Assembly (NCBI GenBank): GCA_902791865.1
Contig: CADAXK010000013.1
Location: forward strand, 9,812-73,811
Length of the DNA: 64,000 nt
Reading direction: 5' to 3'
Source of the DNA: an uncultured Bacteroidia bacterium
Lineage (GTDB): Bacteria; Bacteroidota; Bacteroidia; Bacteroidales; ML635J-15
In this document: positions 1-64,000 of the stretch, in pieces
Numbering within the stretch: the stretch's first letter is position 1
Layout of the letters: the number at the start of each line of letters is the position of its first letter
Position numbers and translations under genes: made by a program
Notes under the pieces: model-generated
The model's input: the letters and a program-made list of their open reading frames with translations, nothing else
What the model was told of the DNA's origin: nothing
The model's database searches: none

Positions 1-2130
1 GGTCCTGTATTTTCGACATCGCTGGGACTTTACCGCTACAACAGAATGCAGGAAAAGTTTGTCAAGGATACCACTTGCTTCTGCATAGGCTCCGACTGCT
101 CATCAATATTTGGCATTATCCGAGAGGATTCGTGCGGAAATATATGGTACAACTGCTCTTTGGCCGATGCCTACGAACGCGAAGTCGGTATAATAAACTT
201 CGACACGGAAGGCAATTTTGTCCGCGAGACTTCTGCTTTTGGACAAATGAAGGAGTCGGTAGTGGAAACTATATATCCCGAAAATGCAGATATAGTATGG
301 TTCGGTACCTCCGATGCCTTGATTAAATATCACAAAAATAAAAACTTACAGATAAAAAAAGACAGCGCTTTCGTATGCATGATAAGAACGGTAGCCGTGG
401 CAAACGACTCCATAATTTACGCTTTCGACCATGATTATCAAGAAGATGTAAAATTCATGCACGAGATAAAGTATCTCGACAGGAAAATCAGGTTCGAGGT
501 GGCAGGACTTGCATACAACACCTTTGGCGACACCGAATACCAGTTCATGCTCGATGGTCTGGACGACGACTGGTCGGATTGGACAACCGACTCGTACAAG
601 GAATACATCAGCCTATCTGAAGGTAAATACAAGTTTCTGGTACGATCCCGCAACGGATACGGACAAATAAGCAATATTGCCGAATTCAACTTCGAGGTTA
701 CACCACCATACTACAGATCTGCTTGGGCATACATTCTTTATTTTCTTTGTTTTGTTGTCATAACCGTCTTGATTGTAGCATGGAGAAACATCATCCACAC
801 CAAAGAAAAGTACCGTCTCGAGAAACTTGTTGAACAGCGCACAAACGACCTTGTTTTGCAAAAGGAGCAAACAGAACGGCTGGTAAAAAAACTTTTGCCC
901 CAGAATACTGTTACCGAACTTCAGCTTACAGGAAATGCTACTTCGAAGAAATACGACATGGTTACTGTGCTATTCTCCGACATACAGGGCTTCACAAAAA
1001 TTGCAGCGGCGACCAATCCCGAAGAGCTCATCAAGTACCTAAACGAACTATTCGTTTCGTTCGACAATATCATATCGAAATACAACATTGAGAAAATCAA
1101 GACTATAGGCGACGCATACATGTGTGCAGGAGGAATGCCCAACCGCGATGCGACAAATCCAGTAGAGGTTGTGCTTGCTGGTCTGGAAATGCAGAGAGCC
1201 CTCGATGAACTCAACGCAAAACACGACCTAAAGATGAAAATGCGTGTCGGTATCCACACTGGATCGGTAGTGGCTGGTGTCGTAGGTGCACAAAAGATAG
1301 AATACGACATTTGGGGCGACACAGTAAACATTGCAAGCCGTATGGAATCACATGGCGAAGTCGGCAAGGTCAACATTTCCGAAGCCACATATAGGCAAGT
1401 GAAGAAGTTCTTCAAGTGCGAAACCCGCGGCATGATGAATGTGAAGAACAAGGGCGAAATGGAAATGTACTTCGTTGACGGCATTCTGGACGAACTGTCG
1501 GAAAACGGGGATGGAATCACGCCAAACCATTTGTTCAATGTGCGCAAGCTTAGCCTCGACTTCTCTATCCTTCAGGAAGACATTTTCGAACAGATGCAAC
1601 ACGACCTGCCGAAAAACCTTTACTACCACAACATCAAGCACACTTCGGATGCAATTTATCGTGTCACCGACATCGGAACAAAAGAAAATGTGTCGGAAGA
1701 GGATTTGCTGTTACTGCGTTGCGCTGCCCTATTCCACGACACAGGCTTCATGGCAAGCTACGACAACAACGAGGAAATCGGTGCAAGATTGGCTCAGCAG
1801 GAATTAGGAAAGCGTAAGTTCTCGCGCGAACAGATTGAAAAAATCAAGGGCATGATTATGGCCACCAAAGTACCGCAGAATCCTCACAACCTGCTCGAGG
1901 AAATCATGTGCGATGCCGACCTCGACTACTTAGGACGACCAGATTTCATACCTATTTCGCAGAACCTTTTCCGCGAACTTTTCGAGCGAGGCAAAATCGA
2001 TTCGATAGAACAATGGAACAAGATGCAGTACAAGTTCATTACCGAACATCACTACTTTACCGAAACTGCCAAACGCAGTGGCGAGCCAGGAAAGAAACAG
2101 GTTCTCAAAGAATTGAAGGAGTTGATTTAA
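1..2130 (+). CDS. Sensor adenylate cyclase, 5' end outside the window: Y_Y_Y-type domain, TM helix, class III nucleotidyl cyclase, C-terminal HD domain
   Basis: Frame 1 is open from base 1, with no stop before the ATG at 46, so the gene begins upstream. It has a Y_Y_Y-like block (YQFMLDGLDDDWSDW...GKYKFLVRS) and a TM helix (AWAYILYFLCFVVITVLIVAW). The cyclase core reads VTVLFSDIQGFT...IKTIGDAYM...EYDIWGDTVNIASRME. The HD signature reads NIKHT...LFHDTGF...CDADLDYLG. Confidence 0.8.
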   Translation, partial: GPVFSTSLGLYRYNRMQEKFVKDTTCFCIGSDCSSIFGIIREDSCGNIWYNCSLADAYEREVGIINFDTEGNFVRETSAFGQMKESVVETIYPENADIVWFGTSDALIKYHKNKNLQIKKDSAFVCMIRTVAVANDSIIYAFDHDYQEDVKFMHEIKYLDRKIRFEVAGLAYNTFGDTEYQFMLDGLDDDWSDWTTDSYKEYISLSEGKYKFLVRSRNGYGQISNIAEFNFEVTPPYYRSAWAYILYFLCFVVITVLIVAWRNIIHTKEKYRLEKLVEQRTNDLVLQKEQTERLVKKLLPQNTVTELQLTGNATSKKYDMVTVLFSDIQGFTKIAAATNPEELIKYLNELFVSFDNIISKYNIEKIKTIGDAYMCAGGMPNRDATNPVEVVLAGLEMQRALDELNAKHDLKMKMRVGIHTGSVVAGVVGAQKIEYDIWGDTVNIASRMESHGEVGKVNISEATYRQVKKFFKCETRGMMNVKNKGEMEMYFVDGILDELSENGDGITPNHLFNVRKLSLDFSILQEDIFEQMQHDLPKNLYYHNIKHTSDAIYRVTDIGTKENVSEEDLLLLRCAALFHDTGFMASYDNNEEIGARLAQQELGKRKFSREQIEKIKGMIMATKVPQNPHNLLEEIMCDADLDYLGRPDFIPISQNLFRELFERGKIDSIEQWNKMQYKFITEHHYFTETAKRSGEPGKKQVLKELKELI

Positions 2131-2184
2131 AAAAGAAACTTCAAAAAAAATATATAAGACATTATGCGTTGTCATAAATATATA

Positions 2185-2192
2185 TATATTTG
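2185..2192 (+). promoter_or_regulatory. Candidate Bacteroidota sigma-A -7 box (TATATTTG)
   Basis: Matches TAnnTTTG, 29 nt upstream of the ATG at 2221. Confidence 0.4.
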
Positions 2193-2220
2193 CACTGTTG
2201 AACTACAAATATGAACAGTT

Positions 2221-2685
2221 ATGAAAAGAACACTCATCATATCACTTCTAGTTGCAGCAATGGACGTGATAGCATTTGTAGGTTGCGAAAAGGAAGACAC
2301 AATAGAAAAACCAACTATTACAGCGGTTGACAGCCTTTCTCAAACTACGCCAGTAACTCACAATACAACATTGTCGTATTCGGGTTGTCATTCAGGACAA
2401 AGGGATGGGTATGACCCAATAGTGTCAACAAATTATGAAAATGGTATTCTGTCGTTAACTATAGAAAATTTTCGCGTTAACTGCGCTATGGATAGCATTT
2501 TTTCAGAGTTAACAGTTGACAATCAAACAATTGATTTGAATCTCAAAGAAAATTCGTATGCTGCTAATTGTGTATGTCCCGTTGATGTAAACTATTCAAT
2601 CGATAACATAAGAGCAGGAACATACGAATTAATAATAAGGCATGCTGATATAATTAAATATCAGGAAGAAATAACTTGCGAATAA
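2221..2685 (+). CDS. Cys-rich lipoprotein of unknown function (paralog of 3137..3589)
   Basis: Signal peptide with lipobox (AFVGC). Both paralogs share the linker CEKEDTIEKPTITAVDSLSQTTPVTHNT and the C-terminal YQEEITCE. Confidence 0.7.
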   Translation: MKRTLIISLLVAAMDVIAFVGCEKEDTIEKPTITAVDSLSQTTPVTHNTTLSYSGCHSGQRDGYDPIVSTNYENGILSLTIENFRVNCAMDSIFSELTVDNQTIDLNLKENSYAANCVCPVDVNYSIDNIRAGTYELIIRHADIIKYQEEITCE

Positions 2686-2708
2686 TCACATAAATATCAT
2701 CGAAAATT

Positions 2709-3140
2709 ATGAAAAAAACACTCATCATATCACTTCTAGTTGCAGCAATGGGAATGATAACATTTATGGGATGTAAAAAACATAACTTGGAAAGCCCTTC
2801 GCTTCCGAACACATCATGGAGACTTATTGCTTTTGTAGGAAATGGAGTATCTACACCAGTAGATTATGGTTATAAAACAAATAGTTTTACCATTAATTTT
2901 AAGAATAATAGGAAGTGGGATGGAGTAAGTTCTTCGAATCACATGGAAGGTAAATATAGCGTTTCCAATCATAATGTCAAGATTGAAATTTCATTAACAA
3001 CAGAAATTAGTGAAACAAAAGACGGACTAAAGTTTGTTGACAAATTGGGAAAAGTAACATCGTATGTTTCCGCTTCCAATCAATTGAGACTGGATATAGA
3101 TGAAAATGAATCTTTACTATTTGAAAGGATACAGCAATGA
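2709..3140 (+). CDS. META-domain (HslJ-like) lipoprotein
   Basis: Lipobox FMGC. The WRLIAF...FTINF...GVSSSNHMEGKY...N.L pattern is typical of META domains. The signal-peptide DNA is nearly identical to that of 2221..2685. Confidence 0.6.
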   Translation: MKKTLIISLLVAAMGMITFMGCKKHNLESPSLPNTSWRLIAFVGNGVSTPVDYGYKTNSFTINFKNNRKWDGVSSSNHMEGKYSVSNHNVKIEISLTTEISETKDGLKFVDKLGKVTSYVSASNQLRLDIDENESLLFERIQQ

Positions 3141-3589
3141 AAAAGTTAGCTTTATTGATAGGAATATTTGGCGTGATAGCATTTGTAAGTTGCGAAAAGG
3201 AAGACACAATAGAAAAACCTACTATTACAGCGGTTGACAGCCTTTCTCAAACTACGCCAGTAACTCACAATACTGAATTGTCATATACTGGATGTCATTC
3301 AAATCAAAGGGACGGGTATATAGTATCAACTAGCTATGACAATGGTGTTTTACTGTTGTCAATTGAGAATTTTTATATCGATTGCGGAATAGATAGTCTT
3401 AGTGTGTTTTCAGAAGTTGATAGTCAAACTATTGATGTAAATATTCGTGAAATATTGGAAACGACAACCAATTGTGCATGCCAAATTGGTGTAAATTGTT
3501 CAATTGACAATATAAAAGCAGGAAGATATGAATTGATCTTAAGGGAAGATGGTTTTGTTTTTTATCAGGAAGAAATAACTTGCGAATAG
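3137..3589 (+). CDS. Cys-rich lipoprotein of unknown function (paralog of 2221..2685)
   Basis: ATGA start/stop overlap with the preceding gene. Lipobox FVSC. Same linker and same YQEEITCE terminus as the paralog. Confidence 0.7.
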   Translation: MKKLALLIGIFGVIAFVSCEKEDTIEKPTITAVDSLSQTTPVTHNTELSYTGCHSNQRDGYIVSTSYDNGVLLLSIENFYIDCGIDSLSVFSEVDSQTIDVNIREILETTTNCACQIGVNCSIDNIKAGRYELILREDGFVFYQEEITCE

Positions 3590-3620
3590 TTCGTATATCC
3601 ACAAAAAAATAGCATAAAGA

Positions 3621-3657
3621 AAATTGGCAGATGCTTACGCACCTGCCAATTTTTTAT
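3621..3657 (+). terminator. Rho-independent terminator
   Basis: 10-bp stem aaattggcag/ctgccaattt with a 12-nt loop, followed by a T-run. Confidence 0.6.
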
Positions 3658-3683
3658 TTGTGTTTTTTATTCAAACCCTCCAG

Positions 3684-3895
3684 GTCATTCCGTAAGACAA
3701 AGCGAACCGACTAAGGGACGTGTCGTGTGAGCCTGTCTATACGGAACTCTCTCACGAAACGAAGTGAGTAATCTCCTATTGAAACGGTTTCAGTTGGAGA
3801 TTGTTCGCTTTGCTTCACGAGGCTGTTGTGTTCCGCACAATTGAACAATATTACGCTCCCCGTTCCGTATCGCGTTATTGTTCTAACTTGCGGAC
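3684..3895 (+). repeat. MITE-like foldback element, copy 1 (long form, degenerate right end)
   Basis: Starts GTCATTCCGTAAG and ends CTAACTTGCGGAC. The arms align with the copies at 7939, 18004, 29906 and 36053. It carries an extra palindromic apex. Confidence 0.75.
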
Positions 3896-4024
3896 CCTTT
3901 AGTGCATGCAGCGGAGCAAGTAATGACTGATGATGTGCAAACTTCAGTCAAACTGTATATAGTTTCCATTTTTTTTGACATCAAAAAAAATCAGAAAACT
4001 CTCCATCCCAATCGTAATTTACAT

Positions 4025-4032
4025 TATTTTTG
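4025..4032 (+). promoter_or_regulatory. Candidate -7 box (TATTTTTG) for glnS
   Basis: TAnnTTTG, 33 nt upstream of the ATG at 4065. Confidence 0.45.
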
Positions 4033-4064
4033 CACGTTTTCTAACACAAACAAAATTCAACAAG

Positions 4065-5744
4065 ATGGAAGAAAAAAAGGACTCACTGAATTTTATCGAA
4101 CAAATCATCGAGAACGATTTGTCGTCAGGAAAAGTAACTAGCACATACACTCGTTTTCCCCCAGAACCCAACGGATACCTGCACATCGGACACGCAAAGT
4201 CCATCTGCCTCAACTTCGGCATCAAGAACCAGTACCACGGCAAGTGCAACCTGCGTTTCGACGACACCAACCCGTCGAAGGAAGACGTTGAATATGTAAA
4301 CTCGATAATCGCCGATATAAAGTGGCTCGGCTTCGAGTACGACAAGTTGCTCTACACATCCGACTATTTCGACCAGCTTTACGAATGGGCCAAGATGCTT
4401 ATCCGCGAAGGCAAGGCCTACGTCGATGAACAGACTCCCGACCAGATTGCCGAACAGCGCACCAATCCTACCATACCCGGTATCGAAAGCCCGTTCCGCA
4501 ACCGTCCCACCGAGGAAAGCCTCAAGCGCCTCGAGGAAATGAACGCCGGTATGCACGAGGAAGGCTCGATGGTACTGCGCGCCAAAGTAGATATGAATTC
4601 GCCCAACATGCACATGCGCGACCCGATTATGTACCGCATCATCCGTCGTCCGCACGACCGCACTGGCGACAAGTGGAACATCTACCCGATGTACGACTAC
4701 GCACACGGACAGAGCGACTACATCGAAGGCATCACCCACTCCATCTGCACCTTGGAATTCGAGGTTCACCGTCCGCTATACGACTGGTTCCTCGACCAGA
4801 TTGACAAGACCGGCAAGCGTCCTCAGCAGATTGAATTTGCACGACTGAACCTTTCATATACCGTAATGAGCAAGCGCAAGCTTCTCGAACTCGTGAACAA
4901 CAAGTATGTAAGCGGCTGGGACGACCCGCGAATGCCTACCGTAAGCGGTTTGCGCCGTCGTGGCTACACTCCCGAATCAATCCGCACCTTCGCCGAGAAA
5001 ATCGGTGTTGCAAAGCGCGAAAATATGATTGACGTGAGCCTTCTCGAATACTGCATCCGCGAAGACCTCAACAAGCGTGACTACAGAATATTGGCAGTTC
5101 TCGACCCGCTGAAGGTCGTGATTACCAACTACCCCGAAGGCCAGACCGAAAAACTTGAAGCACAGAACAATCCAGAAGACGAAAACGCAGGAACACGCCA
5201 GCTCACCTTCGGACGCGAAATCTACATCGAGCGCGAAGACTTCATGGAAGATGCTCCAAACAAGTTCTTCCGTCTGAAACCGGGCGGCGAAGTGCGCCTG
5301 AGATATGCATATTTCATCAAGTGCAACGAAGTGATAAAGGATGCCGACGGCAACATCACCGAACTGCACTGCACCTACGACCCCGAAAGCCGTGGCGGAA
5401 AGTCGCCCGACGGCCGCAAGGTAAAGGGAACAATCCACTGGGTAAACTGCGACACCTGCGTTGATGCCGAAGTTCGTCTGTACGACCGTCTGTTCACCAA
5501 GGAAAACCCCGACGACCTTGCCGAAGGCGAAACCTACCTCACCTATCTGAATCCGGATTCGTTGAAGGTTGTCACCGCTAAGGTCGAGGAATACATAAAG
5601 GAAACCAAGGAGACAAGCTTCCAGTTCGAGCGCAAGGGCTACTTCTGCTTCGACAAGGACTCGACTCCCGAAAAGCCTGTATTCAACCGCACCGTCACAC
5701 TGAAGGACTCGTGGGCTAAAATTGCAGAAAATGACAAGAAGTAG
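4065..5744 (+). CDS. glnS: Glutamine--tRNA ligase
   Basis: Class I HIGH motif (PEPNGYLHIGHAK) and VMSKR (KMSKS-like). It is GlnRS-like along its full length. I place the start at MEEKKDSLNFIEQII rather than at the ORF-track 3975, which would run through the promoter box. Confidence 0.95.
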   Translation: MEEKKDSLNFIEQIIENDLSSGKVTSTYTRFPPEPNGYLHIGHAKSICLNFGIKNQYHGKCNLRFDDTNPSKEDVEYVNSIIADIKWLGFEYDKLLYTSDYFDQLYEWAKMLIREGKAYVDEQTPDQIAEQRTNPTIPGIESPFRNRPTEESLKRLEEMNAGMHEEGSMVLRAKVDMNSPNMHMRDPIMYRIIRRPHDRTGDKWNIYPMYDYAHGQSDYIEGITHSICTLEFEVHRPLYDWFLDQIDKTGKRPQQIEFARLNLSYTVMSKRKLLELVNNKYVSGWDDPRMPTVSGLRRRGYTPESIRTFAEKIGVAKRENMIDVSLLEYCIREDLNKRDYRILAVLDPLKVVITNYPEGQTEKLEAQNNPEDENAGTRQLTFGREIYIEREDFMEDAPNKFFRLKPGGEVRLRYAYFIKCNEVIKDADGNITELHCTYDPESRGGKSPDGRKVKGTIHWVNCDTCVDAEVRLYDRLFTKENPDDLAEGETYLTYLNPDSLKVVTAKVEEYIKETKETSFQFERKGYFCFDKDSTPEKPVFNRTVTLKDSWAKIAENDKK

Positions 5745-6204
5745 AATAGCACTTTTCCCAGGCTCGTTCGACCCGATAACCGTCGGGCACGAGTCTGTTA
5801 TTCGCCGCGCACTGCCGATGTTCGACAAAATAATTGTCGGCGTAGGAGTTAATTCCGAGAAATCGGCAATGCTGCCAAGCGAAAAGCGCGTAGAACTGAT
5901 AAAAAAAGTGTTCGCCGACGAGCCAAAAGTGGAAGTCGTAACCTATTCGGGACTTACGGTTGACTACTGCAAGGCAAACAATATCTGTTTCATACTGCGC
6001 GGACTGCGTACCTCTGCCGACTTCGAGTTCGAGCGTTCGATTGGTCATGCCAACCAGCTTCTCGACAAGAACATCGAAACCATATTTATGCTAACCCTGC
6101 CCGAACACACTTGCATATCGTCGAGCATTGTGCGCGACATTGCAAAGAACAACGGCGACATTTCAGCATTTCTGCCCAAGGCGATTGGAAGGAAAGATTT
6201 TTAA
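5722..6204 (+). CDS. coaD: Phosphopantetheine adenylyltransferase
   Basis: IALFPGSFDPITVGH...ISSSIVR motifs. Overlaps the glnS 3' end by 23 nt. Confidence 0.93.
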   Translation: MQKMTRSRIALFPGSFDPITVGHESVIRRALPMFDKIIVGVGVNSEKSAMLPSEKRVELIKKVFADEPKVEVVTYSGLTVDYCKANNICFILRGLRTSADFEFERSIGHANQLLDKNIETIFMLTLPEHTCISSSIVRDIAKNNGDISAFLPKAIGRKDF

Positions 6205-6275
6205 TAAAGCAGAACAATTCGCACACAGCCTTACTTATATACAAATCAGTATATTACACAAAATTTTTCAATCAA

Positions 6276-6364
6276 AATCGGAGATTTTCTTAGCAAGAAT
6301 CGGAGATTTTTTTCACAACAAATCGCAGATTTTTTTGAAACAAATCGGAGATTTTTATTACATG
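6276..6364 (+). repeat. Four direct repeats with core AATCG(G/C)AGATTTTT, period 22-23 bp
   Basis: Units start at 6276, 6298, 6321 and 6343. Confidence 0.85.
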
Positions 6365-6463
6365 TATCATCCTAAATTTTCGCTTGTTGTGGGTGGCGAC
6401 CACATGCCGTTGGACGAGTTCTTTTCTGGAAACTTAGAGAATTTGCTGTAGTGTGATATTCAT

Positions 6464-6491
6464 GTCATTGGGGATTTGCAACCTTTAGCTC
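6464..6491. repeat. Solo fragment related to the MITE-like element terminus
   Basis: GTCATTggggatttGCAACCTTTAGCTC resembles the reverse complement of the copy-5 end (GAGCTAAAGGTTGCGGAATGAC). Confidence 0.4.
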
Positions 6492-6627
6492 GTTGTTCCA
6501 AAAGGCAACTGTCCACATAAACCACTACAAACCAACATATTATACGTAGTACACCATTTCACAACCACTCAAAAATCAACGCAATTAAAAAAAATTGATT
6601 TTTTTCCGCCAATTCAATTTAAAGCGT

Positions 6628-6635
6628 TAAATTTG
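6628..6635 (+). promoter_or_regulatory. Candidate -7 box (TAAATTTG)
   Basis: TAnnTTTG, 38 nt upstream of the ATG at 6673. Confidence 0.4.
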
Positions 6636-6672
6636 CACCCTCAAATTGTAATGTTATTTTTAAGAACAGATT

Positions 6673-7374
6673 ATGTCAAACGAGAAAACTACACAGCAAG
6701 AAGGTATGCAGAATGTTGAATCTGCATTGAACCGCACAGAAAACTGGTTCGAAAAAAATCAGAAGATCATTATCATAATTTTCGCTGCTATCGTTGTAAT
6801 AGCACTGGGAATCATCGCATACATGAAGTTTGTACGCGAACCTAAGAACCGCGAAGCAATGACCGAATTATACAAGGCAGAATTTGCATTTGCACAGGAC
6901 AGCTTCAATCTTGCACTCAACGGAATCGATGGCGAATACAGCGGTTTCGCTGCAATCGTTGAAGATTATGGCAGAACTCCATCGGGAAATGCTGCTCGCT
7001 ACTACGCTGGCGTTTGCTGCATGAGACTTGGTGAATTCGAAGATGCTATTTCATACCTTGAAGGTTTCGACAGCGACGACCCAATGATTGGTCCTATGGC
7101 TGTTGCTCTTGTCGGAGATGCTCACATGGAACTCGGTGACAACGAAAAGGCTGCCAAAAACTATGTAAAGGCTGCTGACAAAGCAAACAACGACTACCTT
7201 ACTCCTCTCTTCCTCATTAAGGCTGGCAACACCTACGAACTTATGGGCGAATACCAGAAAGCTCTTGACACATACACAAGAGTACAGGAAGAATATTACA
7301 ATGTACTTGAACGCAACGACAAGACAAACATCGAAAAGTACATCAAGCGTGCAGAAATGCATCTTAACAAGTAA
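6673..7374 (+). CDS. Membrane-anchored tetratricopeptide-repeat protein (YfgM-like)
   Basis: N-terminal TM helix (IIIIFAAIVVIALGIIAYM), then TPR-like helices (ARYYAGVCCMRLGEFEDAISYLE...GEYQKALDTY). Confidence 0.65.
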   Translation: MSNEKTTQQEGMQNVESALNRTENWFEKNQKIIIIIFAAIVVIALGIIAYMKFVREPKNREAMTELYKAEFAFAQDSFNLALNGIDGEYSGFAAIVEDYGRTPSGNAARYYAGVCCMRLGEFEDAISYLEGFDSDDPMIGPMAVALVGDAHMELGDNEKAAKNYVKAADKANNDYLTPLFLIKAGNTYELMGEYQKALDTYTRVQEEYYNVLERNDKTNIEKYIKRAEMHLNK

Positions 7375-7436
7375 ATCACATTATCTTTCATATTTTTTGT
7401 CGGGGGACTTGTCCCCCATTTTTTTAATATTAGACT

Positions 7437-7937
7437 ATGGCAAGCGAACTCAAGAACCTATCAATCTACAACGAAACTGGAATAGCAAAGCAAAATCCAG
7501 AACATCCATATAGAATTGGTATTGCCGTTTCCGAATGGAACCAGGAAATTACAGCCAACCTCGCTAAAGGTGCTATCGAAACCCTTAAGAAATACGGATA
7601 CAACGATTCCGACATCGTTTTGCGTAGCGTTCCTGGAAGTTTCGAACTGCCACTCGGCGCAATATACCTCATCGAGAACCAAGAATGCGATGCTGTAATA
7701 TGCCTCGGCTGCGTAATTCAGGGCGACACCAAGCACTTCGACTATGTTTGCTCGGGCGTTACACAAGGCATCATGGACGTGAACACCAGATATGCAACAC
7801 CTGTCGCATTCGGATTGCTTACCACCAACAACCAGCAACAGGCAATCGACCGCTCAGGTGGACGACTTGGCAACAAAGGTACCGAAGCTGCTGCTGCAGC
7901 ACTGAAAATGCTTACCCTAAAAAATGAAGTTTTATAA
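7437..7937 (+). CDS. ribH: 6,7-dimethyl-8-ribityllumazine synthase
   Basis: RIGIAVSEWNQEIT...VPGSFELP...LGCVIQGDTKHFDYV are lumazine synthase signatures. Confidence 0.95.
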   Translation: MASELKNLSIYNETGIAKQNPEHPYRIGIAVSEWNQEITANLAKGAIETLKKYGYNDSDIVLRSVPGSFELPLGAIYLIENQECDAVICLGCVIQGDTKHFDYVCSGVTQGIMDVNTRYATPVAFGLLTTNNQQQAIDRSGGRLGNKGTEAAAAALKMLTLKNEVL

Positions 7938-7938
7938 C

Positions 7939-8122
7939 GTCATTCCACAAAGCAGAACGAACAGGCGTAGGAACGAGCCTTGTGAGTTTGCTTATGCGGA
8001 ATCTCAAATCAGTGCGCAATGGAGATTACTCACTTCGTTTCGTGAAGGAGATTCCGCACAGTCGAACAATACTATGCTCCCCCGTTCCGTATCGCATTAT
8101 TGTTCTGACTTGCGGAATGACT
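7939..8122 (+). repeat. MITE-like foldback element, copy 2
   Basis: GTCATTCCACAA...TTGCGGAATGAC termini. Begins 2 nt after the ribH stop. Confidence 0.8.
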
Positions 8123-8136
8123 ATTTGTTATAAATA

Positions 8137-8730
8137 ATGTTTTTGAAAAAACAAAATATCATAATACACCAAATAAAGATTGTATTGCTGATTTTGATGT
8201 CGACAACGACATTGCTATCGTGTATCCCGCAAAAAAAGTGGGAAAAGGCTACCATAACATTCAACGACAATACCGAAAAAGAAGCATACGTTTACGCATC
8301 GCCTCTTTCCTACTACAATTTCTTCAGAGCAAAATATTCACTCGAAGAACGCAGGATAATCTTTCCTCCTGATTCGGTCAAATTGGTAGCCAACAATAAT
8401 TTCAAATATCAATCGCTTTTCTTCGATGTAGAACGGTTCGGGATGGAATCGTATGGCTTCGTCAAGCATATCGCAGGCAAAAAGTTATATATCGCCGTTT
8501 CTAAATTCAAGATGAAAACATGCGCATGCAAAACATCTGGCGGATATTTCAAGGGATATTTCATCGTTCACGGCGACAAGTACGAAAAAATCGAAACAGA
8601 CCTAAAAAAACGTGTTATTAATGTAAACCTGCTAAATATGTTCATCAAGGACGAAGGTTTCAACTTTGAAATACCTCAGCAAGTAAGTCTTGAGGAATTA
8701 ATTTCATTAATCGGCAAGATGGACATTTAA
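8137..8730 (+). CDS. Hypothetical protein, possible lipoprotein
   Basis: ORF with a hydrophobic N-terminus and a Cys (TTLLSC). No recognisable family. AT-rich. Confidence 0.45.
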   Translation: MFLKKQNIIIHQIKIVLLILMSTTTLLSCIPQKKWEKATITFNDNTEKEAYVYASPLSYYNFFRAKYSLEERRIIFPPDSVKLVANNNFKYQSLFFDVERFGMESYGFVKHIAGKKLYIAVSKFKMKTCACKTSGGYFKGYFIVHGDKYEKIETDLKKRVINVNLLNMFIKDEGFNFEIPQQVSLEELISLIGKMDI

Positions 8731-9191
8731 ACATCGTGATTTATAAAATGAATTGTATTTCCTCATTTGTCAAACGCTAATAATAAAAAAACCTCCGAAA
8801 GCTTGGGATTCTAACGGAGGCTAAAATAAAGTTTGATAATATGAGGGCAATTTTAGGAATCAACCGAGCATTTCGCTCATTTGATTCGGATGCAAAAATA
8901 TATCATATTCTAATACCCGCAAGCATTTTTTTTAACGATTATACCAAATGCATAATATTTATATATTTTACATAATCATAAGAACAAATCGATTATTATA
9001 AAAATATTTAGAATTAAAGCACAAATAATCGTAGCAAAAAAGACCATCAAACACAAACAACTAACAATCAACACATTAATATCATGTACCTTGTTTCCAT
9101 TTTAATTATCAATGCAAAAAATAAAAAAAGTATTTCCCATTACAAAGCAAAGCCTTATCTTTACAACCGAAATTATAAAAGGAATAGAATT

Positions 9192-9848
9192 ATGAAAATT
9201 ATCAATTTAGGTGGCAAGGGCAGTCTGCTCGACCAGTTTATGTCAGAAATACGCGACGTACAAATCCAACAGGAAAGACTTCGTTTTCGCAACAACCTCA
9301 CACGCATAGGCGAAGTAATGGCATACGAAATCAGCAAACGACTTTCATTTTCCGACGAGGATGTCATCACGCCTCTAGGCATTGCAACAGTACCAACACT
9401 CAAGGAACAGCCAGTATTGGCAACAATTCTCCGCGCAGGACTACCCATGTACAAAGGCTTTCTCAACTTCTTCGACCACGCCGACAGCGCATTCATAGCT
9501 GGATACCGCAAATACAAGAAAAACGGCAAGTTCGAAGTGAAAATCGACTACATCACCTCACCTTCCATAGAGGACAGAAATGTAATAATATGCGATCCAA
9601 TGCTTGCAAGCGGCAGCAGTATCGAACTGGCGTTCAAAGGCTTGCTTGAATATGGAACACCAAAGCATGTACATGTGGCAGCAGTGATTGCAAGTCGCGA
9701 AGGACTTGAATACATTGAAAAGGTATTGCCCGAAAGCATGGTTACAGTGTGGACTGGCGCCATAGACGACGAACTCACCGTAAAATCGTACATCGTCCCC
9801 GGAATAGGCGATGCTGGCGATTTGGCATTCGGAGAAAAAACGGAATAA
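9192..9848 (+). CDS. upp: Uracil phosphoribosyltransferase
   Basis: The PRPP-binding loop VIICDPMLASGSS and the C-terminal YIVPGIGDAGD are UPRTase hallmarks. The start is moved to MKIINLG, because the 36-codon N-terminal extension in the ORF track is AT-rich noncoding-like sequence. Confidence 0.9.
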   Translation: MKIINLGGKGSLLDQFMSEIRDVQIQQERLRFRNNLTRIGEVMAYEISKRLSFSDEDVITPLGIATVPTLKEQPVLATILRAGLPMYKGFLNFFDHADSAFIAGYRKYKKNGKFEVKIDYITSPSIEDRNVIICDPMLASGSSIELAFKGLLEYGTPKHVHVAAVIASREGLEYIEKVLPESMVTVWTGAIDDELTVKSYIVPGIGDAGDLAFGEKTE

Positions 9849-9902
9849 TAAATGGATAATATGTGGTAACGGGAAATGCCTCGTTGCCACTTAACAATGT
9901 AA

Positions 9903-9922
9903 AAACGCGCCATGGCGCGTTT
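9903..9922. repeat. REP-like palindrome, short variant (AAACGCGCCATGGCGCGTTT)
   Basis: Perfect 20-nt palindrome with the same CGCGCCATGGCGCG core as the other copies. Confidence 0.7.
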
Positions 9923-9941
9923 CAAAAGAAAAAAACGACAA

Positions 9942-10484
9942 ATGAAAAAATTACTCATCATCCTTGCTTTCGCAACAGCCTACGCATTATTATCGTGCAC
10001 AGGCGAAAACGAAAAACCACTTCCAGCAGTGCTTACAGCCGATACGCTTGCAACTGTGTACGACTATTCAGTAACCGACACTTTCGACAGCGGAGAAACC
10101 CGCCGCATAAGATTCTTCGACAAGGCTGACAGCACTACGGCAAAGTACGAAAAGCGCTACTACAAAAACGGCAACATCTGCATGGAAGGTCCTCTCGACA
10201 GCGACAACCTTCGCGACGGTCGCTGGATAGCATGGTACGACTGCGGAAAAATTTGGAGCACCGGCGATTATTCTCACGGTTTGCGCAATGGCGAAAACAA
10301 GGTATATTATGTTAACGGTCAAGTACAATACAACAAAAAATATGTAAACGACACCGCCGAAGGCATCTGGACATTCTACCTCGAAGATGGAACAGAAGCT
10401 CTAAAAGTCGTATACGAAAAAGGAAAAGTCATAGAACAAGTGCAACTCATCGGTACCGATAGTTTAAGAAATCTTTCACGTTGA
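9942..10484 (+). CDS. MORN-variant repeat lipoprotein (YwqK-family-like)
   Basis: Lipobox LLSC. Repeated G..DG.W..(Y/W)Y.NG units (NGNICMEGPL..DGRWIAWYDCG; NGENKVYYVNGQ; EGIWTFYLEDG). The ATG at 9912 lies inside the palindrome, so 9942 is preferred. Confidence 0.65.
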   Translation: MKKLLIILAFATAYALLSCTGENEKPLPAVLTADTLATVYDYSVTDTFDSGETRRIRFFDKADSTTAKYEKRYYKNGNICMEGPLDSDNLRDGRWIAWYDCGKIWSTGDYSHGLRNGENKVYYVNGQVQYNKKYVNDTAEGIWTFYLEDGTEALKVVYEKGKVIEQVQLIGTDSLRNLSR

Positions 10485-10501
10485 CATAATCGGTTATCAT
10501 T

Positions 10502-10509
10502 TATTTTTG
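10502..10509 (+). promoter_or_regulatory. Candidate -7 box (TATTTTTG)
   Basis: TAnnTTTG, 33 nt upstream of the ATG at 10542. Confidence 0.45.
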
Positions 10510-10541
10510 CCGTCAGGAAAATTAATTAAAATTAAATACAA

Positions 10542-13343
10542 ATGAAAAGATTATCATTTCTGCTACTCTTTGCCGTTTTAAGTATCGGAGCAGCATTTTC
10601 ACAGGGCATGGCACTCTCCGACAAGTTGCCCAATGACCCAAAAGTAATTGTAGGCAAACTCGACAATGGGCTTACCTATTATATTAGACAAAACTCAATT
10701 CCCGAAAACCGTGCAGAACTCACGCTTGCCGTATATGCAGGTTCGGTTCTCGAAACCGAAGAACAGCGCGGTTTGGCTCACTTTACCGAGCACATGGCAT
10801 TCAACGGAAGTACGCACTTCGAAAAGAACGAGCTCGTAAAATACATGGAATCAATAGGTATGCAGTTCGGTAGCGAGGTCAATGCTTACACATCCTTCGA
10901 CGAAACCGTATATGGCATTAAGGTTCCGACCGACAACAGCGAATTCATCGACAAGGGCTTGCTCGTTCTTTACGACTGGGCTCACGAACTTTCGTTCGAC
11001 GAAGAGGAATTCAATAGAGAAAGAGGTGTCATCCACGAAGAATGGCGTTTGAGCCAAGGCGCACAAACTCGTCTGCAGAACGACATGCTTACCGCTATTT
11101 TCAACGGTTCGAAGTATGCAGAGCGCTTGCCTATCGGACTTATGAGTGTTGTTGATTCCGGTCCATTGAGTGTAATAAAGGATTTCTACAAGACATGGTA
11201 TCGTCCAGACCTTATGGCTGTTATCGTTGTTGGTGACTTCGACCCTGCCGACATGGAAAACCGCATTAAGAAGCAGTTCTCGCAGATTCCAAAACCAGAA
11301 AATCCAAAACCACGTCCAACCGAAATCATCCCCGACCACAAGGAAACCGTTGTAAAGCTTTCGAGCGATCCCGAATGTCCGGCAACCGTAGTTGAGATTT
11401 TCTACAAGCACCCACAGACCAAGACCGTTACAGTAGCTGATGCTCGTCGCGACATGGTATCAATGCTTATGTCACAGATGCTTTCGGCTCGTTTTTCCGA
11501 AATAGCATTGGCTCCCAACCCACCATTCATTCAGGGTGCTGGCGCATATTCATCCTTCTTGGGCGGAAAGGATGCTTTCATGAACTTTGCTATGCTTCAG
11601 AACGACAAGATTGAAAACGCTGTTAAGGTTCTTGCTACCGAAAACCAGAGAATGATTCAGCATGGTTTCACTCAGACCGAACTCGACCGCGCAAAGAAGG
11701 ACATGCTCAAGATGATTGACAAGCAGTACAACGAACGCGACAAACAAAAATCTGAAAGCTTCATAAACGAATACAAGGCTCATTTTATGCCGCCTCACTC
11801 AGCATTTATGAGCGCAGAATATGAACATCAGCTATACAACAAGTACATTCCCGAAATTACCCTCGAAGATGTAAACAATTATGCTAAAACGATGATTACC
11901 GATGACAATTGCGTGGTATTCGTTATGGCTCCAGAAAAGGACGGTTTCAAGCTCCCGACTGAAGCTCAGATTAGAAAGGCTTTCGAGGAAGCCAACCAAG
12001 CAAAGACAGAACCATACATTGACAAGGTTGCCGACAAGCCTATCGTTGATGCTCTCGGAGCAAAGGGAAAAGTTGCAAAGAAGGCTACAAACAAGCAGTT
12101 CGGTTACGAAACCTGGACTTTGAGCAATGGCGTTAAGGTTGTTATCAAGCACACCGACTTCAAGGCCGACGAAATCACAATGACTGCTAAGAGCGATGGA
12201 GGTTACTCGAAGTACAATGCAAAGGACGCTCTCACTATTCAGTGCATAACTGATGTAATGGACGAAAGCGGTCTCGGAAACTATGATGCAACCGAACTCC
12301 AGAAATACCTCTCTGGAAAGAATGCACGCGTTTCGCCTTACATAGGTGAAACTGAAGAAGGATTCACTGGTAGTTGCGATGTTGAAGGATTTGAGACGAT
12401 GCTTGAACTCGTAAATGCTTATTTCACACAGCCTAAGTTCAACGAGGACGCTTTCAAGTCGTATGTCGAAAAGCAGAAGGGTATGCTCGAAAATGCAAGC
12501 CTCGACCCGCAGAGCGTATGGCAGGATTCGATGAGGTGGATTATGGCAAACTACAGCGAATACCGCAAGCCTATGACTCCAGCTATGCTCGACGAAGTTA
12601 ACTTCAAGAATATGAGCAAGTTCTACAAGCAGCGTTTCAACGACCCATGCAACTTTACTTTCTACTTTGTAGGCAACATCGATGCTAAGAAGGCTAAACC
12701 GATGATTGAAAAGTACTTGGGTTCGCTCGAAACGGTTGAACGTACAGAAACTTTCGTTGACCTCGGAATCCGTCCTCCAAAGGGTGGCGTAGAAAAGGAT
12801 GTTAGAAAAGGCAAGGACGACAAGTGTATCGAAATCATATTGTTCCACGGCGACTTCGAATACAACGCACAAAACAACACCGAAATCGATGCTATCTGCA
12901 AGATTCTCACCACCAAGCTCCTCGAACAGATTCGTGAAAAGGAAAGCGGCGTATATTCTATAGGTGCATATCCTATGACTTCGAACAAGCCTACAGGAAG
13001 ATATGCTGTCCAGATTTTCTACAGCTGCGACCCTGCAAGAGAACCAGAACTCAAGGAAAAGATTTTTGACGTGATAAAGTCAATCCAGAAGGGTGACATC
13101 AACGATGAAGAAATTGCAAAGGTTATCGAAAAGAAGAAACGTGAACACGAAACCGAAGTCAAGGAAAACAGATACTGGAGAAGCCTTGTAATTGATCTTG
13201 TAGAGGGTGACATCACTCCCGAAGAGGCAAACGGTGAAGATGCTCGTATTAATGGCATCAACAAGGCTCAGATGACAAAGGCTGCCGAAAAGTACTTCAA
13301 GTTCGATAGCTACGTAAAGGTTCGTCTTGTTCCCGAAAAATAG
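10542..13343 (+). CDS. M16-family (insulinase/pitrilysin-like) zinc peptidase, secreted
   Basis: Signal peptide. Inverted zinc motif HFTEHMAFNGS (HxxEH). Its ~930 aa form two M16 halves. Confidence 0.9.
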   Translation: MKRLSFLLLFAVLSIGAAFSQGMALSDKLPNDPKVIVGKLDNGLTYYIRQNSIPENRAELTLAVYAGSVLETEEQRGLAHFTEHMAFNGSTHFEKNELVKYMESIGMQFGSEVNAYTSFDETVYGIKVPTDNSEFIDKGLLVLYDWAHELSFDEEEFNRERGVIHEEWRLSQGAQTRLQNDMLTAIFNGSKYAERLPIGLMSVVDSGPLSVIKDFYKTWYRPDLMAVIVVGDFDPADMENRIKKQFSQIPKPENPKPRPTEIIPDHKETVVKLSSDPECPATVVEIFYKHPQTKTVTVADARRDMVSMLMSQMLSARFSEIALAPNPPFIQGAGAYSSFLGGKDAFMNFAMLQNDKIENAVKVLATENQRMIQHGFTQTELDRAKKDMLKMIDKQYNERDKQKSESFINEYKAHFMPPHSAFMSAEYEHQLYNKYIPEITLEDVNNYAKTMITDDNCVVFVMAPEKDGFKLPTEAQIRKAFEEANQAKTEPYIDKVADKPIVDALGAKGKVAKKATNKQFGYETWTLSNGVKVVIKHTDFKADEITMTAKSDGGYSKYNAKDALTIQCITDVMDESGLGNYDATELQKYLSGKNARVSPYIGETEEGFTGSCDVEGFETMLELVNAYFTQPKFNEDAFKSYVEKQKGMLENASLDPQSVWQDSMRWIMANYSEYRKPMTPAMLDEVNFKNMSKFYKQRFNDPCNFTFYFVGNIDAKKAKPMIEKYLGSLETVERTETFVDLGIRPPKGGVEKDVRKGKDDKCIEIILFHGDFEYNAQNNTEIDAICKILTTKLLEQIREKESGVYSIGAYPMTSNKPTGRYAVQIFYSCDPAREPELKEKIFDVIKSIQKGDINDEEIAKVIEKKKREHETEVKENRYWRSLVIDLVEGDITPEEANGEDARINGINKAQMTKAAEKYFKFDSYVKVRLVPEK

Positions 13344-13364
13344 TACCATATTTAAATAACAACG

Positions 13365-13396
13365 AAAAAGAGGATGTTCGCATCCTCTTTTTTTGT
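13365..13396 (+). terminator. Rho-independent terminator
   Basis: gaggatg-ttcg-catcctc hairpin followed by TTTTTTT. Confidence 0.75.
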
Positions 13397-13421
13397 TTAT
13401 ACCAGTTAGCAATAGTTTTCT

Positions 13422-13429
13422 TACTTTTG
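13422..13429 (+). promoter_or_regulatory. Candidate -7 box (TACTTTTG)
   Basis: TAnnTTTG, 18 nt upstream of the ATG at 13447. Confidence 0.4.
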
Positions 13430-13446
13430 CACCAAAATATCAGGAA

Positions 13447-14799
13447 ATGTTTCAGAAAATAATAAATGGCTGTGTGAAGCTGGTGCAGAAACTACTGCCC
13501 GAACCATTCATTTTTGCTGTGATTCTTACCGTGGTAGCTTTCGCTATCGCAATGCCGGTCTGCCATCAGACACCTCTCGAGGTTGTCGAGAACTGGGGCA
13601 ATGGAGTTTGGTCGCTACTTGCCTTTGCCATGCAGATGGCACTTGTCCTTGTCTGCGGTTCTACGCTTGCATCGGCACCGCTTATTAAGCGCGGAATAAG
13701 CTGGCTTGCATCTCTGCCCAAGAAACCTATGGGTGCAATTGCATTGGTTACGGCAGTTTCATCGCTTGCCTGCTGGCTAAACTGGGGATTCGGACTGATA
13801 GTAGGTGTAATCTTCGCAAAGGAAATAGCTAAGAAACTGCAAGGCGTCGATTACCGCCTGCTGATAGCCTCGGCTTATAGTGGTTTTGTTGTGTGGCACG
13901 CAGGTCTGTCGGGATCCATTCCTCTCACAATGGCTACACAAGGCAGTGGACTCAAAGAGGTTACTAGAGGCGCATTGGAAAATCCAATTCCCATAACCGA
14001 CACCGTACTAAGTCCATACAACATTGTGATTGTAGCACTGATAATAGTTGTGCTTGTTGCTGTGAATGCACTTATGCACCCTAAACCCGAAAAAGTTGTT
14101 GCAATAGATCCGCAATTACTCAACGATGACGAGCCTGCCAAGATAGAGAAAGGCAACACTCCTGCCGAAAAAATGGAAAACAGCCACATATTGAGCTGGG
14201 TAATTGCTGCATTGGGACTTACTTATCTTGTCATCAAGCTATTTTTCCGTGGTGGTTCGTTAGACCTTAACTCGGTGATAATGCTGTTCTTGTTCCTTGG
14301 CATTATACTTCACGGAACGCCATTGTCGTATGTTCGTGCTTTCACAAAGTCGGCGACAGGTGCAGCGGGCATACTTCTTCAGTTCCCGTTCTATGCCGGC
14401 ATTATGGGTATTATTACTGGCGTAGGAGAATCGGGTATTTGCCTCGGCACAGTCATCAGCGATGCCTGCATATCGGTTTCTACACCACAGACATATCCAC
14501 TATTAACCTTCCTTTGTGCCGCTGTGCTTAATATGTTTGTCCCATCTGGCGGAGGACACTGGGCAATTCAGGCTCCGATAATGTTTACAGCAGGCGCCAA
14601 TCTTGCCGTAGATCCAGGACTTACAGGCATGGCTATCTCATGGGGCGACGCATGGACAAACCTCATTCAGCCGTTCTGGGCAATTCCTGCGCTTGCCATT
14701 GCAAAGCTTAATGCAAAGGACATCATGGGATTCTGCATTATCGATTTGGTTGTAACAGGAATAATAATCTGTGGCGGACTGCTTGTCTGGGCGTGGTAA
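13447..14799 (+). CDS. Short-chain fatty acid transporter (AtoE family)
   Basis: Polytopic membrane protein. The N-terminus MFQKIINGCVKLVQKLLPEPFIFAVILT resembles the AtoE N-terminus. The start is moved from 13393 because of the promoter box. Confidence 0.75.
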   Translation: MFQKIINGCVKLVQKLLPEPFIFAVILTVVAFAIAMPVCHQTPLEVVENWGNGVWSLLAFAMQMALVLVCGSTLASAPLIKRGISWLASLPKKPMGAIALVTAVSSLACWLNWGFGLIVGVIFAKEIAKKLQGVDYRLLIASAYSGFVVWHAGLSGSIPLTMATQGSGLKEVTRGALENPIPITDTVLSPYNIVIVALIIVVLVAVNALMHPKPEKVVAIDPQLLNDDEPAKIEKGNTPAEKMENSHILSWVIAALGLTYLVIKLFFRGGSLDLNSVIMLFLFLGIILHGTPLSYVRAFTKSATGAAGILLQFPFYAGIMGIITGVGESGICLGTVISDACISVSTPQTYPLLTFLCAAVLNMFVPSGGGHWAIQAPIMFTAGANLAVDPGLTGMAISWGDAWTNLIQPFWAIPALAIAKLNAKDIMGFCIIDLVVTGIIICGGLLVWAW

Positions 14800-14925
14800 G
14801 GAGGAGGCTACGCCGTTTCTGGGTTTGGGGCTTGCAGGCTCGAAGGCTCACAGGCTTAAAGCCATAACGAGCAGAACGTTATTACGACTTTGGTTGTTAG
14901 CCTGTTCGACTTTTAACCATTTTTT

Positions 14926-15084
14926 GCTACGCCCGTTTCAATGGCTGACGCCGTTTATGGGGCTGGCGCCCGTTTGAGGCTAGCGCTGTTTCTAGGTTTG
15001 CTTGTGCGAGCTAAAGGTTAACTTCGTTGAGGGCTTCGCCGTTCTATGCCTTCGGCGTTTCTGGGGCTAATGCCCGTTTCTGGT
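14926..15084 (+). repeat. Degenerate 17-18-bp tandem units GCTnnCGCC(C)GTTTCnnGG
   Basis: Four head-to-tail units span 14926..14996 and three more span ~15033..15084. A related single unit lies at ~14809..14830. Confidence 0.75.
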
Positions 15085-15097
15085 TTAACGTTCAATG

Positions 15098-15135
15098 GTT
15101 CTGTAGAATCGTGCCATGGCGCGATTCTACAGAAC
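15098..15135. repeat. REP-like palindrome, 38 nt (GTTCTGTAGAATCGTGCCATGGCGCGATTCTACAGAAC)
   Basis: Near-perfect palindrome. Contains the stop codon and last three codons of 15127..17007. Confidence 0.85.
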
Positions 15136-17007
15136 GATTATCTTCTTCGTGACCACCTTTCCGTCATTCATTGTAACCCTTACAAAATACGAACCTGCAC
15201 CCATTCCATCCGTGGAGATGACATTATTGCCATTGCATTGTTGCATTTCATACACAACACCGCCAAGCAAATTGCAAATCTCTATCCCTGCAATGTTCTC
15301 GCCAGCAATGTTTATGTATTCTGTGGCAGGATTCGGATATACCGACAGCACAACATTTTCATTCTCATCCACTTCCACCTCGTGGCAGGGATTTACATAC
15401 AGGTCCTTGTAGATGGTCTTTGTATTGCCGTAGAAATCCGTGAGGGTTATTGCAAGCTGCTGTTCGCCGGGAAGCGTGGGGGTGGCAATGTTGTAGTGGC
15501 GGGCGATGATGTTCTCGGATGTATCCTTTAGCGTTGCTTCGGTAATGTATTCCGTATAATCGTACATGCCCGATGATGCCAGCAATACATCTATGCCTGT
15601 TGATTTAAGCACAAAAACATCAGGATAATATATGCTGTCGATTACCTGACCGGTGCTGAACTCCAATGTGTATGGAGCCGATGGTCCGCTAATGTTTACT
15701 ACACAATTTATTGTGTCCAGGTTGCATACCGTATCGGGAATGAACACATCAAAATCCAGTTCTGGCAGTTCCGTATAGCACAACCCATCCAGTCCATCCT
15801 TATCTGTTTTTATTAGCCACGGCTGCTGGTAGTAGCCGTTGAAAAACTGGCCGTAGTAGCTATTGCTGGTGGTTCCTCCCATTATAAGGCCACCATCGGC
15901 AGTTGGCTTTATGCATGTAAGCTTGGCAAGGTAATCGTTATGGTTACCCATAGGTGTGTAGCTACGGCGGTACATTATGTCGCCGTTGGGCGACAGCTTA
16001 GTAAGGAATCCTGCATATCCATCGAAGTTTATTCCGTTTCCCACATAGTATATATATCCTTCTTCGTCAACATATACATCCCAATAATTCTCGTTTGGAT
16101 ATATGCTTGGCTCGTAGTCGTAGTTCTTTATTATCTTTTCCCACAGCAGGTTGCCGTTGTCGTCTATCTTGCGCACGCACGAGGCATATTCTTCGGCACC
16201 ATGAATGCTATGGTGGGATGCACATACTGGATAATGACCACTTATTACATAGCAAGTGTCGGGGGAGAGTGAAACATAATTGTATGAATTATTATTCCAT
16301 CCTTCTCTGCCAAATGTTCTCTGCCAAATAATATTTAACGATGTATCAATTTTAATTATCTGTGTAAAAAAAACATCTCGCCCAGCAACTATCAACGCAC
16401 TATCGTATGTTGACTTCATTTGCACAGCAGAGCTTGAAACAAGCAACTCTTGTAATACATTGCCCAATGTATCTAATTTCAACACATTGCCCCAGTACAT
16501 AGTTTCTGAAGAGTCTATTTTCTGTCCTACAATGAATGTACTTATATTATTAATAAAGGATCCTAATATGTTTTGACGAAAAGACATATTGGTATATTCT
16601 TTATCAACCCTATGGGTAACATTCAAAACACTATCGAATTCACATAAAATAAATTTGCGATTATCTCCATCAAAAGCATATTTATATGAGTTGTTGTTTG
16701 GCAAATAGAATTCATTCGAAGATACTCGACCTTCATACACGTCATAAATGCTATCTATAATAAAATTATAGTTTATTATGTTACCTCCAGCATCTATTTT
16801 TGCCACTAAAGAACTGCGTTTCCGATTATTGTCAATATTAGTATGAGTTCCGCACACTATCAGATAGTTGTCATTTGCAGGTGTTAAAGACACCAAAAGA
16901 TGGTTCTCGCTTCTATTAAAATTTAGCATCTTATTGTATGTGTTCTGCGGAAACAAGTTTCCGCAGAACACATAAATTACAATGAATAATATCAGGTATC
17001 TTTTCAT
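15127..17007 (-). CDS. T9SS type-A sorting-domain protein (repeat/propeller-like body)
   Basis: Signal peptide. The C-terminal ~75 aa (VYPNPATEYINI...GSYFVRVTMNDGKVVTKKIIVL) are a typical Por secretion tail. Confidence 0.8.
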   Translation of the reverse strand: MKRYLILFIVIYVFCGNLFPQNTYNKMLNFNRSENHLLVSLTPANDNYLIVCGTHTNIDNNRKRSSLVAKIDAGGNIINYNFIIDSIYDVYEGRVSSNEFYLPNNNSYKYAFDGDNRKFILCEFDSVLNVTHRVDKEYTNMSFRQNILGSFINNISTFIVGQKIDSSETMYWGNVLKLDTLGNVLQELLVSSSAVQMKSTYDSALIVAGRDVFFTQIIKIDTSLNIIWQRTFGREGWNNNSYNYVSLSPDTCYVISGHYPVCASHHSIHGAEEYASCVRKIDDNGNLLWEKIIKNYDYEPSIYPNENYWDVYVDEEGYIYYVGNGINFDGYAGFLTKLSPNGDIMYRRSYTPMGNHNDYLAKLTCIKPTADGGLIMGGTTSNSYYGQFFNGYYQQPWLIKTDKDGLDGLCYTELPELDFDVFIPDTVCNLDTINCVVNISGPSAPYTLEFSTGQVIDSIYYPDVFVLKSTGIDVLLASSGMYDYTEYITEATLKDTSENIIARHYNIATPTLPGEQQLAITLTDFYGNTKTIYKDLYVNPCHEVEVDENENVVLSVYPNPATEYINIAGENIAGIEICNLLGGVVYEMQQCNGNNVISTDGMGAGSYFVRVTMNDGKVVTKKIIVL

Positions 17008-17009
17008 AT

Positions 17010-17147
17010 TTACATTTTTATTATCTTGGTAGAGAATACATCGGAGAAACAGCTCCTAATCTCCACTATGTATGCACCTGGTACATAGTCGCCAATATTA
17101 AAAGAAAGTTCCTCATAAATGTAATACTTATTGCCACAAAGATAATA
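17010..17147 (-). pseudogene. Possible orphan remnant of a T9SS type-A C-terminal domain
   Basis: Startless 45-codon frame reading ...EELSFNIGDYVPGAYIVEIRSCFSDVFSTKIIKM*. This matches the last two strands of a CTD (L..G.Y.V.I....KIIK). Confidence 0.3.
17137..17144 (-). promoter_or_regulatory. Candidate -7 box (TATCTTTG on the minus strand)
   Basis: TAnnTTTG upstream of the ATG at 17007, though 130 nt away. Confidence 0.3.
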
Positions 17148-17197
17148 ATATTTTTATAATATGTGCATGAATTTTTGAATATGCCAAACCTATCTAC

Positions 17198-17995
17198 CTA
17201 TATCACCACATTTCCCTCTACGCTGAATTCTCCACCGATGTACAATTTGGCTATTTCGGATAGCTTTTCGGGTGAATCGGACGAATACATGCTTACTGTG
17301 CGATGAGCATTTTCTGTACGCATTGTATTGGTAGTCATAAGTATGTCCTTGGTGCGACGGGCAATTGCTTCGGACGAATCTATAATCCTTATTCCATCGC
17401 CAGCAATGCGCTCTATCACAGGGCGGAAAAACGGATAGTGGGTACAGCCGAGCACTATATGGTCAACATTGTTCTGCTTGAGCGGATTAATGTACTTTTC
17501 TATTACTGCATCCACCTCATCGCCAACAAAAACGCCACGCTCGGCAAGCTCAACAAGCTCTTTGGCAATCTCGAGGTGTAATGAAACATATTTGCGGTAC
17601 TTGTCGCTTGTATTCTTGAAGTGTGCGCCACGGAAGGTGCCCTCGGTAGCAAGCACACCGACATGTCGGGTGCGTGTCTTCAGGCATGCTGGTTTCACGG
17701 CAGGTTCAAGTCCCACAATCGGAATCTTGAATACACGGCGCATGGAGTTCACTGCTGCAGCGGTGGCAGTATTGCAGGCAATTACAACAATCTTGCAGCC
17801 CTTGTTCACAAGGAACTGCACAATCCTCGACGACAATGCTGTAACATCCTCCACTGAACGTGGCCCGTATGGCGCATTTTTGCTGTCGGCAAAGTATATG
17901 AAATCCTCATCGGGAAGTTCGGCAAGCAGCTCGCGAAGGACGGTTAGTCCGCCTATTCCGCTATCGAATACTCCTATGGGGCTGTTTTCGTTCAT
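17198..17995 (-). CDS. murI: Glutamate racemase
   Basis: IGVFDSGIGGLTV...VIACNTA...LGCTHYP catalytic Cys motifs. Confidence 0.95.
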   Translation of the reverse strand: MNENSPIGVFDSGIGGLTVLRELLAELPDEDFIYFADSKNAPYGPRSVEDVTALSSRIVQFLVNKGCKIVVIACNTATAAAVNSMRRVFKIPIVGLEPAVKPACLKTRTRHVGVLATEGTFRGAHFKNTSDKYRKYVSLHLEIAKELVELAERGVFVGDEVDAVIEKYINPLKQNNVDHIVLGCTHYPFFRPVIERIAGDGIRIIDSSEAIARRTKDILMTTNTMRTENAHRTVSMYSSDSPEKLSEIAKLYIGGEFSVEGNVVI

Positions 17996-18003
17996 AATAA
18001 ACC

Positions 18004-18152
18004 GTCATTCCACAAATCAGAACAATAACGCGATACGGAACGAGGAGCGTATATTGTTCGACTGTGCGGAATCCCCCATATAAAGGAGATTCCGCATAAA
18101 CAGGCTCACAAGGCTCGTTCCTACGCCTGTTCGCTTTGTTTTGCGGAATGAC
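18004..18152 (-). repeat. MITE-like foldback element, copy 3 (short form, inverted relative to copy 2)
   Basis: GTCATTCCACAA...TTGCGGAATGAC. Fills nearly the whole ompH-murI gap. Confidence 0.85.
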
Positions 18153-18164
18153 AACATTAAATAT

Positions 18165-18671
18165 TTATTTCTTTATTCCCAGCTTTGCCTTTACATCGTT
18201 GGTAATGTCGGTTGCATCGGGCGAAGTATATAGCAAAGTGGTCTTGTCGTAAACGTAGGTCAAACCTTGCTCGGAAGCCACAGCGGTTATCGCCTCCTTA
18301 ATCTTGTTTGTGATAGGTTCGAGCAAAGCAGCTTCACGGTTCTGCAAGTCGGTTTCGGCCTGCTGCTGGAAGTTCTGTATGCGCTGCTGCAACGACATGA
18401 TAGCTTCTTCCTTGTCCTGACGGATAAGTGCCGACCATGTATCCTTGTTTTCACTATATTCCTTCATCTTAGTCTCGTATTCCTTATACATTACCTGCAT
18501 CTGGTCTTCGAGTGTCTTTGCATAATCTTCTACTTCCTTGGTTGCAGCTGCCTTTTCGGGCATTTCACCGAAAATTGCCTGCACATCAACATGGGCGAAC
18601 TTTACTGCCTTCTGCGAAAACATCGACAGACAGCCTAAGCACAGCACCAACACTAAAATTATCCTTTTCAT
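18165..18671 (-). CDS. ompH: OmpH/Skp-family periplasmic chaperone
   Basis: Signal peptide, a coiled-coil-rich ~170 aa protein, and a position downstream of bamA. Confidence 0.85.
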   Translation of the reverse strand: MKRIILVLVLCLGCLSMFSQKAVKFAHVDVQAIFGEMPEKAAATKEVEDYAKTLEDQMQVMYKEYETKMKEYSENKDTWSALIRQDKEEAIMSLQQRIQNFQQQAETDLQNREAALLEPITNKIKEAITAVASEQGLTYVYDKTTLLYTSPDATDITNDVKAKLGIKK

Positions 18672-18700
18672 CTATTCTAAATTTAAAATGTTTCAAAAAA

Positions 18701-19213
18701 TTAATTCTTGTATCCCAATTTTCTAAGAACCTCATCGCTCTTGTCGTGACGCGGGTCGGTATAAAGCATGTTGAGGTTGTTTGCGGTGTCGAATATTACA
18801 GCATAATTGCCTTCTGTTGCAATTTCCTTTATTGCATTGTAAATGTCGTCCTGGATGGGCTTTATAAGTTCCTCACGCTTCTTGTAGAGCATTCCGCTTT
18901 CACCAAAATACTTCTGCTGCAACTGCTTGAGTTCCTGCTCCTTTTTCATAATCTCATCTTCACGTTTTGCACGAAGTTCCTCGGTCAAGAGAATCCTTTC
19001 AGACTGGTAGTTCTGATACATCTGGTCGATTGACGACTTCTTGGCATCGATTTCCTTCTTCCACTCTTTTGTAAGGTCCTCCAACTGAGTTTTTGCCGAT
19101 TCGTAAACCGGAATATTGTTCAGTATGTATTCGGTATCAACGTATGCGTACTTTTGACTGAATGCAAATGTCGCAAACAAAATGGCTACTGCAAGTAAAA
19201 TAATTCGTTTCAT
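18701..19213 (-). CDS. ompH: OmpH/Skp-family periplasmic chaperone
   Basis: Same evidence as the previous gene. This is the tandem pair typical of Bacteroidota. Confidence 0.85.
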   Translation of the reverse strand: MKRIILLAVAILFATFAFSQKYAYVDTEYILNNIPVYESAKTQLEDLTKEWKKEIDAKKSSIDQMYQNYQSERILLTEELRAKREDEIMKKEQELKQLQQKYFGESGMLYKKREELIKPIQDDIYNAIKEIATEGNYAVIFDTANNLNMLYTDPRHDKSDEVLRKLGYKN

Positions 19214-19262
19214 ATTCCTTAATTTTTAAGTTTCTAGTTTCTAAGTTTCTTTGCCGTTTCTT

Positions 19263-19290
19263 GTAGAATCGCGCCATGGCACGATTCTAC
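19263..19290. repeat. REP-like palindrome (GTAGAATCGCGCCATGGCACGATTCTAC)
   Basis: 28-nt palindrome between bamA and ompH. Preceded by GTTTC units at 19229..19260. Confidence 0.85.
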
Positions 19291-19369
19291 TACAAGAATT
19301 CGGCAAAGTTAATTCAAAAATTTCATTTATAACATACCAAGGCGCTTGTCATTGCAATAATCATTCCAT

Positions 19370-21880
19370 TTAGAAATTCTGTCCAATTACAAAGTGGAAC
19401 TGACTGCCGTTTGCACTCGGGTTTCCAGGAACCTCATCGAAACCATAACCCCAGTCGACACCAATAAGGCCAATCATCGACATGTAAACCCTCACACCTA
19501 CACCAGCAGAACGTTTGACATCAAACGGACGGAAATTTTCGATTGAATACCAGCAGTTACCAGCCTCTGCAAATGCAATGGCATAGAACGTAGCATTTGG
19601 ATTAAGCGACATAGGGTAACGAAGCTCTATCGTATATTTGTTATAAACATAACCGTTTGATGCTGGTGTAAGCGACTGGTTGGAATAACCTCTCAAACCT
19701 ATGTTCTCGGCTCCATAAAGGTTATATCCGTAAAGTCCATCTCCACCAAGCTGGAAATACTCGAATGGCGATTTACCGACGTTCTTGTTGTACATTCCAA
19801 GCAAACCGAACTCTGCCTTAGTAACAAGCACCAAAGCCCTCGAGCTACCGTCCTTCGAACCGAACAATGTGGTAAACCATTTTGCCGAAGCCTTATATTT
19901 ATGGTATTCTATCCACTTGTAGCGCTCCTGCATTGTCATGTTTTGATCGGTGTAATCCTTGCCGTTCATATATGAAAATGGCGGTGTTAACTCGGCGGAT
20001 ACCGAGAACTCGGAACCCATGGTCGGGTAAATAGGATTTGGTCCCGACGATGAACGGCCAAACACAGCCTTGAACGACAAGTTATTTGATACTCCCTTGT
20101 CGAATATCATAGAATAGCCTTCGTAGTTGTTAATGTTGTAACGCTTATACGCCAATTCGAGGTACAAAGTGAAATAATCGTCGGGAACTTGCAAGCGTTG
20201 TCCCAAACCTATACCGGCACCAGTGACCTTGAATGTTTTTCTGTCTTCCTTCGCCTCTTCGGTGCTCTTATACTGCCTTACATTTGAATGGTATACCGAC
20301 ACCGAGAATGAATTTGGCTTACGTCCGCCAAACCAAGGATCGACAAACGAGAAACTATAGTTCTGATACCACAAACCACTTGCCGAGGCCTGAATCGACA
20401 ACCTTTGTCCATCGCCCGATGGCAAAGGACGATACGATTTGGCATTGAATATGTTGCGCAAGGAGAAATTGGTAAATGTAACGCCAAGTGTTCCCACGAA
20501 CATTCCCGAACCATAACCGCCAGAAACTTGAATCTGGTCGGATGGCTTTTCTTCTACCGTATATTCCAAATCAACGGTTCCAGAAACTGGATCGGGATCA
20601 AAATCAACATTAAGCTTTTCCGGATTGAAATAACCAAGTTGAGCAAGCTCACGGATTGTACGCTGTACTTCGGAACGGTTGTACAGGCTTCCGGGGCTAG
20701 TACGGATTTCACGCATAATCACATGGTCGTTGGTACGGGTGTTGCCTACTAGCGTAACACGGTTTACTGTTGCCTGCTTGCCCTCGTATATTCGCATTTC
20801 CAGGTCTATTGAATCGTTCTCCACCAGCACCTCTACGGGTTGCGCATTTGAGAACAAGTAGCCGTTATCCTGATACAAAGCCATTACACCCATAGGGTCA
20901 TAAAGCAATTTCTCGTCAAGTATCTTGCTGTTGTACACATCGCCCTTCTTTATTCCAAGCACATGCGACAATTGTTCTGACGAATACTTAGTATTGCCAA
21001 GCCAGCTGATATTGCGGAAATAGAACTTATGTCCTTCATCTATACCAATATAAACATTTATGGTCTTTTCATCGTATGGTGAAATAGAGTCGTAGGTAAT
21101 TATTGCATCACGGAAACCATCCTCGTTATACTTCTCGATTATCTTCTTCTTGTCGTCGGCATAATTCTTCGGAATAAATTTCGATGCCTTGAAGATATTA
21201 TACCATGTCTTCTGTTTTGTTTCCTTCATCTTACGACGAAGTTTCGCATCCTTTATCGAATTGTTACCATCGAAAATAATCTTGTTGATCTTTATCCTAT
21301 TGTTCTTATGAACATCGAAAACCAATGTCACGCTATTCGCAAGACTGGAATCCACTTCCTCGGTAATATTCACATCAGTATTGAAAAATCCCTTATCAAT
21401 ATAGTAGTCCTTAATGTACTTTTCGGCCGAAAGCTTCATGTTTTCGGTAACCTGTGAACCCTTGGTGAGTTTAATCTGTTCGCGTATGTCATCGGCTTCG
21501 CCCTTCTTTACGCCCTTGAACGAGAATTTCGACAATCGCGGACGCTCCTCAAGGTATATGTCGAGAAAAATCTTGTCGCCTATTGTATTTGTAACAGAAA
21601 TCTTAACATCGGAAAATAAGCCCTGCTCCCACAATTTCTTTATTGCATCGGCAATCTCCTCGCCAGGTACAGATATTTTCTTTCCAATTTCAAGTCCAGT
21701 AAGATAAAGAAGTACATTGTGGTCGAGATATTGCACACCGGAAATAGTCACACCGCCTATTTCGTATTCCTTAGGTGATAAATAATTTATCTTGTCGCCA
21801 CTTGAATATATGTTATTTTGAGCAGTCGCTACAGAAACAACGGCAGCAAAAAGTATTAATATCAAAACAAATCTTCTCAT
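19370..21880 (-). CDS. bamA: Outer membrane protein assembly factor BamA
   Basis: 836 aa with POTRA repeats followed by a beta-barrel ending ...QFHFVIGQNF. Conserved synteny with uppS and ompH. Confidence 0.95.
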   Translation of the reverse strand: MRRFVLILILFAAVVSVATAQNNIYSSGDKINYLSPKEYEIGGVTISGVQYLDHNVLLYLTGLEIGKKISVPGEEIADAIKKLWEQGLFSDVKISVTNTIGDKIFLDIYLEERPRLSKFSFKGVKKGEADDIREQIKLTKGSQVTENMKLSAEKYIKDYYIDKGFFNTDVNITEEVDSSLANSVTLVFDVHKNNRIKINKIIFDGNNSIKDAKLRRKMKETKQKTWYNIFKASKFIPKNYADDKKKIIEKYNEDGFRDAIITYDSISPYDEKTINVYIGIDEGHKFYFRNISWLGNTKYSSEQLSHVLGIKKGDVYNSKILDEKLLYDPMGVMALYQDNGYLFSNAQPVEVLVENDSIDLEMRIYEGKQATVNRVTLVGNTRTNDHVIMREIRTSPGSLYNRSEVQRTIRELAQLGYFNPEKLNVDFDPDPVSGTVDLEYTVEEKPSDQIQVSGGYGSGMFVGTLGVTFTNFSLRNIFNAKSYRPLPSGDGQRLSIQASASGLWYQNYSFSFVDPWFGGRKPNSFSVSVYHSNVRQYKSTEEAKEDRKTFKVTGAGIGLGQRLQVPDDYFTLYLELAYKRYNINNYEGYSMIFDKGVSNNLSFKAVFGRSSSGPNPIYPTMGSEFSVSAELTPPFSYMNGKDYTDQNMTMQERYKWIEYHKYKASAKWFTTLFGSKDGSSRALVLVTKAEFGLLGMYNKNVGKSPFEYFQLGGDGLYGYNLYGAENIGLRGYSNQSLTPASNGYVYNKYTIELRYPMSLNPNATFYAIAFAEAGNCWYSIENFRPFDVKRSAGVGVRVYMSMIGLIGVDWGYGFDEVPGNPSANGSQFHFVIGQNF

Positions 21881-21884
21881 CCCT

Positions 21885-22634
21885 CTACTTTTTTACTTGT
21901 TCACTTGTTTTTCCGAATCTGCGTTCACGGTTTTGATAGCTGATCAATGCCTTATACAATTCCTCACGGCTAAAGTCGGGCCATAACACATCGGTAAAGT
22001 ATAACTCACTGTATGCCAGCTGATACAATAGGAAATTGCTAATTCTTGACTCTCCGCTGGTTCTAATCATCAGTTCCGGATCGGGAGTTCCATCGGTTGA
22101 CAGATAATGAGAGAACATACTATCGCAAATATCATCTGGAGAAATCTTTCCTTCGACACAATCTCTTGCAATTTTTCTAGCCGACTCAACAATATCCCAT
22201 CTGCCACTGTAGCTCAACGCAACTATAAAGTCCAACTTAGTGTTATCCTTTGTTCTTTCTATGACATAGGCGACCTTTTCGCGCAAGTACTTTGGCAATC
22301 TGTCCATCTCGCCAATCATCTTTACGCGAACGCCGTTCTTCATCATGTTTTCGATTTCGTCGTCGATAGCAGTCGAGAGAAGCCCCATTATTCCGCTAAC
22401 CTCATCGGCAGGCCTACTCCAGTTTTCTGTCGAGAAAGCATATACAGTAACGTATCTTATGCCCAAATCACCGGCGGCATTGAGGATTTCCTTAACAGTC
22501 TTTACTCCATTCTTATGACCGAACAGCCTTATCATACCGCGCTTTTTAGCCCAGCGACCATTCCCATCCATTATGAATGCGACATGTTGCGGAAGTTTTG
22601 TCCTGTCTATTTGCTCCAGTAGGTTCATTGTCAT
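21885..22634 (-). CDS. uppS: Isoprenyl transferase (undecaprenyl-diphosphate synthase)
   Basis: HVAFIMDGNGRWA...RTSGE.RISNFLL motifs. Confidence 0.95.
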   Translation of the reverse strand: MTMNLLEQIDRTKLPQHVAFIMDGNGRWAKKRGMIRLFGHKNGVKTVKEILNAAGDLGIRYVTVYAFSTENWSRPADEVSGIMGLLSTAIDDEIENMMKNGVRVKMIGEMDRLPKYLREKVAYVIERTKDNTKLDFIVALSYSGRWDIVESARKIARDCVEGKISPDDICDSMFSHYLSTDGTPDPELMIRTSGESRISNFLLYQLAYSELYFTDVLWPDFSREELYKALISYQNRERRFGKTSEQVKK

Positions 22635-23407
22635 TTGTCGTGTTTCTTATAATATGCAGGACAACCTAGTCCACCGATTTTAAAAGTATATGATATTCCC
22701 ACAAGCGCAACCGAATACCAGTCGTTAGTATATCTGAACCCGAGTTGCTTCCTATTTACATCTTCTGTCAATGCAGTTCCGTATGCAGTCTGATAATCTC
22801 TTTTTATATCCTCGTTGGTAATGCCGTCAATCCTATCGGACAATGTCCAGCGGAAAGCCCATTCCACGCTCAGCACAAGTCTAGGAAGGATATTCTTCTT
22901 GAATCCGAAACCAAACGGCAATGCCATCGTGAAGAAATCCTCGTCGTCAGCCGTTTTCCCAATAAATGTTCCAGCTACACCAACCTGCAAATATGGGGTA
23001 AAGCTATTTCGTGAAACATCGCCATACAGATACGGGAGAAAATTAATTTCCAATTGTGCAGATATTTCGTTGAGCGACACATTGAACGACTTATTGCGCA
23101 CCTGCTGAAATACGTTATTGAAATCGGCATCATTTCCAACGAGCATCGAGTTGAAATAACCGAGCCTCAAATCGAATCTGTTACTGAAATGGAACTTTAT
23201 CGATGCGCCTATGTTATGTCTAGGATGATAGAATTGCCTTACATAGTTTATATCGCCCATGTAGTACGAAACACCGCCGTTGAAACCGATTTCCAATCCG
23301 TACTGTGCCTTGACAGACAATGCCGAGAATAAAAAAACAAAAGACAGTAACGATGTTACCGTCATTTGTTTTAGATGTTTATATGTGCTACTCTTTTGCC
23401 TATCCAT
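22631..23407 (-). CDS. Outer-membrane beta-barrel protein (DUF6089-like)
   Basis: Signal peptide, alternating beta-strand pattern, and the conserved position upstream of uppS in Bacteroidota. Confidence 0.65.
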   Translation of the reverse strand: MDRQKSSTYKHLKQMTVTSLLSFVFLFSALSVKAQYGLEIGFNGGVSYYMGDINYVRQFYHPRHNIGASIKFHFSNRFDLRLGYFNSMLVGNDADFNNVFQQVRNKSFNVSLNEISAQLEINFLPYLYGDVSRNSFTPYLQVGVAGTFIGKTADDEDFFTMALPFGFGFKKNILPRLVLSVEWAFRWTLSDRIDGITNEDIKRDYQTAYGTALTEDVNRKQLGFRYTNDWYSVALVGISYTFKIGGLGCPAYYKKHDK

Positions 23408-23451
23408 ATTGGATATAACGAAGAATCATCACAAATATTTTTAAAATTATC

Positions 23452-24375
23452 TTAAAATTTCGATCTACCTCTACGAACCGAGAACAACTTATATGTTGCC
23501 TTTATTGTAAGGAACATATATGCATCGTTAAATTTGCTGTCGCCACGCTGTTCTCCAGCACCAACCCTATATTTGCTGTCTGGGTTACTAAAGTAACGTG
23601 CGATGGGATCTTCGAAAATGTCCGGATCTACGTATGTGCTGCTAACATCATCAATATAATCGGTAAGCGTGTAGCGGAATCCGAAGTCGAAACCAATACC
23701 CCAGCTCTTTGTAATCATGCAGTTCATTCCAACACCAAACGGTATAGACATTTGGATTCTGCTATACTTCTGACGAGTTGGCACATAACCCTGACCTTCG
23801 GTTCCCAGTGGTTGCAACGAGTACCACTTGCCATAATTAGGATCCGATTCATCCGGATTACCACTGGCATCTTTAGGAAGGTACTGTGCTCTAGGATTGA
23901 AATAGAAACCACCTACACCCGCAAAGATGTACAAGTTTGGCATAGCTCTCTTGCCTCTTGCTCTCTTGATATTGTAGCGATGTCCAAGTCTTTCGCGAAG
24001 AATCGAGAATTCAACAACTTCACTCAATTCAATAATCGGAGAACGGAAACTTAAGTTTCGTCCATTACGTGCATATTCTGGAGTAAATTCGTCACTACCA
24101 TACACGCGACCATAATAAATGCCAGTACGCAAAGCAAACCTATCGCTAAGTTTATAACCATATCCAGCCATAAACGCCCAGCGGTTTGCCTGAATGTCGA
24201 AGTCCTTCACGAAATGAGAACCAACACCCTTGCCACCACCAAGGTCACCCATAAATGCGGCAGTGCCAGCTCCGAAAACCAATTCATGCCTGTATCTCCT
24301 CCAGTCTCCTGTCTGTGCGACGACAGAAATCGTCACAAAAGCCAGAAAAATCGTCAAGACTGCAAATCTTCTCAT
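23452..24375 (-). CDS. Outer-membrane beta-barrel protein (DUF6089-like, second copy)
   Basis: Signal peptide, beta-barrel-like alternation, and a C-terminal aromatic residue (F). Confidence 0.55.
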   Translation of the reverse strand: MRRFAVLTIFLAFVTISVVAQTGDWRRYRHELVFGAGTAAFMGDLGGGKGVGSHFVKDFDIQANRWAFMAGYGYKLSDRFALRTGIYYGRVYGSDEFTPEYARNGRNLSFRSPIIELSEVVEFSILRERLGHRYNIKRARGKRAMPNLYIFAGVGGFYFNPRAQYLPKDASGNPDESDPNYGKWYSLQPLGTEGQGYVPTRQKYSRIQMSIPFGVGMNCMITKSWGIGFDFGFRYTLTDYIDDVSSTYVDPDIFEDPIARYFSNPDSKYRVGAGEQRGDSKFNDAYMFLTIKATYKLFSVRRGRSKF

Positions 24376-24423
24376 GTTTTATTAATAATTCTAAAAGTAT
24401 AACATTCAACAAGTTACATGCGG

Positions 24424-25314
24424 TTAGTTCCTTAAATCAACGCCCCACATGAGTTTTTCTCTAAGGGTGCAAAAATATGTATTTTTAAATAGATTTACAA
24501 AATTAATGTAAAAATTTGCACGCCTAACTAAAATTTGTTTCAAATTTTTTATCGAATACGACTTGTAATCCAGTGATGCTAAGACACTTCCCTCGTTAGA
24601 ATCGACCGAAATTTTTATTTCAGAATCGGCAGAAATTACCAAAGGACGAACGGTAAGATTGTGGTTGGCAATCGGCGTTATAAGCATGACATCCGATTGC
24701 GATGTTATGATTGGTCCTCCGCAACTTAGGGAATATGCCGTAGAGCCTGTAGGTGTTGATACGATTAAACCATCACACCAATATGTATTGATGTAGTTGT
24801 CGTCGGCCGAAACCTTGATTTTTATCATGCTCAGGCGCGACTTCTTAAGTATCGAGAAATCGTTGAGACAAAAGTTAATATCTCCATAGAACGGAGTTTC
24901 GGCTGACACATCAAGAAGCATCCTTTTTTCGATGGTATAATCGTGATTCCTGAGTTGTTCGATTGCCTTTGCAATGTTCTGGGAATTGACATACGACAAG
25001 AAACCAAGCCTTCCCGTGTTTATGCCGAGCATTGGAATTCCCGACGCACCTACAAAAGTCGCCGATTCGAGGAAGGTGCCGTCTCCTCCGACACTAAGCA
25101 TAAAGTCAAACTTAACATCTTCTGGCAATCGGTCGGAATACAAGCCTTTGACTTCTGGTTTGAACAGAGTCTTCTCGACCATGAAGTTGTAGAACTTCTC
25201 GTTGACATACACATCCATTTCGTTTTCCTTCAGCAGTTCGAACAACTGTATAAGCATTCCACTGAAACTATTTCCAAAGTTCCGTCCATGAATCGCTATA
25301 TTCATCCTTTCCAT
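24424..25314 (-). CDS. nadK: NAD kinase
   Basis: GGDGTFL motif and PTGSTAYSLSCGGPI. Confidence 0.92.
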   Translation of the reverse strand: MERMNIAIHGRNFGNSFSGMLIQLFELLKENEMDVYVNEKFYNFMVEKTLFKPEVKGLYSDRLPEDVKFDFMLSVGGDGTFLESATFVGASGIPMLGINTGRLGFLSYVNSQNIAKAIEQLRNHDYTIEKRMLLDVSAETPFYGDINFCLNDFSILKKSRLSMIKIKVSADDNYINTYWCDGLIVSTPTGSTAYSLSCGGPIITSQSDVMLITPIANHNLTVRPLVISADSEIKISVDSNEGSVLASLDYKSYSIKNLKQILVRRANFYINFVNLFKNTYFCTLREKLMWGVDLRN

Positions 25315-25323
25315 CCTACCAAA

Positions 25324-26712
25324 TTAAAATTTCTTATAAATAGGTGTCCTATAGTCAACAAAAAATCCAACAAAATTAAAGTTCCCATTATATGCCGCAT
25401 ACACCTTCAGTACACGGTCATAGTAAGTTTCGAAGCTCAAACCAGCGCCAGCCGAATATATAGGCTTCTGAGCCAAAGGGTTCTCTGCTTCAAAATCGGA
25501 TGCAAAATTACTACAATACGCTAAATCGGCAAACAAATCAACATAAATTTGAATATATGGATTTCGGAATTTTGCCGGTATCCATTTAGGCAACATAAAA
25601 TCACGCCTGTTAAGGATTTTGATGCTGAAAGTATTCTGCAAGGCAGAAAAATTCCTACCTAATATATAATAGTACTCGAACCCGCGGATAATGTTATCAC
25701 TGCAAAGGTCAATGCGCTTGTTTACAGGAACCTCGTCGTACGAACCGATGAACTGTCGGTGCGAAATAGATCCATGGTAAAAAATCCGACTACGATAAAT
25801 GCTTGTATTGTACTCTAAGCCAAGGCTTGCAAATGCAAAAGACGATGATTCAAGTTCGGAAAAAACATCCACATCCATTTTGGCATGTATTCCCGATGTA
25901 GGACATACCTTGCTGTCGCGATTGTCGTAGTCGAAAGCAAAGGAAGGAACAATAAAATTCTGCACCGACCTGCCTTCAGGTGCTAGCAATGTGTCACGAC
26001 TTATAATGTTCTGATACGCAAGCGACAACGAAAAATCGTAGTTGACACTAGGGCGGAACACATATCCAATTCCCGCATCAAACATTCGGCGGATATATAC
26101 ATTTTCATTTTCGGCATACACAGGCTTGCATTCGGCAATGCTTGCAATATCCTTCTTCTGCCTGAAATATTCCACTTTAGCCCAAACACCGCTGCGTCTG
26201 TTGCGACCTATGTTTGGCTTCTGGTACGAAACGGCATAATGCTCCTTGTAGCCAAGCCTCAACTTGAAGTTTAGCATTTCGTTGCGCCCGCGAAAGTTGA
26301 GCCAATCGAAAGCCACACCATAATTTATCTTTCTGTAGTCCTTGTAATGGAAATAAGATGTAAGGTTGCGGTCGGCAATCTCAAGAATCGGGTATACCCA
26401 ATAGTACCAACGTTCCACAACATTCACATTTACTGTTATTGCGTCGGTGCTATCGGCTTGCGAAGACGACACTTCTATATTGTTGAACAACATAAGGCGA
26501 TGCAGATTGTCAGCGAAGTTCCGCAGTTCGGATTCCAGATTGTCTTCGGGCAGGCTATCACCTGCTTTGCATCTAAATTCGCGTAGAATTGTCTGAGGTT
26601 TAGTTTTTTCGTTACCAGAAATCGTAATGTCGGCTATGTGCAGATACCTTTCCTGCGCAAGCGCAACAACCGAACAAACAAAAAAAACTACCGACAGCAA
26701 AACCGCTCTCAT
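25324..26712 (-). CDS. BamA/TamA-family outer membrane protein (single POTRA plus barrel)
   Basis: The N-terminal ITISGNEKTKPQTILREF is POTRA-like. The C-terminal barrel ends in F. Confidence 0.7.
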   Translation of the reverse strand: MRAVLLSVVFFVCSVVALAQERYLHIADITISGNEKTKPQTILREFRCKAGDSLPEDNLESELRNFADNLHRLMLFNNIEVSSSQADSTDAITVNVNVVERWYYWVYPILEIADRNLTSYFHYKDYRKINYGVAFDWLNFRGRNEMLNFKLRLGYKEHYAVSYQKPNIGRNRRSGVWAKVEYFRQKKDIASIAECKPVYAENENVYIRRMFDAGIGYVFRPSVNYDFSLSLAYQNIISRDTLLAPEGRSVQNFIVPSFAFDYDNRDSKVCPTSGIHAKMDVDVFSELESSSFAFASLGLEYNTSIYRSRIFYHGSISHRQFIGSYDEVPVNKRIDLCSDNIIRGFEYYYILGRNFSALQNTFSIKILNRRDFMLPKWIPAKFRNPYIQIYVDLFADLAYCSNFASDFEAENPLAQKPIYSAGAGLSFETYYDRVLKVYAAYNGNFNFVGFFVDYRTPIYKKF

Positions 26713-27371
26713 ATCTTCATGTAGTTCATTAGCAGTTCGTACCTTTCGCGATAGAAATCGTCGATCTTGTTGCTTCCCGAGAAAAATGTATTCACCTTGT
26801 AGCCATAACGTTCGAGCGACTTCACCACAGGCGATATTTCCGCCATATTCAATACAAGCGTCACATCTATTCGAGTAGAATCCTCATATTCCGTCACATA
26901 CGACGAAATCAGCTTTGCATTTTCCGACTCTACAATCCGTGCAATCTCCGACATCGAATAGTCGTGTACGCCCATCTCGAGGACAAGCACAGCGCCTTTC
27001 GACTGCACATTTGTAATCTTTGCCACGGCGTCAAGCAAATTTTGCGAAGTTATTGCGCCAAGATATTTACGGTCAGCATTTACAACTGGGACTATCGGCA
27101 CAGAAAAATGAGTTGCTATAGCCAGCACATCAAGTATATGCTGAGTTGACAGTACATACGGAGTCCTCATAACGCCAAACTCCGACAATTTTTCCTCTAA
27201 CAAGTTCTTGTCGTATAGTTCGTCTTCCGAAACCACACCTATATATATATCGTTCTCGACAACCGGCAGATGCGACATCTTGAAAGTGTCCATCAGCGAC
27301 AGCACGCGCGAACATGTGTAGTCGGGTGTAACATACGGAATCGAGGTGTCTATGTAGTTTTCAGCGGTCAA
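26709..27371 (-). CDS. CBS-domain protein
   Basis: Two CBS-like units (HLPVVENDIYIGVVSEDEL; VPIVPVVNADRKYLGAITSQNLL). Conserved neighbour of nadK. Confidence 0.8.
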   Translation of the reverse strand: MTAENYIDTSIPYVTPDYTCSRVLSLMDTFKMSHLPVVENDIYIGVVSEDELYDKNLLEEKLSEFGVMRTPYVLSTQHILDVLAIATHFSVPIVPVVNADRKYLGAITSQNLLDAVAKITNVQSKGAVLVLEMGVHDYSMSEIARIVESENAKLISSYVTEYEDSTRIDVTLVLNMAEISPVVKSLERYGYKVNTFFSGSNKIDDFYRERYELLMNYMKI

Positions 27372-27488
27372 AATCTATTGCATTAAAAATGAAAGTGCAA
27401 AGATAAAGCAAAATGATTTACGAATTACGATTTTAGATTTACGAATTATGTTTCTTTAAGTCTTCATTGCCATTCCAAAACTTTATTG

Positions 27489-27496
27489 TAAATTTG
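27489..27496 (+). promoter_or_regulatory. Candidate -7 box (TAAATTTG)
   Basis: TAnnTTTG, 29 nt upstream of the ATG at 27525. Confidence 0.4.
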
Positions 27497-27524
27497 TGCA
27501 TCAATTTATAATTCATTACCGAAA

Positions 27525-29633
27525 ATGAGAAAGATATTTCTACTTGCGACATTCGCTACCTTATTAATAAATATAGCATTCGCACAGCAAGTCAGCATCA
27601 CCAATGGAGAAAACATTGCCATAAACATAATTGCAGAACGCTTTCCTCTGCTTGGACAAAATCCCGACAACTACAAGATTGCAAACTCATATACCGAAAC
27701 ATTCAACGGTGAAGAGGTTTTCCATGTCTACAACCTTGAACCAACGGGATTTGTAATAGTTTCGGCTGAAAGGTCGGTAGAACCTCTGCTGGCATTTTCG
27801 TACGAAAGCACCTGCTCCCAAACCGGCAGACACCCAAGCGTAGAAGCCGTGCTGAAATCGTACTCGGAACAAATTGCATACGCAATAAAGAACGGACAAA
27901 TTGCATCTTCGCACACAAACGCCGAATGGGAACACTATTCGGCAACCGATTTCAGTGCGCGCAACATGAGAACTGTCGCACCACTTCTTATAACAAAGTG
28001 GGATCAGGGCAAATATTTCAACAGTGCCTGCCCCGAAGATGCACATGGCAAAGACGGTCATGTGGTAGTCGGTTGCGTAGCCACAGCTATTGCCCAGATT
28101 TTCAATTACTTCAGATACCCGACACAAGGTACTGGCAGTTACGGATACGACCATCCCAACTATGGTCATCTGGAAGTAAACTTCGCAGAACAGCACTACG
28201 ACTACGACTATATGCCAGTAAAGCCCACCGACTACAACGAAAACCTTGCACGACTTCTGTACAACATCGGCGTGTCGGTTGACATGAATTATGGTCCAAA
28301 TGGCAGCGGCATGACCAACCACAAGGGAGCCTACACAATGCGCAACTACTTTGGATACAGCGATGATGCCCGCTACATCTTCAAGGACAGCCTGCCAACA
28401 GTAATCCCCGACAACATCGAAAACGACACCGTAATCCCCGATAGCATCTGGAACGGCATACTCGTCAACCACCTCGACCGCAAAATTCCACTCTATTATG
28501 CAGGCTGGGGCGACTATGTATACGAGAGCGGACATGCCTTCGTGTTTGATGGATACAACGATTCAACGCATTACCACATTAACTGGGGCTGGGGTGGTTC
28601 GTATGATGGATTTTTTACCATTAGTAGCCTTTCGCCAGGTGGTTCTAATTTCCGACTTGCACACGAAGTAATTATCAATGCCACACCCAAAAACGAAACC
28701 CATACATGCGAAGGACTTAAGGAAATGAATTTCTACGAAGGCACAATTGAGGACGGTAGCGGTCCCCTTAGAGACTATGCCCCAGAAAGCAACTGCTCGT
28801 GGCTAATAACACAGCATGATTCGGTAAACGGCTATACACTTACAATTTCCAAGTTCGACATTGATGCAACCGACAACATAATCGTTTACGCAGGCGACAG
28901 CGAAGATGCCCCTGTTGCATTAAGCCTATTCGGAGACGACACACCAGAAACCAGCTATACGATAAATTCAACATCAATGCTCATTAAATTTGTTTCCGAT
29001 GAAACAGCATCAGGCGATGGCTGGCTTATTTCGTACGAACCTATAAAGCCTACATATTGCGAATTCTCCACTCCACTAACCGAACTGCGTGACACCATAA
29101 CAGATGGCAGCGGCCGCTGGAATTATCAAAACAATAGTGATTGCAGATGGAGATTGACTCCTGAAACGACTTCAAAATTTAGATTTGAATTTTTGGAACT
29201 CGACACCGAATACGAAAAGGATTTTGTGAAGATTTTGCGCAACGGAAGAAAATATGCAGAATTTTCCGGCGACACACTTCCAGAGCCAATAAGCTTCGAT
29301 GGAGAAACAGCCACAATTGTATTTACTAGCAACGGATCAAGGACTGCCGGTGGATTCAAGATTGTATATTCTATTGGCGAAGCAAGTGTCGAAAGTATTG
29401 ACAACAATAATGTATCGGTTTATCCAAATCCTGCAAGGGAGAATATAATAGTGGAAGGCGAGAATATTGAAGAAATACAAATCTGCAACCTACTCGGCGG
29501 TGTTGTTTATGAAACGCAACAATGCAATGACAATAATGTAATTTCCACGGATGGAATGGGTGCCGGCAACTATTTTGTAAGGGTTACAATGACGGATGGA
29601 AAGGTGGTGATGAAGAAAATAATCGTTCTGTAG
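27525..29633 (+). CDS. C10-family (streptopain-like) cysteine peptidase with CUB-like modules and a T9SS type-A sorting domain
   Basis: ITKWDQGKYFNSACP...VVGCVATAIAQIFNYF (catalytic Cys) and GHAFVFDGY...HINWGWGG (His). The C-terminal tail is VYPNPARENIIV...KKIIVL. Confidence 0.85.
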   Translation: MRKIFLLATFATLLINIAFAQQVSITNGENIAINIIAERFPLLGQNPDNYKIANSYTETFNGEEVFHVYNLEPTGFVIVSAERSVEPLLAFSYESTCSQTGRHPSVEAVLKSYSEQIAYAIKNGQIASSHTNAEWEHYSATDFSARNMRTVAPLLITKWDQGKYFNSACPEDAHGKDGHVVVGCVATAIAQIFNYFRYPTQGTGSYGYDHPNYGHLEVNFAEQHYDYDYMPVKPTDYNENLARLLYNIGVSVDMNYGPNGSGMTNHKGAYTMRNYFGYSDDARYIFKDSLPTVIPDNIENDTVIPDSIWNGILVNHLDRKIPLYYAGWGDYVYESGHAFVFDGYNDSTHYHINWGWGGSYDGFFTISSLSPGGSNFRLAHEVIINATPKNETHTCEGLKEMNFYEGTIEDGSGPLRDYAPESNCSWLITQHDSVNGYTLTISKFDIDATDNIIVYAGDSEDAPVALSLFGDDTPETSYTINSTSMLIKFVSDETASGDGWLISYEPIKPTYCEFSTPLTELRDTITDGSGRWNYQNNSDCRWRLTPETTSKFRFEFLELDTEYEKDFVKILRNGRKYAEFSGDTLPEPISFDGETATIVFTSNGSRTAGGFKIVYSIGEASVESIDNNNVSVYPNPARENIIVEGENIEEIQICNLLGGVVYETQQCNDNNVISTDGMGAGNYFVRVTMTDGKVVMKKIIVL

Positions 29634-29658
29634 AATCGTGCCATGGCGCGATTCTACA
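29625..29658. repeat. REP-like palindrome (core GTAGAATCGTGCCATGGCGCGATTCTAC)
   Basis: Contains the TAG stop of the C10 peptidase gene. The core is identical to that at 15103..15130. Confidence 0.85.
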
Positions 29659-29720
29659 TGAATCGGCGCAAGCCCTTGAAACATTGAAACGGGCTTTAGC
29701 CCATTGAAACTTAGAAACAC

Positions 29721-29746
29721 AAAAGGCAATCGTCGATTGCCTTTTG
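29721..29746. terminator. Hairpin flanked by A/T runs (bidirectional terminator candidate)
   Basis: aaaaGGCAATCgtcGATTGCCtttt, immediately 3' of the tRNA. Confidence 0.55.
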
Positions 29747-29819
29747 TGGAGAATATCGGACTCGAACCGACCACCTTCAGATTGCGAACCTGACGCTCTA
29801 CCAGATGAGCTAATTCCCC
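29747..29819 (-). tRNA. tRNA-Ala (anticodon CGC)
   Basis: The reverse complement folds as a cloverleaf: acceptor GGGGAAT/ATTCTCC with G3:U70, D-arm GCTC..GAGC, anticodon loop TTCGCAA, T-arm GTCGG-TTCGAGT-CCGAT. No CCA is encoded. Confidence 0.9.
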
Positions 29820-29905
29820 TATCGCGAATGCAAAAATAAAACTTATTTACGAAGTACGATTTACGATTTTGGATTTTTATTCTGATTTTTTGCCAACCCT
29901 CTGTC

Positions 29906-30061
29906 GTCATTCCGCAAAATATAACGAACAGCACAAGGAACGGTGCTTGTGAGTTCATTTATGCGGAATCTCATTTGTGTACTAATGGGAGATTCCGCAT
30001 AGTCGAACATTACAACGCTCCCCGTACCGTATCGCGTGTATGTTCTGACTTGTGGAATGAC
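29906..30061 (+). repeat. MITE-like foldback element, copy 4
   Basis: GTCATTCCGCAA...TTGTGGAATGAC. Same orientation as copy 2. Confidence 0.85.
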
Positions 30062-30137
30062 GGTCTTTTTTTATAATATGACCATAATAAAAACTGCAAA
30101 AAATCAGTCAAATACCAAACTACAGCCTAGATTAAGA

Positions 30138-31178
30138 TCAGAAAGATGTCCAACCTTGTGCCTTCAGGTCAAGTTCTGCTCCGTTGCGAGGCACAAACTT
30201 TTTGCCTTCTGATGCATCACATATATAACCAATAAGCGAGACATCGCTAATTTCCTCAACCAGATCCTTCTTATCCATCGGCACGGTGAACAGAAGCTCG
30301 TAGTCCTCGCCACCATTCATAGCAGCAAGACTCGGATCCATGTGGAACCTATTAGACACGGCTTCGGTCTGCTCGTGTATAGGAATACGCTCCTCGTAAA
30401 CCCTACATCCTACGCCAGACTGCTTGCATATATGCATCAATTCCGACGACAATCCATCGGATATGTCCATCATCGAGTTAGGTACAATGCCTCGCTTTGC
30501 AAGTTCGCGCACAATGTCACGACGAGGTTCGGGCTTCAACTGCCTTTCGATTACATATTCGTAGCCCTCGAGTTCGGGTTGCATTTCCTTGTCTTCCATA
30601 TAAATCTTTGCCTCGCGCTCAAGGACTTTCAGTCCGATGTATGCTCCGCCAAGGTCACCGCTAACACATACTAGGTCGTTCTTCTTTGCTCCGCTACGAT
30701 AAACAATGTTCTCCTTCTTTGCCTGACCTATTGCAGTTATGTTGATGAACAAGCCCGACATCGAACTTGTTGTGTCACCACCAATAAGCTCCACATCGAA
30801 ACGGTCACAAGCAAGTTTAATGCCCTCGTAGAGCTGTTCCATAGCCGTTACCGAGAATTTACGGCTGACTGCTACCGAAACTGTTATATATTTAGGTGTG
30901 CCGTTCATGGCATAAATGTCGCTCAAGTTTACTGCAACCGCCTTGTATCCCAAATGCTTCAACGGAGTATAAACAAGGTTGAAATGCACACCCTCGACTA
31001 GCAAGTCGGTGGTTACGAGGTTGCAAATGTCGCCACACTCAAACACGGCACAATCATCACCAATGCCTTTTACAAGGTTCTTGTCGATTACTGTAAAATC
31101 CTTTGTCAGATGGTCAATGAGCCCAAATTCACCAAGTTCCGAAATATCAACGGGCTTCTTGTTTTCTTTCTTGTCCAT
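30138..31178 (-). CDS. thiL: Thiamine-monophosphate kinase
   Basis: GEFGLIDHL...GIGDDCAV...TTDLLVEGVHF. AIR-synthase-like fold motifs typical of ThiL. Confidence 0.9.
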   Translation of the reverse strand: MDKKENKKPVDISELGEFGLIDHLTKDFTVIDKNLVKGIGDDCAVFECGDICNLVTTDLLVEGVHFNLVYTPLKHLGYKAVAVNLSDIYAMNGTPKYITVSVAVSRKFSVTAMEQLYEGIKLACDRFDVELIGGDTTSSMSGLFINITAIGQAKKENIVYRSGAKKNDLVCVSGDLGGAYIGLKVLEREAKIYMEDKEMQPELEGYEYVIERQLKPEPRRDIVRELAKRGIVPNSMMDISDGLSSELMHICKQSGVGCRVYEERIPIHEQTEAVSNRFHMDPSLAAMNGGEDYELLFTVPMDKKDLVEEISDVSLIGYICDASEGKKFVPRNGAELDLKAQGWTSF

Positions 31179-31375
31179 TTTTTCGCTTTAAAAACATCGC
31201 AAAGATAATCTATTTTTGAAAAACAGGCAGAATAATCCAAACATCGGGAACAAATATGCATCAATGAAAAAAAACAAAAAAATAAACTAATTAATTTTGT
31301 TGACATTAAAAATTAATGCTTAACTTCGTGCTTTCAAATTATTAATTGCAAACGGTAAAAAAACAATAAATTATT

Positions 31376-32398
31376 ATGGCAGTAAACAGATTCATAACCC
31401 TCGACGAGGTTATAATTCAGAGACAATCGGCCTTCCCATACGCAAAAGGCGAATTATCAAGACTTTTAAGTAACATCGGTCTTGCCGCAAAAATAGTCAA
31501 CAACAGCATCAACCGCGCTGGACTTGAAACAAACATCCTCGGCGCTACCGACAACATCAACGTGCAGGGCGAAACCCAGCAGAAACTGGATGTGTTTGCA
31601 GAAGAAATGTTCACAAAGGCTCTTCAGGCTTCCGGAATCATCGCTGGTATAGCTTCAGAGGAAGAGGACGACATCATCATCTTCGACGACGACCTTTCAA
31701 TCAACGGCAACTATGTCATCTGCATCGACCCGCTCGATGGCAGTTCAAACATCGATGTTAATGTTTCGGTTGGTACAATTTTCTCAATTTACCACCGTAT
31801 TTCGCCACAAGGCACAAAGGTCGTAAAGGAAGACTTCCTACAGCCAGGCAACAAGCAGGTGGCAGCAGGATATGTAATCTATGGTTCGTCTACTATGCTC
31901 GTTTATACCACAGGTCTTGGTACCACAGGTTTCACCTACGAACCATCTATTGGTGAGTTCTGCATGTCAAACGAACTGATGGTAACCCCCGAAAGCGGTA
32001 AGATTTACTCGATTAACGAGGGTAACTATCTGAAATTCCCGGAAGGCATAAAGAGATACATAAAGTATGTTCAGGAAATCGACAAGCCTACCAACCGTCC
32101 GTACACTTCGCGTTACATTGGCTCGCTCGTTGCCGACTTTCACAGAAACCTGCTGAAGGGTGGCGTTTACATTTATCCGCGTACAGCATCATCGCCAAAC
32201 GGAAAAATCCGCCTACTCTACGAATGCAACCCAATTGCTTTCTTGGCAGAACAGGCTGGTGGCAAGGCAACCGATGGCTACGGACACCGCATTCTCGACA
32301 TCGTTCCGAAGGAAATTCACCAGAGAACTCCATTCGTTGTAGGCTCAAAGGAAATGGTTGAGAAAGTAGAAGAATTTATGGCTGAATACGGCGACTAA
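31376..32398 (+). CDS. fbp: Class 1 fructose-1,6-bisphosphatase
   Basis: Full-length FBPase I similarity ([22 protein letters not shown]; GGVYIYP...[11 protein letters not shown]). Confidence 0.95.
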
Positions 32399-32400
32399 TT

Positions 32401-33618
32401 ATGAATTTCATTCAAAAAATATTGGCAACTGTGGCATTTGTCTCAGTTGCCTTTTTTGTTTCCGCGCAAGTTGACGACCCCACCGTGCTAGTTGAGGAAC
32501 TCGACCAGGCAATAAGCGAAACATCGGGGCTTGCATTCATTAACGGTAGGCTATGGACACACAACGATTCGGATGGAGAACCTAAAATCTATTGCATCGA
32601 CACAACTTCTGGCCAAGTGATTGGCACAAAGGTTATTGCTGGTGTTACAAACGAGGATTGGGAAGATCTGGCTAAAGACAAAACTCATCTCTATATCGGA
32701 AACTTTGGTTCAGTAAGCTCCAATCTGCAAATTCTGCGCATAAAGATTGAAGACCTTGAAAATCCAGCACTCGACACTTTGGTTCCCCGAATTATAAAAT
32801 TCACATACGGCAATAGCGACTATCCTGAAGCCGACTTTTCGGCAACCAACACTCGCTTCGATTGCGAAGCCATGATTGCAAAGGACGACACTATTTTCCT
32901 GTTTTCCAAAAACTGGATTGACCATAAGACATATCTATATGCAATCCCCAACAAGGCAAATGATTTTCATACGATAACGCCAATCGATACGCTACAGCTA
33001 GATTATCTTGTCTGCGGTGCCGACTACGACTATACATCAAACACCGTTGCACTAGTTGGCTACACCTACGATGTTTCGGGCAGCATTCCCGATTCGAAAC
33101 CTTACATCACCTTGCTGAGAAATTTTGAAGGGAACAAGTTTTTCTCTGGCACTGTCGAAAGCAAAGACTTTTCGGCAATGTCAACCAAGTACAGCCAGAC
33201 AGAAGGAATTGCTTTCCGCGACTATGGCAGGCTTTGGGTGACAAACGAAAAATACACAAGGAGACTCATTACCATAAAGTCGAAACTTCGCGAATTCAGA
33301 ATAACCGAACCGCAACAAATAAACGACCCTGATACAGAGCCAACATTTCCAGAAGAACCAGACCCAGCAATAATAAATGGCAATGATTCTAACGACAAAA
33401 CATTTTTCCCAAATCCCGCACACGATATACTAAATGTATGCTTAACCGAACCATACAAAATAGACATCATTGATTTAAAAGGAGTTACTGTATACAAATC
33501 GCATAAGGAAAGCATTGGACACACAACAATAAATGTCTCTTTTCTTCCACAAGGGAGTTACATTGCAAGGCTTATAACAAAAGACTCAACCAGCGAATTC
33601 AAGTTTATAAAACTTTAA
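32401..33618 (+). CDS. T9SS type-A sorting-domain protein (propeller-like N-terminal domain)
   Basis: Signal peptide. C-terminal FFPNPAHDILNV...GSYIARLITKDSTSEFKFIKL. Confidence 0.7.
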   Translation: MNFIQKILATVAFVSVAFFVSAQVDDPTVLVEELDQAISETSGLAFINGRLWTHNDSDGEPKIYCIDTTSGQVIGTKVIAGVTNEDWEDLAKDKTHLYIGNFGSVSSNLQILRIKIEDLENPALDTLVPRIIKFTYGNSDYPEADFSATNTRFDCEAMIAKDDTIFLFSKNWIDHKTYLYAIPNKANDFHTITPIDTLQLDYLVCGADYDYTSNTVALVGYTYDVSGSIPDSKPYITLLRNFEGNKFFSGTVESKDFSAMSTKYSQTEGIAFRDYGRLWVTNEKYTRRLITIKSKLREFRITEPQQINDPDTEPTFPEEPDPAIINGNDSNDKTFFPNPAHDILNVCLTEPYKIDIIDLKGVTVYKSHKESIGHTTINVSFLPQGSYIARLITKDSTSEFKFIKL

Positions 33619-33652
33619 CTATTTATAAATTTTTACCTAATAAACTAATCGG

Positions 33653-33660
33653 TACTTTTG
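33653..33660 (+). promoter_or_regulatory. Candidate -7 box (TACTTTTG)
   Basis: TAnnTTTG, 36 nt upstream of the ATG at 33696. Confidence 0.4.
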
Positions 33661-33695
33661 CAAGCAAAGAATATAAAATTAAAACAGAAATAACT

Positions 33696-35897
33696 ATGAA
33701 GAGAATCAGTACATTATTAGTAGCCCTTTTTGCAGGCGCACTATGGCTGAACGCAACACCCGACCCTGATGAGGGCATGTGGTTGCCTAACAAGATTGCA
33801 CAGTTGAACTACGGACAGATGCAGAAACTTGGCTGCAAACTTACAGCAGAAGAAATCTACAGCATCAACCATTCAAGTCTTAAGGATGCAATATTCCAGT
33901 TGCAGTCCGCAGAAGGCAGTGGTTTCTGCACAGGCGAAATCGTCAGCAAGGAAGGTTTGCTTTTCACCAACCACCACTGCGGTTACGAATCAATAACCAA
34001 GCTCAGCACCACCGAGCACAACTACCTCGACAATGGCTACTGGGCAAAGAGCAAGGAAGAAGAACTTTCGTGTCCATGGCTCAGAGTTAGCCGTGTAGTC
34101 CGCATCGATGATGTTACCGAACGCGTACTTAAAGGCATAACCAACGAAACTCCCGAAAACGAAAGAGCTAAAAAAGTTAGCGAAGCTATGAAGGAAATCA
34201 TCGCTGAAGCTAAAAAAGACAACGATTATGAAGCATCTGTTGAGGAAATGTACAAGGGTGGCGAATACTACCTCTTTGTATATGAAATCTTTGGCGATGT
34301 AAGATTTGTTGGTGCTCCTCCTTCATCAATAGGTAAGTTCGGTGGCGATACCGACAACTGGATGTGGCCGCGTCACACTGGCGACTTCTCGGTATTCCGC
34401 GTATATATGTCGCCCGATGGCAAACCATCCAAGGAATACAACAAGGACAATGTTCCTTACAAGCCTCTCCACTACCTCCCAGTTTCAATAAAGGGCGTAA
34501 AGGAAGGCGACTTCACAATGATTATGGGTTACCCGGGCAGCACCGAACGTTTCCTCTGCTCATACGGTATGAAGTACAAACGCGACTGGTACAACCCAAG
34601 CGCAGTTAATGCTCTCGGCGTTAAGCTCGGTGCAATGAAGGAAGATATGGATGTTGACGACAACATCCGTCTCGCAATGGCCGACACCTACGCATCGCTC
34701 GCAAACGGCTACAAACTTTGGGGCGGTGAAATTGAAACATTAAAGACCACCAACGCAATAGAACTCAAGGAACAGGAAGAAGCCGAATTCCAGAAATGGG
34801 CTAACGCAAACGATAGCCGCAAGAAACTCTACGGAAGCGTTCTCGATGAACTTAAGAGTACATACGAATCATACGGACAGGCTACAGAAGACATGCTCCT
34901 TATCTCATTGCTTCTCAGCCAGGGTAGCGACATGACAATGAACTCATTGCAGATGTTCATGCTGTCGAGACTCCTCGAAGACGAAAAAGGTAATGCCGAA
35001 CAAATTAAGGATTTCTGCAACGAATTCAAGGAAGGCGTTGACGACATGTTCAAGAACTACTATATAAACACCGACAGAAAGTCATTCGAAAGAATGTTGA
35101 ACCACTATGTGAAGACCATTCCTGCAGAAAGAAGAGTTTCTGCTTTCAGCGATTATCTGTTCAAGAACTTCAAGGGCAAAACCGAAGCTGAATCGATTTC
35201 AAAATTCATAAATGCAGTTTATACTAAGTCTATTTTCACCGACAAGAATCGCCTCAATGCTTTCCTTGACAAGCCTAGCAAGAAGGCTCTCGATGCAGAC
35301 CCACTATTTGCTTTTGGAAAGAGCGTTTACAGCGGAATTATGCCATTGCAAGGCGCTTTCGTAGGTCCTATGAACAAGATTGCTACTCTTGAAAGAGTTT
35401 ACACACAAGGACTTCGTGAATTTGAAAAGGACAGAGTATTCTATCCGGATGCAAACTCAACACTCCGTCTCACCTATGGTACTGTACAGAGCTATGCTCC
35501 ACGCGATGGTGTTAAGTACAAATATTTGACCTACATCGATGGTATCATCGAAAAAGAAAATCCAAATGACCCGGAATTTGTTGTTCCGAAGGAATTGAAA
35601 GAACTCTACAAGAAGAAACAATATGGTCGCTATGCCGACGAAACTGGAAATCTTCCTGTTTGCTTCCTCAGCGACAACGACATCACCGGTGGTAACTCAG
35701 GTTCACCAATCATCAACGGCAAGGGCGAACTCATTGGACTTGCTTTCGACGGCAACTGGGAATGGCTCTGCTCGAACCTCATCTTCAGCCCCGAAATGCA
35801 GAGAACAATCAATGTTGATGCTCGCTATGTACTTTGGGTAATTGATGAACTCTACGGAGCCAAGAACCTCATCAACGAATTGGATATTAGGAAATAA
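33696..35897 (+). CDS. S46-family dipeptidyl-peptidase (DPP7/DPP11-like)
   Basis: N-terminal DEGMWLP, TNHHCGY (His) and GGNSGSPIINGKGELIGLAFDGNWE (Ser). Confidence 0.9.
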   Translation: MKRISTLLVALFAGALWLNATPDPDEGMWLPNKIAQLNYGQMQKLGCKLTAEEIYSINHSSLKDAIFQLQSAEGSGFCTGEIVSKEGLLFTNHHCGYESITKLSTTEHNYLDNGYWAKSKEEELSCPWLRVSRVVRIDDVTERVLKGITNETPENERAKKVSEAMKEIIAEAKKDNDYEASVEEMYKGGEYYLFVYEIFGDVRFVGAPPSSIGKFGGDTDNWMWPRHTGDFSVFRVYMSPDGKPSKEYNKDNVPYKPLHYLPVSIKGVKEGDFTMIMGYPGSTERFLCSYGMKYKRDWYNPSAVNALGVKLGAMKEDMDVDDNIRLAMADTYASLANGYKLWGGEIETLKTTNAIELKEQEEAEFQKWANANDSRKKLYGSVLDELKSTYESYGQATEDMLLISLLLSQGSDMTMNSLQMFMLSRLLEDEKGNAEQIKDFCNEFKEGVDDMFKNYYINTDRKSFERMLNHYVKTIPAERRVSAFSDYLFKNFKGKTEAESISKFINAVYTKSIFTDKNRLNAFLDKPSKKALDADPLFAFGKSVYSGIMPLQGAFVGPMNKIATLERVYTQGLREFEKDRVFYPDANSTLRLTYGTVQSYAPRDGVKYKYLTYIDGIIEKENPNDPEFVVPKELKELYKKKQYGRYADETGNLPVCFLSDNDITGGNSGSPIINGKGELIGLAFDGNWEWLCSNLIFSPEMQRTINVDARYVLWVIDELYGAKNLINELDIRK

Positions 35898-35915
35898 TAA
35901 AAGTTCTCATTATGT

Positions 35916-35946
35916 AAAAAATCCTCGCTATGGCGGGGATTTTTTA
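35916..35946 (+). terminator. Rho-independent terminator
   Basis: aaaaATCCTCGCtatgGCGGGGATttttt. Confidence 0.65.
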
Positions 35947-36052
35947 TTTGTAGCGTTGCAATGCTTTGCGCCCGCTAAATGTAATATTTTGAGTGCCCAG
36001 AAGGGCAGAAATAAAACAAATTGGATTCAAATCAAACAAATGCCATAGTACC

Positions 36053-36239
36053 GTCATTGCGGAAGCCTGACTGAACACGCGATTGTCAATAGACAGAGCG
36101 TTGTGAAGACGGTTATCCGCAATCTCCTAATAGTACACAAAAAGGAGATTCCGCATAAACAGGCTCACAAGGCTCGTACCTGCGCCCGTTCGCTTTGTTT
36201 TACTTGCTTCGCCGCGTGAGCTAAAGGTTGCGGAATGAC
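36053..36239 (-). repeat. MITE-like foldback element, copy 5 (left arm diverged)
   Basis: GTCATTGCGGAA...GGTTGCGGAATGAC. The right half aligns with copy 3. Confidence 0.7.
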
Positions 36240-36376
36240 TGTGAATAATCAAACAAATAGATTTGGGAAATTTGGTTCAATTTGAAAGATTTAACTTCGT
36301 TGAGGGCTTCGCCGTTCTCGCGAAGCGACTAAAAAATAGCCGTTACCGCTAATTATCAATTATAAATTATAAATTG

Positions 36377-37183
36377 TTAATTGAAAAGTATCCTCGTGCA
36401 GAACGCCTGCCTGTCGCCTACCTTGCCTTCTATCAGCGTGCTACGCACAATCGGCTTGCCGTTCATCGAAAGTTTTGGCTCGGCAAATGGCTCGTCGTAC
36501 ATATAGAGGTCGAGGATTTCGCCGGGACGGGTTTCGTGAGCAAATGTTATGAAAACTTCGGCAACCGACAGCTTCTGCACTTCGGCATAGTCGAAGCAGT
36601 TCATTGCGTGCTGCATATAACGTGCATTGTTGGTGTGGGCGTTCATGTCGGTATCGGAATAGCCGAGCACTTCGCTGCGCACAAGGCGAGGCTCCGCACT
36701 GCGCGGCATCATCACCTTAGGCGCTGGCGTTTCTATTGCGTTTTCGTGGCAGGCCGAATCGTCGGGAATCATATCCAGAATATCGCTCATCCTTACCATC
36801 GCACGCTTTTCCAAGTCGAGAACCACCCACGAACTTGTACCGACAACCTTCTGCGAACCGTCGGCTCCGCTAATCAGAAAGTCCCTGAGGAAAAACGGAC
36901 CGCCAATGCCCTTGTGCCAGGTAGTAACCTTGATTTCGTCGTTCCACAGCGGAGTGTCCATAAACACGAAGTGCATGCGCGAAAGCACCCACGCCATATT
37001 CTTCTTCAGCATCTCGTTGTAGCCGAATCCAAGCGGGTCGGCAGCACGGGTTGCCATTTCCTGCGCTATGTTCATAAATGCAACAGGCTTCATGCGGATG
37101 TTGGAGTCAACATCGAAGCACGAAACGACATCATTTAGAATGTACTTTCCATCTTTTATTTCGTAATCCTTGACCATATTCAA
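36377..37183 (-). CDS. Acyl-ACP thioesterase
   Basis: Double hot-dog FatA/B-like sequence (MKPVAFMNIAQEMA...MAWVLSRMH...TDMNAHTNNARY). Confidence 0.8.
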   Translation of the reverse strand: MNMVKDYEIKDGKYILNDVVSCFDVDSNIRMKPVAFMNIAQEMATRAADPLGFGYNEMLKKNMAWVLSRMHFVFMDTPLWNDEIKVTTWHKGIGGPFFLRDFLISGADGSQKVVGTSSWVVLDLEKRAMVRMSDILDMIPDDSACHENAIETPAPKVMMPRSAEPRLVRSEVLGYSDTDMNAHTNNARYMQHAMNCFDYAEVQKLSVAEVFITFAHETRPGEILDLYMYDEPFAEPKLSMNGKPIVRSTLIEGKVGDRQAFCTRILFN

Positions 37184-37236
37184 TTTTTTAAGACAGGCAA
37201 AAGTAAAGAATTATTCCGAACAAAAACTTTTTTTCT

Positions 37237-37244
37237 TACCTTTG
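37237..37244 (+). promoter_or_regulatory. Candidate -7 box (TACCTTTG)
   Basis: TAnnTTTG only 8 nt before the ATG at 37252. This implies either a leaderless mRNA or use of the next ATG at 37270 (MRIALQEA). Confidence 0.35.
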
Positions 37245-37251
37245 CCCTTGT

Positions 37252-37686
37252 ATGGACTACGAAAAATATATGAGAATAGCCCTTCAAGAAGCAAGGGAAG
37301 CCGAACTTGATGGCGAAGTGCCCATCGGAGCTGTCGTTGTATGCGGCGACAAGGTTATAGCAAAAGCGCATAACCGTACCGAACATCTGCACGATGTTAC
37401 CGCACATGCCGAAATAATAGCAATCACATCCGCTGAAGACTACATGAACGCAAAATACCTTACCGACTGCACCTTGTTTGTGACGGTTGAACCATGCGTT
37501 ATGTGCGCAGGGGCAATCGCGTGGGCGCAATTAGCCGAAGTCGTCTATGGTGCAAATGATGAAAAGCGCGGATTTTCAAAGTATTCAAGCCAAATTTTAC
37601 ACCCAAAGACAAAGTTGACCAAAGGAATTCTTGCCGAGGACTGCGAAAAGATTATGAAGGATTTTTTTGCAGGAAAGAGAAAATAG
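37252..37686 (+). CDS. tadA: tRNA adenosine(34) deaminase
   Basis: HAEIIAI and PCVMCAGAI zinc-binding motifs (CDA fold). The start may be 37270. Confidence 0.9.
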   Translation: MDYEKYMRIALQEAREAELDGEVPIGAVVVCGDKVIAKAHNRTEHLHDVTAHAEIIAITSAEDYMNAKYLTDCTLFVTVEPCVMCAGAIAWAQLAEVVYGANDEKRGFSKYSSQILHPKTKLTKGILAEDCEKIMKDFFAGKRK

Positions 37687-37739
37687 AGGCTGATACCTGT
37701 TTGAATGTTTCTAGGTTTGAATGGCTGACGCCGTTTCTG

Positions 37740-37759
37740 AGACGCAAAATTTTGCGTCT
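37740..37759. repeat. Perfect 20-nt palindrome AGACGCAAAATTTTGCGTCT (REP-like variant) between convergent genes
   Basis: Preceded by the unit AATGGCTGACGCCGTTTC, which also occurs at 14940. Confidence 0.7.
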
Positions 37760-37793
37760 GTACAAATGGCTTTTAGCCTTTTTGCCCTTTGCA

Positions 37794-39956
37794 TCAGTCA
37801 TATTCGTACAAGATATCGGCATCATCGTCAAGGTGACCAATTACGCGAAACTCGGTACGGCGGTTCTTCTGGCGTCCTTCGGGATTGTCGGAACCATCTG
37901 GATTGGAGTTCGGTGCTATCGGTTTCGATTCGCCATAGCCCTTTGCGACAAGCCTATCCTTGCTTATGCCCTTTTGTATAAGGTAGTTTACAACCGACTG
38001 TGCCCTATTTTGCGATAGCGTCATATTGCTCTGGTCGGTACCAACGCTGTCGGTGTGCGAACTTATTTCGACAATGATTCTAGGATATGCGTTTAATATC
38101 TTCAAGATTGTGGTGTCAATTACCGTTTTCGATTCCTCGCGCAAATTGTACTTAGCGAAATCGTAGTAAATGTTTTCAACAACAAACGATCTGGTTGACA
38201 ATGCGTTAATGATAATCGGGTCGAGATGAAGCGTATCGGAATGTATTATGCCGTTTGTGGTGAAAGTAAGCTTTTTCTCCTTGTTATTAAAGTCCTTAAC
38301 GCTAATAAAATAGTCAACATCGCGTTCAAGACTGAAGAAATACATGCCATTTGCAGTTTCAGTGGATTTCAAGAAATGATTTTTGCCTTCCTTGTCGGTC
38401 ATATACAAGTCGACACGATAATCGTATAGAACCTCGACATTATCCGAGTTCTGGATTTCATCGAGACTGAGAGTCCTTGTCTTTTCGTATTCTTTCTCAA
38501 TTCTGCGGTAATATGCCGAATCGGTAACGCCCAGCACCTTTCCATCGACAGCGATTACAATGTGGTCGCGATAAATGAACTCGTAAATGTCATCGCAGCA
38601 ATTTTCGTTACGCAACGAGTATCCACCATCACGGTTTGACGAAAGGAAACCTTTTCTACGGCTCTCGTCGATGGTATAGTACAGGTCGTCGTAGCTTGAA
38701 TTTATTGGTTTGCCGACATTCTTTATGTCGTTGAATCCCTTACCCTCGCCAACTGTCTTGTATATGTCGAATCCGCCATAACCAATCATACCGTCCGAAC
38801 TATAATATAGCGTTCTGGTTGTTACATCATAGTACGGGGTTATCTCGTCGCCGATAGTATTCACCTGCTTTCCGCAGTTCTTGGCTTCCTTCCAACTATT
38901 GTCCTTAGGGTTGTACAGCGAGAACCACAAGTCAAGCCCTCCACGTCCGCCAGGACGGTCGGTTACAAAATACAACACATCGGCATTCTGGCGCGAAACG
39001 CCAAGCGACGGCATTGTGGTCGTATATCCGCTTGCGTTTATCACATCGGGAAGCCTTTCGGGAGTCTGCCATACATCATCCACAAGCTTCGACATGTAAA
39101 TTTCGCACAATCTTTTTCCCTTATCGTCTTTCTGGCACTTGGAAAAGAAAAATCTTCTCTTGTCGGCCGACAAAGCGCCATTGCAAACATCAGCATCATT
39201 GGTATTGAAAACGGTGTCGAATTCACCAAGAAAACTCCATTCCATTTCGTTGTCTTCGCGCGCAATGTAGAACTTACGTACCGGCAACGTATCGCCGCAT
39301 GTATTGTAATAGTTTATTTCGTTTTCGCGAAGCGAACCGAATACAAGAGTATTCTCGCCAAATGGAAGCGGCGAAGTATTAATGTGCTTGCTGTTAACTG
39401 CAGAATCGAGGTGAACTATTGCAATATTTTTGTTTACACTGTCGTTTGCAATCCTGTCCATTTCCTCGGCAAGCGTTTTAGCATACTTCACGTTTTCGCG
39501 CAGATTCTTGTCGGACTTGCCCCTTGCTGCAAAAAGTTCGTATTCGGCCTTGGCCTCATTGTACTTGCCCATTATTTGCAGGCATTTTGCCGAATAGAAA
39601 AGTTCCGACAAGTTAGCTTTTGCATCGCTTTCGTATACAGCCCTGAAATATTTCTGTGCTAACGGATAATTCTTTTCCTGCCAATAAAGGTTTGCCAATG
39701 TCTTCTGCACATTTACATCTCCCGGATATTTGTCATCTACCTTCTGGTAGCAGTCGGTTGCTGTGAATATGTCGCCCTCGTAGAGAGCATTTTTTGCCAT
39801 TTTTATTAGTTTGCCTTTCGACTGCGACTTTTCGCCGTTAGGATTTTGTGCATAAACGCTTACAGCCGTTGCAGAAAAAACGACAAGTGCCAAAAGCACC
39901 GCCATCCGCCTGAATATGCCGAATGCGTTTGTATATATTGGACTGTATTTTTTCAT
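37794..39956 (-). CDS. OmpA-family protein with N-terminal TPR and central TolB-like beta-propeller region
   Basis: The C-terminal SHTDSVGTDQSNMTLSQNRAQSV...NRRTEFRV is an OmpA_C peptidoglycan-binding motif. The gene starts 1 nt after the PorP/SprF stop. Confidence 0.85.
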   Translation of the reverse strand: MKKYSPIYTNAFGIFRRMAVLLALVVFSATAVSVYAQNPNGEKSQSKGKLIKMAKNALYEGDIFTATDCYQKVDDKYPGDVNVQKTLANLYWQEKNYPLAQKYFRAVYESDAKANLSELFYSAKCLQIMGKYNEAKAEYELFAARGKSDKNLRENVKYAKTLAEEMDRIANDSVNKNIAIVHLDSAVNSKHINTSPLPFGENTLVFGSLRENEINYYNTCGDTLPVRKFYIAREDNEMEWSFLGEFDTVFNTNDADVCNGALSADKRRFFFSKCQKDDKGKRLCEIYMSKLVDDVWQTPERLPDVINASGYTTTMPSLGVSRQNADVLYFVTDRPGGRGGLDLWFSLYNPKDNSWKEAKNCGKQVNTIGDEITPYYDVTTRTLYYSSDGMIGYGGFDIYKTVGEGKGFNDIKNVGKPINSSYDDLYYTIDESRRKGFLSSNRDGGYSLRNENCCDDIYEFIYRDHIVIAVDGKVLGVTDSAYYRRIEKEYEKTRTLSLDEIQNSDNVEVLYDYRVDLYMTDKEGKNHFLKSTETANGMYFFSLERDVDYFISVKDFNNKEKKLTFTTNGIIHSDTLHLDPIIINALSTRSFVVENIYYDFAKYNLREESKTVIDTTILKILNAYPRIIVEISSHTDSVGTDQSNMTLSQNRAQSVVNYLIQKGISKDRLVAKGYGESKPIAPNSNPDGSDNPEGRQKNRRTEFRVIGHLDDDADILYEYD

Positions 39957-39957
39957 G

Positions 39958-40965
39958 TTAGAATCTATCGCAAGGTAGTGTTATATAGTTCTTCTTTTCA
40001 ATTTTCAGCTTATATATCAGCGAAATCTCGAATGCTCCACGAGAATTTGTTGCCTGCATGAGTTTCGAAAGGTTGATGTCGTAGCTTGCGCCCACGGTAA
40101 TTCCATAGAATGTAAGTCCTGCCGTAAGCATTGCCGCATCGAAATTGGAGAACGATGTACGACCGCTAGCACCGAAAAATATGGATGTTATCACCTTTGT
40201 TGGTATAGAGCGTTCTGCCAATGCTCCGAAAAGCATTTCCTCTGTCTTCTTGTTGAATGTTGTAAGAATATGCGGAATTAACGACCATGATTTTCCCAAG
40301 AAGACTTTCACCTCACCATTGAACAGCATACGCGGAGTAAGCTTACTGTTGGTATTGCAATAGGTTTCCTGTGGAGAATTCAGGTGCAGTACCGAAAGAC
40401 CTACTGTTGGTTCTACCTTAAGGAATTTACCATGATAAGCGACACCAGCATTCATATCAACATATCCGAGAGATGTTTCCATGTCGGTGACATTGTTTGG
40501 CAAAGTCACATCGAAAAGACCTGTTTCTGGGTTATACTGGCTTGGCAAGGTTATTCCATCAAGGGTAAAATATTTGTTTACATATCCGCCCTGCACTCCG
40601 ATTGAAATTGTGTTCTTCTGGTTAATCCTCAGCAGGTACGACAACGAAAGCATAAACTTGTTTGCCGTAAGCTTTGTTCCGCCCGACTTGTCGTGCAGGA
40701 ACATGAATCCAACGCCCAAGCCCGACTTTCCCCTAAAGCGGAAAGGTGCATCAACCGAAACGGAAACAGTCTGGTAAGGTACGCCCACTGCACTCCATTG
40801 GGTACGGTAATTGTTTGATAGTCTTAGATTTTCATCAAAAAGACCAGTTGCTGCTGGATTGAAAACCAAAGGTGTAGCGTAATACTGCGTAAAATGTATG
40901 TCCTGTCCGAAACATGCAAGTCGGCAGACAATAATTATAAGGATTAAGCACCATGTGTATCTCAT
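39958..40965 (-). CDS. PorP/SprF-family type IX secretion system membrane protein
   Basis: The mature N-terminus QDIHFTQYYATPLVFNPAATG is the family hallmark, followed by a beta-barrel-like body. The ATG at 40965 is preferred over the TTG at 40974. Confidence 0.85.
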   Translation of the reverse strand: MRYTWCLILIIIVCRLACFGQDIHFTQYYATPLVFNPAATGLFDENLRLSNNYRTQWSAVGVPYQTVSVSVDAPFRFRGKSGLGVGFMFLHDKSGGTKLTANKFMLSLSYLLRINQKNTISIGVQGGYVNKYFTLDGITLPSQYNPETGLFDVTLPNNVTDMETSLGYVDMNAGVAYHGKFLKVEPTVGLSVLHLNSPQETYCNTNSKLTPRMLFNGEVKVFLGKSWSLIPHILTTFNKKTEEMLFGALAERSIPTKVITSIFFGASGRTSFSNFDAAMLTAGLTFYGITVGASYDINLSKLMQATNSRGAFEISLIYKLKIEKKNYITLPCDRF

Positions 40966-41014
40966 ACGCCACAATAATTTTTTGCAATATTAACACTTTT
41001 TTATAATATGCAAA

Positions 41015-42022
41015 TTAATTTTTGAAAAATTTGCCAATAAAAAATTTATCGTCAGCAAAAACTTTGACAAAATATACACCAAATGACAGTTCGGAAACAT
41101 CAAACTCAAAAGAACCTGCAGATGAAAAATTCTTCATCTCAACACCGGTATTATCCAAAATGGAAACATCGTACACACATGTATTTTCGTCTGGAATTTC
41201 AATGCGTAAAATGTCATTAACTGGGTTGGGAGAGACACTTATGTTTTCTATTGTAAATGTTTTGTTTTCTGTCAACGCCTCAACATCTTCCATAGTGCAG
41301 TAGTTTCTAGGATAATAAGCACTATAGTTATAACCAGGATGATACTGACTTGAGTTATGAAAAATCATAGAACCATTGAACCACACGCATAGCACCTCTT
41401 GCCAGCCTCCCGCCCATCCTGGTAATGGGTATATATTGTATTCGCTAATAAATCCACGTTCACTGCCAAATCCCGAAAACCATACGGAAGAACAATAATT
41501 ATCAGAACAACCACCTACCCATTCAACATTTCCATTTACATACTCGACATATACAGGTGCTATTGTCCACATTTTATACTGATTGCCCTCGTTTTCAATA
41601 GTATCCAAATCGCATACAACGATTTTATAAACAGAATATACATTTTCTAAAAAGCCATCAAGAGTTATTGTATCACCAATTTGCGCCTTATAATCAAAAA
41701 TCAGTGCCGGATTTTCATTAGGATACTCAAAATATAACAAACTGTCTTCTGTAATACGAACATTGAAAAGGACAGGACATTCGTCTATATTATCAAGAGA
41801 ATACCCCTCATAACTTCTGCCACCTTTCATTTGATACACATTGCTTTCTGTTGAAGCTTCACACAACTTGAAATAGTGCACAATCCAAGGATAATCTGGA
41901 GACTGAGAATAGTTTCCTACACTCCATACCGTATTTGGCCGTGCAAACAAGGATATGTCGGGAGTTTGCGAATAGGCGCTTGCTGCAAGCGAAAACAGCA
42001 CTAATGCAAACAAATATCTCAT
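41015..42022 (-). CDS. T9SS type-A sorting-domain protein, unknown function
   Basis: Signal peptide. C-terminal VSPNPVNDILRIEI...GVYFVKVFADDKFFIGKFFKN. Confidence 0.75.
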   Translation of the reverse strand: MRYLFALVLFSLAASAYSQTPDISLFARPNTVWSVGNYSQSPDYPWIVHYFKLCEASTESNVYQMKGGRSYEGYSLDNIDECPVLFNVRITEDSLLYFEYPNENPALIFDYKAQIGDTITLDGFLENVYSVYKIVVCDLDTIENEGNQYKMWTIAPVYVEYVNGNVEWVGGCSDNYCSSVWFSGFGSERGFISEYNIYPLPGWAGGWQEVLCVWFNGSMIFHNSSQYHPGYNYSAYYPRNYCTMEDVEALTENKTFTIENISVSPNPVNDILRIEIPDENTCVYDVSILDNTGVEMKNFSSAGSFEFDVSELSFGVYFVKVFADDKFFIGKFFKN

Positions 42023-42090
42023 AGCATAACTTTTTGTAAATTCAACATACTTTTTAAATTATAAAACAATTCTCACCAATTAAATTTCCG

Positions 42091-42098
42091 CAAACTTA
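42091..42098 (-). promoter_or_regulatory. Candidate -7 box (TAAGTTTG on the minus strand)
   Basis: TAnnTTTG, 69 nt upstream of the ATG at 42022. Confidence 0.35.
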
Positions 42099-42171
42099 GG
42101 CATTATGTGCGAATAATCAAAATAATCTTAAACTTTTTTAAATTTTCTTTAAGACATATCAAAAAAAATCT

Positions 42172-42179
42172 TACCTTTG
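42172..42179 (+). promoter_or_regulatory. Candidate -7 box (TACCTTTG)
   Basis: TAnnTTTG, 34 nt upstream of the ATG at 42213. Confidence 0.45.
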
Positions 42180-42212
42180 CAAGATAATATGTTGTAATTT
42201 GCAGTTAAACTT

Positions 42213-45200
42213 ATGAATATAAAAAAGTTAACCGTACTAGTTGTGGCATTGATCTTGATGCAATTTGTATCGCTAGCACAACTTTCAGTTTCGATAACAG
42301 GGAATTTCAGCGGATGTCCACCTTTGATACAGCAGTTCGGATGCAATATTTCGGGAGCAAGTGGCGATGTAACTTATTCGTGGTCATCGGGTAACGGCGA
42401 TGTATCGCAACTGCCTACCCCAACGTTCTCGTACATCAATCCCGGACGATACACGCTTTCGGTTACTATTACAAGCGGCGGACAAACTGCAAGCGACAGT
42501 CATGAAGTTGTTGTTTTCCATGTACCTACCGCACAATTCTCCGACACACCAATTAGAGGCTGCATACCATACGACTTTGTCGCCGCTAACCAATCGACAC
42601 AAGGCGACGCCGAAATAACAAATTACCTATGGTACTTTGGCGATGGACAATCATCAAACCAAGCATCACCCACACATACCTACCAAAGTTCAGGCGTATA
42701 TACCGTTTCACTCGAAGTAACCGATGCTAACGGATGCGTTGACAACAAGACTGCAACACAGATGATTACTCTGTCGAAAGCCCCAGAGGTATCGTTTACT
42801 GCACGCGATGCTCAATGGTGCGTAGCTCCCCACGATGTTTCGTTCACCTCCAACATTTCAACTACTGGCGGACTTGGCGGACAATGCACAACAAACTGGA
42901 ATTTCGGTGATGGAAGCTCAAGCACACAAGAAAACCCATCGCACACCTACACAAGAACTGGCGAGTTCGATGTAACGCTGACTGTATCCGACGAATACGG
43001 ATGCAGCACCACTGTAGAAGAACCTCGCCTGGTAATTATTGGCATGATGTCGCCCGAATGTACCGTTCCGACACAAATGTGCGTAAATCAATCAGCCGTA
43101 TTTACAAGCAATGTAGATAACGAAAGCATCTGGAATTTCGGTGACGGCACCGGAGATCAACAAGGTCCAACAGCAACCCACAGCTATTCGCAACCAGGAG
43201 CATATCCCGTTACATTTACGGTAGACCCCAACGGACCATGCCGACAAGTGAGGACTTTCACAGTACAAGTTGAACGCGTAGAAGCATCATTCCGCACCGT
43301 ACCTACCGATTTGTTCTCGTGCACATATCCTTTCGAAGTGCAGTTCATCAGCACTTCTGTCGGAAACGATCTGTCATACTTCTACAATTTTGGCGATCAG
43401 CGTCCTGGAAACGAGGCAAATATGTCGCATTCGTATATGCAAAACGGAGAATTTACCCCCACCCTCACAGTTACTTCGCCAACGGGATGCTCGTCGCAAT
43501 TTACTGGACCGACTATCGTTGTTCATGAGCCACAAGTATCGATCAGCGCCTCTGAAGACGGCGGTTGCTGGCCTCTTGATGTCGAGCTAACCAATGGAGG
43601 TTCCGACAATAACATCATAACCGACTACTATTGGGAATATGGCGACGGCACATCGGCGCACACAACAACACCTTCAACCGAACACACTTACAATTACGGA
43701 ACATTTACGCCAACTCTTACCGTTACCGACCAGAACGGATGTACCGCCACAAGAGAAGGTCCAGAAATATCGACAGGATACCAGATATTGCCAGAAGATT
43801 TCGGCGCAATGGACTCTCTGCACAATTATATTCCAAAAGCCAACATTTGTGCATCAGACACCATTTATCTTTACAATTCAATGTACGAAGACCACGACAC
43901 CCTTGACTATACATTCATAATAAATATGAACGACAGCCCATTCGAGGAACAGAGCAGCGAAACATACCACCAATACTCTTTTGAACAAGATACAGGCTGG
44001 GCATATATCGGATTGAGGGTCGACTACAACCAGTGCAAATCGGATACACTATGGTGGGACAGCATATATGTGGCACCTCCTATCGTAAAGATAAGGTCAA
44101 TATCCGACTGCCAGTCGCCTCGCGACTATACATATAAGATAAGCCAAAATATCGGTGCAGATTATTGGGACTGGACTATTACCGACCTTGAAACAGAAAC
44201 AGTAATACAGCAGGTTCTACATTCCACCGTTGACTCAATAAATATAACATACGATTCATACGGCAGGTACGAATGCAAGATTGTAGCATACAACGACACT
44301 TACGGAGAATGCGAATATGAAAAAACAATTACAAGCGAAATAGTAGAACAAGACATGACTTGGTCGGTTACGCACGATACCATCTGCACCGGACAAAGAA
44401 TTTCCATCACTATAAGCGAGGCAGCAGCATACAACGAAGTCGCATATAACTGGACAGGCGAAAGCGTTTCATACGATACCCTAAACTGGATTCCTGCATC
44501 ACCAGGAATGCAATCGGATATGTATCAATATGCAGATAGCGGGAATTACAATCTGACAATTTATGCCCGCAAAGCGGATAATTGCGTATCAATCTTTACA
44601 AAAAACATATATGTTGTTGGCGCCAGAGCACACATGGTGCCAGAAAGTCTTGCAACTGGTTGCGCACCGGCATCATTCGAATTTGAAGCAATACCCGAAA
44701 CAAATGACCCATTGCAGTATGTAGCATGGGACTTCGGTGACGGCTCGCCAATTGATACCACTTACACTCCAAATGTACCAGTAGAACATACATATACAAA
44801 TGTAGGCACATATAGAATCATTATGCGTATATCGACAGAACATGGCTGTAAATTCTCGAAGATATATTCAAACAGAATACGAGTAATAGATGCTTTAAAT
44901 GCAGATGTTACATTCGGCGCCAGCAATATATGCCTAGGTGAAGGCAGCTCCTTCACAGCCGCCGATAACGACAACTCAATATGGCACGAATGGGACTTCG
45001 GCGATGGAACGCAACTATCTGGAAACTATAGCGTTGTCAACCACCAGTACGAGCAAGCTGGCAACTATACAATTACGCATATAGTTTCGGGAGGCGAAAA
45101 TGGCAATTTTGCATGCAACGATACCGCAATGTATGAAAACGCCATGACGATAGAAAGCATCTCAGCTGACTTTGAATTGGACAGCACATTTTTCTCGTGC

Positions 45201-46676
45201 TATCCAGTCAGTCCTAACATACAAAGCAACGTGCAGTATGCTCCCGATGACATAAATGTCTCATACACATGGGATATGGGAAACAACGAGCAGGGCATAC
45301 ATGTGCCTAACCCGCAATACCTGTACACCACACCCGGCACATACACCATTACTTTGGAAGCAGAAACGCCAGCAGGATGCCGTTCAACGGCAACCCACAC
45401 AATAGAAATAACAGGTCCTGTTGCCGATATTCACCTGAGCGATACTATTGTATGCGCCGGCGGAATAATAAGCATGTCGATGGCCAATGCAAGCAATGTG
45501 GATAGTTTGGTATGGGTTGTTGGCGGCGGATACAACTATTTCACGCCGGAAGTTACGCACCAATACGACTTTGTGCCCGAATCCGGTTACTTCCCCGTAA
45601 CATTGTCAATACATCAGGGACACTGCAAGATTGACCTTACCGAACGAATATTTGTATATAGGTTGCGTGGCGACTTCACGCTTGCAGATACAGACGGTAA
45701 CATCATCGAATACAATGAAGGCGTATGTTCGCCTTTGGTTGGAACATTGGCACACGACTATCCAGATGACTGCACACTGCAATGGCTCGTAAACGGAAAC
45801 CCGCATACTGGAGAAAATGTAAACTGGCAGAACAACTCCGTACAGACAGACTCACTGTTCACTGTCAAGATTCTTGCCACCGATACGCTGGGTTGTATCG
45901 ACAGCATATCGCACCGCTACTATGTATACCACCTGCCGACGCTTAGAGTAAGCAACGACACAACCATCTGCTACGGCGATACCGTAAAAATGTCGGCAAT
46001 GGATGCTTACGCATACTACTGGGAAAATCCAATCGACGACAGCCTTCCAAATCAAATTGCTACACCAGAAGAATCAATTGTATATCATGTTAATGCATAC
46101 ACCGAAAACAGATGTACAGTATCGGATTCCATTTCGGTTATTGTAATTCCAACATACGAGGCATCGGTATCTGATGATTATTTCAGGATAAACATGGGCG
46201 ACACTGCTGTAGCAATCATTACAACCGACAACAGCGACATTTCTTGCCAAATTTTACCTGAAGAATCCGTAACGATGCGCAACTGCGACTCGATAGTATT
46301 TTATCCAGAGGAGAATGCCGACTATGTGCTTATCCTAAAGGATACAAGCATCTGTCCAGACCGCAAGTTCGACATACACATTGACGTGGAAAAGATATTT
46401 ACACTTGACGTTCCAGGCGCATTCACTCCGCTAAGCGAAGGTGACGGCAACAATATAGTTTATGCCCGTGGACTTGGCATAAAGCATTTGCTACAATTCC
46501 GCATTTTCAACCGATGGGGCGAAGAAGTCTTCTTTACCGACGACCTGCATACTGGCTGGGACGGAACCGTAAACGGAAAGGTGCAGAATAGCGACACCTA
46601 TTCGTATTATGTCGAGGCAGAAATGTTTGACGGAAGCATACAAAGCAAGAAAGGAAACATTATGCTGATAAGGTAG
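42213..46676 (+). CDS. PKD-repeat surface protein with a T9SS type-B (gliding-motility-associated) C-terminal domain, paralog 1
   Basis: Signal peptide. Many W(Y/N)FGDG PKD cores. The tail reads LDVPGAFTPLSEGDGNN...FRIFNRWGEEVFF...GWDG...YYVEAEMFDG...IMLIR. Confidence 0.9.
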   Translation: MNIKKLTVLVVALILMQFVSLAQLSVSITGNFSGCPPLIQQFGCNISGASGDVTYSWSSGNGDVSQLPTPTFSYINPGRYTLSVTITSGGQTASDSHEVVVFHVPTAQFSDTPIRGCIPYDFVAANQSTQGDAEITNYLWYFGDGQSSNQASPTHTYQSSGVYTVSLEVTDANGCVDNKTATQMITLSKAPEVSFTARDAQWCVAPHDVSFTSNISTTGGLGGQCTTNWNFGDGSSSTQENPSHTYTRTGEFDVTLTVSDEYGCSTTVEEPRLVIIGMMSPECTVPTQMCVNQSAVFTSNVDNESIWNFGDGTGDQQGPTATHSYSQPGAYPVTFTVDPNGPCRQVRTFTVQVERVEASFRTVPTDLFSCTYPFEVQFISTSVGNDLSYFYNFGDQRPGNEANMSHSYMQNGEFTPTLTVTSPTGCSSQFTGPTIVVHEPQVSISASEDGGCWPLDVELTNGGSDNNIITDYYWEYGDGTSAHTTTPSTEHTYNYGTFTPTLTVTDQNGCTATREGPEISTGYQILPEDFGAMDSLHNYIPKANICASDTIYLYNSMYEDHDTLDYTFIINMNDSPFEEQSSETYHQYSFEQDTGWAYIGLRVDYNQCKSDTLWWDSIYVAPPIVKIRSISDCQSPRDYTYKISQNIGADYWDWTITDLETETVIQQVLHSTVDSINITYDSYGRYECKIVAYNDTYGECEYEKTITSEIVEQDMTWSVTHDTICTGQRISITISEAAAYNEVAYNWTGESVSYDTLNWIPASPGMQSDMYQYADSGNYNLTIYARKADNCVSIFTKNIYVVGARAHMVPESLATGCAPASFEFEAIPETNDPLQYVAWDFGDGSPIDTTYTPNVPVEHTYTNVGTYRIIMRISTEHGCKFSKIYSNRIRVIDALNADVTFGASNICLGEGSSFTAADNDNSIWHEWDFGDGTQLSGNYSVVNHQYEQAGNYTITHIVSGGENGNFACNDTAMYENAMTIESISADFELDSTFFSCYPVSPNIQSNVQYAPDDINVSYTWDMGNNEQGIHVPNPQYLYTTPGTYTITLEAETPAGCRSTATHTIEITGPVADIHLSDTIVCAGGIISMSMANASNVDSLVWVVGGGYNYFTPEVTHQYDFVPESGYFPVTLSIHQGHCKIDLTERIFVYRLRGDFTLADTDGNIIEYNEGVCSPLVGTLAHDYPDDCTLQWLVNGNPHTGENVNWQNNSVQTDSLFTVKILATDTLGCIDSISHRYYVYHLPTLRVSNDTTICYGDTVKMSAMDAYAYYWENPIDDSLPNQIATPEESIVYHVNAYTENRCTVSDSISVIVIPTYEASVSDDYFRINMGDTAVAIITTDNSDISCQILPEESVTMRNCDSIVFYPEENADYVLILKDTSICPDRKFDIHIDVEKIFTLDVPGAFTPLSEGDGNNIVYARGLGIKHLLQFRIFNRWGEEVFFTDDLHTGWDGTVNGKVQNSDTYSYYVEAEMFDGSIQSKKGNIMLIR

Positions 46677-46767
46677 GCGGAGACCAGTTTCTGGGTTTCG
46701 GGTTGTTTGAAATTGTTCATTTGTGTTAAATTTTTGTTAAAACAACATTCATCAGGCAACGAAAATG

Positions 46768-46775
46768 TATTTTTG
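46768..46775 (+). promoter_or_regulatory. Candidate -7 box (TATTTTTG)
   Basis: TAnnTTTG, 39 nt upstream of the ATG at 46814. Confidence 0.4.
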
Positions 46776-46813
46776 GGTGTCATATTTATATTAGAGATTA
46801 TAAATATTGCAAC

Positions 46814-49800
46814 ATGAGAGAATACATTTACAAGATACTAAAATACATAATGTTGGCGCTTATTGCCATTCTATTGCAGATGGTGACGAAAGCCCAGTTG
46901 TCGGTTTCGATAACAGGTCGTTTCGAGGGTTGTGCGCCACAAATCCTCTCTTTCGGATGCAATGTAAACGGAGCAACAGGCGAAGTTTCGTATTCATGGA
47001 CATCGGGCAACGGAGACGTTTCGGTGCTTGCCGAACCTACATTTTCATATCTCACACCAGGACGATACACCATTTCTGTCACAGCATCAAGTGGCGGACA
47101 AACAGCCACCGACAGCCACGAAATAGTTATTTTCAACGGACCTACGGCATCATTCAACGACAGCACCATTGTAGGATGCGTATCAAGAGGATATTTGTTC
47201 CAAAGCAGCTCTACTGCTGGAGATGCCGAAATTACAAACTGGCTCTGGTATTTTGGTGACGGTGTTTCGGCACAAGGTCGGTACAGGGCACACACATACA
47301 CATCGCCAGGCGTTTACACGGTTTCGCTCGAGGTTACCGATGCCAACGGATGCCGTGACGAATATCATTCGCAAATGCTAACGCTCTCCAAACGTCCAGA
47401 AGTTTCAATAACGGCCAACAATGCACAATGGTGCGTGGCTCCGCACGAGGTAAATTTTTCATCGGAAATATCAACCGATGTCGGACTTGGCGGACCCTAC
47501 ACGGCAACTTGGGATTTTGGAGACGGCACAGAAAGCAACGAGGACAATCCATCGCACACCTACGAAAACACTGGTAGCTACAATGTTACACTCATAGTGG
47601 TTGATTCGTACGGTTGCACGTCGGTAGTACAAGAAAATAACATGGTTGTGATAGGAACACTGACACCTACCTGCACAGTGCCAACAGAAATGTGCCTCAA
47701 TACACAGTCCACCTTCCGTAGCAATATCGACGACGAATTAGCTTGCTATTGGGATTTTGGCGATGGAACTGCCCTGCAATGGGGTGCAGAAGCTAGCCAT
47801 ACGTATTCGCAAGTGGGAAACTATTCGGTGTCGTTCACTGCCGATCCCAACGGCCCATGCCGACAGACACAGGTTTTCAATGTCAATGTGGTGGACGTCC
47901 ACGCATCTTTCCGCACCGAACCCGAGGACTTGTTTTCATGTACATACCCTTTCAATGTCAGGTTTATTAGCACTTCCACAGGTGAAAATCTTACATATAC
48001 CTACAATTTCGATGATAATTACATTGGCTTTGATGAGATTTCCAACCACTCGTATTCGCAGAACGGCAGATTTACGCCAACACTTACGGTCACATCGCCA
48101 GGCGGTTGCATATCGAGATATACAGGACCAGAAATTGTTGTCAACCAACCCGATGCGGAACTTCATTCCACCACGGCTGGCGGATGCATACCAACAACCG
48201 TAGGTTTTTACAACGATCCAGAATATACAAGCAATTCGGCTGTCGTGGATTTCTTTTGGGATTTTGGAGATGGCACATCAGCCCACACAACCACATCAAC
48301 TGTAGAACATGTATATTCCGAGTTCGGCACCTATTATCCAACGCTCACAATTACCGACACTTCTGGATGCACAGCCACAAGCCAACTGCACGAACGACCA
48401 CTAGCAAGCATTGTTACAGGAACTCAGGTTTCACCAGAACAATTTGGAGTAACTGATGCCTCGTTCAATTTTATTCCAGGCGATACGATTTGTCCATCAG
48501 ACACGGCTTATCTTTACAACTCTATGTATGGTAATTCTACAGAGTACAACTATTTCTTTGTGATTAGCGCAGGAAGCATGTCATGGGATGTAAATTCTGA
48601 TGATGAATATACTTCTTATTTATTCAAGGTTGATACAGGATGGAACAATGTAGGATTCACAATAGAGTACCGCAACTGCAAGTCGCCAGTAGAACCATGG
48701 GACAGCGTTTATGTGAACCCACCCATCGTACATCTAGCTTCGCATTCCGACTGCGCTGCACCTTTTGCATACTCGTTCAATCTGACCGAAAATCTTGGCG
48801 CAGAATACTGGGACTGGCTAATATGGAATAGTGAGAACAACTATATCTATATGAATCTCATTCATTCTACTGAGGATTCCATTTCTGTTGTATTTCCTGG
48901 CTACGGCAACTATCACTGCAAACTTACCGCCCACAAAGAAGGATCGGATTGCGAATTCGTGCGGGAAGTCGTCTGCGACATAAAACCACCTACTTTTAAC
49001 TGGGAAATCTCAACCGACACTCTTTGCCTCGGAAACAGGCTTACCGCCGTGGTGCTTAACGCACCGGCCTTTGCCGAAGTCGCTTTCGACTGGGAAGGCA
49101 GAGGGATACCAACAGACCAGCTCGAGTGGATTCAAATAAACGGTATTACTGATTCGCGACACACATACGAGCAAGGCGGCAATTACGAGGTTGTGGCATA
49201 CGCACGTCAACACGATGGATGTATTTCGGTATTTACCAAACAGTTGTATGTAGTTGACCCTCATTCGACTATATCACCAACAAATCTTGTCGTTGGTTGC
49301 AATCCTGCAACATTCGAGTTCCATAACATCACCAACACCGACGATCCCATTTATTCGGCAACATGGAATTTTGGCGACGGCTCGGGAAGCGCGTCTGGCG
49401 AAACCGTCACACATACCTTTGCTGAAGCTGGCATTTACGATATTTCGTTGAGCATTATAACATGGCATGGCTGTCAGTATTCAGCTACCTTCAACGAAAG
49501 GGTGAAAGTCCTTAATTTTCCATACGCTTCCGTTGATTACACGCGAGAGGTTTGCCTCGGTACTGTACAAACTTTTGTGTCCAGCGAGTCGGATAATTCC
49601 ATCTGGCACGAATGGGACTTTGGCGACGGCTCAACAATTTCGGGAACAGGGAGTACGGTCACCCACTTGTACGGACAATCTGGAAACTACACTCTTAGAC
49701 ATATAGTTTCGGTGCGAGGCGAAAATGGCGCTGTATGTAGCGATACGGTTTCGTATGGAAGGGATTTATTTATTGAAAATATCGTGTCGGCAGACTTTAC

Positions 49801-51289
49801 CATCGACAGTTCTGCATACAACTGCTATCCTGTAAGCCCCACAATACATTCAATAGTGGTTGTAGAACCAGAAAACATCTATCTAAATTACAACTGGGAC
49901 ATGGGCAACGGAGATGCTGTACACGTGGCAAATCCGCAGTACCTATATACCGCTCCTGGTAACTATACAATTGGACTTGAAGTTACAACACGCGGAGGTT
50001 GCAACGCATCAACCTCGCACAATGTGACGATTACCGGTCCCCAAGCAAACATTTCGTTGAGCGACACATTGGTTTGTGCTGGTGGCGAAGTGCATTTCTC
50101 TATGACAGATGCCGTTGATGTTGAAAGCTTTATGTGGGTTGTAGGCGGTGGATACAACTATTACACACCCGAAGTCACCCATCAGTACGGCTACGTTCCC
50201 GAATCGGGATATTTCCCCGTAACTCTTTCCATACGAAACGGCAACTGCATGATTGACTTGACCGAACAAGTTTATGTATATAGGATTAATAACGACTTTA
50301 GCCTTCGGGATTTTAAGGGCAACGAAATACTTGAAGGCTCCTGTTCTCCATTGGAAGGAAATCTGTCGTATTTGGGAACTGATGGCGTGGAACAGCGCTG
50401 GTATGTGAATGGAGTGGAACTGACAGAAAATTCGGTATCGTGGACAAATTCTTCTACGCTGATGGATTCGCTGAATGTGGTTTCCCTTGCAATTACCGAT
50501 TCACTTGGCTGCATCGACAGTATTTCGCATGAATACTTGGTCTACAGGAATCCAGAGGCACATACCACTGGCGACACCTTGATATGCAAAGGAGGTCAGA
50601 CACACATTTCTGCATTTGGCGGAAACTCCTACTACTGGCTTTCTCCTATAGACGACAGCACACAAAATCAAAATATTTCTCCAAACGAGGCAACCATCTA
50701 CTATGTTTTTGCGTTTAGTGAGAAAGGATGTTCAAAATTGGATTCGGTCATGGTTGATGTGTTTCAAGATTTTGATGCAGGAGTTTATGAGCAGTCGCTG
50801 TCCATAAATATCGGTGATACTGCCTTTGCGCTGGTATTTTCCGACATGGAACCGCTCAACTGCTACATTTCGCCAGCAGAATACGCTTTTGCAGGAAATT
50901 GCGACACGTTGTTGCTTTATCCGCTTGAAAATACCGATTTCACAATCATCCTGAAAGATACGCTCGGATGCTACGAAAAGACTATCGACATTTATGTCGA
51001 TGTTGACATTAAGTACACACTCGATGTGCCTGGTGCGTTCACACCATTGAGCGAGGACGAAAACAGCGTAGTATATGTGCGAGGCCTTGGCATAAAGGAG
51101 TTGCGCCAGTTCCGCATTTTCAACCGCTGGGGCGAAGAGGTTTTCTTCACCGACGACCTGCATACTGGCTGGGACGGAACAATCGGCGGAAAGGTGCAAA
51201 ATCAGGACACATATTCGTATTATGTCGAGGCAGAAATGTTTGATGGAAGTGTTAAGACAAAAAAGGGGAATGTGGTGTTGATTAAATAA
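46814..51289 (+). CDS. PKD-repeat surface protein with a T9SS type-B C-terminal domain, paralog 2
   Basis: Collinear with paralog 1 and carrying the same tail. The start could be 46850. Confidence 0.9.
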   Translation: MREYIYKILKYIMLALIAILLQMVTKAQLSVSITGRFEGCAPQILSFGCNVNGATGEVSYSWTSGNGDVSVLAEPTFSYLTPGRYTISVTASSGGQTATDSHEIVIFNGPTASFNDSTIVGCVSRGYLFQSSSTAGDAEITNWLWYFGDGVSAQGRYRAHTYTSPGVYTVSLEVTDANGCRDEYHSQMLTLSKRPEVSITANNAQWCVAPHEVNFSSEISTDVGLGGPYTATWDFGDGTESNEDNPSHTYENTGSYNVTLIVVDSYGCTSVVQENNMVVIGTLTPTCTVPTEMCLNTQSTFRSNIDDELACYWDFGDGTALQWGAEASHTYSQVGNYSVSFTADPNGPCRQTQVFNVNVVDVHASFRTEPEDLFSCTYPFNVRFISTSTGENLTYTYNFDDNYIGFDEISNHSYSQNGRFTPTLTVTSPGGCISRYTGPEIVVNQPDAELHSTTAGGCIPTTVGFYNDPEYTSNSAVVDFFWDFGDGTSAHTTTSTVEHVYSEFGTYYPTLTITDTSGCTATSQLHERPLASIVTGTQVSPEQFGVTDASFNFIPGDTICPSDTAYLYNSMYGNSTEYNYFFVISAGSMSWDVNSDDEYTSYLFKVDTGWNNVGFTIEYRNCKSPVEPWDSVYVNPPIVHLASHSDCAAPFAYSFNLTENLGAEYWDWLIWNSENNYIYMNLIHSTEDSISVVFPGYGNYHCKLTAHKEGSDCEFVREVVCDIKPPTFNWEISTDTLCLGNRLTAVVLNAPAFAEVAFDWEGRGIPTDQLEWIQINGITDSRHTYEQGGNYEVVAYARQHDGCISVFTKQLYVVDPHSTISPTNLVVGCNPATFEFHNITNTDDPIYSATWNFGDGSGSASGETVTHTFAEAGIYDISLSIITWHGCQYSATFNERVKVLNFPYASVDYTREVCLGTVQTFVSSESDNSIWHEWDFGDGSTISGTGSTVTHLYGQSGNYTLRHIVSVRGENGAVCSDTVSYGRDLFIENIVSADFTIDSSAYNCYPVSPTIHSIVVVEPENIYLNYNWDMGNGDAVHVANPQYLYTAPGNYTIGLEVTTRGGCNASTSHNVTITGPQANISLSDTLVCAGGEVHFSMTDAVDVESFMWVVGGGYNYYTPEVTHQYGYVPESGYFPVTLSIRNGNCMIDLTEQVYVYRINNDFSLRDFKGNEILEGSCSPLEGNLSYLGTDGVEQRWYVNGVELTENSVSWTNSSTLMDSLNVVSLAITDSLGCIDSISHEYLVYRNPEAHTTGDTLICKGGQTHISAFGGNSYYWLSPIDDSTQNQNISPNEATIYYVFAFSEKGCSKLDSVMVDVFQDFDAGVYEQSLSINIGDTAFALVFSDMEPLNCYISPAEYAFAGNCDTLLLYPLENTDFTIILKDTLGCYEKTIDIYVDVDIKYTLDVPGAFTPLSEDENSVVYVRGLGIKELRQFRIFNRWGEEVFFTDDLHTGWDGTIGGKVQNQDTYSYYVEAEMFDGSVKTKKGNVVLIK

Positions 51290-51295
51290 TTGTAG

Positions 51296-51315
51296 AGACG
51301 TTGCGTGCAACGTCT
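51296..51315. repeat. REP-like hairpin variant (AGACGTTGCgtGCAACGTCT, preceded by TTGTAG)
   Basis: 9-bp arms. Lies immediately 3' of paralog 2. Confidence 0.6.
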
Positions 51316-51488
51316 GGCAGAAATGTTGCAAACAACGACAAAAATTGTAGAAATGTTGAAATAAAAGTAGAAACGAAAGAATAGGAAAATGTATGTTAAC
51401 AAAACGATTTGTAATGTTTATGATGTTTTTTTTCTACATAAAATTTATTGATTATCGTTTGTAACGAATTAACCTAAAAATTTGTAAT

Positions 51489-52721
51489 ATGAAAGCGAAT
51501 ATTAAATTATCAGTAATCCTTCTCGGAATCGCGTTTGCCTTTTCGTTCTCATCGTGCGAACGCATTAAATTTGAACCTGAAGAAAGCCCAGTAGGTAGCT
51601 CAAGAAACATCCTGCAGGAATACGAAACCGATGGTGGCGATTTTGTGTTTTTGAAATCGTTGTTAGGTAGACCAAATCAGGAAGCAATTGATTTTGTCAC
51701 TCAGCACGGCTATGTTGAAGACGAAGGACAATCTAATTCCAGTAGAAAAGTGTATTATGATGCCGAAACTGACACCATATCAAAACGTTTGACATTGTAC
51801 TTTGAACGTGATTATTACCAATATATGCAAAATGCAGCCATGAGGGTGGAAAGTGATGAGATAGATAAGTTAATGTCTGTTTTTAGAACGTGGCTTGTTG
51901 AGATACAACATTCCGAAGCATATCATCACATAGTCAGGGCAAGTTATTCTGCGCGTATTGATAATAGTTATCAACATTTTGATTCTATGGAACAACTTGT
52001 TGATGCGTTGAATAATGTGTCGCCCGAGTCGGAAGGATACGTTTCATTTGCAGCATACGATGATATGGCATACAATTATGATTTGTCTTTATGGCTGGAT
52101 GATAATAGACCCGTCATATTTATGCAGATTATGAACGAGCGTATAAACAATCCGCTTCCCGAAGTGCCAACCGTAAATCTTACCGAGGAGTATTTGGAGA
52201 AGGACATACTAATTGCCAAAGTTGACTATATGACTTTTGAATACGGTGGATTCTACTCGATGAATGTTACAAACAAGCAGAACGAAGGAAACGAGATTCC
52301 TTTCCTTGCTGACTATATGTCTCCTGGTGATTTTGGCTACATAAAATTATACTATCGCGACCAATCGAATTTATTAATGGACGGTTCAATAATTTGGGCT
52401 GGCTGTGGTGAATTGAATTTTCCTGAAACTTTTGTCAAGGGTAATTCGTCGAACACATATGTTCCTGAATATACAATGAAACGCGGTCTGTCATTCCCGA
52501 GCGACAGAATTTCGTACATAGATGCCGATGGAAATTATGCACAGGATGTTGACGAATCGGATAATGATTTGGGCTATATATGGCAGACACTTTCGGCACA
52601 AGATGAGTTTATGTCGTATTATGAGCAGACATCGAAAAAGGTCGCTGTATATCTGTATACACCAAGCGTAGGTGTGGGCAACCCATACGATGCTTATTAT
52701 ATGGTATTTGTGGAGAGGTAA
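51489..52721 (+). CDS. Lipoprotein of unknown function (family L, copy 1)
   Basis: Lipobox FSSC. Homologous to 57905..59107. No family recognised. Confidence 0.7.
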   Translation: MKANIKLSVILLGIAFAFSFSSCERIKFEPEESPVGSSRNILQEYETDGGDFVFLKSLLGRPNQEAIDFVTQHGYVEDEGQSNSSRKVYYDAETDTISKRLTLYFERDYYQYMQNAAMRVESDEIDKLMSVFRTWLVEIQHSEAYHHIVRASYSARIDNSYQHFDSMEQLVDALNNVSPESEGYVSFAAYDDMAYNYDLSLWLDDNRPVIFMQIMNERINNPLPEVPTVNLTEEYLEKDILIAKVDYMTFEYGGFYSMNVTNKQNEGNEIPFLADYMSPGDFGYIKLYYRDQSNLLMDGSIIWAGCGELNFPETFVKGNSSNTYVPEYTMKRGLSFPSDRISYIDADGNYAQDVDESDNDLGYIWQTLSAQDEFMSYYEQTSKKVAVYLYTPSVGVGNPYDAYYMVFVER

Positions 52722-52731
52722 AAATTATAAT

Positions 52732-52824
52732 ATGAAAGTGAACATTAAATTATCAGTAATCCTTCTCGGAATCGCGTTTGCCTTTTCATTGTTATTGATT
52801 TATAATTATATGTGTATGGGATAA
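52732..52824 (+). pseudogene. Truncated duplicate of the 5' end of the family-L lipoprotein gene (signal peptide only)
   Basis: 52744..52787 is an exact 44-nt copy of 51501..51544. The frame diverges after codon 19 and stops after 30 codons. Confidence 0.6.
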
Positions 52825-52859
52825 TTCATTTCCTCGCAAACAAACCTATATCTCAAATT

Positions 52860-53414
52860 ATGCCTGTCGAAAAATTCCAAAACAAATATCGCATTGGGAC
52901 AAAACGCGCATCGTGGCACGATTACAACGATGGCGAATATTTCATTACGATATGTACAAAGGACAGAAAACATTATTTCGGGGAAATCGTTGACGGGGAA
53001 ATGCAATTGTCAGCGGTGGGGAAATACACGGATGAATGTGTACAAAAAATTTCGGAACACAACCCATACGCGCAAATTCCCGAATATGTTATTATGCCCG
53101 ACCATATTCATTTGATTGTAATAATTTCCGGTGACGATTGTAGTAGGATCGCACCATGGTGCGATTCTACAGAAAACAAAACCATGCAAAAAATGGCCAA
53201 CGACAAGGGTCGTTTATCAATTGCAATGGGCGGTTTCAAACAATCCGTCACACGATTTGCCCGTCAAAACAACATTCCATTCCAATGGCAATCCCGTTTC
53301 TACGACCACATCATCCGCGACCAAAACGAAATGAACCAGATTGCAGAATACATCGAAAACAATGTTGCGCAATGGGAATCCGACAATTCTAATCAAAGAA
53401 CCATAATTATTTGA
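52860..53414 (+). CDS. RAYT-like Y1/HUH transposase-family protein (IS200-like fold, single gene, no IS ends seen)
   Basis: KFQNKYRIGTKRASWHDY..YFITICT, the HUH motif MPDHIHLIV, WQSRFYDHIIR, and a candidate catalytic Tyr in IAEYIENN. The start is moved to MPVEKF. Confidence 0.75.
   Translation: MPVEKFQNKYRIGTKRASWHDYNDGEYFITICTKDRKHYFGEIVDGEMQLSAVGKYTDECVQKISEHNPYAQIPEYVIMPDHIHLIVIISGDDCSRIAPWCDSTENKTMQKMANDKGRLSIAMGGFKQSVTRFARQNNIPFQWQSRFYDHIIRDQNEMNQIAEYIENNVAQWESDNSNQRTIII
53143..53170. repeat. REP-like palindrome embedded in the RAYT-like coding sequence (GTAGGATCGCACCATGGTGCGATTCTAC)
   Basis: Encodes SRIAPWCDST between the HUH and Tyr motifs. Arm pairing is kept by paired substitutions relative to the intergenic copies. 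Confidence 0.8.
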
Positions 53415-53432
53415 CGCAAAAGAATTAAAATT

Positions 53433-56400
53433 ATGTTTCGGAAAGTCTGCATATTGACAATATTGTTACTGCTTTCGGCATTCGCCGCAAAGGCGCAGCT
53501 TTCCGTAACCATTATAGGCGATTCGTTCAGCGGATGCTCGCCACAAAACCTTACTTTCGGGTGCAATGTCACGGGAGCAGGTCCCAATGTTGCCTACTCG
53601 TGGTCGTCGGGCAACGGCGATGTTTCGCAACTTGCAACACCAACATTCTCCTACCTCGAAGGCGGAACATATACCATATCGGTAACCATCACCAGCAGCG
53701 GACACACTGCCACCGCCAGTCGCGAAGTCGTGATTTTCCAATCGCCTGAGGCGCGCTTCAACGAAACACCAGTCTCTGGCTGTACACCCTTCGACTATTC
53801 GCTCAGCGACATGTCAATTCAGGGCGACGCACCAATTACAAGCTGGCTGTGGTATTGGGGCGACGGGCAGACATCAACGGGACAAAATGTTTCGCACACA
53901 TACCTTAATTCCGGACTTTTGACGGTTTCGCTACGCGTTACCGATGGTAACGGCTGCATAGGCGAGCATTATGCGCAGTCTGTAAATGTATCGTCGCCTC
54001 CATCTCTGTCGGTTACCGCAGAAATAGACCAGTGGTGTGAACCACCTTTGCAGGTGCCTTTCAGAACAGATGTCACAACTGCTCCAAATGTTTCGACAGC
54101 ATATACTCTCACATGGGATTTTGGCGATGGACAGACCGGCACTGGCGACAACCTGACACATACTTACAATTCTCACGGCCATTTCGACGTTAGCGTGACT
54201 GCAACCGACAGCTACGGCTGCTACACAACGCAGGTTTATCCCGACATGATTTCAATCGCAGCATTAGTGCCACGTTTCGATGCACCTTCGCTTGCGTGCA
54301 GAAAGGTTTCCACAGCATTCCGTAGCCTTATGTCGCGGTCAACTAACTGCTCATGGAATTTTGGTGACGGCACTCCTGTTTCATACGACTACATTGCATA
54401 TCATGCTTATATGAGCGAAGGCACTTACATAGGAACTTTTACTGCCGACCCGGGTGGTCCCTGCGAACGGTCGGAAACATTTACGGTAACTGTGCAATAT
54501 GTAGAGGCTTCGTTTGTGGTTGACGAGACATTCTCGTGCGACTATCCATTCACGGCACATTTTACAAACACTTCAGCAGGCGATGACATTTCGTACCGGT
54601 ACGATTTTGGAAATGGAGTTCTAAGTTCTGACGAAAATCCAGATGTAACATACCATCGAAATGGCGTTTACGAAACATCTATGACTGCCTATACTAGCGC
54701 TGGATGTTTCGACGAATTCGATGGGCCGACTATAATCGTAAATCATCCTGAAGCTTATCTGGAATCAAATTCGTGTGGCGACTGCATTCCGAAAAACATT
54801 CAGTTTGATCATCATGTTGTATATACAGAAAATAGCGAAATCGTTGACTACTTCTGGGACTTTGGCGACGGAACAACACTTCATACCACCTACAGACCAG
54901 TAAACCATACTTATACCGTACCTGGAGCCTACATTCCCACTCTTACGATAACCGACCGCAACGGCTGCACCGACACTCGCAGATTGCACGAATTTGACTC
55001 TAACAGATGCGACACTATAGAAGTAGGCATACAGATTCCTCCAGAGGATTTCTGGCCGACCGACACAAACCACATCCGTATAAACGGAGATACAGTATGC
55101 CCACAGGATTTATATCTTTTATACAACTCAATGTATGAAAGTTCCGACAGCATCGACTTCACAATTCTGGTAGATGGAGCACACGGACCAGCCAACAACA
55201 TGTATAACGGATTTATGTTTGATGTTCATACAGGCTGGAACAATGTCGGCATAATGACAGAATATCTGAATTGTGAATCTGATTCTTACTATCAGGACAG
55301 AGTTTTTGTTTTGCCTCCAATTTTGCATATCTCCTATCAAACCCCGCCATGTACAACCCCATTCGACTACACATTCTATATTTTCGACAATCAAGGAGCA
55401 CAATACTGGGACTGGTCCATTACCGGCGGAGCATACAGCAGTGGCGATGCCCAAGTGTACTACGAACCGCATTCCACAGCATCAACCATTCATGTCACTC
55501 TCCCTGGATATGGCATGTACGAATGCAATATAATTGGATATAATGATAATTCAGGATGTACATTTACAGATCATTTTATTTTTGAAATACCTATGAGGGA
55601 TTTTATCTGGCACATGGATCCCGATACTGTCTGCATGGGGAAACACTCATCGGTTGAAGTCGACCGTGGCGGAGACGAATGGATTGCCTACAACTGGGGA
55701 ATTAACGATGTGCCCGTAGAAGACCTCGAATGGTTTGAATTTTCATCTAACATATCGCACCCGCATAGGTTCGATGAACCAGGCGACTACACAGTAACCG
55801 TATATCTAAAAGGAGACGACGATTGCATATCTATTTATACCAAACCGATATATGTTGTCGACCCATCTTCGACCATAATGCCTCCATCACAGAATGTGTG
55901 CGCACCAACTACGGTTGAATTCGAATGCGTACTTACAAATACCGACGACCCGATTAGAGATGTGCAGTGGAATTTTGGCAACAACGAAACCGCTTATGGT
56001 AATCCAATTACACGCGAATACAATGATACTGGCTACTATTCGATACATTACATGGTAACCACAAGACATGGCTGCACCGACCAACAATCGTTTGATGACT
56101 ATTTGCACGCAATATCAAACCCGGAACTTTCGGTTGAATTTGACGACAGCATCTGCAATACCGACTTGGTTATATTTACATCGAATGTTGAAAATCCAGA
56201 TTTTAGCTACACATGGGACTTCGGCGACGGCGAGATATGGGACAACAGCGGACCAGTGGTTACTCATCGCTATTCGGCTCCTGGCAGGTATTCTGTTTCG
56301 CTTAATATAAGTGGTGGTGTCGGCTGTACCGATGCAGTTGATTACCAGAATGGCGTATATGTAGAAAGTCTTAACACAAGCCTTTCGCCAGAATACCAAA

Positions 56401-57881
56401 ATTTCAATTGCTACCCTGCAGAACCAGTTTTTGCCGTTTCGGCAACAGCTTTGCCCGATGGCACAGAGCCGTCGTTCCACTGGACCATGGGAAACGGCGA
56501 CAACCTGTATGTCGAAAATCCCGAATACCTTTACAATGTTCCAGGTTACTACACAGTTTCATTTGAAGTAACAACTCCTGCAGGTTGTCGCGTGGTGAAA
56601 AATGCAAATGTAGCAATAAGCGGACCTATAGCCGAAATATACATCAGCGATACTGCCATCTGTGCTGGCGATGATGTAACTTTCAGAATGCTGAACGCAC
56701 AGAATGTGCAGTCGTACCAATGGGTTGTTGGTGGCGGATACAACTACACCACGCCAACGGTTACGCATACTTACGACTATGTTCCGCAGTCGGGATATTT
56801 CCCTGTGGTTCTTAGCCTTACGAGTGGCGAATGTTCGGTTGACATAACCGAAATGATATATGTTTACGAGGTCGATGCTCGTTTCGGTCTGTTTGCCGAC
56901 AGCGTAGAAATAACATCTGGCTTGTGCGCACCGCTGTCTGCCACATTGATAAACCAGTCATCCGAAGATGCTCAGCTGAGATGGTACAAGAATGGTTGTA
57001 TGCTTAGCGAAACTAATGAGGAAGTCCCTGTTTACTGGACAAATACATCATACAACGATTCGACATTTATTGTTTCGCTTGCCGTAGCCAACGAGCACAA
57101 CTGCTACGACAGCGTATCGCACGAATATGAGCTTTTCCCAAGCCCACATCCACTGACAAGCAACGACACCATATTATGCTTGGGAGACGAAACCGACATT
57201 ATGGTTGCAGGCGGAATTTCGTACTACTGGGATGCGCCTATCAACAACAGCAATCCGCGCCAAAGGGTTTCTCCAACCGAAAATACGACATATTATGTCG
57301 ATGTATATACAGAACATTTATGTTCGGCAACCGATTCGGTTCATATCGATGTGATTGCGCCAGTTGAAGCGGAAATTGATCCAGATTACGCATCCATAAA
57401 CATCGGTGACACCATTGTTGCAGTAATTCTTTCCGAAACCGACCTAAACTGCCGTTGGGTACCACTTGACAGTGTGATTTCAATCGGTTGCGACACCTTG
57501 TTATTCTTCCCCAATAGAAGCACCGACTATTCTGTTTGGCTCAGCGATTCGCTTGGTTGCTACGAAAACAGGTTCGACATACATATAGATGTTGAAATGA
57601 AGTTTTCGCTCGATGTGCCAGGCGCTTTCACTCCGCTCAGCGAAGGTGACGGCAACAACATTGTATATGTGCGTGGACTTGGCATCAAGCGGCTTCTGCA
57701 GTTCCGCATTTTCAACCGCTGGGGCGAGGAAGTTTTCTTCTCCGACGACCTTAACAAAGGCTGGGATGGCAGACTAAAAGGCAAGGTGCAAAACATTGAC
57801 ACATATTCCTACTATGTAGAAGCCGAAATGTACGATGGTAGCATTAGGACAAAGAAGGGTAATCTGATGCTGATAAAATGA
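53433..57881 (+). CDS. PKD-repeat surface protein with a T9SS type-B C-terminal domain, paralog 3
   Basis: Collinear with paralogs 1 and 2 and carrying the same tail (…FRIFNRWGEEVFFSDDLNKGWDG…LMLIK). Confidence 0.9.
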   Translation: MFRKVCILTILLLLSAFAAKAQLSVTIIGDSFSGCSPQNLTFGCNVTGAGPNVAYSWSSGNGDVSQLATPTFSYLEGGTYTISVTITSSGHTATASREVVIFQSPEARFNETPVSGCTPFDYSLSDMSIQGDAPITSWLWYWGDGQTSTGQNVSHTYLNSGLLTVSLRVTDGNGCIGEHYAQSVNVSSPPSLSVTAEIDQWCEPPLQVPFRTDVTTAPNVSTAYTLTWDFGDGQTGTGDNLTHTYNSHGHFDVSVTATDSYGCYTTQVYPDMISIAALVPRFDAPSLACRKVSTAFRSLMSRSTNCSWNFGDGTPVSYDYIAYHAYMSEGTYIGTFTADPGGPCERSETFTVTVQYVEASFVVDETFSCDYPFTAHFTNTSAGDDISYRYDFGNGVLSSDENPDVTYHRNGVYETSMTAYTSAGCFDEFDGPTIIVNHPEAYLESNSCGDCIPKNIQFDHHVVYTENSEIVDYFWDFGDGTTLHTTYRPVNHTYTVPGAYIPTLTITDRNGCTDTRRLHEFDSNRCDTIEVGIQIPPEDFWPTDTNHIRINGDTVCPQDLYLLYNSMYESSDSIDFTILVDGAHGPANNMYNGFMFDVHTGWNNVGIMTEYLNCESDSYYQDRVFVLPPILHISYQTPPCTTPFDYTFYIFDNQGAQYWDWSITGGAYSSGDAQVYYEPHSTASTIHVTLPGYGMYECNIIGYNDNSGCTFTDHFIFEIPMRDFIWHMDPDTVCMGKHSSVEVDRGGDEWIAYNWGINDVPVEDLEWFEFSSNISHPHRFDEPGDYTVTVYLKGDDDCISIYTKPIYVVDPSSTIMPPSQNVCAPTTVEFECVLTNTDDPIRDVQWNFGNNETAYGNPITREYNDTGYYSIHYMVTTRHGCTDQQSFDDYLHAISNPELSVEFDDSICNTDLVIFTSNVENPDFSYTWDFGDGEIWDNSGPVVTHRYSAPGRYSVSLNISGGVGCTDAVDYQNGVYVESLNTSLSPEYQNFNCYPAEPVFAVSATALPDGTEPSFHWTMGNGDNLYVENPEYLYNVPGYYTVSFEVTTPAGCRVVKNANVAISGPIAEIYISDTAICAGDDVTFRMLNAQNVQSYQWVVGGGYNYTTPTVTHTYDYVPQSGYFPVVLSLTSGECSVDITEMIYVYEVDARFGLFADSVEITSGLCAPLSATLINQSSEDAQLRWYKNGCMLSETNEEVPVYWTNTSYNDSTFIVSLAVANEHNCYDSVSHEYELFPSPHPLTSNDTILCLGDETDIMVAGGISYYWDAPINNSNPRQRVSPTENTTYYVDVYTEHLCSATDSVHIDVIAPVEAEIDPDYASINIGDTIVAVILSETDLNCRWVPLDSVISIGCDTLLFFPNRSTDYSVWLSDSLGCYENRFDIHIDVEMKFSLDVPGAFTPLSEGDGNNIVYVRGLGIKRLLQFRIFNRWGEEVFFSDDLNKGWDGRLKGKVQNIDTYSYYVEAEMYDGSIRTKKGNLMLIK

Positions 57882-57904
57882 TTATTTTTGCCAAAATTAG
57901 AAAT

Positions 57905-59107
57905 ATGAAAACGAACCATAAAATATCGGTGATGCTTGTAGGAATTGTACTCGCTTTTTTCTTTGTCGCATGTGAACGCGAAAGCATTATTCCGCCACAT
58001 AACGAGAACCCTACTCACGGACGAGAAATACAAGATGCACATCCTGCTGGTGACTTTGCTTTTTTAAGAGCTATTATCGGAATGGAAAAACAAGAAGCAA
58101 TAAATTATTTGACACAGCACGGATATGTCGAAAACGAATCGAATTCATACAATGATACAGAAGCCGACAGTATTACAAAAAGAATTGGTTTGAATTATAG
58201 AAATAATGATGTAAAAATTCCCAATGCATCGATGGCAATAGGATGTGAAGATTTTGACACTTTATCCATTATCTTCAAGAAATGGCTTCTAGAATTTAGA
58301 AATTCCGACACTTACCCGATTATGGTCAGGACTTCATACAATGTACAAATAGACAATGAAGCAGAACAGCATATATATTCACTGGCACAACTTATAGAAA
58401 TACTTCCGACATTGCACCCGACAACAAATGCATGGGTAAATTTTTACGGCAACGATAATCTGGGATACCAGTACTATTTTGACATATATTGGGAAATTGA
58501 GTATAGCACATTCATGGGCATGCAAATTATCAACGAACGCGTAAACAATCCGCTTCCTGATGTACAAATAGTAAACCTTACTGAAGACTATTTAAATAAA
58601 GACATACTCATTGCCAAAGTTGACTATATGACATTTGAATATCGTGGTTTCTATTCTATGAATGTTACAAACAAATTGAACGAAGGAACCGAGATTCCAT
58701 TTATAGCAGATTATATGTCGCCAGGCGATGACGGCTATATAAAACTGTACTATCGCGATGAAAGCAACCTGCTAATGGATGGCGATATTATTTGGATGGG
58801 ATGTGGAGAACTACATTTCCCCGAAACATTTATCAAGGGCAAATCGTCAGGAACATACACTCCGGAATTCACTCAATATCCGGGAAACGAGAAAATCTCG
58901 TTCATTAACCACTATGGAAATTACACAACAGAAATAGATTTCCCCGAGACAGACCTGCATTATGTATGGCAAACGCTTTCAGATTGCGAGGAATTTATGT
59001 CGTATTATAACCAGACATACAAGAAAGTTGCGGTATATCCATATACTCCGAGCGTTGGCGTTGGCGACCCATACGACTGGTACTATCTGGTTTTTGTGGA
59101 AAGGTAG
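57905..59107 (+). CDS. Lipoprotein of unknown function (family L, copy 2)
   Basis: Lipobox FVAC. The start is chosen by analogy with copy 1 (MKTNHKISV vs MKANIKLSV). An ATGA-overlapping ATG at 57878 is also possible. Confidence 0.7.
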   Translation: MKTNHKISVMLVGIVLAFFFVACERESIIPPHNENPTHGREIQDAHPAGDFAFLRAIIGMEKQEAINYLTQHGYVENESNSYNDTEADSITKRIGLNYRNNDVKIPNASMAIGCEDFDTLSIIFKKWLLEFRNSDTYPIMVRTSYNVQIDNEAEQHIYSLAQLIEILPTLHPTTNAWVNFYGNDNLGYQYYFDIYWEIEYSTFMGMQIINERVNNPLPDVQIVNLTEDYLNKDILIAKVDYMTFEYRGFYSMNVTNKLNEGTEIPFIADYMSPGDDGYIKLYYRDESNLLMDGDIIWMGCGELHFPETFIKGKSSGTYTPEFTQYPGNEKISFINHYGNYTTEIDFPETDLHYVWQTLSDCEEFMSYYNQTYKKVAVYPYTPSVGVGDPYDWYYLVFVER

Positions 59108-59140
59108 AAAAGAATAATCGGATCAATATAATCTAAATTA

Positions 59141-59905
59141 CTATTCCTTAATTCTCATTTCGTACAATTTCATGTACTTTAGGAATGTTGTAGCGGCATT
59201 TATCGCTGAAATCAGCAGTCCGCGATAACCATAAAATATGCCTTTGCGGAAAAAATAGTCCCTGTTGAATGTATGCAACGACTTGAAAATCGCTGCGGCA
59301 ACGCTTGTTTTCTTACCTGCCTTAAACTTTTCCTGCGCGGCAAGCGAGGAATAGCTTTCCATCTTTGCAATTAGCGAACTTATGTTGTCGGAGGTATAAT
59401 GCTTTATTGCATCCTTGATGTAAACCTTCAGGGTGTCGGACAAAATTTCGATGCCCTCATGAACCATATTTTCGTTGAAGCGGGTATATTTCCGATTGAA
59501 AATGCGCCATACATAGTCGGGATACCATCCGCAACATTTCATACAGCGTCCGTTGTAGTAGTTGAGCCGCGACAGAGCGACAACGGCATTGTCACTCAAT
59601 TGCATGGAATTTATCTTGTCAACGACATCCAGCATAAGCACCTCATCGGAATCGATGCTCAATACCCAGTCGTTGGTAGCATGGCTCACCGCAATGTTTT
59701 TCATTTTGCCGAAACCATAGAAATTCGGTTCGCTGAAAATCTTTACATTTTGAAATCCGCCAGCAATTTCAATGGTTCGGTCGGTGCTACCGTTATCAAG
59801 CAGGACAACTTCGCCAAACGCACGAAGCGACTCAAGACATTCTGCAATTGTCTTTTCAGCATTCTTTACGAGTATTACGGCACTTATGTTGGCGGTATTC
59901 TGCAT
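59141..59905 (-). CDS. Family 2 glycosyltransferase
   Basis: ISAVILVKNAEKTI...LDNGSTDRT...SIDSDE (DxD) is a GT-A fold pattern. Confidence 0.85.
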   Translation of the reverse strand: MQNTANISAVILVKNAEKTIAECLESLRAFGEVVLLDNGSTDRTIEIAGGFQNVKIFSEPNFYGFGKMKNIAVSHATNDWVLSIDSDEVLMLDVVDKINSMQLSDNAVVALSRLNYYNGRCMKCCGWYPDYVWRIFNRKYTRFNENMVHEGIEILSDTLKVYIKDAIKHYTSDNISSLIAKMESYSSLAAQEKFKAGKKTSVAAAIFKSLHTFNRDYFFRKGIFYGYRGLLISAINAATTFLKYMKLYEMRIKE

Positions 59906-59920
59906 TAAAATACAATTTAT

Positions 59921-60147
59921 AAAGTTTCAAGTTCAAAGTTTAACAGTTCAAGGTTCAACAGTTTAAAAGTCTCTTGGTTTCTACGCTTCGCTGTTTGAAT
60001 GCCTGCGGCGTTTCAAAGTTTCAAGTTTCTCGTTTCTGGTTCGAGGTTCAAAGTTCAACGAATCGAAAATCGTAATTCATAAATCATAAATACTTTTGCA
60101 TCTTGTCGTCAACTAGAAACCTGAAACCTTAAAACAAGAAACCTCTT
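59921..60147. repeat. Low-complexity GTTTC / GTTCAA short-unit repeat region
   Basis: Plus-sense units span 59923..60058, an AATCG/TAAATCA core spans 60061..60090, and minus-sense GTTTC units span 60114..60142. Confidence 0.7.
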
Positions 60148-61365
60148 TCACGCGTTTCTGAACTTTATTGCTGCAGTCTTGTCGAGCTTGCTTTCGGCGT
60201 ACTCTTTGGTTACGGTAAATGTCTTCTTGTTTTCCGATGGCATTTCGAACATGGCCTCCAGCATTATCGACTCGCATATCGAACGCAATCCACGAGCACC
60301 AAGCTTGAACGATATTGCCTGATCGACAATATAATCTAGGGCAGCTTCCTCGAACTTAATGTCGATTCCATCAATCTTGAACAACTTAATATATTGGTTC
60401 ACAATGGAGTTTTTCGGCTCGGTAAGGATTTGTCTCAAGGCTTCGCGGTCGAGTGGATTCAGGTAGGCAAGCACTGGCAGACGCCCGACAATTTCGGGGA
60501 TGAGACCGAACTTGCGGATGTCCTCGGGAATGACATACTGCAACATGTTCTTGCTGTCAATCTTCTCGATGTTCTTCTGCGTTCCATAACCAACAACCTG
60601 AGTGTTCATACGGCGGGCGATGATTTTGTCAAGTCCCTCGAATGCGCCACCGCAAATAAACAGAATGTTCTTCGTATCAACTGCAATCATCTTCTGCTCG
60701 GGGTGCTTGCGTCCTCCCTGCGGAGGAACATTCACTATCGAACCTTCGAGGAGCTTCAGCAGACCCTGCTGTACGCCTTCACCCGACACATCGCGGGTAA
60801 TGCTTGGATTGTCGCCCTTGCGTGCAATCTTGTCAATCTCATCGATGAAGACAATGCCCTGTTCCGCCGATGCCACATCATAATCTGCAGCCTGCAAAAG
60901 TCGGGTAAGAAGACTTTCGATGTCCTCGCCCACATAACCTGCTTCGGTGAGAACAGTTGCATCAACGATAGCGAAAGGAACATTAAGCATCTTGGCTATA
61001 GTCTTGGCCAGCAAAGTTTTGCCTGTACCAGTCTCGCCGACCATTATTATGTTCGACTTTTCAATGTCAACATCGTTTTTCTCCTGACATATACGCTTGT
61101 AGTGGTTGTAAACGGCCACCGACAGTACCTTTTTTGCAAAGTCCTGACCTATTACATAGTCATCGAGGAAGGCCTTTATCTCTTTGGGCTTCTTGAGTTT
61201 AATACCCTTTGCCGGCTTTTCTTTCTTGAATTGCTCCTCCTCTTTCAATATTTCGTATCCGCGCCTAATGCAGTCATCGCAAACATTTCCGTTGACACCC
61301 TGAAACAGGATTCCAACATCCTTGCGCGGGCGACCGCATAGCGAACATCTATCGTTTTTGTCCAT
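60148..61365 (-). CDS. clpX: ATP-dependent Clp protease ATP-binding subunit ClpX
   Basis: N-terminal zinc ribbon CSLCG...CDDC, Walker A GETGTGKT, and full-length similarity. Confidence 0.97.
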
Positions 61366-61399
61366 GAGATGGTTCGAAAATTTGATGATTTGATAATCT

Positions 61400-61427
61400 G
61401 TAGCGACGTGCCATGGCGCGTCGCTAC
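61400..61427. repeat. REP-like palindrome, arm variant (GTAGCGACGTGCCATGGCGCGTCGCTAC)
   Basis: Lies between clpP and clpX. It has the same core, and the arm changes AAT to CGA and ATT to TCG are compensatory. Confidence 0.85.
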
Positions 61428-61463
61428 AAAATTATCCATTATTCATTGTCAATTGTCCATTAT

Positions 61464-62144
61464 TTAATATTCAATTTCTCTATACAGAATTTCGTCAATC
61501 ATTCCATATTCCTTTGCTTCCTCGGCAATCATCCAGTGGTCGCGGTCGGAATCGAGGCGAACCTTTTCGATGTCCTGATGCGAATGGTTTGCAATGATTT
61601 CGTACAATTCCTCGCGAAGCTTCAAGATTTCCTTTGCGGTGATTTCGATGTCGGAAGCCTGACCTTCGGCGCCACCCATAGGCTGGTGAATCATCACGCG
61701 CGAATGCTTCAAAGCCGAGCGCTTTCCGTGTGCGCCAGCGCAAAGAAGCACAGCCGCCATGGATGCTGCCATGCCAGTGCAGATGGTAGCGACATCGGAA
61801 CGAATGTACTGCATGGTGTCGTAAATGCCAAGTCCTGCATATACCGAACCGCCTGGCGAGTTGAAATATATCTGTATGTCCTTGTTAGGATCGCTACTTT
61901 CGAGGAAAAGCAACTGTGCCTGAATTATGTTTGCAACATCGTCGTTGATTGGTGTCCCGAGGAAGATAATCCTGTCCATCATCAAGCGAGAGAACACATC
62001 CATCTGCGCAACATTGAGAGTGCGCTCCTCTATAATAGTCGGATTAATGTATCCATTGTAAATACTTGTGTACTGGTCGAAAACAAGACCGTTTACGCCT
62101 CTATGCTTTACGGCGTATTTGCGAAAATCGTTATTATAGTTCAT
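61464..62144 (-). CDS. clpP: ATP-dependent Clp protease proteolytic subunit
   Basis: [11 protein letters not shown] (Ser) and MIHQP (His) motifs. Confidence 0.97.
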
Positions 62145-62164
62145 TTGTCATTTTTTTAGAGGTG

Positions 62165-62172
62165 CAAATATA
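62165..62172 (-). promoter_or_regulatory. Candidate -7 box (TATATTTG on the minus strand) for clpP
   Basis: TAnnTTTG, 21 nt upstream of the ATG at 62144. Confidence 0.4.
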
Positions 62173-62242
62173 CGATTTTTATTTGAACCTTGACAGAGCT
62201 TTTCGAAAATCATTCTGCAATTTGATATTGAATAAAATGTTG

Positions 62243-62250
62243 TATATTTG
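62243..62250 (+). promoter_or_regulatory. Candidate -7 box (TATATTTG)
   Basis: TAnnTTTG, 26 nt upstream of the ATG at 62276. Confidence 0.4.
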
Positions 62251-62275
62251 CCAGTGAAAATGCTTAATAAACATA

Positions 62276-62596
62276 ATGGAACGGCTAAGCAGAGATAAGG
62301 TATTGGACATGATTCGCACTACGATTCGTGACAAAGAACCTGATGCGCAAATAATCCTATACGGATCTCGTGCTCGTGGCGACAATCGCGAGGATTCCGA
62401 TTGGGATATAATTGTCCTGCTAAACAAACCTCCTATGCCTCACATGGAAAGATATGAAATTGCATGCGACTTATGGGACAAAGGTTTCGACATCGGGGAA
62501 GAGATAAATACGCGTGTTTACACCATTGACCAATGGAATTCTGCTCCTCCATCATTATTCAAGCACAATGTAAAAGAAGAAGGAATACAATTATGA
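62276..62596 (+). CDS. Minimal nucleotidyltransferase (MNT) domain protein
   Basis: LYGSRARGDNREDSDWDIIVL matches the GS-x(n)-D.D pol-beta-type NTase motif. Confidence 0.85.
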   Translation: MERLSRDKVLDMIRTTIRDKEPDAQIILYGSRARGDNREDSDWDIIVLLNKPPMPHMERYEIACDLWDKGFDIGEEINTRVYTIDQWNSAPPSLFKHNVKEEGIQL

Positions 62597-63003
62597 GTCT
62601 ATCACAGGAAGAACGCAATGCAATAGTTGCATATCGAACAGAAAAAGCTCGTATGGCATTGGATGAAATAAAGAAGGTAATGCCATTGGAAGTATGGAGC
62701 ATAATAGCAAACAGAATGTACTATGCACTATTTTATGCAGTTTCGGCATTACTAACAAAAGATTCACATCCAGTAAACACACATAAGGGAGCCCTTTCAT
62801 TGGTCAATCAATATTATGTAAAGGCTGATATTCTTACTAAAGAAGACGGACATTTGTTTGGTCAGGTCTTTGCTTTTAGGCAAGGTAGCGATTATGATGA
62901 CTTTATTGATGCTACTAAAGAAGATGTCGAACGACTATTTCCAAAGGTAGAGGTTCTTGTCGAGAAAATAATTGCACTAACAAACGAGGATAACTCAAAA
63001 TAG
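62593..63003 (+). CDS. HEPN-domain protein
   Basis: ATGA overlap with the MNT gene. All-helical ~136 aa protein with FRQGSDYDD (the R-x4-DY HEPN-type motif of PF05168-like proteins). Confidence 0.75.
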   Translation: MSLSQEERNAIVAYRTEKARMALDEIKKVMPLEVWSIIANRMYYALFYAVSALLTKDSHPVNTHKGALSLVNQYYVKADILTKEDGHLFGQVFAFRQGSDYDDFIDATKEDVERLFPKVEVLVEKIIALTNEDNSK

Positions 63004-63024
63004 CAGTATTTTTTAGATCAACGC

Positions 63025-63032
63025 TATTTTTG
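63025..63032 (+). promoter_or_regulatory. Candidate -7 box (TATTTTTG)
   Basis: TAnnTTTG, 21 nt upstream of the ATG at 63053. Confidence 0.4.
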
Positions 63033-63052
63033 CACGACTAAATTTCTTAGAA

Positions 63053-64000
63053 ATGATTTCATTTGAAAGCGACTACATAGCAGGTGCTCATCCAAAAATA
63101 CTTGAGCGACTGTCCGAAACAAACATGGAAGCACTCATCGGATATGGCGAGGACAAGTATTGCCAGATGGCTGAAGAAAAAATCAAAAAGGCATGCAACC
63201 GCCCCGATGCAAAAGTACATTTCCTCGTTGGTGGTACGCAAACCAACCAAGTTGTCATTAGTTCGATGCTTGCCGACTACGAGGGCGTAATAGCAGCCAC
63301 ATCGGGACATATCAGCGTACACGAAGGTGGCGCAATAGAATTTACCGGGCATAAGGTACTCACTCTCCAAGCTATTGATGGGAAACTGAATGCTCAGGAC
63401 ATTGATGAATATGTCACCACTTTCTACAACGACGGCAACCACGAGCATATAGTTTTCCCAGGAATGGTATATATCTCCCACCCTACCGAATACGGAACAC
63501 TTTACAGCAAAAGCGAACTTACCGCAATTTCCAATGTTTGCAAAAAGCACAACATTCCGCTGTTTCTGGACGGAGCACGCCTCGGATACGGACTTGCAAG
63601 CCGACAAACCGATGTTACTTTGCCCGACATTGCCGAACTATGCGATGTATTCTACATTGGCGGAACAAAAGTAGGTGCGCTGTGTGGCGAAGCAGTTGTT
63701 TTCACTCACAACAATACACCCAAGCACTTCATTACCAAGATGAAACAACGTGGCGCATTGCTTGCAAAAGGCCGTCTGCTCGGCATACAGTTCGATACGC
63801 TTTTCACCAACGACCTTTATATGGAAATAAGCCGTCATGCAATCGAAATGGCTGAAAAGCTAAAATCACTGCTGAAAGAAAAAGGATACCGCTTCTATCT
63901 GGAATCGCCAACAAACCAGCAATTTATAATTCTAGAGAACGAACAAATGAGCAAACTGGCACAAAATGTATGCTTCAGTTTCTGGGAGAAATACGACGAC
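63053..64000 (+). CDS. Threonine aldolase / beta-eliminating lyase family PLP enzyme, 3' end outside the window
   Basis: Not in the ORF track because no stop falls in the window. Reading from the ATG at 63053 gives 316 open codons: MISFESDYIAGAHPKILERL...GGTQTNQ...YIGGTKVGA (PLP Lys). Confidence 0.8.
   Translation, partial: MISFESDYIAGAHPKILERLSETNMEALIGYGEDKYCQMAEEKIKKACNRPDAKVHFLVGGTQTNQVVISSMLADYEGVIAATSGHISVHEGGAIEFTGHKVLTLQAIDGKLNAQDIDEYVTTFYNDGNHEHIVFPGMVYISHPTEYGTLYSKSELTAISNVCKKHNIPLFLDGARLGYGLASRQTDVTLPDIAELCDVFYIGGTKVGALCGEAVVFTHNNTPKHFITKMKQRGALLAKGRLLGIQFDTLFTNDLYMEISRHAIEMAEKLKSLLKEKGYRFYLESPTNQQFIILENEQMSKLAQNVCFSFWEKYDD

Follow-up and report, generated by a model that had tools for sequence, protein, structure and literature searches.

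Why does a gene for a RAYT-like protein (REP-associated tyrosine transposase) carry, inside its own reading frame, a member of the palindrome family that lies at gene ends elsewhere in the same genome? The locus that raises this question lies in a 64-kb stretch of DNA, hereafter the window, from an uncultured member of the Bacteroidales. We asked what the gene encodes, whether its internal palindrome belongs to the REP family of its own genome, and which of several readings best accounts for its presence there. The features discussed below are collected in Table 1.

First, the 184-residue product matches Pfam PF01797 (Y1_Tnp) with 31.1 bits (cutoff 23) over residues 26-168. Its top NCBIfam match is the RAYT model REP_Tyr_transpos (NF047646), which it reaches with 59.1 bits, under the cutoff of 80; this low score may come from the model having been built mostly on proteobacterial RAYTs. 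The NCBIfam IS200 model scored 20 bits against a cutoff of 55. The AlphaFold2 model of the protein has a pLDDT of 72.5, and the top 30 Foldseek matches in the PDB are all IS608, ISDra2, IS200 or TnpA_REP proteins (E-values from 2e-7 to 5e-5), with IS608 TnpA and the E. coli TnpA_REP (4er8) among the best at about 2e-7. A PDB search with the protein sequence also matched 4er8, weakly. In an alignment of 34 homologs the catalytic residues are invariant, including both histidines of the HIH motif and the tyrosine, and the region between the motifs is variable in length. Furthermore, W143, Q144, Y148, D149, H150 and R153 align with W94, Q95, W99, E100, H101 and R104 of 4er8, the residues by which E. 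coli TnpA_REP reads the GTAG foot (PMC6006769 Fig. S11).

Outside the palindrome, comparison of the gene with its relatives gave dN/dS values of 0.05-0.21 at dS values reaching about 1-2, which indicates that the RAYT is a working gene. It is the single Y1 gene in the 64 kb, and the synteny of its locus is conserved among relatives. No tnpB lies beside it among the window's ORFs, and a search of the 500-bp flanks found neither IS ends nor flanking inverted repeats. The gene is thus predicted, from its sequence, to encode a domesticated Y1 HUH ssDNA endonuclease of the REP-associated class. This agrees with the earlier note on this DNA, which had described a RAYT-like HUH/Tyr enzyme lacking IS ends and inverted repeats.

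The gene lies 138 bp downstream of a 410-aa gene (51489..52721) and 18 bp upstream of a 1482-aa gene (53433..57881) that encodes a PKD-domain protein, as judged from its ortholog in L081. It stands within an array (42213-59107) of three tandem paralogs of ~1485 aa (42213..46676, 46814..51289 and 53433..57881; PKD-domain proteins by their L081 orthologs), two of which are followed by ~410-aa genes (51489..52721 and 57878..59107). Just upstream of the RAYT gene, positions 52728-52787 repeat, with 97% identity, 60 nt of the start of a lipoprotein gene (51485-51544); from this truncated start it seems that a rearrangement or duplication once took place at the junction.

Table 1. Coordinates of the RAYT-like gene, of the REP copies in the window and of internal REP forms in relatives (plain numbers are window positions).
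Feature	Position or locus	Strand	Sequence or type	Remark
RAYT / TnpA_REP-like Y1 HUH gene, 184 aa	52860..53414	+		ORF, Pfam and fold
HUH motif H82-I-H84	53103..53111	+		invariant in 34 homologs
WQSRFYDHIIR helix	53286..53318	+		aligned to 4er8 GTAG-foot-binding residues
Catalytic Tyr164	53349..53351 (YIENNV, 53349-53366)	+		Y164 invariant, 34-sequence alignment
Internal in-frame "double-foot" REP palindrome, 28 nt	53143..53170	+	GTAGGATCGCACCATGGTGCGATTCTAC	GTAG...CTAC
Extragenic REP, GAATC type	15103-15130		GTAGAATCGTGCCATGGCGCGATTCTAC	overlaps stop codon of minus-strand gene 15127..17007
Extragenic REP, GAATC type	19263-19290		GTAGAATCGTGCCATGGCGCGATTCTAC on other strand	between two minus-strand genes
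Extragenic REP, GAATC type	29630-29657		GTAGAATCGTGCCATGGCGCGATTCTAC	GTAG foot gives TAG stop of gene 27525..29633
Extragenic REP, second subtype	61400-61427		GTAGCGACGTGCCATGGCGCGTCGCTAC	GCGAC/GTCGC; same copy in near-identical contig L089
Decayed REP relic	9899-9926		GTAAAAACGCGCCATGGCGCGTTTCAAA	AAACGCG/CGCGTTT type, found inside L093 gene
Sister internal form	L093		AAACGCG/CGCGTTT	
Sister internal form	L096-98		AAACGCA/TGCGTTT	
Sister internal form	L082, L084, L095, L100		AAACGTG/CGCGTTT	
Sister internal form	L094		AATCGCA/CGCGATT	one A:C mismatch
GTGG-footed REP in RAYT genes	L096:2084-2111, L097:2095-2122, L098:10406-10433			

The internal palindrome, which the earlier note had located between the HUH and Tyr motifs as the coding sequence of SRIAPWCDST, was confirmed at that position. 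Its 14+14 arms contain one G:T pair, and as single-stranded DNA of the coding strand it folds with -10 kcal/mol (z = -4.8). Nucleotides 53139-53171 translate to CSRIAPWCDST, so that the palindrome codes for most of C94-T104. In the AlphaFold2 model this peptide sits between the HUH strand (residues 82-89) and a helix (104-116), and residues 94-103, with pLDDT <50, are the sole internal low-confidence stretch. On this model, the internal REP adds about 10 residues in a loop predicted to be disordered and leaves the catalytic core untouched. An Rfam search returned tRNA only, which places the palindromes under no known RNA family.

The palindrome belongs to a family with four intact extragenic copies and one relic in the 64 kb, against 0 matches in shuffled sequence. 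The extragenic REPs are located at gene ends, and all copies in the window, like those of relatives, have the form GTAG...CTAC ("double-foot"). The four extragenic members named in the earlier note are all present and the membership of the inter-motif segment in this family stands; two of the starts given there (15098 and 29625) were 5 nt early and included flank, and the relic had been missed. None of these copies flanks the RAYT gene within 500 bp. The feet at 29630-29633 and 15127-15130 are the TAG stops of the genes 27525..29633 (+) and 15127..17007 (-), and both genes end in ...IVL*, each after ATCGTTCTGTAG.

Other repeats were noted in the window. The two same-strand genes that border the relic also enclose, 8 nt from it, a hairpin of another type (GTGGTAACGGGAAATGCCTCGTTGCCAC, 9863-9890) whose foot is GTGG...CCAC. 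In addition, intergenic DNA contains a second repeat family (3832-3894, 7986-8118, 18007-18149, 29909-30008, 36096-36175), built from inverted pairs of GAGATTCCGCAYA / TRTGCGGAATCTC in units of ~100-170 bp, with 8 matches where 2.8 were expected; its units lack a GTAG foot and bear no relation to the REPs. In two of the REP copies the foot trinucleotide occurs twice, at 53140-53146 (GTA-GTAG) and at 19263-19293 (CTAC-TAC). Such duplications were considered as a cleavage footprint and dropped, as they occur in 5/130 REP contexts, about the chance rate.

The core of the internal copy in the window is CGCACCATGGTGCG, and over the 28 positions it shares 24 with the main extragenic type. The differences themselves respect the stem. 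G11>A and C18>T compensate each other, T10>C replaces a T:G pair by C:G, and A5>G, which is found in the window allele, makes the G:T pair; the L089 allele has only the three differences at positions 10, 11 and 18. The T7:A22 pair is common to the internal and extragenic copies of the window, and A11:T18 is internal only.

How such a palindrome changes with time can be followed in the closest relatives. L089-L092, with 92-99% amino acid identity, have a perfect 30-nt palindrome, TGTAGAATCGCACCATGGTGCGATTCTACA, from which the window allele differs by a net 3-nt insertion, adding Ser95, and by the A>G change that leaves the G:T pair. Sister loci carry four other forms (Table 1). Among 8 distinct internal haplotypes, 97.9% of cells are paired, and pairs 6/23, 7/22 and 11/18 change on both sides: pairing is kept by two-sided changes. 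When a short tree was built from the first 276 nt (5′) of the gene, REP haplotypes proved to be scattered over sequences ≤6.5% apart. This scatter favours templated replacement rather than independent double mutations. The relic, whose AAACGCG type is that of the L093 gene, suggests an older REP type of the window lineage. No extragenic REP was found in the 20-kb flanks of the close relatives L081-L088, and the internal palindrome is perfect in relatives that have no extragenic copy in such flanks, across saturated synonymous divergence.

REP insertion of a destructive kind is seen as well. In close relatives (L096-98, proteins P0008, P0017 and P0022), the WQ..RF..DH..R region has given way, in frame, to a GTGG-footed REP (GTGGGGTTGTGGCGCGCCGCGACACCAC), of which L098:1396 is a similar extragenic copy. 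Having no GTAG-binding helix, these RAYTs are probably inactive, and their internal palindromes are still perfect.

We then looked at the loop across more distant homologs. A protein search yielded 976 homologs, of which 34 were aligned and the best 120 were scored for the loop peptide; DNA was taken for 80 loci in genomes and 80 in metagenomes, along with 16 contigs carrying named homologs. At the site of the palindrome, xRxxPWxxxT occurs in 102 of these best 120 homologs, most commonly as CRDVPWRVST, and most of the others have further palindrome-type peptides such as VETWRAASLQ, GRDGVHTVST and VRTMCTSSLQ. Variants of the peptide are mirror-paired (D/V, N/V, I/D or T/G at residues 3/8; V/R, A/R or A/C at residues 4/7), as fits a DNA palindrome of the form TGT AGN NNC GNN CCA TGG NNC GNN NCT ACA. 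A 30-nt REP unit is exactly ten codons, and both open frames are used (CRDVPWRVST and VETWRAASLQ), the TAG frame being never seen among the homologs.

At the DNA level, a strict internal GT[AG]G...C[TC]AC hairpin is present in 49/101 loci, usually with the conserved foot GTAGAGAC and a genome-specific upper stem. The taxa covered include Bacteroidales, Flavobacteriia, Saprospiraceae, Ignavibacteria, Nostoc and Chloroflexota. The statement in the earlier note that other Bacteroidota have palindrome-encoded peptides at this position therefore holds, and extends to Cyanobacteria, Ignavibacteria and Chloroflexota; the peptides differ between genomes. Flanking REPs exist in more distant relatives, L001, L002, L005, L171 and L173 among others. 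In four homologs (P0049, P0070, P0095 and P0120, the last at L175:10001-10675), the loop is longer upstream of its conserved internal REP owing to tandem partial repeats of a REP arm (such as CRDVPLINNCRDVPLVKIRRDVPLVKIRRDVPWRVST), giving proteins of 207-235 aa.

The comparison proposed in the earlier note is between the internal copy and the REPs of the same genome. Two approaches were set aside. Counting 13-mers common to the inter-motif DNA and the flanking DNA gave too much noise (1.2 per pair for self and 0.23 for cross comparisons, with many AT-rich chance matches), and a whole-hairpin search at ≤15% mismatch returned many cross-genome matches, because the foot GTAGAGAC is common to the family. 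The latter was replaced by a distance ranking with a permutation test. Of the 20 loci having both kinds of copy, 17 showed no more than 2 mismatches between the internal copy and an extragenic REP of the same locus; when internal copies were randomly reassigned (2000 permutations), the mean was 1.2 loci and the maximum 6. The segment between the motifs thus matches the palindrome of each genome, as had been proposed for the window, and none of the findings that the earlier note named as refuting its reading turned up. Internal and extragenic sequences are the same (GTAGAGACGTGCCATGGCGCGTCTCTAC) in the nearest clade with CRDVPWRVST, and one copy often adjoins the gene (L169, L171 and L173, all with 0 mismatches between internal and extragenic copies). 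Since internal and extragenic copies match within loci, the inter-motif segment is not a case of ordinary protein conservation. The match in the window is weaker, with 24/28 identity, and rests mainly on the lineage-specific T7:A22 pair. Indeed, the extragenic REP of the window is nearest to the L082-type internal REP, with 2 mismatches, versus 4 to its own internal copy. The own-genome match in the window is real but partial.

Starting from what is directly observed, namely the enzyme family, the position in the loop, the membership in the REP family and a pairing kept by two-sided changes, we consider it likely that the gene is a domesticated RAYT that holds a REP of its own genome in frame, as a tolerated passenger kept matched by exchange. 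The cognate elements of the enzyme would be "double-foot" REP hairpins, 28-30 nt long and built as (T)GTAG-stem-CCATGG-stem-CTAC(A), dispersed at gene ends. REPs would have entered the gene through the local (cis) action of the enzyme on neighbouring REPs, which most distant relatives also have beside the gene, and only in-frame insertions in the loop, in the two frames that avoid the TAG of GTAG, would have survived. Templated exchange with the REP pool, and not a need for the peptide, would keep the internal copy palindromic and tracking the REP type of its genome. The internal REP would most likely be a tolerated passenger and not a required part of the enzyme. Insertion of REPs into a tolerant loop had been offered as one possibility in the earlier note, and it is backed by the comparative data and by PMC6006769. 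Since no REP flanks the gene or its close relatives, a recent cis hop from a neighbouring REP is not demonstrable here.

The perfection of the internal palindrome where extragenic copies are lacking could equally mean selection on the hairpin itself. Thus, the internal REP might be functional in cis, along the lines of the coupling to mRNA or DNA that the earlier note had offered as its other possibility: the enzyme would bind the hairpin of its own gene, as ssDNA during replication or transcription or as mRNA, for autoregulation, or the hairpin would be a permanently linked master or template copy by which the specificities of enzyme and element stay matched. If true, a working hairpin that is linked to the gene and exchanged with the pool, whether as cis regulator or as master copy, would explain both the perfect pairing and the switched paired states among near-identical strains without flanking REPs. 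Several observations agree with this: the same codons are kept in the 102 of the best 120 homologs mentioned above, pairing is perfect in lineages whose 20-kb surroundings lack an extragenic copy and survives a dS of about 1-2, and the internal A11:T18 pair is absent from the local extragenic copies, with which T7:A22 is shared. However, an internal hairpin is missing from roughly half of the homologous loci, which shows that the enzyme does not need it. Moreover, position, frame and copy number vary in the loop, with tandem partial copies, which gives the appearance of repeated insertion, and the palindrome is perfect even in the probably inactivated gene of L096-L098. We therefore regard a function in cis as unlikely, and a working hairpin serving as regulator or master copy as no more probable.

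Far less probable still is that the segment is a structurally conserved piece of protein, its likeness to the palindromes being coincidental or the intergenic copies being fragments of the gene. The dipeptide PW, with C/R and S/T on its flanks, does recur in many homologs, but the amino acids vary in mirror pairs as a DNA palindrome demands, and other homologs read the same palindrome type in another frame. The segment is also predicted to be disordered, the DNA around the extragenic copies has no gene sequence in common with the RAYT gene, and 0 chance matches are expected. Finally, although the Pfam family is named "Transposase IS200 like" and the fold is common to IS608 and ISDra2 TnpA, it is hardly credible that the gene is an active IS200/IS605-type insertion sequence rather than a domesticated RAYT, given one copy in the 64 kb, conserved synteny, no subterminal IS ends, tnpB or flanking inverted repeats, the scores of the IS200 and RAYT models, and a WQ / GTAG-binding helix typical of TnpA_REP.

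Taking up again the reading of a tolerated in-frame REP, we compared the locus with known systems. Subclass 2.4 of TnpA_REP (Quentin, Siguier, Chandler, Fichant 2018, BMC Genomics 19:475, PMC6006769), which is RAYT Group 4 (Bertels et al. 2017, PMC5581495), occurs in abundance among Cyanobacteria and Bacteroidetes and has the motifs NH[IFV]H, WQ and YIxNNP. Its REPs are of the "double-foot" kind, with 5′ GT[AG]G and 3′ C[TC]AC, and its "remarkable and unique feature" is that REPs occur in frame inside tnpA_REP, which places them in a peripheral loop between HuH and Y, "in addition to" the flanking copies (PMC6006769). The window gene shares the xH[IFV]H / WQ / YIxNN pattern, a Bacteroidetes host, double-foot REPs and a variable beta3-alphaC insertion made of REP sequence, in a loop that is peripheral in the model. 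It differs by DHIH in place of NH[IFV]H, YIENNV in place of YIxNNP, and the lack of a flanking REP. In the 34-sequence alignment its closest relatives have DH[IV]H and more distant ones NH[IVL]H, all with YIENNV. The gene fits subclass 2.4, where we provisionally place it by its double-foot REPs and its in-frame internal REP, as described in PMC6006769.

With E. coli TnpA_REP (PDB 4ER8; Ton-Hoang 2012, Messing 2012, Corneloup 2021) the window protein shares the HUH/Y1 fold and a W-Q-x-R-F-aromatic-acidic-H-x-x-R helix, and both systems have GTAG-footed REPs at gene ends. In contrast, the two proteins are about 18% identical, the distance from the HUH strand to the WQ helix is ~12 residues in E. 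coli and ~39 here, and the REPs of E. coli, single-footed and with a bulge in the stem, flank the gene, none lying inside it. The TnpA proteins of the IS200/IS605 family (IS608, ISDra2) resemble the window protein in catalytic fold, chemistry and ssDNA hairpin recognition, the latter being a prediction here, but IS608 and ISDra2 are multicopy and mobile, with left and right subterminal hairpins and often a tnpB. GTAG REPs and REPs within other genes were already catalogued by Di Nocera et al. 2013 (PMC3733652). Like the in-frame REPs and the Rickettsia RPE in unrelated genes treated there, the present case shows short palindromes tolerated in ORFs as extra loop peptides. Unlike them, it concerns the gene of the enzyme that putatively mobilises the element itself, with insertions recurring at a single loop throughout the subclass.

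The arrangement was thus already published in 2018 as a class property of subclass 2.4, of which the window is a further example. Only modestly new are the two-sided stem changes, the discord between REP haplotypes and the gene tree in close strains, and an internal REP without a flanking one; neither two-sided pairing changes among close relatives nor REP haplotypes discordant with the gene tree were found stated in PMC6006769.

How REPs spread and how RAYTs and REPs are kept matched are still unsettled, and the locus adds an uncultured Bacteroidales example, whose closest relatives include ruminant-gut MAGs. Here, a REP within the gene tracks the REP type of its own genome and is palindromic by paired changes, in an enzyme under purifying selection. 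There is also a lesson for annotation: CRDVPWRVST or VETWRAASLQ in proteins labelled "transposase" or "hypothetical" are translated REPs. Because the copy in the gene is single-locus, orthologous and alignable between strains, it is a convenient natural reporter of REP turnover, and it offers a clean target for asking whether RAYTs act on their own gene.
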